From Candidatus Saccharimonadota bacterium (lineage in GTDB: Bacteria > Patescibacteriota > Saccharimonadia > Saccharimonadales > Saccharimonadaceae): a DNA stretch of 32,000 nucleotides. How positions within the stretch are numbered: the first letter of the stretch is position 1; every line of letters begins with the position of its first letter. The notes beneath the pieces are model-generated. The model did no database searches and had not been told where the DNA came from. It saw only the letters and a list, made by a program, of their open reading frames with translations. Location: NCBI GenBank assembly GCA_023898645.1, contig CP060232.1:90001-122000 (forward strand), given 5' to 3'. The position numbers and the translations under genes are program-made. Below are positions 1 to 32,000 of the stretch, one piece after another.

Positions 1-2451
<2,451 letters not shown>

Positions 2452-2452
2452 C

Positions 2453-5400
2453 ATGAAGCAGCGTATATATCAAAACTATCGACGGATTCGTTTCATACTT
2501 TTGAAGCGGTGGTATCGTTTGCTTTCGCATCCATTCTGGGCGAAACATTTTGGGCATTTACGTCGACGTACGAAGCGAGCTGTATCACTCGCGGTCACAT
2601 CGATGCTTATTGTTCTTATGTTGTTTTCTCTCGTATTTCAGGCGGCACAAGTTCAGGCGCAAACGCATTCACTCGGTTCGAAAGATCTGCTAGACGGAAC
2701 GATGCAATACGGAACGACTCAGCTGACTAACCAAAATACTCAACTTTCGCTTCAACAGGGATACGTTGGTTCCTGGGACAACTCAACTATCGATGGTATT
2801 CAACCTGTCCAGACGTATACACGCGGCACGGGAACGTTGGCCTATGGTCCAAATAATATACTCTATAGTCTGTCAAATATGGGAGGACAGTGCTACTTTC
2901 GATCGTATGACATAGAGATGCAGCAGTGGAATATTCTCAAAAGTGTACCAATTGCGTGTGGGGCAGGGTCGCATATTGTAAGTGACGGTACGCAATATAT
3001 TTATTATTTCGCTGGTGACTCTACTAGTGTATTTTATCGATACGATATCGGTGGTGATTCATGGGACAAACTGGCGGACGTTCCTTCTCAGGTGGGTGGC
3101 TATAGTGACGCAACTTACGTCGTCAAAAATAATGTCGGATACGTCTATTTGTTTAGAGGTGCTTCATCGGCATCTTTTCTGCGCTACAACGTGTCGACAA
3201 AGGTCTGGGATTCATTATCCTCATTTCCGACATCATCAACGGTAGCATATGGTATTGCCATGGTGTGGGACCAGGCAGATTCAATTTACGCAATTAATAA
3301 CCGTGTGGGTGAGTTCAAAAAATATACAATTAGTACAAATTCGTGGACAGACATATCCTCGCTTAGTTATCCGAATACGCATGTCACTATGCATTATGTA
3401 AACGGCTCGATTATTGCAGTTAAATTGCAGTATTGGCCCTATACGGTGCACGGTGCAATTCAGTCGTACAATATTGCCACAAACACGTGGACTGATTTAC
3501 CGAAGCCGCCGGTAGCAGCAACGAACTATGGCTGGACGCCGCCGTCGGCGTATGACGGCTCACGCTACATATACGCAGAATACGGAACTGATTTGCGACA
3601 GGATATATTTCGTTACGACACTCAGACGCAGTCGTGGGACTCAACGTCGTTGTATCAGCTAGATAATGACGATAGTGATTGGCATCAGGGTATGATTTAC
3701 GACGGTGTACAAACCGTCTACTACACTGGGGGCACCGGTTCTGGCAGTGTGGACCGTGTGTATAAATACGATTTATCGACAAGGCAGACCACCTTGATTG
3801 GTAGTCAGATTAATACTACCAGCGGTTGGAAAGGTGTGTATAAGTCGGGCGATCTATATATGTTGCCTTATGCGGGAAATACGATTTTTCAGAAATATAA
3901 CATAGCGACAAATGCGTGGACGCAGCTAGCAGACCTGCCTTATGCAACGAACTGGGGACTTGACATCGTCGATGGCAATGATGGCTATTTGTATGCAGTG
4001 ACTGGCGGTAGAAACGAATTTTGGCGGTACAGCATAGCAACAAATGCGTGGACGCAGATGGCAAATATACCATTGCGACCATATACCGGCGGGGGACTTA
4101 CCCGAATAGGAACTACGATCTATGCATCTACGGGTGGCAGTTACAGTCACTTCTACAAATACAACATGTCAACAAATACATGGACGCAGATTACAAACTT
4201 TATACCGAACGGCAAGATTGATCATGGTGGGTTTATCACGGCTGACGGTTCGAGGTATGTGTACATTGGAGCGGGTACGAGAACTGACCCACTGAATCGT
4301 CGTCTGTATCGCTTTGACACGACGAACGAAACCTGGCAACGATTGGCAGACTTGCCGGCACCAACCAATGTAAATGCATCAGCTTTTTATGATTCTACGA
4401 GTAGTAAACTGTATGTTGCACAAAGTTGGGATTCACCGAGACTTTGGAATTGGAGCCCGAGCGCTGCAAATTATGTAACGTCTGGTACATGGTATTCAAA
4501 GCCAATCAACCTAACGCAAGTACAATCCTGGCAACCACTTCAGACAACATCGGGGGGCACGGGAACGACAACTATCTATACCCGTACATCGAGCAATGGA
4601 CGACTTTGGACTGATTGGCAGGCGACGACTGGTACCACAATTAATTCACCGGTCAACAAATACATACAACTCAAGGTAAGACTTTCGGGCGACGGAAGTA
4701 GTACGCCGACCATATCAAACATAGACATCCAGTACGACCAAGAAACAGTACCGCCGAACTTGCCTTCGCAATTTACGGCTTACGACAAGTCTGGGGGGGC
4801 GACGCAGCTGACGTCTGGGCAAACCTACGAATACGAACACCCGTACTTTACCTGGGCTGGCGCAAGTGACGGGAACAACGGCTCTGGTGTGGATGGGTAC
4901 TACGTTTACTTCGGAACTGATTCAAGTGCTGATCCTGCAACAGACGGTAACTATCAAACTGATGCGACATATACAGTCGCGGCACCGATGACGGCGGGTG
5001 ACGTGTACTATGTGCGTATAAAAGTGAAAGACAAGCTAGGCAATATAAGCGCTGCTGCTACGTACTTTAGTTATCGCTACTGGTATATTTCGCCGCCAGG
5101 GTCGCAAGTTATGACGTCTGACGCAGACTTTAACAGTGGGACAAATACCCACGTTGCGATAAGTGGTAATGCTATGAAACTTAAAAGCGTTTCGGGCGGG
5201 TCGTGGGGTACAGGGCCAACGGATGCGCTTCCTGACACGCCATACGGATCGTCTGAAGTCATCATAGGTGACTACATGTATATGATGCGCGGATCCAGTA
5301 CTGCAACTATGTGGCGCTACGATTTGTTGAACAAAGTATGGCAGACTATGGCAGATGCGCCCGGTATATTTAGTGTAGGCAGCAGCATGACGTATGACGG

Positions 5401-8400
5401 TAGTAAGTATATTTATACGATTGCCGGAAACAATACGAATAATTTTTATCGCTACGACACTGTAAATGACACGTGGACAACTTTGGTTAATCTTCCAGCA
5501 AGTGCGCAGATTGGATCTGACATCACGTATGTAGGAAACGGTAAAATCGCTATGCTGTTCACCGGAGGTAGGGAATTTTACGTCTATGATATTGCAAGTC
5601 AGGTATTTGGTACGCGACAGAGTTACCCATCTATTATCGGTTACGGCGGTTCGGGTATATGGTATGACGGCAACGACACGATCTATGTAAATATGGGTGG
5701 CGACTACATATGGAATTTTACCGATAATACCAGGGATATATTTGCCGAGTATTCGCTCAGTAACGATACGTGGCGTTCGCTTGCAAAACCACCCGTCAGC
5801 GCGTTCTATACGCAGAACAATCTAGTTAGCGACGGCCACGGGGGCCTCTATATGGTATCAACTGACGCAAACCAGAGCATAGGCAAGAATCAAATGGCGT
5901 TTCGTTATGACATAGCAAGTGATTCGTGGGCTGAAGCTCCGGGCCTAACGTCACAAGTGCTTTATGGATCGATGGTGTCTGATAATAATCGCTATGTTTA
6001 TATCATCCCGTCATACTCCGGCCATAGCCGCGAGCTTATTCGGTACGACACGTGGAATAAAATATATACGCCAACCACTAAGAATATAGATAAATGGGAA
6101 CGCATGAGATGGGACTGGCCGTATAATGCTTGGACTTGGGAAGCAGGAAATGCCACTACGGCAGCGTATGACGGTTCGAAATACGTATACGCGATTGGTG
6201 CTGACGAAGGCGGATTCTCGCGGTTTGTACGATTTGACCCAGACACAGGCGACACGCAATATCTTGCTAACCCATACTACGTGAACCTTGGAGGCTCGAT
6301 AGCTTACTTAGACGGCAGTGTTTATTACATGCGTGGCGGGGGCTCAAGAGAAATGATGCGCTACGATATTGCAACTGACATGTGGTCTCGCATGACGGAC
6401 ATACCTGTCGGTGCACATCGTCCCGGTGCATCGGCATTGCAAGTAGTCGGTTCATCGATATATGTTATGACCGGTTACGGTGGCACTGGATTTTATGAAT
6501 ACACTCCCGACTCCGGTACGGGAACATGGACACAAAAGGCAAATATTCCGGGCGGTATATATTATGGTTCCGCCACGTATGATAGTGCGAATGGTTATAT
6601 CTATGTACTGGCCGGCAACAATAGTGTAAATGACTTTTATCGCTATTCGATCGCTTCCAATACGTGGACGACAATGGCATCGTTACCAACGGTATCTTAT
6701 TACGGCAATGCGATGGTTGTGAACAATGGAAAAATTTATGCCGCGTTGGGGTCGCTTACCACGACAACGTATATCTATGACATCGCAACGGATAGTTGGA
6801 CGCAAGGTACTTCGGCGCCCGAAGCATTTTCACATGGTTCGATATTTATACCTATAAATTCTACACACGCATTAGCAATATCTGGTGATAATAGTCCTAA
6901 TCTTTGGCAGTTTAATTACCCAAGCGCTACAACTGCCTACGAGGGTAGCGCTACGCATGTTTCGCAGATTTTTACGACACCAGGCATTTTTGACTACGCG
7001 GGAATTACTGCTCAAGTCGACATACCTGCTGGTACGAGTGTAGAGTTCTTTACTCGTACGTCAGACGATGCCAATAGCTGGAACGATTGGTCTAGAACGA
7101 ACAACACGAAGTACTATAGCGGACAACTGACGACAATGGTGACTTCGACACCTCATAAATATACGCAGATTAAAGTCGTCATGGAGTCGCAAGATAATTT
7201 ATATACACCGACTGTCAGTAGCTATGCGTTGAACTACTATTATGACGTCGACCCTCCTACTAATCCGTCGGTCATAAACGTGTACAAGACGACAGCAGAG
7301 ACCACTGAGCTTACAAGCGGTGTATGGTACAACAACGCCACTCCGGTATTTGAATGGCCAGACCCAGGACAACCGGGTGGTGCAACCGACGGTCCGCTTG
7401 GGTCTAACCTTGCAGGCTATTGGGTTTATCTAGGTACTGACTCGACGGCGTCTCCTCGAACTGCAGGTCAATTCGTGACCGATAGTAAATACATACCAAA
7501 TCTACAGACGTCGGGTACGTACTACCTTCGCATACAAGCTCAGGACGTCACGGGTAACGTAGACGGTAACATCTACGCACCGTTCGTTTACAAGTTTGAC
7601 AAAGATCCGCCTACGGCTCCAAGTTTTATCACCGTGACGCCAGGCGGCTACACGACGACTAATAATTTCACTTTTGATTGGCCGGCAGCCTATGACGGAC
7701 ACTCTGGGATTTCTGGCTACTGCTATCATACCGGTGCGACTAGTGGTCCATTTGCTACTGAAACTTGTCAGACGGGACGTAACTTGTCTGACGTATCTGC
7801 AGCGTATCTTACAGGGACAAATGTATTATACTTACGTACGCTTGATAATGCGGGCAACTACTCGTCGTCGTATACGACAGTGTCGTTTTACTTCTCGACA
7901 GATCCTCCTAGTCCTCCGACAAACCTTCGCGCAATTCCGCCGTCGTCACCACAAAACCTCTTCGCCTTTGCGTGGGATTTGCCGTCGCTATATTCGGGAG
8001 ACCCTAACCAACTAACGTACTGTTACAGCATAAACGAGCTGCCTTCTGCAATAAACACAACTTGCACGAACGACCGATTTATCTCTGCCTTTAAAGCGGC
8101 AACACAACAGGGGACGAATATCCTGTATATGGTTACTAAAGACGAAGCGGGCAACGTAAACTGGAATAACTACGGCAGCGCGAACTTTATCGCTAATACT
8201 GTTTCGCCTGGAATTCCACTTAATCTTGTTGCGACCGACACTTCGGATCGAGTTTCTGGACGATGGTCACTGACGTTGACGTGGGATAAGCCGACATTTG
8301 AAGGTAATGGTATTGCAGGGTATGTCGTACAACGTTCACCAGACGGTCACACCTTTACTGACATTGGCAACACAAGTACCACCGCATTTGTTGACTTGGA

Positions 8401-9715
8401 TGTTCAGCCAAGTAACACATACTACTATCGAATCATTGCGGCCGATAACGTCGACAACCGTGGTGGTCCGTCGGGTACGGTATCGGCGACGCCGCAGGGA
8501 AGCTTCACATCGCCACCGACTGTTGTCGTGCAGCCTAGCGCGACAGCCAGCTTTGATCAAGCAACGATTCATTGGGTAACGAACCGTGATTCGACAAGTT
8601 TCGTCTATTATGGCACGAATCCTAGTGACCTCAGTCAGAGTAAGGGTACGCTTGATTTGAAAGCTGACCACACTGTCATGATTACTGGTCTTGATCCATC
8701 GTCAACCTATTACTATCGTGTTCAAAGCTTTGACAACGAACGTACCTATAATCTTACAGATGCGTATTCACAAATATTTTATACAAAGACATCCGAGGCG
8801 GCACGAATCTTTAACGTTAATAGCGACAGCACCACACTTTCAAGTACCGTCCTGGGTTGGCAGACGAGCGTGCCTACGCAAACTCGCATAGATTATGGCA
8901 CGACGACGGCTTACGGATTAAGTGCAACGAGCGACGAAGGTCTTGGCACTAACCACACATTTAAGTTAGACAATCTTAATAGTGGCACCACGTATCATTA
9001 CCGGGTTGTGTCGACGACGTCGTTTGGCAGTACGATACGTAGTGACGACTATACATTTACGACTATTTCGCGGCCAATTATCAGCAACGTACGCTTTAAC
9101 CCATTGGTGAATGATCCGACAACCAGTGTAAAGGTGAGCTGGACAACAAATGTACCAACGACATCAACTGTGCATTATCAGGGAACGGGTGTATCTCAGG
9201 AGATGGCAAAGAGTGAACTAACCACCTCGCACGAAATAACACTTCATAATCTTGCGAGCAGCAGTGAGTATGTATTTAACATCGAGGGTCGTGACAGGTA
9301 TGGCGACCTGACGACTTCTGAGGAGCAACGTTGGCGCTCTGGTTACGATACGCGTCCGCCAAGTATAAGTAACACTAGCCTTAGTATGACAACGACGCAG
9401 GGCGTGAGTAACACGCGTGCTCAGTTGATCGTCAGCTGGAAGACGGACGAACCTGCCACGTCACAAGTCGCATACGGTAAATTAAGTAGCGGAAGGCTCG
9501 ATAAGAAAACACCGGTAGACACAGAGCCGACAACGAACCACGTGATTATTGTCTCCGGTCTTGATCTGGCAGATATTTACAAGGTTCAAATCATATCAAG
9601 AGATATCAGTGGTAACAGCGCATACAGCACCCCGACTCTCGTGGTGACGCCAGACAGGGAAACGAGCGTGCTTGATAGCGTGATAACGCTAATGCAGAAA
9701 TTGTTCAGGTTTTAA
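2453..9715 (+). CDS. Giant (2420 aa) secreted or surface-anchored protein: N-terminal signal anchor, two long arrays of Kelch-like beta-propeller blades, multiple FN3-like domains
   Basis: ATG lies 1 nt after the upstream stop. The N-terminus is basic, followed by 'AVSLAVTSMLIVLMLFSLVFQAAQVQA'. About 20 blades carry the motif '[ND]xW[TD]xLxxxP' (NAWTQLADLP, NAWTQMANIP, NTWTQITNF, ETWQRLADLP, KVWQTMADAP, DTWTTLVNLP, NTWTTMASLP, ...). FN3-like units begin 'PPxxP[ST]'. Four C-terminal units have the signature 'IHWVTNxxSTSxVYYG...YYYRVQS'. Confidence 0.9.
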   Translation: MKQRIYQNYRRIRFILLKRWYRLLSHPFWAKHFGHLRRRTKRAVSLAVTSMLIVLMLFSLVFQAAQVQAQTHSLGSKDLLDGTMQYGTTQLTNQNTQLSLQQGYVGSWDNSTIDGIQPVQTYTRGTGTLAYGPNNILYSLSNMGGQCYFRSYDIEMQQWNILKSVPIACGAGSHIVSDGTQYIYYFAGDSTSVFYRYDIGGDSWDKLADVPSQVGGYSDATYVVKNNVGYVYLFRGASSASFLRYNVSTKVWDSLSSFPTSSTVAYGIAMVWDQADSIYAINNRVGEFKKYTISTNSWTDISSLSYPNTHVTMHYVNGSIIAVKLQYWPYTVHGAIQSYNIATNTWTDLPKPPVAATNYGWTPPSAYDGSRYIYAEYGTDLRQDIFRYDTQTQSWDSTSLYQLDNDDSDWHQGMIYDGVQTVYYTGGTGSGSVDRVYKYDLSTRQTTLIGSQINTTSGWKGVYKSGDLYMLPYAGNTIFQKYNIATNAWTQLADLPYATNWGLDIVDGNDGYLYAVTGGRNEFWRYSIATNAWTQMANIPLRPYTGGGLTRIGTTIYASTGGSYSHFYKYNMSTNTWTQITNFIPNGKIDHGGFITADGSRYVYIGAGTRTDPLNRRLYRFDTTNETWQRLADLPAPTNVNASAFYDSTSSKLYVAQSWDSPRLWNWSPSAANYVTSGTWYSKPINLTQVQSWQPLQTTSGGTGTTTIYTRTSSNGRLWTDWQATTGTTINSPVNKYIQLKVRLSGDGSSTPTISNIDIQYDQETVPPNLPSQFTAYDKSGGATQLTSGQTYEYEHPYFTWAGASDGNNGSGVDGYYVYFGTDSSADPATDGNYQTDATYTVAAPMTAGDVYYVRIKVKDKLGNISAAATYFSYRYWYISPPGSQVMTSDADFNSGTNTHVAISGNAMKLKSVSGGSWGTGPTDALPDTPYGSSEVIIGDYMYMMRGSSTATMWRYDLLNKVWQTMADAPGIFSVGSSMTYDGSKYIYTIAGNNTNNFYRYDTVNDTWTTLVNLPASAQIGSDITYVGNGKIAMLFTGGREFYVYDIASQVFGTRQSYPSIIGYGGSGIWYDGNDTIYVNMGGDYIWNFTDNTRDIFAEYSLSNDTWRSLAKPPVSAFYTQNNLVSDGHGGLYMVSTDANQSIGKNQMAFRYDIASDSWAEAPGLTSQVLYGSMVSDNNRYVYIIPSYSGHSRELIRYDTWNKIYTPTTKNIDKWERMRWDWPYNAWTWEAGNATTAAYDGSKYVYAIGADEGGFSRFVRFDPDTGDTQYLANPYYVNLGGSIAYLDGSVYYMRGGGSREMMRYDIATDMWSRMTDIPVGAHRPGASALQVVGSSIYVMTGYGGTGFYEYTPDSGTGTWTQKANIPGGIYYGSATYDSANGYIYVLAGNNSVNDFYRYSIASNTWTTMASLPTVSYYGNAMVVNNGKIYAALGSLTTTTYIYDIATDSWTQGTSAPEAFSHGSIFIPINSTHALAISGDNSPNLWQFNYPSATTAYEGSATHVSQIFTTPGIFDYAGITAQVDIPAGTSVEFFTRTSDDANSWNDWSRTNNTKYYSGQLTTMVTSTPHKYTQIKVVMESQDNLYTPTVSSYALNYYYDVDPPTNPSVINVYKTTAETTELTSGVWYNNATPVFEWPDPGQPGGATDGPLGSNLAGYWVYLGTDSTASPRTAGQFVTDSKYIPNLQTSGTYYLRIQAQDVTGNVDGNIYAPFVYKFDKDPPTAPSFITVTPGGYTTTNNFTFDWPAAYDGHSGISGYCYHTGATSGPFATETCQTGRNLSDVSAAYLTGTNVLYLRTLDNAGNYSSSYTTVSFYFSTDPPSPPTNLRAIPPSSPQNLFAFAWDLPSLYSGDPNQLTYCYSINELPSAINTTCTNDRFISAFKAATQQGTNILYMVTKDEAGNVNWNNYGSANFIANTVSPGIPLNLVATDTSDRVSGRWSLTLTWDKPTFEGNGIAGYVVQRSPDGHTFTDIGNTSTTAFVDLDVQPSNTYYYRIIAADNVDNRGGPSGTVSATPQGSFTSPPTVVVQPSATASFDQATIHWVTNRDSTSFVYYGTNPSDLSQSKGTLDLKADHTVMITGLDPSSTYYYRVQSFDNERTYNLTDAYSQIFYTKTSEAARIFNVNSDSTTLSSTVLGWQTSVPTQTRIDYGTTTAYGLSATSDEGLGTNHTFKLDNLNSGTTYHYRVVSTTSFGSTIRSDDYTFTTISRPIISNVRFNPLVNDPTTSVKVSWTTNVPTTSTVHYQGTGVSQEMAKSELTTSHEITLHNLASSSEYVFNIEGRDRYGDLTTSEEQRWRSGYDTRPPSISNTSLSMTTTQGVSNTRAQLIVSWKTDEPATSQVAYGKLSSGRLDKKTPVDTEPTTNHVIIVSGLDLADIYKVQIISRDISGNSAYSTPTLVVTPDRETSVLDSVITLMQKLFRF
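3901..4057 (+). repeat. Intragenic direct repeat: 25-nt CATAGC[G/A]ACAAATGCGTGGACGCAG at 3901-3925 and 4033-4057, 132 nt apart
   Basis: Read directly from the sequence; one mismatch. The 132-nt spacing is 44 codons, one Kelch blade. Both copies encode IATNAWTQ. This reflects recent blade duplication or homogenisation within the giant gene. Confidence 0.8.
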
Positions 9716-9716
9716 C

Positions 9717-10532
9717 ATGGACAGTAACGGTGGTGGGGCAGATCAGCATGCGAGCCTTGAGCATCAGGTCAAGGCGCCGATTCTTGAAGCTACGGGAGCG
9801 TCTCGCATTTATAAGGTTGGTGGCAACTTGGTGACGACAGTCAGCGACGTTTCACTACAGGTTGGTTTTGGGGACTTTGCCGTCATATTCGGACCGTCTG
9901 GAGCTGGAAAATCAACATTGCTAAATATACTGATGGGTCTTGAAAAGCCGGACGTTGGAGAAGTGTTTTTGAAAGGGGAGTCGCTGTACGGTTATAGCGA
10001 AGAGGATCGGACGATATTACGTAGCAAGCGAATTAGTTATCTGCCGCAAACACAATACTGGATTGAGTTTATGGACGTGACTGATAACGTTGCCTTACCG
10101 TTGATTCTTCAGGGGATGTCGCAACGTAAAGCCCGTGTAAAAGCTCGTGAATGGCTGGAAAAAGTTGGCCTTAAAGAGGAGATGGGTCTTAACCCAGATG
10201 AGTTGTCGTCGGGTCAGCAGCAAAAAGCTGCCTTGGCACGCGCACTTATCAAAGATCCGTGGTTGATTTTTGCCGACGAGCCGACAGCCCACCTTGACTC
10301 TAAGTCTGTCGAAGAGGTCACGGACCTTTTGCTTTCAAGTACCAAAGAGCATGGCGTGACGATCGTAATGGTGACGCACGATCTTAGCTTTTTAAAGTTG
10401 TCGAAAAAGTGGTTTTTCATGAGAGACGGACGGCTATGGGACATCAGAGACAAGCGCAATCCCTTTAATAATATTCGTGACGTACTGGCATACGTCGATT
10501 CTGGTAAGGCCGATCAAGAGGGTGCGTCATGA
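9717..10532 (+). CDS. ABC transporter ATP-binding protein, MacB/LolD/FtsE-like
   Basis: Walker A 'GPSGAGKST', signature 'LSSGQQQKAALARAL', Walker B 'LIFADEPTAHLD', H-loop 'VTHD'. ATG lies 1 nt after the upstream stop. Confidence 0.93.
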   Translation: MDSNGGGADQHASLEHQVKAPILEATGASRIYKVGGNLVTTVSDVSLQVGFGDFAVIFGPSGAGKSTLLNILMGLEKPDVGEVFLKGESLYGYSEEDRTILRSKRISYLPQTQYWIEFMDVTDNVALPLILQGMSQRKARVKAREWLEKVGLKEEMGLNPDELSSGQQQKAALARALIKDPWLIFADEPTAHLDSKSVEEVTDLLLSSTKEHGVTIVMVTHDLSFLKLSKKWFFMRDGRLWDIRDKRNPFNNIRDVLAYVDSGKADQEGAS

Positions 10533-11734
10533 GACTGCGACGGTTTTTATTTCGTTTGGCCCTTCTCAATACATTTAAGCGCCGCTTTCGCGCCAGTTTG
10601 GCAGTTGGCGGAATCGCACTAAGTAGTGGCGTTATGGTGCTTCTGTTTGGCGTGAGCGACGGTCTGAAGTCACTGGTAACGCAAGAAATTTCGAATACCG
10701 ATACGGCAAATGTGATTACAGTGAATCAGCGTAATGTTAAAGAGGTGATACTCGACCAGACAAAGATATCCACCATCAAATCAATCAGCGGAGTTGCCGA
10801 CGTGCAGCAATTAGTCGGTATGGTGGGCGATGTTCAGTATCATGGCAGTATCGTTAGTCTTCCTCTTTATGCGGTCACGAGCGACTTTTTCAGAGTGAGC
10901 CCCGCACAGATCTTAAGTGGTACGACCGATGGGCAACCTAAGGACACGAATATCATTATGAGCACAAAAGCACTTGATACATTCGGCTTGAAACCAAAAG
11001 AGGCGATTAACCGCCCTGTCACTGTCAGTACGTCTATTCCATCTGCAAATGCCGCTGATGGTAAAACGGCGGACGAGTTAAAGGTAAGTCCTGCAAAGTT
11101 TACCATAGTAGGAAGTATTGAAAGGGGTAACCTTCCGGTTGCCTATGTGCCCATGGAATATATGGTTCAGCACGGACTTCAGAGCGTATCGCAACTAAAG
11201 GTTACTGTGACTTACCCTGAAAAGATGTCGGCCGTACGCGAATCAATCGAACAAATGGGGTACCAGACATCCAGCATCCAAGACTCCATAGATCAAGTTA
11301 ACAGAGTATTTTCCGTTATTCAGAGTATCATTTTGCTGTTTGGCGTCATTGCTCTTGTTATTACCGTTGTTGGTACCTTTAATGTCATTACACTTACATT
11401 GATCGAAGAAATGCGCCAAATTGGATTTTTGCGACTTATGGGTATGAAAAAAAGGGCTGTTGGCTTTTTGTTTATCGCTCAGGCAATCATGCTTACAGTG
11501 GTGGGCGCGGTCATTGGATCAGTGTTCGGAGTCGTGGCTGGCTTTGCTGCTAACGGCGCTGCGCAGTCACTTGTTGGGGATACACTTTTTACTGGGCGTG
11601 TCTACGTCTTTTCAATGCCGACCATACAGATTATAATAATCCTTATGCTATCCATATTACTTGGATGGCTAATAGGGTTTATACCGGCCAAAAAAGCCGT
11701 TAAGGTAGGACCGCTAGAGGAGTTACGATCATAG
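10529..11734 (+). CDS. ABC transporter permease, FtsX/MacB type (type VII ABC architecture)
   Basis: ATGA overlap with the upstream ATPase gene. One N-terminal TM, a ~220-aa extracytoplasmic domain, then three C-terminal TMs with an FtsX-like segment ('VITLTLIEEMRQIGFLRLMGMKKRAV'). Confidence 0.9.
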   Translation: MRLRRFLFRLALLNTFKRRFRASLAVGGIALSSGVMVLLFGVSDGLKSLVTQEISNTDTANVITVNQRNVKEVILDQTKISTIKSISGVADVQQLVGMVGDVQYHGSIVSLPLYAVTSDFFRVSPAQILSGTTDGQPKDTNIIMSTKALDTFGLKPKEAINRPVTVSTSIPSANAADGKTADELKVSPAKFTIVGSIERGNLPVAYVPMEYMVQHGLQSVSQLKVTVTYPEKMSAVRESIEQMGYQTSSIQDSIDQVNRVFSVIQSIILLFGVIALVITVVGTFNVITLTLIEEMRQIGFLRLMGMKKRAVGFLFIAQAIMLTVVGAVIGSVFGVVAGFAANGAAQSLVGDTLFTGRVYVFSMPTIQIIIILMLSILLGWLIGFIPAKKAVKVGPLEELRS

Positions 11735-11735
11735 A

Positions 11736-12248
11736 ATGACACTGCAAGGGGTGGTAATTGCCGGTGCACTTGCAGCTGCGATATTGCTGCTGTTTGTTTT
11801 TTTGGTGCGCGTTTGGATTTTAGTTCGGCAGCTTAATACTTCCTTTGCGAAACTGGGGTACTTAGTACGAGAAGATGCAAAAAAGTACTTTGACGATGCG
11901 GCTGGCAAGATTGTAGATACAAATGAACAGTTCCAGGAAATGTATAAAAAAATCGTCATGGAAGGAACGCGTTCAGTACTCAACGAGAGCAGTACTATTA
12001 CCGAAAAGATTATGGTGGATGCTCACGGGCGAGCAAACAACGTCGTACTCGCAGCACGAACCGACGCCCAACAGATACTACAAGCTGCGCAGAAAGAGGC
12101 GGATATTCATGCAAATAGAACGCTTCAGCAAACCGGTGATGTCATAGGGTGGGTAATGTCGCAATATCTTGGTGAGGTATACTCCGTTGCTGATCACGAG
12201 GCCCTAATTGAAAAATTAGTAAAGAATTATACCGATGAGCACAGATAA
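11736..12248 (+). CDS. atpF: F-type ATP synthase subunit b-like (peripheral stalk)
   Basis: Single N-terminal TM ('VVIAGALAAAILLLFVFLV') followed by a long charged helix ('ARTDAQQILQAAQKEADIHANRTLQQ'). Sits immediately 5' of the delta and alpha genes. Starts 1 nt after the permease stop; GAGGAG lies 13 nt upstream. Confidence 0.65.
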   Translation: MTLQGVVIAGALAAAILLLFVFLVRVWILVRQLNTSFAKLGYLVREDAKKYFDDAAGKIVDTNEQFQEMYKKIVMEGTRSVLNESSTITEKIMVDAHGRANNVVLAARTDAQQILQAAQKEADIHANRTLQQTGDVIGWVMSQYLGEVYSVADHEALIEKLVKNYTDEHR

Positions 12249-12822
12249 TAAGCACACACATGTATCGCCAGAAGTACGGGGTTCAATCGGCCGCGAGATT
12301 ATGAGCGTGCTTAATGCCTGCACAATTAACATGTCTTCGGAGCAGACCCTCCGAGAATTACAGCTTACTGTTGAACGACTGACGTTTGCTAGTGAGAATA
12401 TAGGCGAGGACATGTCAATGACTGACGTGGATACTATCTTAGGGGGCGACGTATCTCCTGGCACTATGTCGTTTATTGCCTGGCTACATAAGCGAAACGC
12501 CATTCGCTTGTTGTTCGGAGAGAACGGGCGGATGCTGCTTTCGTTTTGCGTCAGGTACTATCGAAATGTGCAGCAGGTACGATGCAGTACGCCAATTCCT
12601 TTGCGAGAGTCGTTTCGTATAAAGCTACTAACACAATTACGTATATTGTATCCGGAACCGATAAACATCATATTTGAGACCGTACCCTCGCTTGTGGCGG
12701 GCTGTATCATCGATGATGGTCATAAGCGAGTTGACATGAGTTTACAGAGCAAGATACCAAAATTGGTTAGTCAGTACGTTGACGCCACTCGACCAGTTAG
12801 GACTGCGCCTCATGAATCCTAG
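12235..12822 (+). CDS. atpH: F-type ATP synthase subunit delta (OSCP)-like, divergent
   Basis: The C-terminal half parallels OSCP: 'FGENGRMLLS' versus E. coli 'MAENGRLNAL', and 'LVAGCIIDDGHKRVDMSLQSKIPKL' versus '[25 protein letters not shown]'. Overlaps atpF by 14 nt. Confidence 0.65.
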   Translation: MSTDNKHTHVSPEVRGSIGREIMSVLNACTINMSSEQTLRELQLTVERLTFASENIGEDMSMTDVDTILGGDVSPGTMSFIAWLHKRNAIRLLFGENGRMLLSFCVRYYRNVQQVRCSTPIPLRESFRIKLLTQLRILYPEPINIIFETVPSLVAGCIIDDGHKRVDMSLQSKIPKLVSQYVDATRPVRTAPHES

Positions 12823-14359
12823 TGTTGGTCGCGTTGAGTCTGTGCGCAGTGAGACGTGTGTCGTCAGTGGGCTAAATGGCGTAGGGCTGAGCAATGTCGT
12901 GACGTTTTCATCGGGGGCCACGGGTATTGTATTGGGGTTTGAGCACCAAACAGCACAAGTAGTAATGCTTGAAGCTTATGAGAAGGTCAAAAAGGGTGAT
13001 TTGGTACGTATAATTTCTCAGTACCCCGTGATTACCGTAGGCCAAAAATTACTCGGGCGGGTAATTGACCCTCTAGGACGACCTCTTGATGGACATGGTG
13101 ACATCGATACACTGGGTGCTGTGGTGCTACCGGTTGAAATTCCTGCGCGCCCCATCTTCCAGCGCGCAATCGTCGACAAACCCCTTCAGACTGGGTATAC
13201 GCTCGTTGACTCGCAAATACCGATTGGTCTTGGTCAGCGTGAGCTTTTGGTAGGTGAAAGCAAATCCGGGCAAGTCGATGTGGCAATAGACATCATATGT
13301 AATCAGGCTCGCCTTAAAACAGATCTTATCTGCGTATATGTTGCGATAGATGCGGAAGTGGCAGTAACGAAGCGTAACGTAGAACGACTTGAACAGACTG
13401 GGGCGTTAAAACAGACGGTGGTGTTGTTTGGTCGTACTGCATCTGCGGCATCACTTAACTACATCACCCCCATGGTAGGCATGTCGATTGCTGAATGGTT
13501 CATGACGCAAGGAAAAAACGTTCTGATTGTGTTTGACGACATGTCTCGACACGCAAAGGTATATCGACAGCTCTCTTTACTGTTGAACAGGCCTGCAAGC
13601 CGCGAGGCGTATCCAGGAGACATCTTTTATCTGCACTCTCGTTTGCTTGAACGATGCGGAGCGTTTAATGAGCATGCAGGCGGAGGGACGATTACCGCGT
13701 TACCTATCGTTGAAACATCAACAGAAGAAGTAACCGACTATATCACCACTAACCTTATGTCGATAACCGACGGTCACGTGCTGTTCCGACGAGCACTGGC
13801 AAACAAGGGCTTGCGCCCACCAATAGACAGTGGATTCTCTGTTTCGCGTATTGGTGGTCGTGTCCAATCGAAACTTATTCGGGAATTGTCCGATCAGCTA
13901 AAGGACATACTAGTACGATTTGGCGAGATTGAAAGATTCATTGCCTTTGGTACTGACCTCAATAGTGATTCGCTTGAGTTGTACAATTTGGGGTTACGCG
14001 CCAGGGCATTATTTGATCAGACTTCGGATGATTACTTTACGCCTCTACAGCAGGCACTACTGCTTTACTTTGTAACAAGCAAAAAGGTTTTGGAGTGGGA
14101 CCATCATCAGATGAGGCCGCTACGTACTCAGTTGCTAAAGTTTATGGTAATGCCACCATATGACAGGATGCTGACACCAAATATGCTACAGACATTTGAC
14201 AAGAGCGTGACCGATACTTTTGATGAATGTTTTAAAGATTTCATGAAGAACCCCGCAACACCTAAGCCTGCCGAAAAAGCACAGCGCCTTGTGGCTGAGA
14301 CCGAAACAATCAGTGGTATATTGCGTGAAAACGAGGATATGTTCCATGACAAAAATTGA
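12812..14359 (+). CDS. atpA: F-type ATP synthase subunit alpha, with degenerate P-loop
   Basis: 'LLGRVIDPLGRPLDGHG', 'PLQTGYTLVDSQIPIGLGQRELLVG', 'LIVFDDMSRHAKVYRQLSLLLNRPASREAYPGDIFYLHSRLLER', 'ITALPIVETSTEEVTDYITTNLMSITDGHV'. The P-loop reads GESKSGQV rather than GDRQTGKT. Start taken at ATG 12812 (MNPSVGRVESV...); the in-frame ATG at 12779 is an alternative. Confidence 0.9.
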   Translation: MNPSVGRVESVRSETCVVSGLNGVGLSNVVTFSSGATGIVLGFEHQTAQVVMLEAYEKVKKGDLVRIISQYPVITVGQKLLGRVIDPLGRPLDGHGDIDTLGAVVLPVEIPARPIFQRAIVDKPLQTGYTLVDSQIPIGLGQRELLVGESKSGQVDVAIDIICNQARLKTDLICVYVAIDAEVAVTKRNVERLEQTGALKQTVVLFGRTASAASLNYITPMVGMSIAEWFMTQGKNVLIVFDDMSRHAKVYRQLSLLLNRPASREAYPGDIFYLHSRLLERCGAFNEHAGGGTITALPIVETSTEEVTDYITTNLMSITDGHVLFRRALANKGLRPPIDSGFSVSRIGGRVQSKLIRELSDQLKDILVRFGEIERFIAFGTDLNSDSLELYNLGLRARALFDQTSDDYFTPLQQALLLYFVTSKKVLEWDHHQMRPLRTQLLKFMVMPPYDRMLTPNMLQTFDKSVTDTFDECFKDFMKNPATPKPAEKAQRLVAETETISGILRENEDMFHDKN

Positions 14360-15125
14360 TGGTCTACAACAAGAAATTCGTACGATGAAAGAGCTTGAGG
14401 ACCTTACAAATATGCTTGAGCAAACTGCAGCCCGTAACATTGCCGTAATGCGCACGGAAATTCTAGAAAGCCGACCGTTTTTTCAAGAATTTTGGCGCAT
14501 TTATGCAGTAATGAAACAGTTGACGCCGCCACCGCCTGAGGTAATTCATAGACAACTAGTGGTCGCCATCGGTATAGATTGGGGGATGCCAGGTAATTTG
14601 CTCCATCGAGTACTGGATGTTGCCGAGCAAACGTTTGAAGAGCACGGTGCGGATCTGATGTTGATTGGTAAAATGACCCATGCGCGGTTCAGGACTAATA
14701 CCGATCGTACGGTTCATACATTTTCGGCTCCTAAAAAATCATCACTTCGCGATATTGAACCTATCTATGCTCTTATTTCAAAATATGCACACACAACTTT
14801 CGTTTATCCACGTTTTGAAAGCCTCTCCAAACAAGTCGTCGAAACTAACTTCATAACAATAGGCGAAACCGCTGAGGAGCATAAAGCGAATGCGCAAAAT
14901 CGAGCAAAGGACGAAGTGGCGGCGAAGCGTTTTATCATTGAACCGAACCCTCAGGAAATTGCCAATTATATGAACCAGACTGTCGTTGGATTGTCGCTAT
15001 ACCACTATATTGCAGAGTCTATGCTTGCATACAGCGCCGCTCAAATGGTGGCAATGCGAGACTCGTACGATAACGCAAAAAACGAGTCAAAGGCATTGAG
15101 GTTAAAGTACCACAAGGCTCGTCGT

Positions 15126-16894
<1,769 letters not shown>

Positions 16895-16971
16895 TAGGCC
16901 GTCATCTCAGAGTGAGTTCCGTACTTGACACGGGCGATGTTTTTTCGAAAAATAAGACGAGTAAGAAATAT

Positions 16972-17505
16972 ATGTCATTGATTACATTTAAAGCAAAATT
17001 ATACAAGATTGGTCAGTGGACACTTCTTCGGTTGCCTGAGGATGCTAGCACTCAGCTGCCATCGCGTGGGCAAGTTGCGGTGAAGGGGAAGATCAATAAT
17101 CATGACTTTCGAGCGGTCCTAGAGCCAGACGGCAGATGGGGGCATTGGCTCAAGGTGGATGTGCAGTTGCAAAAAACTGCTGGACTGAAGGTGGGTGATG
17201 AAGCAACACTAGAGATTGAAGCGACGAAAGACTGGCCAGAACCCGTAGTGCCACAAGATTTCGCTACAGCTCTGAGCGCTGCTCCGCAAAAAGTCATAGA
17301 CAAATGGAAAGACATTACGCCAATGGCTCGTTGGGAGTGGATACGTTGGGTGAATGAAACAAAAAATCCAGATACACGCGTGATACGTATTGAGAAGTCC
17401 GTATCAAAATTAAACGGCAAGCATCGACGACCTTGTTGTTTCAACCTTGCCGCATGTACTGATCCGGACTTGTCGAAAAGTGGCCGACTTATTGAGTTGG
17501 CGTAG
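16972..17505 (+). CDS. DUF1905 / YdeI (OmpD-associated, 'bacteriocin-protection') family protein
   Basis: 'ITFKAKLYKIGQWTLLRLPEDASTQLPSRGQVAVKGKINNHDFRAVLEPDG' is DUF1905-like. 'MARWEWIRWVNETKNPDTRVIRIEKSVSKL' is YdeI-like. Start taken at ATG 16972; GTG 16912 is an alternative. Confidence 0.7.
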   Translation: MSLITFKAKLYKIGQWTLLRLPEDASTQLPSRGQVAVKGKINNHDFRAVLEPDGRWGHWLKVDVQLQKTAGLKVGDEATLEIEATKDWPEPVVPQDFATALSAAPQKVIDKWKDITPMARWEWIRWVNETKNPDTRVIRIEKSVSKLNGKHRRPCCFNLAACTDPDLSKSGRLIELA

Positions 17506-17514
17506 ATTAACGAG

Positions 17515-18327
17515 CTATTTGCCGAGTAATGACTGCATTTGCTTTGCGATGAATTTCGTCGCGAAGACTGGATTCAATCGATAGAGCCTGTTCATCATAT
17601 TGGAATCTTTGCCGGTGAAGATTTGTGGTTTGTTTTTTTCGATGCCACTAACGATGATGCCGGCTGCTTTGTCGGCTGGTAGCATCATGGCAGCTTGTTT
17701 TTTCACGTCAGATACCTTTACGTCGGGCATTTTAACACCGGAATTTTGCGTGATTTTTGTGTCAGTTGCGCCGGGGTACACGACGGTAACATGGACATTT
17801 GTGTCTAGCAGTTCGGCGTAAAGACCTTCGGTAAGTAGTTTCACCGCAGCCTTTGATGCGCCGTAGACACTCTGGCCAGGTACGGGCAAAAAGCCCCCCA
17901 TGCTCGACACGTTGATGACATGTGCTTCGGGTCTTTTGAGTAAGTGGGGAAGAAAAGCTTTTGTCATGTAAAGTGTGCCAAAAAAGTTGACGTTCATGAC
18001 GCGTTCGATGGCGTCATATTCAAGATCATTTACTTTGACGAACGGTTGTATGATGCCTGCGCAGTTGACGATGCCGTCAACCTGGCCCTGTGCCTTAATG
18101 ACTTCCTCGGGTAGTTCAGACACGGCGTTGCGATCAGTGATATCGATTGCGTGTGTAGTCAGGCTACTGCCAGCGTCGCTGTTTTTTTCGCGGAGTTTTT
18201 GCAAGCCTTCTTCGCGCAAATCGACCGCTGCAACTTTGGCGCCTCGTGCAAGTAAAGCAGAAACCAGCTCGCCACCGATACCGCCGCCAGCACCAGTTAC
18301 TAGGAATACCTTGTCGTATACTTTCAT
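17515..18327 (-). CDS. Short-chain dehydrogenase/reductase (classical SDR)
   Basis: 'VFLVTGAGGGIGGEL' (TGxxxGxG), 'NCAGI', 'NVSSMGG', 'YGASKAAVK' (YxxxK). Start taken at ATG 18327 (MKVYDKVFLVTGAG). The upstream in-frame ATG 18366 overlaps a TGCTACAAT -10 element and is less likely. Confidence 0.9.
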   Translation of the reverse strand: MKVYDKVFLVTGAGGGIGGELVSALLARGAKVAAVDLREEGLQKLREKNSDAGSSLTTHAIDITDRNAVSELPEEVIKAQGQVDGIVNCAGIIQPFVKVNDLEYDAIERVMNVNFFGTLYMTKAFLPHLLKRPEAHVINVSSMGGFLPVPGQSVYGASKAAVKLLTEGLYAELLDTNVHVTVVYPGATDTKITQNSGVKMPDVKVSDVKKQAAMMLPADKAAGIIVSGIEKNKPQIFTGKDSNMMNRLYRLNPVFATKFIAKQMQSLLGK

Positions 18328-18364
18328 GGTTACTTTCTTTTTTGTTTTAGCGATTATTTTCCCC

Positions 18365-18373
18365 ATTGTAGCA
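18365..18373 (-). promoter_or_regulatory. Extended -10 element TGCTACAAT, candidate SDR promoter
   Basis: The minus strand reads CATGCTACAATG. This is the same 9-mer found upstream of the MMPL gene, and lies ~38 nt upstream of ATG 18327. Confidence 0.35.
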
Positions 18374-18463
18374 TGAGCGTAGTAAAGAGCGGTGCGGCTT
18401 GCGCAAATGCTTTAAGGGGAGTATGGTTACTTCAACGCGCACGCTTACTTCACGGGAGGAAAC

Positions 18464-19279
18464 ATGGAACAATCTCACGATTACAACTCGGAATTACCAT
18501 CACTAGTACTTGGTGGTGGAGGTCCCTTTGGCATTGCATTTGAATACGGCATATATGAGTCGCTGCAGGGCGCGGGAATTGATTTGGCGGATGCACAAAT
18601 GCTTGGTACATCAGCCGGTTCGTGGGTAGCAAGTTTCATCGCAACGGGTAGAGACTACTCTGACGTGGCTGACATACCGCAGATCAAAGTACCGAATTGG
18701 CAGCCGGGATTTTTGCAAGGTATTGCACGGGAAGTACTTGGCAACGACAGGGCGAGTAATGTTCGGACTATGGCATACAGACTTCCTTCAAGGGAGCATC
18801 CAATACCAGGGCCGCAAAAACTGAGGGGAATTGATCTGGCGGACATGGTTGCAGCTTCTTCGGCCGTGCCGGGCCTGTTTCGCCCTGTGCGAATCGGGAA
18901 CGAGTCTTACGTAGACGGCGGTGTTCGCTCGATTGTCTCTGCCGACGTAGCACCGAAATCACATAGAGTATTAGCCATTGCCGCCCTAGGCCAGCATTTA
19001 AAGCAACCAATTGGTCAGCACAAATTGGCAGTTGGGCCAGCGTTGGAATGGCAACTGCGACGTGAACTGAACAGCTGGAAGCAACGACATGGAGGCGAGG
19101 TGGCATATATACAGCCCAACGAAAAGATTGCCGGCATGGTTGAAGGTCCCGGCGATTTGTTTAATTTCGACATTGCACATAGGGTATACGACATGGCGCG
19201 AGAGCAGGGCGAAGAGGTTGTTGAGAGGTGGCGCGACATGGGTACTCTGGCATTATGGCTGACACGCCAGCCCATATAA
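18464..19279 (+). CDS. Patatin-like phospholipase
   Basis: Oxyanion 'LGGGGPFG', nucleophile elbow 'GTSAGS' (GxSxG), catalytic Asp motif 'YVDGGV'. RBS GGGAGGA lies 4-5 nt upstream of the ATG. Confidence 0.85.
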   Translation: MEQSHDYNSELPSLVLGGGGPFGIAFEYGIYESLQGAGIDLADAQMLGTSAGSWVASFIATGRDYSDVADIPQIKVPNWQPGFLQGIAREVLGNDRASNVRTMAYRLPSREHPIPGPQKLRGIDLADMVAASSAVPGLFRPVRIGNESYVDGGVRSIVSADVAPKSHRVLAIAALGQHLKQPIGQHKLAVGPALEWQLRRELNSWKQRHGGEVAYIQPNEKIAGMVEGPGDLFNFDIAHRVYDMAREQGEEVVERWRDMGTLALWLTRQPI

Positions 19280-19395
19280 AGAATCTTGCATTTTTTACAG
19301 CACTTGTTTGACGGTTTTTCCGCTACACTGAATGTATTATCACCAAAAACTAAAACGTTAGACAAAGCGTTTACCTATTGAAAGGCTGATTTGAC

Positions 19396-20409
19396 ATGGA
19401 CCAAGACATATTGGCGCCCGAACAGGCAGAGAAAGACAACTACAAAGAAACCGACGTGTTTGCCTGGGCAAACAACATGCTGCAATACAAAGAAGATCTC
19501 AAGATTGATCTGTTTTTGATTAGCAAAAGCTACATACCGTTTAGGATTAAATTAGCCGACAGTTTACGGCAGCAATTAGAGCCACTCTTTATCGACGGGT
19601 TGTTGGAATATTTGTTTGAAGGTGCCGAGGAGGGTATGACAGTGCGTGGGTTTGAAGAAGCTGAGGCTGAGGCTGGTGTATTGCAGCGCACGCAGGTATA
19701 CAAAGTCGTGCACGCACGCGAAACGCTTCGCTGGATTAAGACGCAGGAACATGAGATCGAGACGTTCAACGACGACGAGCATGATTTCGGTCGCATGAAA
19801 GGCATGATCGCGCGGGTGAGCCACCCTGATATGAAACACGAAGTTTTCGTCGTAAAGGTGCTGCCACGCTCCAACGTCATGCAAGGCAAAGCAGGCTGGA
19901 TGGTCAAGAGCGGCAAGTTTGTACCGTTCGACGCCGAAGCCGCCGTGCGCATACCAGCCGACAATCAGCTGCTTATTATCGACCAAGATATGTACGTGTT
20001 TAGTCAGGCGCGCCTGAAGCAGATGTTTAGCTACGACGCCAAGGAAGCAATCATTGCCGAGAAAAAGGTCAAAGAAGTCAACGCTAACTTCCGACTGAGC
20101 TTCCCAGAGGGTCAGAATATGCAGACGCTGATTGAGGGCAAGCGAAGTATCATCAAAAAGCTACAAAAACTTGATACGACGGCCGTTAAGCAGGAGCAAC
20201 TACTAGAGCACGCCGAGGACTTGGGCATCGAAATGATGCAAGACGACACCGGCGCGATTATCATCATGGACGACAAAGATATGGGCAAGTTCGTCAATCT
20301 ACTCAATGACGACTATATGGAATCAGCACTGACGGGTCAGCGCTACGAGATCATCCAGAAAAAACTTCTGAAGATTGATGAAGATGACGCTGAGCCGGTC
20401 GCGCCCTAA
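19396..20409 (+). CDS. Hypothetical protein; resembles the DUF4868 (KwaB, Kiwa defence) family by pattern only
   Basis: 337 aa, soluble. 'IDLFLISKSYIPFRIKL', 'HEVFVVKVLPRSNVM', 'LLIIDQDMYVFSQARLKQMFSYD' and 'FVNLLNDDYMESALTGQRYE' recall the DUF4868 layout. No profile search was run. Confidence 0.4.
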   Translation: MDQDILAPEQAEKDNYKETDVFAWANNMLQYKEDLKIDLFLISKSYIPFRIKLADSLRQQLEPLFIDGLLEYLFEGAEEGMTVRGFEEAEAEAGVLQRTQVYKVVHARETLRWIKTQEHEIETFNDDEHDFGRMKGMIARVSHPDMKHEVFVVKVLPRSNVMQGKAGWMVKSGKFVPFDAEAAVRIPADNQLLIIDQDMYVFSQARLKQMFSYDAKEAIIAEKKVKEVNANFRLSFPEGQNMQTLIEGKRSIIKKLQKLDTTAVKQEQLLEHAEDLGIEMMQDDTGAIIIMDDKDMGKFVNLLNDDYMESALTGQRYEIIQKKLLKIDEDDAEPVAP

Positions 20410-20477
20410 TATCAGCTAGCTTTTCTAAAATCTGCTATATTTGTATTGGAAAATACTTATGTTTAGGTGGATTTAAA

Positions 20478-20504
20478 ATGAGGCGCGTGGAATATGAAAA
20501 CTGA
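20478..20504 (+). CDS. Candidate 8-codon mini-ORF MRRVEYEN* (leader peptide, uORF or small precursor peptide)
   Basis: AGGTGG (20465-20470) lies 7 nt upstream of ATG 20478, the best SD in this intergenic region. The ORF ends in Asn-TGA and overlaps ATG 20494 of the next gene by 11 nt in another frame. It is too short to call statistically. Confidence 0.3.
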   Translation: MRRVEYEN

Positions 20505-21375
20505 CGGAATAGAGTCCAGGTTTGATTCCCATGAGCCTCCACGAACTGATAAGTATGACTATAGCTACTTTACCCCAGAGGAAAATCCTGACGGAGAGTT
20601 GCTTGCCAAGCAGATTCAAGCACAGAGTTACGTCAACATGCGGATTGTTCGCCCCGAAGGGTTAATTACGCTTGCGAATGGTGCGCAGATTATGGCCCCT
20701 TCCGCATCTAATCCATCGGGAGTTCCGTATGTCCCGATTGTCGGTAGTCGGGCTGAATATGCTCTTGGAATAGAAAAAGGAACGACCGATCTCAACCCGA
20801 TGACCGGCCGGCTAGTCGCTTGGAAAAAGCTCTATGCACCTTTAGACGCATTGCCGGCGTATCAATTCAGCAAAGACGTTCTTTGGTCAGAGGGAGAGCA
20901 GTACCTGCGGAGTGTCGAGGCGGATCCAGGCTGTGTTTTAGTAGAACCAGAAGCGCTCGGCAAGACAATAAACGCTGGTCGTGCAGTGGTTAAAGAGTTT
21001 ATACGAGCTGAGATACAGCGAGTATTGGGTAGGGGCGAAGTGTGGTTTATGGGACTTGTCGAAGCGACAGCATTTGAATCTTTTGTCCACAACTGGGGAC
21101 AGACCGCCGTAAAGCAAATTGGCCCGTCGAAACAAACGTTTCATCCACAGATGTGTAGCGGCATTGCGTTGGTGCCGACTGTTATGAATATCGACAGTTT
21201 TTACGATGACATGGCTTACGATATTTTGACACCAGGAAATAAATTTGCCGAACGACAATTAACTAACTTTGTCTACATGTCTGACGGTGTCAGTGACACC
21301 ACACTAGGGTCTGAGCTTGCTGAATTTCGAGTTTGGGCATGCAATTTAGCGAGAGCTATGGGAGGTACTTTGTGA
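20494..21375 (+). CDS. GNAT-fold acyltransferase-like protein of the LuxI / FeeM N-acyl amino acid synthase type (pattern-level call)
   Basis: The layout parallels autoinducer-synthase-like GNATs: N-terminal 'LLAKQIQAQSYVNMRIV', a middle 'GRLVAWKKLYAPLDALPAY', 'VLVEPEALGK', then 'EVWFMGLVEATAFESFVHNWGQTAVKQIGPSK...PTVMNIDSF'. CDS call ~0.8; the value given is for the functional call. Confidence 0.45.
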   Translation: MKTDGIESRFDSHEPPRTDKYDYSYFTPEENPDGELLAKQIQAQSYVNMRIVRPEGLITLANGAQIMAPSASNPSGVPYVPIVGSRAEYALGIEKGTTDLNPMTGRLVAWKKLYAPLDALPAYQFSKDVLWSEGEQYLRSVEADPGCVLVEPEALGKTINAGRAVVKEFIRAEIQRVLGRGEVWFMGLVEATAFESFVHNWGQTAVKQIGPSKQTFHPQMCSGIALVPTVMNIDSFYDDMAYDILTPGNKFAERQLTNFVYMSDGVSDTTLGSELAEFRVWACNLARAMGGTL

Positions 21376-22487
21376 ATTATCATGGCGATTCACTAGAGTA
21401 CTGGATGAAGCGTGAAGTAGTAGAGGCGCCGGAGTGGTCAGAACCTGAGTGTTATGATCCAAATAATGTGAGTGACAGGCGGGGTATGTACAGTCGTGTC
21501 GTCATGGGCGGCGCAAAAGTCCAGCGGAAGGTTGCTGCAATCGCCGAAGATCTCTTTGAGATGAAGCATCCTGACCAGAAAAACAATCAGACCGCACGCG
21601 AGCGCTTCGTCGAGCCGATTTCAGCCGAGGGCGATCGTTATGGTAAATGGTACTATTTTCCCTGGTCAAACCAGCTTGTGCAGTATCCCGACAGGGAGGA
21701 ACATCGTTTACTTTTAACGTTTCGCAACCGAGAACTGATTACTGCGGATGAACTGCGTAAGATTGGTTCCGCGACAACGGCGCATATAGGATTAAGTGTC
21801 GGATCGCACATACTTGAACAGACGTCTCATATGGCGCTAGGGGATAAAGTTATTTTAGCCGATCCAGATGTTATGTCTGTGCCAAATCTGAACCGAATTA
21901 ATGCCGGTATGCCAGAAGTGGGTATGCGCAAGACAGATGTTGCGGGTATTCGCTTGAGCGAGCTGAATCCATACGTTAAACAGGTACATCTTTTTGATGG
22001 CATAACGTCACAAAATGCTGAAGTAGTTGCCCGACATCACCCCGATTTGATATTTGAAGAAGTCGATCACATGCCAACGAAGATACTGATGCGTAAACTT
22101 GCGTATCGAGTGGGTGCTGCCTTGATTATGGCTACCGATACGGGTGACCTTACCATGATCGACGTGGAGCGGTATGATTTAGGTGATGTTAAGCCGTTTT
22201 TGGGTAGACTGACAACAAACGAGATGATGATGATCGAGGAAGCGAACCCGTCACCAGAGCAGACGGTGCGTCTGATTATAAAACTGATTGGTCTAGAGAA
22301 TATATCTATGCGCCTTGCACAGTCATTGGGGCAGATCGGCATCACACTAGGAGGGATAGCGCAGTTGGGTACGACGGCGTCGACTGGCGCCGCCTATGCA
22401 GCCGTTGCTGGTCGTGAAATATTACTCAAGAGAGGACCTACAACTGGCCGCTACAAGGTGTCTCCGCAAGAAGTGCTGCATCTGTGA
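21372..22487 (+). CDS. E1/ThiF-family adenylyltransferase with a ~130-aa N-terminal extension (MoeY/Rv1355c-like architecture)
   Basis: 'AHIGLSVGSHILEQ' (variant GxGxxG), 'VILADPDVMSVPNLNRINAG' (the D.D..sNLNRq signature of ThiF/MoeB/E1), 'VGMRKTDVAGIRLSELNPYV'. 'WYYFPWSNQLVQYPDREEHRLLLTFRNRELIT' precedes the Rossmann fold. GTG 21372 follows GGAGG (21361-21365) and forms a GTGA overlap with the upstream stop. ATG 21333 is an alternative. Confidence 0.8.
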   Translation: MNYHGDSLEYWMKREVVEAPEWSEPECYDPNNVSDRRGMYSRVVMGGAKVQRKVAAIAEDLFEMKHPDQKNNQTARERFVEPISAEGDRYGKWYYFPWSNQLVQYPDREEHRLLLTFRNRELITADELRKIGSATTAHIGLSVGSHILEQTSHMALGDKVILADPDVMSVPNLNRINAGMPEVGMRKTDVAGIRLSELNPYVKQVHLFDGITSQNAEVVARHHPDLIFEEVDHMPTKILMRKLAYRVGAALIMATDTGDLTMIDVERYDLGDVKPFLGRLTTNEMMMIEEANPSPEQTVRLIIKLIGLENISMRLAQSLGQIGITLGGIAQLGTTASTGAAYAAVAGREILLKRGPTTGRYKVSPQEVLHL

Positions 22488-22503
22488 AATAGTAGAGTTT
22501 CGT

Positions 22504-22532
22504 AAGCGCTATCAATAGCGCTTGCTTTTTTT
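22504..22532 (+). terminator. Rho-independent terminator
   Basis: AAGCGCTAT-CA-ATAGCGCTT is a perfect inverted repeat (effective 8-bp stem, 4-nt loop). It is followed by GC and T7, 17 nt after the E1-like stop. Confidence 0.75.
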
Positions 22533-22608
22533 ATAGTTTTATGATAATATAATACAAATAATTAATCGAGAGACTCTTAGAAGTAAGAGGAGAGGAAACA
22601 ATTTCTAG

Positions 22609-23049
22609 ATGATTTTCTACGATCACGTAGATGAAATGGAGCTTTTCAACGATGCCATGGAAGCAAGTGGCATGGCATGGTGGCTGTTTGAACACCCGAC
22701 TGGATTAATTTTCTTCCACCCCAACAAGCTTAAGATGCTTGGTTACGACGCCAAGGATGCTGAGAAATTCGTACACATAAGTAAGTTTGTCGATTTGATG
22801 CACCCAGATGACATCGAATCTACAACGGGCGCCCTCGGTGCTTATTTAGAAGGCAAGACTGACGATTATCAGGCTGATTATCGTATGAAGACCAAGAACG
22901 GTGAGTACAAGCGCTTTTACGACCGTGGCAAGATTGTCGGCAAGAGACCAGACGGTCAGATCGCAGTCGCTGGGTTCGCTATGGATCTGACGCAGTCGAA
23001 ATTAATGCCACGCCCAGCGCAGACTACCGAGCTGTCGAATAAATCGTAG
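22609..23049 (+). CDS. Stand-alone PAS domain protein
   Basis: 'GMAWWLFEHPTGLIFFHPNKLKMLGYD', 'MHPDD', 'YRMKTKNGEYKRFYDRGKIV' match the PAS_3-type pattern. A strong purine-rich SD (AAGAGGAGAGGAAA) lies upstream. Confidence 0.85.
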   Translation: MIFYDHVDEMELFNDAMEASGMAWWLFEHPTGLIFFHPNKLKMLGYDAKDAEKFVHISKFVDLMHPDDIESTTGALGAYLEGKTDDYQADYRMKTKNGEYKRFYDRGKIVGKRPDGQIAVAGFAMDLTQSKLMPRPAQTTELSNKS

Positions 23050-23123
23050 GTCCGGGTGACCTAAAATCTCTTAGCGCTTTATTTTGAAGTACTGTATTTG
23101 GTATATGAGAAGTGCTTTCGCCT

Positions 23124-23132
23124 TGCTACAAT
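23124..23132 (+). promoter_or_regulatory. Extended -10 element TGCTACAAT 8 nt upstream of the MMPL ATG (possible leaderless or near-leaderless mRNA)
   Basis: Sequence is ccTTGCTACAATgtatgtagATG. There is no SD in the 8 nt between the -10 and the start codon. Confidence 0.35.
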
Positions 23133-23140
23133 GTATGTAG

Positions 23141-25453
23141 ATGCCAAAACACAAAAAATTTCCACGATGGGCGTATACTTTGCTCTCCGCAATTATCGTT
23201 GTTGGTTGGGTAGCATTTGCTGGCATCAGTGGGCCTTATTTTGGAAAAATTAGCGATGTTTCCAGTACTGACCTGTCGACGTTTCTACCGAATAGTGCCG
23301 AAGCAACAAAGGTCAACGATCAACTAACAAAATTTAGCGATAAAAAAGCAATTCCAGTTATCGTCGTTTATACACACGACGACAAAAAGCTGACTAGTGA
23401 TGATTTGTCACGAATCTCCAGCGTTGATGAAAGCCTAGCCCAAGTAAAGGGAGTTACTGGCACAGTCTCTCAACCCATACAGTCAGACGACAAAAAAGCA
23501 GCCTTTGTCAGCGTGCCGCTTGCGAGCGACGCTGATTTCAACAGCGCCTTTCCGGCAATCAAACAAAAACTTGCAGATTCAAATCTGAAATTTTCATATG
23601 TACTTACAGGTCCGGCATCGCTTGCCCATGATTTACAGACAGCTTTTTCAGGTATCGACAGTACGCTACTGCTCGTTGCGCTTGGCGTCGTGTTCTTCAT
23701 TTTGTTGATTGTGTATCGATCGCCATTTTTGCCAATCATCGTTTTATTTACTGCAATGTCGGCTCTTTCGGTAGCCGTATTTTCGGTGTATCATTTGGCC
23801 GACGCAGGCGTTGTGCAGCTAAACGGGCAGGTACAGGGTATACTATTCATCCTTGTCATTGGAGCAGCGACCGACTACTCGCTACTGTACATTTCACGGT
23901 ATCGCGAAGAGCTTACCTTGCATCGTAAGACATGGGACGCCATGTGGGCAGCATTGAAATCCGCTTACGAACCGATTATTGCAGCCGGCGGTACGGTGAC
24001 TGCCGGACTGCTTTGCTTGCTGCTGTCTGATTTAAAGTCAAACCAGGCGCTTGGACCGGTCGGCAGCATTGGCGTCGCGTTTTCTGTAGTGGCAACTCTG
24101 ACGCTACTGCCGGCCTTGTTGTTGCTAGCGGGTAGGACTGCTTTTTGGCCACGACGCCCGAAATTCGTTGAGAAACAAGGCCGCGATGGCTACCTTCGGA
24201 ATCATCCGGCATGGGCGCGGGTTGGTGCACTGGTGAGGCGTCATCCACGCAGGGTGTGGGCGGCGTGTATAGTTGTCTTGCTTGTAGCTGTTGCGGGTGT
24301 TCCACAGCTAAAGGCTGATGGTGTCTCGCAGAGCGACATTGTTCTTGGTAAATCTGAAGCACGTGACGGGCAGGCGATTCTCGACGCGCATTTCCCGAGT
24401 GGATCAGGGTCACCAGCCTATGTGGTGGCAAGTCAGGACAAGCTCGATTCTGTCGTAAAGGTGCTTGATGCTGATAAGGGTGTCGCTTCCGTTTACGCGG
24501 TGGCAAATGGTGTTGAATCAGGCTCTATGCCTTTGGGTGGCGCTGCCGACACTGTGCTTAACAAGGTCAAGGAGCAGGTGAAACTTCAGCGTTATGATCA
24601 GATTTCGGCTATGCACAAACAGTTCGCCGTTCAGATGGCAGGAGTGCCGCAAGCCCAGATGGACGCTGCCTATATAGCTGCCGCTGCAAAACTACCGAGC
24701 GTTGATACGATTGCCAAGCAGGCGTATCCTTTTAAAAATGCTACTGTGAAAACCGTAGACGGTGAAGTACTTCTACAAGTTACATTATCTGACCCTGGAG
24801 CGTCACTCGCGGCTCGCGATTCGATTGTGCGACTACGCGACAGTGTCAAAAAGGTAGATGCTGGTGCCATCATAGGAGGTACGAGCGCATCACAGTATGA
24901 TACAAATCAGGCTGCACTTCGTGACATACGGGTAGTTATGCCAGCAATATTGATTGCAATTACATTAATACTAATGCTGCTTTTGCGCGCAATTGTCGCT
25001 CCACTTTTGCTCCTTCTGACAACCGTTTTGTCGTTTGGCGCGACTATGGGTATTGCTGCACTTGTCTTTAATAATTTGTGGAAATTCCCAGGAGCCGACC
25101 CGGCCGTGATTATCTTTGGCTTCGTGTTCTTGGTAGCGCTCGGCATTGATTACAATATATTCCTGATGACACGTGTCCGTGAAGAGACGATAAAGCACGG
25201 CGTGACAGAGGGAACTATAAAGGGGCTAGTTGTGACGGGCGGTGTGATTACTAGCGCCGGTATCGTCTTGGCTGCGACATTCGCATCGCTGAGTGTAATC
25301 CCCATTTTGTTCCTAGCTGAAATCGCATTTATCGTCACCTTTGGTGTGCTACTCGATACCATCATCGTGAGGTCATTGCTCGTACCTGCGTTGACACTCG
25401 AAATCGGTCGGCTTATGTGGTGGCCGTCTAAGTTGTGGCGAAAAAGCAAGTAA
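23141..25453 (+). CDS. MMPL-family (RND superfamily) membrane transporter
   Basis: 770 aa, with two 6-TM bundles each preceded by a large extracytoplasmic domain. 'GAATDYSLLYISRYREEL' and 'LGIDYNIFLMTRVREE' are MMPL hallmarks. Confidence 0.9.
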   Translation: MPKHKKFPRWAYTLLSAIIVVGWVAFAGISGPYFGKISDVSSTDLSTFLPNSAEATKVNDQLTKFSDKKAIPVIVVYTHDDKKLTSDDLSRISSVDESLAQVKGVTGTVSQPIQSDDKKAAFVSVPLASDADFNSAFPAIKQKLADSNLKFSYVLTGPASLAHDLQTAFSGIDSTLLLVALGVVFFILLIVYRSPFLPIIVLFTAMSALSVAVFSVYHLADAGVVQLNGQVQGILFILVIGAATDYSLLYISRYREELTLHRKTWDAMWAALKSAYEPIIAAGGTVTAGLLCLLLSDLKSNQALGPVGSIGVAFSVVATLTLLPALLLLAGRTAFWPRRPKFVEKQGRDGYLRNHPAWARVGALVRRHPRRVWAACIVVLLVAVAGVPQLKADGVSQSDIVLGKSEARDGQAILDAHFPSGSGSPAYVVASQDKLDSVVKVLDADKGVASVYAVANGVESGSMPLGGAADTVLNKVKEQVKLQRYDQISAMHKQFAVQMAGVPQAQMDAAYIAAAAKLPSVDTIAKQAYPFKNATVKTVDGEVLLQVTLSDPGASLAARDSIVRLRDSVKKVDAGAIIGGTSASQYDTNQAALRDIRVVMPAILIAITLILMLLLRAIVAPLLLLLTTVLSFGATMGIAALVFNNLWKFPGADPAVIIFGFVFLVALGIDYNIFLMTRVREETIKHGVTEGTIKGLVVTGGVITSAGIVLAATFASLSVIPILFLAEIAFIVTFGVLLDTIIVRSLLVPALTLEIGRLMWWPSKLWRKSK

Positions 25454-25481
25454 TAATTCTTTACGCTGCGAATACTTTTGA

Positions 25482-26207
25482 TTACGCGTAGCGCGTGATA
25501 ACGAACATGAGGAGGGTGCCAAGTACTGTTAGTAGCAAAGTCACTTTTGACGATTTATGCTCGTGTGCTTGTGGCAAGATGTCACTCGCACCGATGTAGA
25601 GTAGAAAGCCGGCAAAGAAGCCGAGATAGAGAACTAATCCAGAGTCTGACAATGTGAATAGAAATGTCGATGCAACACCGAGGACGGGTGCGAGTGCATC
25701 GACGAGCAAAAACTTTAATGTTCGTCGGATTGAATTCTTGTGATTGAGCATGAGGCTGACGGTGTTGAGCCCATCGGCAAAATCGTGACCAATGACGGCA
25801 ATCGCGACGGCAATACCAACGGTTGGACTTACCTGAAAGCCCAGGCCTATGCCGACTCCGTCAAGGAAGCTGTGACCACTGAGTGCCAAGGCTGACAGGA
25901 TGCCGACTGATGGATGGCGGTGCTGACCATACTCGTTTTCATGCGCGTGGTGTATGAGAAGGTATTTTTCGCTGATATGAAATAGCAAAAAACCGACCGT
26001 GAGTGCAATCATGGCTGGTGTCGGGTCGAGGTTTTGTTCATGGATAATGTTAAAAAGCTCCGGCAAAATGTCGAAGGCAATGACGCCTAATATGATGCCG
26101 GCAGTGAAGCCGAGTAGCTTGGGGATGTGTTTTTTATGTCGGATACCGACAATGCCACCGGCAAAGGTTGAAAGAAATGTTGCGATACTGAGAAGTATTG
26201 GAGTCAT
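25482..26207 (-). CDS. zupT: ZIP-family divalent metal (zinc) transporter, ZupT-like
   Basis: Multi-TM protein with a His-rich loop 'HHAHENEYGQHRH', plus 'SGHSFLDGVGIG' and 'IGHDFADGL'. Start taken at ATG 26207 (MTPILLSIATFLSTFAGG). The longer ORF reaching 26285 would run through the shared operator and the zur start. Confidence 0.85.
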   Translation of the reverse strand: MTPILLSIATFLSTFAGGIVGIRHKKHIPKLLGFTAGIILGVIAFDILPELFNIIHEQNLDPTPAMIALTVGFLLFHISEKYLLIHHAHENEYGQHRHPSVGILSALALSGHSFLDGVGIGLGFQVSPTVGIAVAIAVIGHDFADGLNTVSLMLNHKNSIRRTLKFLLVDALAPVLGVASTFLFTLSDSGLVLYLGFFAGFLLYIGASDILPQAHEHKSSKVTLLLTVLGTLLMFVITRYA

Positions 26208-26233
26208 TGGATAATCATAGACATAGGCACTAT

Positions 26234-26274
26234 ATATTGCAAATATGTCGCAATTTGTGGTAAATTTGCAATAT
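26234..26274. promoter_or_regulatory. 11-bp perfect inverted repeat ATATTGCAAAT-N19-ATTTGCAATAT in the zupT/zur divergent region (candidate Zur/Fur operator)
   Basis: Read directly: arms at 26234-26244 and 26264-26274. The left arm contains the -35-like TTGCAA of a minus-strand promoter (TTGCAA-N17-TATGAT, then 6 nt to the zupT ATG). The right arm overlaps the zur start codon. Confidence 0.5.
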
Positions 26275-26686
26275 GAATGAGACACTTTCTAGATTGAGCG
26301 ACATATTAAAGAAAGATGGCTATAGCCTGACGAAACCGCGACGAGCGGTCTTTCAATTCTTATTAGGTAAAGAGCCCGTTACGATGAGTGACATTACTAA
26401 GGTACTGATGCCGACGGTTGATCGTGCTAGTGTGTATCGAACTGTCGCATTGTTTCAAGAGCTGGGTATTATACAGCGTCATAACGTAGGTTGGAAATAT
26501 ACGATTGAGCTAAGTGATACCTTTTCTGAACATCATCACCACATAACATGCATTCGTTGTGGAAAGGTGACGTCAATTAACGAAAAGGCATTGGAACGAT
26601 CAGTAGAAGATCTGGCTCGTCAGTATGGCTACCGGGCAACGGGGCACCAAATCGAGCTTCAGGGTTACTGTGCGGCGTGCGCATGA
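26273..26686 (+). CDS. zur: Fur-family metalloregulator, probably Zur
   Basis: Winged-helix 'TKPRRAVFQFLLGKEPVTMSDI...RASVYRTVALFQELGII', 'HHHHITCIRCGKV' and a C-terminal 'CAAC' (CxxC...CxxC zinc site). It is divergent from a ZIP transporter. Confidence 0.85.
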   Translation: MNETLSRLSDILKKDGYSLTKPRRAVFQFLLGKEPVTMSDITKVLMPTVDRASVYRTVALFQELGIIQRHNVGWKYTIELSDTFSEHHHHITCIRCGKVTSINEKALERSVEDLARQYGYRATGHQIELQGYCAACA

Positions 26687-26687
26687 A

Positions 26688-27503
26688 TTAATTTTTTTTG
26701 TCGGTTTGTTTGTGTTGACGATTTCTGATGGTGGTCACGATTTTGCCGACGAGCGCAGCTATTAGCATAATGGCACCTGCCCACGTGACGAACACGAAGT
26801 ATTGTCCGAGGGCAGACCCAATGTCGTGAGTGAGTATTGGTGGCAGTGAACTAAAGCTGCCTTTGCCGTCATGAGGTGGGTTGAGAAGAAGCAGCGAAAA
26901 CACAGTACCTGGCAAGCTAATGAAAAAGAGAAGTAGCCCGAGGTTCGACAAGCGCCCCCAACCCGCACTGAAATATGCGACGGCCGCTGCGAACAGTACA
27001 GACAGTATGTAAAAGATAGTTAACGGTAACTGAAGTGCGAGGTGTGTACTCGAAGTGAAAAGTCGTAGAAGTGAGGCCTGATTAATGAATTGCTCCCTTT
27101 GCTTTTCGGTCTTTGTAAATTGGTCGGCCGCACCTTCGACTCCTTTGTCATAAATGATTTTTGTTAAGGGCAAAAATACTTTGAGTGATATTTCGTTTGG
27201 CGTCAGTTTCAGGTCGGCCTTCGTTATGACGACACTTTGCATATACGGAATAGGGTGAATGGCTCCGCCGGCTTGGTCGATCTTCTTTTCGGCCTCCTTT
27301 ATGTCGATGGAGCCGTCGCGAATGAAATTCATGCCGATGACACTGGCGACGATTTCCGGCGCACGGTCCTTGCTGGTTAGTACAGACGCCACCGACAGTA
27401 AGAGGCATGCGATGAGCGATAGCGAAAAGAGGATTCCAAAGATCCATTTTGCGTCGACATGCCAATAAGGTCGGACAGTTGGAAATAGTTTCACGTATGC
27501 CAT
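26688..27503 (-). CDS. Integral membrane protein of unknown function
   Basis: About 4 TM helices with a ~130-aa extracytoplasmic loop. Start taken at ATG 27503 (MAYVKLFPTV...). The longer ORF reaching 27635 would overlap the corA promoter and start. Confidence 0.6.
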   Translation of the reverse strand: MAYVKLFPTVRPYWHVDAKWIFGILFSLSLIACLLLSVASVLTSKDRAPEIVASVIGMNFIRDGSIDIKEAEKKIDQAGGAIHPIPYMQSVVITKADLKLTPNEISLKVFLPLTKIIYDKGVEGAADQFTKTEKQREQFINQASLLRLFTSSTHLALQLPLTIFYILSVLFAAAVAYFSAGWGRLSNLGLLLFFISLPGTVFSLLLLNPPHDGKGSFSSLPPILTHDIGSALGQYFVFVTWAGAIMLIAALVGKIVTTIRNRQHKQTDKKN

Positions 27504-27539
27504 TATAAAGCATAAGCGTTCACTGTCTGAAATCATATC

Positions 27540-27548
27540 TGTTACAAT
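27540..27548 (+). promoter_or_regulatory. Extended -10 element TGTTACAAT, candidate corA promoter
   Basis: Sequence is atcTGTTACAATagg, 32 nt upstream of the corA ATG. AAGGAG SD at 27569-27574. A 6-bp inverted repeat, GTTACA (27541-27546) and TGTAAC (27559-27564), spans the -10 and early leader. Confidence 0.35.
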
Positions 27549-27579
27549 AGGGGTGAAATGTAACCAATAAGGAGCGCCT

Positions 27580-28494
27580 ATGCTTTCGTATCTTCGCTCA
27601 ACACAGTACAGGCCGGTAATCAAGCAGCGAGACACGCTGCAGCCCGGTTGTTGGATCCGATCCGAGCGACCTACCGATGACGAACAGAGTCAACTAGTAG
27701 AGCTGGGCATTGATCAGGACTTATTGGCCGATGCGCTCGATCCGCACGAGGTTCCACGTGTTGAACTGGAGGATGGCTGGACGTACTTTCTAACGCGGCT
27801 GCCAGATACCGATGACGATTTTAACGATTTCACGACGCCGATCGTGTTTGCTTTAGGTCCGCAATATATTGTGACTGTCAGTCGTGATAGCTTAGGTCGC
27901 TTGTGGCAGCCGTTTATCGACAACGTCAAGGCTCCGACGACACAAAAAACGAAGTTATTCATGATGATGCTTGAGGCCGTTATCCGGCAATACGAAACGC
28001 GGGTTGCTTCAATCAACCGCCAGATGCGCGCGACTACCAGTGACGTTCGCTCGCTCGGTTCTAAAGACATCATGACGATTACCGAGTATGAACGAAAGCT
28101 TAATGATTACCTTGACGCGCTTCAACCAACAAATTCAGCGCTAGAGAAGATATTGGGCGGTCGTCTGCTACCACTTTACGAAGATGACCGCGACTTGGTC
28201 GAAGACTTGTCGATTGAATTTGAGCAGCTGATTGCTCGTTGCAAAAGTCTTTTGCGTACCATCACGAACGTTCGTGACTCATACCGTGCCGTTATGGACA
28301 CGCGGCTAAACGAAACAATTCGTTTGCTTACTGTTATTACGCTGGCATTTACAGTTCCCATGATGATATCTGGTATATACGGCATGAACGTTTCCATACC
28401 GGGCGAGCATGAACCCTATGCTTTTTGGATAATCATCATCGTTAGCATTGTGCTGTCGGGCTCGCTTGCACTTTATTTCCTTCGCAAAAAATAA
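27580..28494 (+). CDS. corA: CorA-family magnesium/cobalt transporter
   Basis: Two C-terminal TMs with 'YGMNV' (the GMN signature) between them. A long acidic cytoplasmic N-domain. SD AAGGAG lies 5 nt upstream. Confidence 0.9.
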   Translation: MLSYLRSTQYRPVIKQRDTLQPGCWIRSERPTDDEQSQLVELGIDQDLLADALDPHEVPRVELEDGWTYFLTRLPDTDDDFNDFTTPIVFALGPQYIVTVSRDSLGRLWQPFIDNVKAPTTQKTKLFMMMLEAVIRQYETRVASINRQMRATTSDVRSLGSKDIMTITEYERKLNDYLDALQPTNSALEKILGGRLLPLYEDDRDLVEDLSIEFEQLIARCKSLLRTITNVRDSYRAVMDTRLNETIRLLTVITLAFTVPMMISGIYGMNVSIPGEHEPYAFWIIIIVSIVLSGSLALYFLRKK

Positions 28495-28524
28495 GTCTAC
28501 TAATATGCAAGTAGGTTGACACGT

Positions 28525-28553
28525 TTGCAAAAACTTGTCTTAAGTGGTATAAT
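28525..28553 (+). promoter_or_regulatory. Sigma70-type promoter TTGCAA-N17-(TGg)TATAAT
   Basis: -35 at 28525-28530, a 17-nt spacer ending in TGG (extended -10), and -10 TATAAT at 28548-28553. It lies ~27 nt upstream of the kinase start. Confidence 0.5.
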
Positions 28554-28579
28554 TTAGCTTAAGATAGTTTGAGGTAGTT

Positions 28580-31441
28580 TTGGATAGTATGAGTCACCAA
28601 ACAGTCAACAACGTGTTTCTTGATTGCCAACAAGCGGCGGATTATTTGAGTGTCAGTGTTAAAACAATTCGACGATGGGCTCAATCGGGTAAATTAAAGG
28701 GTAAAAAAGTCGGTTCTCGAGGCGACTGGCGTTTTACGCACGACCAACTTGATCAACTGGTGCACGGGCAAGAAGACGATTACGAAATTGTTAAACAGTT
28801 TTTGCATCAGCACGCATCTGACATAGAACGATTGGCTATCGAAAAATATCACACCTACCTCAGCGAAATTAATCTCTCGAGTAATAATATTGGGAAAAAC
28901 AGTCGCTTTCATGTAGAAATAATTAAATCGCTTGCAGACAATTTGAAAAATGAAGCGGAAGGAATGAAGAAGTTTGACAAGTTAGGTAGACGGCTTGCTA
29001 CATCTTCACTAGAAAAGGGATTGACCGTTCAAGAAGTGCACGACGGTATAAGGTTCCTGAAGCGGGCTATGTGGGAAATGGTGGAAAATTCAAAAGAGAA
29101 TAAACACCTGACGCTTGCTGACATCTATTCATTGAAAAAGATTTTTTCTACGTATAAAGATATCCTTACCTCAAAAATATTAATTGCATATCAGGACAAT
29201 TATCAGCAGGCACAAAAGGCACTGGAATATGGTGAAGAAAAATTTGCCAAGATGTTTCATGTTAGTCCTGTGGCTATGACGTTGAGCCGGGCTTCAGACG
29301 GGGAAATTATTGACGTAAATGAATGCTATCTCGAAATGATGGATTGCAAACGATTAGACGTCGTAGGGCACAGTGTTGTCGAGCTGGACGGAGAAAGTGG
29401 TCACATTGCTTCTAAGCGACTGCAACAACTCAAAGCGATCGGGTACGCAAAAAAGCGAACGGAATTTGAAACAGAAATAGTAACAAAAACAGGAATGCGC
29501 AGACGAATTCGAGGCGCGTATATAGCCTTGAAGATTAACGGTGAAAAACACATTATTACGTCTCACTTTGACGTTACGGAGCAATTAAAAGTCGAAGGAC
29601 GAAACCAATATCTTGCGGCGCTGACGACTAACATTGCCGATGCCGTGGTTAGCCTTGATAACAAGCACAACGTAGTCTCGTGGAATAAAGGTGCCGAGAA
29701 GCTTTATGGCTGGAAAAAAGAGGAAGTTATAGGGAAAAAACTTTCAAGCTTATTGCATCAAAGGCCAGTAAGCGGGATTACCCTAAAAGAGCTTCGACAA
29801 GTCGTAGCCGACAAAGGTGTTTGGCGCGGTGAGTCTGTTCATCGTAGGAAGGACGGCTCGTCTGTAGACGTAAACACGTCGGCCGCATCTATAAAAGATG
29901 AAAACGGTAAGATTATTGGTCGAGTTGCAGTGTATCGCGACATTAGTGCTCGCAAGCAGGCCGAGCGTTCGCTGGCAGAACGTGAAACGCGATATCGTCT
30001 GCTGTTTGATTCGATTGCTGCAGGTTTTTGTGTGGTTGAAGTGTTAGAAAACAAACAAGGAAAGGCGTATGATTACCGTTTTCTTGAAGTTAACCCTGCT
30101 TACGAGAAAATGGTCGGAGTTTCTAATATGCAAGGCAAAACTTTACAACAGTTAACCCCAGCTGTATCTGATAAATGGGTAGATGTAGCCGCGGGTGTTG
30201 CAGTGACAGGCAAAGACAGTCACGTTACCAGTTATTCGAGCTCAGTAGATAAATGGTTTGATGTGCACGTAATGAAGGTAGGAACGGGGAATGATAAAAC
30301 GGTAGCTCTTTTGGTTCGGGATGTCACCGAACATAAAAACATCGAGCAAGAGCGAGAAGTATCTATGAAAAAGATTATTAGTACACTTGAATCTATCAGT
30401 GATGCGTTTTTTCAGGTAGACGAAGAAGGCAATATCGTGCTAGTGAACGATGAATTTGTTCGCATGTCACGCATATCTAGGAAAAAGGCCCTTAGTAGTA
30501 ATATAAAAAACGTGTTTTCTAGCGAAAGCTGGTTCCCGAAAAGGTATGAAATGTTTCAAAAGGTTATGGCGACAGGGCGGTCGGTGCACTATGTTGATTA
30601 TTATGAGCGAAGGAAAATATGGGTTGATGTCCGAGCGTACCCTACGGAAGGTGGGGTGTCGTGGTTTATCAAAGATATAACTCAACAAAAAGTTGCTGAA
30701 GAAAAACAAATAATGCTGACAAAGCTGTCTTTGGAGCGCGAAGAGCTGATTAAAATTGGTAGAGTTAAAGACGAATTTATCGGAATCGCCTCGCACCAAT
30801 TGCGTACTCCAGCCACGGCCGTCAAGCAATATATAGGCATGTTGCTTGCTGGTTTTGGCGGCACTTTGAACGACGACCAAAGACAGTATCTGGAGACGGC
30901 ATATGCAAGCAACGAACGCCAGATAAAGCTGATTAACGACTTACTAAAAACGGCACAAATCGATGCGGACACATATTCACTAAGTCGAAGTACACAGCAC
31001 ATTGCACCACTGCTTAAAAGTGCGGTTTTGTCGCACAAGCCTTACCTAGATAATCGACAACAGATTGTTGTCGTGAAGGATCAAAGTGACGGAGCAGAAG
31101 CAGATATCGACCCTATAGAAATAGATCTTGTTTTTGCAAATCTGCTAGAGAATGCCAGTAAATATAGTCCTAAAAAAAGTAAGATTACAGTAGCACTACA
31201 ACGCGAAGCAGACGTTCTTCGTATATCATTCTCAGACGAAGGTATTGGTATTCGCAAAGAAGACCAGGGCAAGATTTTTGACAAATTTACGCGAGTGCAC
31301 AATGAGCATTCCGACGCAGTGAGTGGCACTGGCCTGGGACTTTACTGGGTCAGGCAAATCGTACAAATGCATGGCGGTACGGTGACCGTGTCGTCAAGAT
31401 TACACAAAGGTTCAACCTTTACGGTAACGCTGCCGTTATGA
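28580..31441 (+). CDS. Cytoplasmic sensor histidine kinase with N-terminal excisionase/MerR-type HTH, a helical module, ~4 PAS domains, HisKA and HATPase_c
   Basis: HTH 'LDCQQAADYLSVSVKTIRRWAQSGKLKGKKVG'. PAS cores include 'VVSWNKGAEKLYGWKKEEVIGKKL...HRRKDGSSVDVNTSAASIKDENGKIIG'. H-box 'IASHQLRTPATAV', N-box 'LLENASKYSP', G-boxes 'DEGIGI' and 'GTGLGLYWV'. No TM segment. TTG 28580 lies 5 nt after GAGG; ATG 28589 is an alternative. Confidence 0.92.
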   Translation: MDSMSHQTVNNVFLDCQQAADYLSVSVKTIRRWAQSGKLKGKKVGSRGDWRFTHDQLDQLVHGQEDDYEIVKQFLHQHASDIERLAIEKYHTYLSEINLSSNNIGKNSRFHVEIIKSLADNLKNEAEGMKKFDKLGRRLATSSLEKGLTVQEVHDGIRFLKRAMWEMVENSKENKHLTLADIYSLKKIFSTYKDILTSKILIAYQDNYQQAQKALEYGEEKFAKMFHVSPVAMTLSRASDGEIIDVNECYLEMMDCKRLDVVGHSVVELDGESGHIASKRLQQLKAIGYAKKRTEFETEIVTKTGMRRRIRGAYIALKINGEKHIITSHFDVTEQLKVEGRNQYLAALTTNIADAVVSLDNKHNVVSWNKGAEKLYGWKKEEVIGKKLSSLLHQRPVSGITLKELRQVVADKGVWRGESVHRRKDGSSVDVNTSAASIKDENGKIIGRVAVYRDISARKQAERSLAERETRYRLLFDSIAAGFCVVEVLENKQGKAYDYRFLEVNPAYEKMVGVSNMQGKTLQQLTPAVSDKWVDVAAGVAVTGKDSHVTSYSSSVDKWFDVHVMKVGTGNDKTVALLVRDVTEHKNIEQEREVSMKKIISTLESISDAFFQVDEEGNIVLVNDEFVRMSRISRKKALSSNIKNVFSSESWFPKRYEMFQKVMATGRSVHYVDYYERRKIWVDVRAYPTEGGVSWFIKDITQQKVAEEKQIMLTKLSLEREELIKIGRVKDEFIGIASHQLRTPATAVKQYIGMLLAGFGGTLNDDQRQYLETAYASNERQIKLINDLLKTAQIDADTYSLSRSTQHIAPLLKSAVLSHKPYLDNRQQIVVVKDQSDGAEADIDPIEIDLVFANLLENASKYSPKKSKITVALQREADVLRISFSDEGIGIRKEDQGKIFDKFTRVHNEHSDAVSGTGLGLYWVRQIVQMHGGTVTVSSRLHKGSTFTVTLPL

Positions 31442-31488
31442 ATCTACCCGTATATCGTGAGCGCCTCGAACCGACAGCGCAAGAGAAT

Positions 31489-31517
31489 TTGACCCAATCT
31501 ATAAACTGTTTTATAAT
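31489..31517 (+). promoter_or_regulatory. Sigma70-type promoter TTGACC-N17-TATAAT
   Basis: -35 at 31489-31494, an exact 17-nt spacer, and -10 at 31512-31517. It lies 18 nt upstream of ATG 31536. Confidence 0.55.
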
Positions 31518-31535
31518 AAGTATAAGTAGTAACTA

Positions 31536-32000
31536 ATGGTGAAGAAGCGAAATTTTAAAAGATCTGTAGCTAATGTATGGTCGCGCGTTAGGTCGCGTTG
31601 GCCAGCTTTATCGTACAGTGCTTTACCACTTATAGTGCTGGCTGGTTTTTCAATTACAGGCGTGGTGGGGTACGTTTATGTCTCCGCTAACTTAAATCAA
31701 TCACGCACACTTTCAACTCGTCAGCAGTTTAAAGATAATTTCCAACGCATTTCGATAGAACTCGACGCATACGCAAATTTGCTTAGAGGTGGTGCGGCCG
31801 AGATGCAGGGGGGAAGTGGCACTGAAGGTGCGTGGAGTGATTTCATCGCAGTTTACAAACTAAGAAAGAATTTTCCGGCTCTCGAAGCAATTGCCGTATC
31901 TAAAGGGACGGCGCTTCAGGAAACGACGTATGCGTATATAACGCCGCTGACGGTGTATACAAAACAGTTAATCGGTGTGAATCCTGCTCAAAATCCTACC
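31536..32000 (+). CDS. Membrane sensor protein, N-terminal part (3' end outside the window); CHASE-like extracytoplasmic domain
   Basis: My translation: MVKKRNFKRSVANVWSRVRSRWPALSYSALPLIVLAGFSITGVVGYVYVSANLNQSRTLSTRQQFKDNFQRISIELDAYANLLRGGAAEM...WSDFIAVYKLRKNFPALEAIAVSKG.... It is open to the window edge. A basic N-terminus, one TM, then a segment with a CHASE-type start. It is not in the ORF track because it lacks a stop. Confidence 0.6.
   Translation, partial: MVKKRNFKRSVANVWSRVRSRWPALSYSALPLIVLAGFSITGVVGYVYVSANLNQSRTLSTRQQFKDNFQRISIELDAYANLLRGGAAEMQGGSGTEGAWSDFIAVYKLRKNFPALEAIAVSKGTALQETTYAYITPLTVYTKQLIGVNPAQNPT

Follow-up and report, generated by a model that had tools for sequence, protein, structure and literature searches.

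The stretch analysed here, which we call the window, comprises 32,000 nt of a Candidatus Saccharimonadota bacterium (GCA_023898645.1 CP060232.1:90001-122000), and all features described below lie on its + strand. It carries a two-gene operon, in which the gene for a 293-aa GNAT-fold protein (20494..21375) is followed by the gene for a 371-aa adenylating enzyme of the ThiF/E1 family (21372..22487), and which is closed by an intrinsic terminator with a 10-bp stem and a T-run (22502..22525). Upstream lies a KwaB-like (DUF4868) gene (19396..20409), and the 84-nt intergenic region between it and the GNAT gene (20410-20493) contains the start of an 8-codon Open Reading Frame (ORF), the mini-ORF discussed below. 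Downstream of the terminator are a gene for a 146-aa protein containing only a PAS_3 domain (22609..23049; Pfam PAS_3 9e-14, also supported by synteny) and a gene for an MMPL-family transporter (23141..25453; Pfam MMPL 1.5e-104), possibly a lipid exporter.

The neighbours of the GNAT-ThiF pair recur to different degrees. The PAS_3-only gene stands directly 3' of the ThiF gene in all the loci examined, and histidine kinases and response regulators are repeatedly found near the pair. The KwaB-like gene is syntenic in most loci and absent upstream in two (L010 and L019), and probably stands outside the operon. The MMPL gene is adjacent only in the window and in L011. In other Saccharibacteria, GNAT and ThiF can be joined in a single chain of 662 aa. 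Proteins of 616-622 aa with ThiF in the C-terminal half are found on Kitasatospora and Streptomyces plasmids, where a KAS III gene comes after them; the N-terminal half of the Kitasatospora fusion gives only a faint GNAT match (Acetyltransf_7, E = 0.044).

The 293-aa protein finds nothing in Pfam, NCBIfam, PADLOC or a PDB sequence search, and its identity comes from the predicted structure. An AlphaFold (AF2) model built from 31 homologs has a pLDDT of 91.7, with residues 1-13 disordered (pLDDT <50), and Foldseek places FeeM (2g0b; E 7.7e-5) and TofI (3p2h), an AHL synthase, at the head of its matches, with generic GNATs behind them. The first-pass annotation had called this product GNAT-like, and the model confirms the fold and narrows it to the branch of the FeeM N-acyl amino acid synthases and LuxI AHL synthases, although the identity to these is only 8–11% and the 293-aa protein has about 100 extra residues. 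From the model, we predict an N-acyltransferase of the FeeM/LuxI branch with an N-acyl amino acid synthase-like role comparable to that of OxzA, TyzA or TrzA, the likeness to these three being one of fold only. The family is small, forming 36 clusters at 90% identity and reaching about 190 representatives when a profile is used, and, among the members with a named source, restricted to Saccharibacteria. When 67 family members were scanned, no more than faint hints of FeeM and exosortase-acyltransferase emerged, the Pfam FeeM model appearing in 2 of the 67 (E = 0.08). The conserved part of the protein begins at about residue 15, and the N-termini vary in both length and sequence across the family.

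The ThiF gene starts at GTG 21372, which overlaps the GNAT stop codon as GTGA and is preceded at a distance of 6 nt by its own Shine-Dalgarno (SD) sequence GGGAGG (21360..21365); the resulting 371-aa form is identical to the database protein P0037. From this overlap, the gene is predicted to be translationally coupled to the GNAT gene. Pfam ThiF matches the product at 6e-12, which bears out its earlier description as E1-like, and neither a second domain nor a flavin-oxidase domain is found. In NCBIfam, the Rv1355c family is by far the best match (3e-53, 181 bits, model positions 39-339 of 722), while the next families (ThiF, MoeB, TcdA) reach at most 35 bits. The score is under the full-length cut-off of the Rv1355c family because the half of the model that corresponds to the flavin-dependent oxidase (FDO) is absent.

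Sequence searches agree with this placement. A tblastn search of 72,556 plasmids returned only actinobacterial proteins of the Rv1355c family or ThiF-fusion/ThiF family adenylyltransferases, and BLASTP aligned the enzyme with a Rhodococcus Rv1355c-family protein at 28% identity over 317 aa and with the Kitasatospora fusion at 32% over 315 aa. These alignments run end to end and include the pre-Rossmann region with its W-x-Y-F-P-W element. Residues 1-130 form a folded domain (alpha-beta-alpha-beta-alpha-alpha-beta-beta-alpha) that aligns to the N-terminal region of the Rv1355c family. The Asp of the ATD motif (D256), which would correspond to D217 of TrzS, and a GLSVGS loop are conserved. The top structural match of the enzyme model is AclA of Tenacibaculum (9egb), on which the searchable literature yielded nothing relevant. 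Taken from Pfam, NCBIfam and BLASTP, the enzyme is predicted to be a cyclase of the Rv1355c (TrzS)/TyzB/OxzB-like type.

Enzymes of this type are known from the N-acyl oxazolone pathways. In M. tuberculosis, TrzS (Rv1355c) and the upstream N-acyltransferase TrzA (Rv1356c) produce N-acyl tryptazolones (PMC12856293), and the same scheme is followed by TyzA/TyzB/TyzC (Rv2336-2338c) of the same organism (PMC10404671) and by OxzA/OxzB of Pseudoalteromonas rubra (bioRxiv 10.1101/2020.06.11.147165; reviewed in PMC12596934). In these pathways, the acyltransferase N-acylates an amino acid (PMC10404671, PMC12856293, bioRxiv 10.1101/2020.06.11.147165), and the ThiF enzyme activates the carboxylate by adenylation and closes the molecule to an oxazolone, which the FDO then desaturates (PMC10404671, PMC12856293, PMC12596934). 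In all three pathways, the acyltransferase is structurally nearest to FeeM and AHL synthases; for TyzA, the homologs named are FeeM and the AHL synthase BjaI (PMC10404671).

The window operon resembles these systems in several respects. As in OxzAB, TyzACB and TrzAS, an acyltransferase of the FeeM/AHL-synthase fold lies directly 5' of the ThiF enzyme on the same strand, and the fusion of acyltransferase and ThiF seen in some genomes with those pathways has its counterpart in the 662-aa Saccharibacteria proteins. The TrzAS genes are adjoined by c-di-GMP genes, and the window pair has PAS, histidine kinase and response regulator genes nearby. An MMPL transporter gene is found near both clusters, mmpL9 flanking the tyz genes of M. 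tuberculosis (PMC10404671).

The differences are also clear. OxzB and TrzS are defined by a flavin-dependent oxidase of the nitroreductase superfamily, which makes the conjugated oxazolone, whereas none was found in the Saccharibacteria loci examined: no FDO/Nitroreductase gene is among those called up to about 6 kb away, within the reach of each contig, in L010, L011, L013, L014, L018-L020 or L024-L026. For the GNAT family, no sequence similarity was detected to curated families, nor, by hhalign and hmmsearch, to the actinobacterial N-terminal (partner) domains and neighbouring hypothetical proteins tested. Further, the Saccharibacteria pair is always accompanied by the PAS_3-only gene downstream, and its host belongs to the CPR. 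Hence two of the three architectural marks of the oxazolone systems are present, namely the cyclase clade and the upstream acyltransferase with the FeeM fold, and the third, the FDO, is absent. Neither oxazolones nor N-acyl amino acids turned up for Saccharibacteria in the searchable literature, and we found no account of such a pathway in them.

If the operon works like OxzAB, TyzACB and TrzAS, the GNAT acyltransferase would form an N-acyl amino acid, whose carboxylate the ThiF enzyme would adenylate and cyclise to a 5(4H)-oxazolone-type product. Family, modelled fold and gene order thus suggest that the operon most resembles the N-acyl-amino-acid oxazolone enzymes, of which it would be a variant; since the FDO is missing and the GNAT family lacks sequence similarity to the partner domains, its product is not established as an oxazolone.

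The leader of this operon contains the mini-ORF (20478..20504), which reads ATG AGG CGC GTG GAA TAT GAA AAC TGA and encodes MRRVEYEN. An SD-like AGGTGG (20465..20470) lies 7 nt 5' of its ATG, with ATTTAAA as the spacer. The mini-ORF overlaps the first 11 nt of the GNAT gene in a -1/+1 frame relationship, so that its stop codon (20502-20504) ends 8 nt past the GNAT ATG. An in-frame TGA at 20479 leaves ATG 20494 as the only possible start of the GNAT gene, and this start is poorly served: the nearest GAGG (20480-20483) is 10 nt away and lies inside the mini-ORF. On re-reading, the coordinates given in the first-pass annotation for the SD, spacer, start and eight codons all proved right, as did its intergenic length, its position of the stop and its view of the weak ribosome binding site (RBS) of the next gene. 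A second leader mini-ORF (20459..20476; ATG TTT AGG TGG ATT TAA, encoding MFRWI) has no SD, overlaps AGGTGG and is not conserved; it is probably a chance ORF.

To judge the mini-ORF against chance, we counted, on either strand of the whole window, all mini-ORFs that begin with ATG and have 5-20 codons (n = 340). Of the 340, 8 are preceded by an SD-like match of 5 nt or more, spaced 4-10 nt from the start, and only 2 by a 6-nt match, one being MRRVEYEN and the other lying inside a patatin gene. Such a combination of SD and ATG in an intergenic leader is therefore uncommon. Asn is the last residue in 2.6% of the mini-ORFs in the window and in 4.7% of those in related loci, and at these background rates the terminal Asn of MRRVEYEN carries no weight. 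The leader is identical in an independent Logan assembly of the same strain (L026; 2 mismatches in 6116 nt), so the sequence is not an assembly slip. A search for leader variants from other strains by way of the identical ThiF protein returned the same strain only.

Comparison with orthologous loci points to a putative extended -10 element, TGCTATATT (20433..20441, with the hexamer TATATT at 20436-20441). Elements like TGCTATACT or TATACT lie 45-60 nt 5' of the GNAT start in most orthologous loci, where the common form is of the TGnTATAYT type; a strict two-hexamer promoter scan did not call the element at 20433..20441. From the position of this conserved element, transcription would start near 20448, which would place the mini-ORF in a 5' leader of about 46 nt. 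The RNA of this region (20300-20700) matches no Rfam family. For the window leader, the fold reaches z = -3.3 and is built on an 8-bp repeat (20453-60 / 20549-56) and a GUGGA/UCCAC pairing, while the leaders of L016 (z = -1.4) and L018 (z = 0.2) both fold differently from it, and a conserved riboswitch or attenuator was rejected on this ground.

In order to see whether upstream ORFs (uORFs) recur, we read the 140 nt 5' of each GNAT start in an orthologous set of 16 distinct loci, counting ATG ORFs of at least 3 codons that end between -6 and +15 nt of the main start. Such a uORF is present in 10 of the 16 leaders, while dinucleotide shuffles give 5.3 +/- 1.75. The same criterion is satisfied at 9 of 63 control genes, which are the other genes of the same loci with an upstream spacer of at least 50 nt (Fisher p = 2e-4, in tests that ignore the kinship of the loci and use criteria chosen after the data were seen). 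The peptides include MRRVEYEN in the window, MGRMHKQL (L016), MKRG (L013), MKRGWA (L001), MKRAAGWTCE (L007), MNRRGRRTS (L020), MRGRDGKG (L019), MREKSG (L004) and MGR (L014).

What these uORFs have in common is limited to their start. A motif ATGARRCGYG, encoding M-K/R-R, is common to the window, L013/L001 and L007, which represent three lineages; the background rate, with both strands counted, is some 0.7 matches per 32-kb window. The conservation of the peptide stops at M-(K/R/G)-R; length, sequence and last residue differ among the loci, and a strong SD for the uORF is found only in the window and L007. In most loci, the G-rich codons 3-5 of the uORF also serve as the SD of the main gene, and this dual use could explain both the conservation of sequence and the lack of stops. 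The uORF is missing in L003, L005 and L010; L002 and L008 each show just a short ORF, which stops 8-21 nt short of the GNAT start; and L011 has a different leader ORF of 17-20 codons. As it is missing, fused or different in several orthologs, the uORF is not indispensable. We also considered the L011 start as a homolog of the mini-ORF ATG (MGRNNYE vs MRRVEYE) and rejected it, as MAFFT aligns the L011 ATG with the main ATG of the window without indels.

The closest comparison is with L016, the nearest relative, whose GNAT protein is 67% identical to that of the window and whose ThiF protein is 84% identical. Here an aligned uORF, also of 8 codons, ends in Leu, and its stop overlaps the main ATG as ATGA; that ATG has no SD. 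L018 shows another arrangement: the codons homologous to the mini-ORF share the reading frame of the GNAT ORF and give (M)RGVNSYESDE where the window has MRRVEYE + TDG. Relative to L018, the window has one extra nucleotide after TATGA, and deleting one A of its AAAA run (20497-20500) gives MRRVEYETDGIESRF. This in-frame relationship of L018 to the mini-ORF codons is robust.

Termination-reinitiation coupling in bacteria commonly involves overlapping stop and start codons, for example ATGA or TGATG junctions. Coupled leader uORFs have their own SD and a stop within a few nt of a start with a weak RBS, and the window mini-ORF has the same layout. We consider it an even chance that the mini-ORF is a cis-acting coupling leader of the oxazolone-type two-gene operon, which at most helps initiation at the first gene. 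Ribosomes would load at AGGTGG, read the eight codons and terminate at UGA 20502-20504, 8 nt past the weakly served GNAT AUG, where they would reinitiate, or their passage would open the region for initiation. The mini-ORF would then act only in cis, and the peptide, including its terminal Asn, would be irrelevant. The coupling to the next gene proposed in the first-pass annotation thus gains some support from the uORF frequencies in the orthologous leaders and the control genes. The likeness to known coupled uORFs is incomplete: the classic ATGA overlap is seen in L016, whereas the window stop lies past the main AUG, and within the GNAT family several orthologs lack the uORF or have it fused, and its SD is weak in most.

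The strongest competitor, a real possibility that we nevertheless lean against, is that the mini-ORF is a functionless relic or a chance ORF. On this account, the old SD, the ATG and five codons would be what is left of an earlier 5' end of the GNAT gene, cut off from it by a 1-nt insertion after TATGA, and the GNAT protein would now be made from ATG 20494 by way of GAGG at -10. The in-frame codons of L018 are as a relic would predict, and the roughly 13 N-terminal GNAT residues are unconserved and disordered; the start codon would have moved between lineages through small indels. The sequences, lengths and stops of the uORFs differ in every lineage, and an SD-preceded Asn-terminal mini-ORF is expected by chance about 0.2 times per window. 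However, decay should have cost the ATG and the SD, and both the window and L016 keep the ATG and exactly 8 codons at the aligned site. Moreover, uORFs abutting the start are four times commoner than at the control genes, and the start motif is common to distant lineages. Between the coupling leader and a relic of start-codon turnover, we slightly favour the former, since at a protein divergence of 33% the window and L016 still share the ATG and the length of 8 codons.

It is very unlikely that the mini-ORF and the GNAT gene encode one protein (MRRVEYE-TDGIES...), joined either by a +1 frameshift at AAC UGA C or in truth, the break being a sequencing error. UGA-C is a weak terminator context, as at the prfB shift site. 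This context, together with the main frame being +1 relative to the mini-ORF and the fused form encoded in L018, is in favour of a single protein. Against it, re-pairing from AAC to ACU is not slippery and no SD-like stimulator lies 3 nt upstream. The distance from Met to the conserved (P/S)R is 17 residues in L011, in L016 and in the product of ATG 20494 of the window, which is in line with an independent start. Both a programmed +1 frameshift and a sequencing error were rejected, since two independent assemblies agree on the sequence and the unfused frame arrangement also occurs in L016.

The first-pass annotation had also raised a link with microcin C. In that system, the MccA heptapeptide (MRTGNAN), whose terminal Asn is obligatory, is paired with MccB, an E1-like adenylyltransferase that has a structural Zn site and an N-terminal RRE/peptide-clamp domain. 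The accessory genes are mccC, for an exporter, and mccD, mccE and mccF; MccE, which takes part in immunity, has an acetyltransferase domain of the RimL type. The mini-ORF would accordingly be an MccA-like precursor whose terminal Asn is adenylated by the E1-like enzyme, with the GNAT protein modifying the product or giving immunity. There is some outward likeness: a very short ORF with a strong SD, which encodes 8 residues and ends in Asn as MRTGNAN does, lies near genes for an E1/ThiF enzyme (two genes downstream) and a GNAT-fold protein, and MccB chains are among the structural matches of the enzyme model, from Foldseek rank 23 (rmsd 6.4-11.5 Å). Ranked above them, however, are AclA, ThiF, MoeB and several E1 enzymes of ubiquitin-like proteins. 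In NCBIfam, no MccB model matches the ThiF protein, which is not MccB-like in sequence and groups with the small-molecule cyclases of the Rv1355c type, N-terminal region included. Its only Cys is not conserved, a CxxC Zn motif is missing, and Pfam gives no match to RRE/PqqD. Between the ORF and the enzyme gene lies the gene of a FeeM/LuxI-like protein, so that the two are not neighbours, and no mccC/D/E/F-like genes were found in the window or related loci, the neighbours being KwaB-like, PAS_3 and MMPL genes. In the like pathways, the substrate of the ThiF enzyme is a small molecule supplied by the neighbouring acyltransferase, so no peptide substrate is needed.

The comparison of orthologous loci is decisive here. 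Among the 16 loci, no Asn-terminal mini-ORF was found, the last residues being L, G, A, E, S, G and R where a uORF exists, and the clusters, scanned over the interval of -400 to +3400 nt relative to the GNAT start, contain no recurrent SD-preceded Asn-terminal ORF. Lack of conservation of a terminal-Asn mini-ORF had been set beforehand as the observation that refutes this reading, and with an unconserved ORF and Asn, an enzyme of the Rv1355c type and no mccC-F genes, a microcin C system is ruled out as far as these data go, an MccA-like precursor being extremely improbable. A microcin C-like Trojan-horse peptide would have been notable in a CPR bacterium; it does not hold.

Saccharibacteria are epibionts of the CPR with reduced genomes, and little is known of their secondary metabolism. 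The present locus reveals a conserved Saccharibacteria operon that is akin to the N-acyl oxazolone lipid pathways discovered not long ago in Mycobacterium and Proteobacteria. A wider reading, which we think rather improbable, is that the GNAT-ThiF pair branched off from these pathways as an FDO-less form specific to Saccharibacteria and makes an azlactone signal, with PAS and two-component proteins as its readers and the uORF as its control. The product might be a saturated N-acyl-amino-acid azlactone or a derivative of that activated intermediate, and it might serve as a signal between cells or between epibiont and host, read by the PAS proteins, histidine kinases and response regulators. The M-(K/R)-R uORF might in turn exert translational control over the synthase, possibly reporting translation stress, which would echo P. 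rubra, where erythromycin and chloramphenicol elicit oxazolones.

At the level of the leader, the uORF offers a small testable case of translational coupling or start-codon turnover. At the level of the enzymes, an FDO-less acyl-amino-acid cyclase pair beside PAS and two-component genes is a testable lead on the role of these lipids. If confirmed, it would extend the young oxazolone lipid class to the CPR and would hint at a signalling role.

The short reading frame MRRVEYEN (20478-20504) lies in the leader of the GNAT gene (20494-21375, +) and overlaps its ATG. Compared with the leader in L018, one of the related contigs (494-575 versus 20478-20545 in the window), the codons homologous to this mini-ORF form the in-frame GNAT N-terminus in L018, while in the window and its nearest relative L016 an additional nucleotide follows TATGA and the GNAT start is the embedded ATG. 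Judged from these sequences, the difference is one of start-codon and frame turnover. The semi-conserved start motif ATGARRCGYG has a second match in the window at 21405-21414 (ATGAAGCGTG), which falls within the ThiF gene (21372-22487, +) at codons 12-15 (M-K-R-E), 30 nt past the GNAT stop; ThiF translation could alternatively begin at this ATG, although homologs in the database favour GTG 21372. A perfect 8-bp inverted repeat, ATACTTAT/ATAAGTAT (20453-20460 and 20549-20556), encloses the leader plus the opening 20 codons of the GNAT gene, and together with GUGGA/UCCAC pairing it gives the window leader a fold z of -3.3. This fold is kept in neither L016 nor L018, the two relatives compared.

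The two genes also occur as one, and single-chain GNAT-ThiF fusions of 662 aa are present in Saccharibacteria. Fusions or proteins with a C-terminal ThiF part are found at L025 6001-7989, L022 3116-4966 and L030 2068-3936. In Kitasatospora and Streptomyces plasmids, the ThiF domain makes up the C-terminal half of 616-622-aa proteins, the N-terminal half has only a faint GNAT match (E = 0.044), and a ketoacyl-ACP synthase III gene follows in each case. The annotation of these plasmid loci, too, lacks the flavin-dependent oxidase (FDO) of N-acyl oxazolone pathways (OxzAB / TyzACB / TrzAS).

The GNAT gene has a KwaB-like (DUF4868) gene (19396-20409, +) upstream of it, and no gene called next to that one is KwaA-like. 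In several relatives, a single-TM protein of 126-132 aa comes after the KwaB-like gene (L013 5516-5896, L014 5554-5943, L020 2534-2932); this protein is missing from the window, and these genes may be a Kiwa-derived module with a different composition. Further upstream, an 803-aa Ig-like repeat protein (40-2451) precedes a protein of 2420 aa (2453-9715), secreted or anchored and rich in beta-propeller-like and FN3-like repeats, which is probably a surface adhesin of the epibiont; an ABC transporter pair comes after it.

Among the flanking genes, a PALP (cysteine-synthase-type) gene upstream (L010 3181-4254) and an MMPL transporter downstream (window 23141-25453, +; L011 8644-10935) resemble cysK1 and mmpL9, which flank the M. 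tuberculosis tyz cluster (mmpL9: PMC10404671), and this likeness may be a coincidence. A 136-156-aa PAS_3-only protein (window 22609-23049, +) lies directly 3' of the ThiF gene in every locus whose contig reaches that far. Histidine kinases and response regulators are repeatedly found nearby (e.g. L024 3996-9454 and L025 5548-12673), and the paralogous pair GNAT2 (331 aa) and ThiF2 (391 aa) is flanked by two response regulators and a histidine kinase. Taken together, these neighbours suggest that the product of the GNAT-ThiF pair is a signal.

Among known structures, the ThiF model is matched best by AclA of Tenacibaculum discolor (PDB 9egb, a 2025 structure entitled "AclA in complex with substrate"), for which our literature search on AclA and 9egb found no paper on the structure. 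The chemistry of AclA might be relevant to what ThiF enzymes without an FDO do.

Follow-up and report, generated by a model that had tools for sequence, protein, structure and literature searches.

N-acyl oxazolones are produced by the OxzAB, TyzACB and TrzAS systems, in which TrzA, TyzA and OxzA N-acylate aromatic amino acids and TrzS, TyzB and OxzB cyclise the products with ATP (PMC12856293). TrzS is identical to Rv1355c, also named MoeY (PMC10404671; PMC12856293; bioRxiv 10.1101/2020.06.11.147165). The oxidase of the published systems is adjacent or fused; when it is disabled, a saturated cyclised species is formed, and the saturated oxazolone ring is destroyed by acid (PMC12856293). The physiological role of N-acyl oxazolones is described by their characterisers as a major unresolved question (PMC12856293).

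Here, a 32-kb stretch of DNA (32,000 nucleotides, hereafter the window) was analysed, which carries a gene for a 293-aa protein, termed X, followed by a gene for a 371-aa E1/ThiF-like protein (E1). An earlier note had seen no described pathway in this pair. This view was not upheld, because the model of X matches FeeM and the E1 matches the cyclase half of TrzS, a combination known from N-acyl-oxazolone biosynthesis. We infer, as the probable explanation, that an N-acyl amino acid is formed by the pair and then closed to a labile, saturated oxazolone, which may act as a signal.

Organisation of the gene pair

Both open reading frames were found where the earlier note had placed them, including the GTG/TGA overlap behind a GGAGG, and the strong terminator predicted after the E1 was also recovered (Table 1). 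As read from the sequence, the two genes overlap by 4 nt and the GGAGG lies 6 nt 5' of the E1 start codon. The proposed translational coupling of a conserved functional pair agrees with this GTGA overlap and with the adjacency or fusion of X and E1 in relatives. A Pfam survey of the neighbours detected no E2, JAB, ubiquitin-like, ThiS/MoaD, thiamine or molybdopterin genes, confirming that the usual E1 context is missing. A public protein identical to the 371-aa product is named ThiF family adenylyltransferase (P0037). Horizontal transfer was considered and rejected, the GC content being even (0.47-0.49) over the pair and the window alike.

Table 1. Features of the gene pair and its neighbours (positions within the window)
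Feature	Position	Strand	Description
Patatin-like phospholipase	18464-19279		Directly upstream of the pair's region
KwaB-like (DUF4868) gene	19396-20409		Directly upstream of the pair
Mini-ORF MRRVEYEN	20478-20504		8 codons, ends in Asn; just 5' of X
X, predicted N-acyl amino acid synthase	20494-21375	+	293 aa, ATG start; FeeM-like GNAT fold (model)
Coupling junction X/E1	21361-21375	+	GGAGG 21361-21365; GTG 21372-21374 across the X stop TGA 21373-21375 (GTGA)
E1/ThiF-like ATP-dependent cyclase (predicted)	21372-22487	+	371 aa from GTG; without oxidase domain
Intrinsic terminator ending the two-gene unit	22502-22532	+	10-bp stem 22502-22525, 5 GC pairs, 4-nt loop, T-run to ~22532
PAS_3 single-domain protein, candidate sensor	22609-23049	+	146 aa; Pfam PAS_3 8.9e-14
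MMPL-family transporter, possible lipid-product exporter (weak link)	23141-25453	+	Pfam MMPL 1.5e-104

Family assignment of the E1-like protein

Judged by sequence, the E1-like gene falls within the family of TrzS cyclases and is a homologue of the N-terminal half of TrzS/Rv1355c. The protein matched Pfam ThiF at 5.8e-12 and the NCBIfam model NF005901 ('Rv1355c family') at 2.7e-53; of the 722 positions of this profile, the match spans 39-339, which correspond to the cyclase half. The runner-up ThiF model in NCBIfam reached 8.4e-9, and the NCBIfam ThiF/MoeB models scored far under their cut-offs. Residues 86-369 shared 31% identity (BLASTP, E 1e-31) with a Nocardia Rv1355c-family protein, a TrzS orthologue that itself scored 949 bits on NF005901. 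The NF005901 match bears out the earlier reading of the protein as a MoeY-like (Rv1355c-type) E1/ThiF enzyme that adenylates its substrate. The nucleotide-binding signature was likewise confirmed, as most positions of the motifs 'GLSVGS' (residues 140-145) and 'DPDVMSVPNLNR' (residues 164-175) are invariant in 22 relatives. The invariant residues are G140, S142, G144, D164, D166, N172, N174, R175, K187 and D232, the last of which is probably the counterpart of the adenylation Asp D217 in TrzS. The alignment of the 22 relatives contained no conserved Cys.

The AlphaFold (AF2) model of the E1 (pLDDT 89) matched AclA (9egb, first), ThiF and MoeB in Foldseek, and the best match of the family profile in the PDB was TcdA (1.9e-16). 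The N-terminal 120 residues were modelled confidently; Foldseek alignments obtained with the whole model were restricted to the ThiF core, with PaaA at rank 40 and MccB outside the top 50. The N-terminal domain had been proposed as a peptide clamp, an idea that found no support; the extension belongs to the cyclase region conserved in the Rv1355c family, and the NCBIfam alignment begins at residue 51.

These observations bear on an alternative in which the E1 activates a peptide or protein C-terminus (as in MccB/PaaA-type RiPP or ubiquitin-like systems) and the GNAT serves as a tailoring or self-immunity acetyltransferase. MccE provides a parallel for such an acetyltransferase in microcin C clusters. 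The mini-ORF with its terminal Asn, the ~120-aa N-terminal extension, the rank of PaaA and weak PADLOC E1-E2 matches are consistent with this alternative. However, the PADLOC matches were partial, at 1e-5 or weaker, and spanned just 60-150 residues of the Rossmann core, and the small-molecule cyclase family fits the E1 far better than other ThiF models. Genes for a Ubl, an E2, a JAB protein or an MFS exporter were not found near the pair, and the E1 family has no conserved Cys. X is more like FeeM than like GNATs of the RimL/MccE type, and in several genomes it is fused to the N-terminus of the E1. The mini-ORF has a counterpart in 0 of 21 related loci; it was therefore rejected as an MccA-like precursor, and the peptide substrate suggested earlier is unsupported. 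We therefore consider activation of a peptide or protein very unlikely.

Fold and family of X

X gave zero sequence-profile matches in Pfam, NCBIfam, PADLOC and the PDB, whether searched as a single sequence or as a 64-sequence profile. Even at E up to 1, nothing was returned from Pfam or NCBIfam, Autoind_synth and Acetyltransf included. A GNAT profile match, which the earlier note had named as the test for this protein, was therefore not obtained, and the GNAT assignment is one of fold only. The AF2 model of X (pLDDT 92.3) gave FeeM as the top Foldseek match (2g0b, E 9.7e-5, query TM 0.45, target TM 0.68), and all matches below it were ordinary GNATs, in line with the FeeM/LuxI-type GNAT fold that had been proposed. 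From this predicted fold, with its modest Foldseek score, an acyltransferase activity is proposed for X.

The X family comprises 191 representative clusters, X-E1 fusions among them. The exhaustive homologue search returned ~12 proteins of fusion length (637-713 aa), in four of which a C-terminal ThiF domain was confirmed by Pfam; a search with a diverse X alignment gained few further proteins. Two possible relatives of X were compared with it. The TrzA-like proteins, taken from one Nocardia record and Rhodococcus plasmids, showed no detectable similarity to X, with an hhalign probability of 0.2 for the 64-sequence X profile against a TrzA profile of only three sequences, so that the two may still be remotely homologous. 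The N-terminal half of a 622-aa Streptomyces cyclase fusion was also compared and found to be unrelated.

Conservation of the pair and distribution of the oxidase

Related loci were gathered by a genome scan with the E1 alignment, which yielded 84 cyclase loci (28 X-containing and 56 X-less); the loci with an E1 at least ~37% identical formed a set of 25 non-redundant X+E1 loci. The survey of co-occurrence that had been proposed earlier supports the pair, as X was adjacent to or fused with the E1 in all 25 loci. The pairing is therefore not a chance arrangement. Fusions, with X as the N-terminal part, were present in five of the 25 and a reversed gene order in two, and the X/E1 junction in relatives was either an overlap or a gap of at most ~30 nt.

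No nitroreductase domain was detected in window ORFs of at least 100 aa across the 32 kb, and no nitroreductase-type oxidase in the 25 related X+E1 loci. Within 3 kb, the FDO HMM detected an oxidase in none of the 28 X-containing loci, compared with 48 of the 56 X-less loci, so that X and the oxidase exclude one another across the 84 loci. A second architecture, found in other CPR phyla, consists of a PaaK-like ligase, the cyclase, the oxidase and the same type of kinase that accompanies X+E1 loci. The ~505-aa protein located upstream in this architecture was considered as a divergent X, but is unrelated and PaaK/F390-synthetase-like instead.

An oxidase could nevertheless be encoded elsewhere in the ~1.1-Mb genome, a counterpoint to the saturated product. 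The window would then hold part of an ordinary split TrzAS/TyzACB system carrying out the full unsaturated oxazolone pathway. The three TyzACB enzymes are separate proteins (PMC10404671), and the oxidase type lies beside a cyclase in other Saccharibacteria-labelled MAGs (L045, L050, L060, L073 and L076). This explanation is nonetheless improbable, given the mutual exclusion of X and the oxidase, the lack of a nitroreductase domain in the window and the adjacency or fusion of the published oxidases. To our knowledge, all characterised oxazolone systems have an oxidase, and we know of no FDO-less system for which oxazolone release has been shown; the saturated ring is, moreover, unstable.

Proposed reaction of the pair

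The reading we favour, synthesis of an N-acyl amino acid followed by its cyclisation, would proceed in two steps. X would use an acyl-CoA or acyl-ACP to acylate an amino acid at its alpha-amino group, as the predicted fold and context of X suggest, giving an N-acyl amino acid. The E1, by homology to TrzS, TyzB and OxzB, would adenylate the carboxylate of this product with ATP; attack by the amide oxygen would then release AMP and close a 5(4H)-oxazolone (azlactone) ring. Without a flavin oxidase as a partner, the ring would stay saturated at C-alpha/C-beta, resulting in a reactive small molecule prone to hydrolysis. Saccharibacteria are not known to have fatty-acid synthesis, and the source of an acyl donor for X is therefore a weak point of this reading. 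Of the products suggested in the earlier note, the acylated amino-acid signal comes close to this reading, whereas the peptide is unsupported given its unconserved mini-ORF.

Signalling genes and other neighbours

A polytopic-membrane histidine kinase was located directly after the pair in 16 of the 25 X+E1 loci, and across all 84 loci a histidine kinase lay downstream of the cyclase in 70 and upstream in none. The kinases beside both architectures have a common homologous N-terminal domain with ~7-9 TM segments (HisKA_7TM), and most X+E1 loci have a single-domain response regulator together with the kinase as neighbours. The 32 kb of the window contain no such 7TM kinase. In the window's subclade a small PAS protein occupies the place where other loci have the kinase, directly after the E1 in L001/L002, L005, L006, L007 and L008 (phmmer E 1e-64 to 1e-71); in the window, the strong terminator lies between the E1 and the PAS gene. 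Since the module usually adjoins a 7TM kinase and response regulators, or the PAS protein in the window's subclade, the product is most likely a signal sensed by the kinase or the PAS protein, although this is the least secure step of the reading, and in the window the missing 7TM kinase and the terminator ahead of the PAS gene count against it. More broadly, we raise the tentative idea, which may well prove wrong, that the TrzS-type cyclase operons of Patescibacteria, in both architectures, are signal-synthase/receptor cassettes, with an oxazolone (here a short-lived saturated azlactone) as the ligand of the 7TM kinase, or of the PAS protein in the window.

The same synteny can be read without a diffusible product. 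X and E1 might covalently modify or regulate the PAS protein, kinase or response regulator, or the adenylate or azlactone might serve as an activated species that acylates some other nucleophile of the cell or of the host. In favour of this, saturated azlactones are good acylating agents, the kinase synteny is tight in two architectural types, and no exporter is conserved. However, such a role has no known precedent in the characterised family, and what is conserved of the kinase, a polytopic membrane domain, is of a type usual in ligand sensors, which makes a role of this kind unlikely compared with the signal proposed above.

The link of the MMPL gene to the export of a product is weak: in L020 and L021, both from Mycobacterium, an MMPL gene comes directly after a stand-alone cyclase, and the closest relatives of the window (L001, L005 and L006) do not keep the gene. 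The order patatin, KwaB-like, X and E1 does recur in these three relatives, which would fit X and E1 being part of an anti-phage defence island with the two upstream genes. Most X+E1 loci are without both genes and have the response regulator and kinase instead; X has no PADLOC match, the E1 has weak core matches only, and no KwaA was seen. Because the patatin and KwaB-like genes are found with the pair only among the closest relatives of the window, a defence island was rejected as highly improbable.

Significance of the pair

Of the genomic hints to date that oxazolones are signals with a dedicated receptor, the position of the kinase after the cyclase in Patescibacteria, together with the sensor domain shared by these kinases, is the clearest. 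If the cassette idea is true, it would provide epibiotic bacteria with a cell-cell or host-sensing system and answer what bacterial oxazolones do. Among natural systems, a GNAT and cyclase without an oxidase would be the first with a saturated azlactone as its predicted end point. Ultra-small, host-dependent bacteria have very few biosynthetic pathways, and the pair would show that an oxazolone-type pathway is retained by them. The X family itself, with ~190 representative clusters, is without a Pfam or NCBIfam model, and its members are now all annotated 'hypothetical'.

Comparison with known systems

Among more distant E1 enzymes, the sulfur-carrier and ubiquitin-like types (ThiF, MoeB, Uba, CBASS Cap2, Bil/Bub) differ from the window E1, which has no ThiS/MoaD/Ubl, E2 or JAB neighbour and no conserved Cys, and the MccB/PaaA type differs in that no conserved precursor-peptide gene accompanies the window E1. 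TcdA, the tRNA t6A cyclodehydratase, is the closest solved relative by profile and also performs an ATP-driven cyclisation of an N-acylated amino-acid carboxylate, namely that of N-carbamoyl-threonine (PMC12596934); it differs in its tRNA substrate, has no GNAT partner and is without the Rv1355c-type N- and C-terminal extensions. For X, the LuxI-type synthases are represented by a family profile (Autoind_synth) that it does not match. FeeM is its best structural match, but X is ~110 residues longer and always paired with an adenylating cyclase.

OxzAB of Pseudoalteromonas rubra (de Rond et al., bioRxiv 10.1101/2020.06.11.147165) likewise combines an N-acyltransferase with a ThiF-domain enzyme and converts acyl-CoA and an amino acid to a small-molecule oxazolone. 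OxzB is a ThiF-nitroreductase fusion, whereas the window family fuses the acyltransferase to ThiF instead. In TyzACB (Rv2336/Rv2337c/Rv2338c; N-acyl tyrazolones; Grigg et al., 2023, PMC10404671), as in the window, the acyltransferase is not fused to the ThiF-like cyclase; the closest structural relative of TyzA is FeeM, as for the X model, and in M. tuberculosis tyz is flanked by mmpL9, comparable to the MMPL gene of the window. This system differs by its oxidase TyzC, which has no equivalent at the window pair, and by TyzB (318 aa), which falls in another ThiF subcluster than TrzS.

TrzAS (Rv1356c/Rv1355c of M. tuberculosis; N-acyl tryptazolone; Kleetz et al., 2025, PMC12856293) has the same order of acyltransferase and ThiF-like cyclase on one strand. 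The cyclase half of TrzS is the sequence homologue of the window E1, with the adenylation Asp kept. TrzAS also lies near signalling genes, for c-di-GMP turnover in M. tuberculosis, while the window family has PAS, kinase and response-regulator genes. Its host is an actinobacterium, unlike the CPR/Saccharibacteria-type bacterium of the window. The window pair departs from the known oxazolone systems in having no fused or adjacent flavin oxidase, in the lack of detectable sequence similarity between X and TrzA-like proteins, in the X-E1 fusions of its family and in its kinase/PAS neighbours. In sequence and predicted structure, it nevertheless resembles OxzAB, TyzACB and TrzAS in combining a putative N-acyl amino acid synthase with an ATP-dependent ThiF-like cyclase.

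Organisation of the gene pair

Both ORFs, X and the E1-like gene (E1), lie where the earlier note had placed them. The start codon of E1 overlaps the stop of X, which bears out the proposed translational coupling. The longest E1 ORF would begin at TTG 21333; the N-terminus from the GTG agrees with the aligned relatives, and its product is identical to a public protein (P0037) annotated as ThiF family adenylyltransferase. Of the two motifs quoted in the earlier note, GLSVGS occupies residues 140-145 of E1 and DPDVMSVPNLNR residues 164-175. GC content (0.47-0.49) is even over the pair and the whole window.

Features of the window
Feature	Position	Strand	Remarks
Two large proteins and transporter genes	40-11734		803-aa Big_1/invasin-like protein; 2420-aa Kelch/fn3/purple-acid-phosphatase-N repeat protein; then ABC ATPase and MacB/FtsX-type permease
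F-type ATP synthase genes	11736-16670		
Patatin/KwaB-like pair	18464-20409		patatin-like phospholipase (271 aa), then KwaB-like DUF4868 protein (337 aa)
Mini-ORF MRRVEYEN	20478-20504		8 codons; overlaps X start in another frame
X	20494-21375	+	293 aa; stop TGA 21373-21375
GGAGG	21361-21365		ahead of GTG 21372
E1	21372-22487		GTG start; 371 aa
Terminator hairpin	22502-22525 (stem)		10-bp stem and T-run; ends X-E1 unit
Metal-homeostasis cluster	25482-28494		ZIP transporter (-), Fur-family regulator, 315-aa protein (-), CorA Mg2+ transporter
Histidine kinase	28580-31441		953 aa; N-terminal MerR/HTH_17 DNA-binding domain, several PAS domains

Fold and family of X

No profile match for X, including the GNAT match that the earlier note had proposed to look for, was obtained in Pfam, NCBIfam, PADLOC or PDB sequences, even in a search with a 64-sequence profile. 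An AlphaFold2 model from a 35-sequence alignment (pLDDT 92.3) was compared with the PDB by Foldseek; FeeM ranked first (2g0b, E 9.7e-5, target TM 0.68), and the remaining top matches were nearly all GNAT acyltransferases. The FeeM-type fold call was therefore right. FeeM is an N-acyl amino acid synthase, and the earlier idea of an acyl-amino-acid product stands, as a predicted activity.

X has 36 close relatives at 45-67% identity, those with names all being Saccharibacteria, and when 1.84 billion representatives were searched exhaustively by profile, a family of 191 proteins emerged. In one member (P0271, 578 aa) a class I SAM methyltransferase domain at the N-terminus is fused to a C-terminal X-family domain (residues 327-573), a hint that some relatives make methylated products.

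Identity of E1

The E1 fold assigned earlier was supported by matches to Pfam ThiF (5.8e-12, residues 122-263) and NCBIfam NF005901 'Rv1355c family protein' (2.7e-53, profile positions 39-339 of 722), the next-best ThiF-type NCBIfam model reaching 8.4e-9. A Nocardia farcinica protein scoring 949 bits on NF005901 is 31% identical to E1 over residues 86-369 (E 1e-31). The AlphaFold model (pLDDT 89) matched AclA (9egb), ThiF and MoeB, and the family profile found TcdA cyclodehydratases best in the PDB (1.9e-16). Nucleotide-binding and adenylation residues are invariant across 22 relatives.

An MccB-like peptide or protein substrate for E1 is very unlikely. The sole candidate peptide, MRRVEYEN, ends in Asn, as does MccA, but it is absent from 21 related loci and is therefore probably a chance ORF. 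Genes for Ubl, E2 or JAB proteins are likewise missing from the neighbourhood, and the alignment of the 22 relatives contains no conserved cysteine. Homology shows E1 to be an adenylating ThiF-like enzyme of the small-molecule cyclase family, with a FeeM-fold protein as obligate partner; its kinship with TrzS is recognisable.

Two locus architectures in Patescibacteria

A genome scan with the E1 alignment, using one genome per species, gave 197 relatives, from which 80 loci were kept; all loci were annotated with HMMs built for this analysis. Two mutually exclusive architectures were observed. Type 1 (28 loci, 25 non-redundant, nearly all Saccharibacteria) has an E1 at least ~37% identical to that of the window, always adjoined by X. 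The two are fused in L007, L008, L016, L025 and L029, and their order is reversed in L019 and L027. About a dozen fusion-length proteins (637-713 aa) appeared in the wider X search, four of them confirmed by Pfam. No type 1 locus has a flavin-dependent oxidase (FDO) or PaaK-like gene within 3 kb.

The 56 type 2 loci are spread over many CPR phyla (Wolfe-, Kaiser-, Magasanik-, Yanofsky-, Lipton- and Lloydbacteria, Paceibacterota and others), and their E1 shares 30-35% identity with that of the window. A ~505-aa PaaK/F390-synthetase-like ligase (7e-20) lies upstream of the cyclase in 50 of these, and downstream of it 48 loci encode a protein of ~353 aa that corresponds to the C-terminal half of the Rv1355c family, the FDO part (6.7e-47). 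The ligase was considered as an X relative and proved unrelated.

Across L031-L084 (e.g. L048:4365-9751), a four-gene cassette of ligase, TrzS-type cyclase (~375 aa), flavin oxidase and 7TM histidine kinase (~545 aa) is conserved over many phyla, in many cases immediately behind dnaK-dnaJ. The cassette resembles an oxazolone pathway with an adenylate-forming ligase in place of the GNAT. A Streptomyces plasmid (L087:4068-6982) encodes a 622-aa fusion of a ~280-aa N-terminal domain, without known identity and unrelated to X, to a TrzS-type cyclase (NF005901 1.6e-118), and a KAS III gene comes after it. This fusion adds a further uncharacterised architecture to the cyclase family.

Signalling context

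Of 84 loci, 70 have a same-strand histidine kinase downstream of the cyclase, and none has one upstream. In type 1, 16 of the 25 non-redundant loci have the kinase immediately downstream (within 1.5 kb), and one or two single-domain response regulators often lie upstream in divergent orientation. An HMM of residues 1-330 of the type 1 kinases (7-9 hydrophobic segments) matches the type 2 kinases (1e-17 to 1e-35), and this region is HisKA_7TM by Pfam in L048. Type 1 kinases carry an additional GAF domain.

The window's subclade is an exception: here E1 is followed by a PAS_3 protein of 137-146 aa that is highly conserved, and no 7TM kinase was found within reach in the window, L001/L002, L005 or L006. 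The PAS gene and the 7TM kinase occur together in L007 and L008, where the kinase lies 2-2.5 kb further along. The nearest kinase in the window is a cytosolic HTH-PAS protein of a different type, with no predicted membrane segment and an unusual one-protein sensor/DNA-binding architecture. A CorA gene precedes it, as it does the kinases of L001, L005 and L006. The 315-aa protein of the neighbouring metal-homeostasis cluster has no Pfam match.

The searchable literature on oxazolones mentions neither Patescibacteria nor kinases. Because the signalling context is conserved across Patescibacteria, the open question of oxazolone function becomes testable.

Proposed mechanism

X would N-acylate an amino acid, and E1 would adenylate the carboxylate of the product, the amide oxygen then closing a 5(4H)-oxazolone. 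The ring would stay saturated and labile because the oxidase is absent. An oxidase encoded elsewhere in the genome is unlikely, as X and FDO are strictly exclusive across loci. More speculatively, the saturated oxazolone or its hydrolysis product might be what the PAS protein detects in the window and what the 7TM kinase detects in relatives. There is a small chance that the pair covalently modifies these signalling proteins, or that the azlactone serves as acyl donor.

An MMPL gene lies two genes downstream of the pair. Two Mycobacterium sp. loci (L020:5854-10019, L021:5959-10015) carry a TrzS-type cyclase that stands alone, with neither X nor oxidase, and shares 39% identity with that of the window. 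The gene for a ~1000-aa MMPL transporter directly follows it; in L020 a PaaK-like gene is upstream. In M. tuberculosis, mmpL9 adjoins the tyz genes (PMC10404671). Together these hint at export of a lipid; the MMPL neighbour is not kept in the window's closest relatives.

Neighbouring loci

It is highly improbable that the pair forms a defence island together with the patatin and KwaB-like genes that precede it, since this neighbourhood occurs only in the window's closest relatives. The patatin/KwaB-like pair also precedes X and E1 in L001, L005 and L006, with a helicase in between in L001. The KwaB-like protein matches Pfam (2e-11) and NCBIfam KwaB (2.9e-12, well below cut-off), and no KwaA-like gene accompanies the two, which may be an uncharacterised defence pair. 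The first genes of the window probably form a locus for giant surface proteins. A weak ATP-synt_C match (8.8e-5) lies at the C-terminus of the 803-aa ORF, directly before the ATP synthase genes.

Comparison with known oxazolone systems

A full-text literature search on Rv1355c led to papers on OxzAB of Pseudoalteromonas rubra (bioRxiv 10.1101/2020.06.11.147165), TyzACB of M. tuberculosis (PMC10404671) and TrzAS, which is Rv1356c/Rv1355c (PMC12856293). These contradict the earlier view of the pathway as undescribed: the X-E1 pair is of a kind already described. On Rhodococcus qingshengii plasmids (L085:3850-4632 and L090:2794-3576, both minus strand), a TrzA-like gene annotated as hypothetical (E 1e-44 to its Nocardia counterpart) is divergent from, not co-directional with, the Rv1355c-family gene, and a GGDEF gene adjoins.

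Compared with TrzAS, the window's system lacks the oxidase, no ORF of at least 100 aa in the window having a nitroreductase domain, and X has no detectable sequence similarity to the TrzA-like proteins encoded next to genes of the Rv1355c family in a Nocardia record and on Rhodococcus plasmids. What is novel here is a system with no oxidase, an acyltransferase family lacking any existing model, and a signalling context conserved across Patescibacteria.
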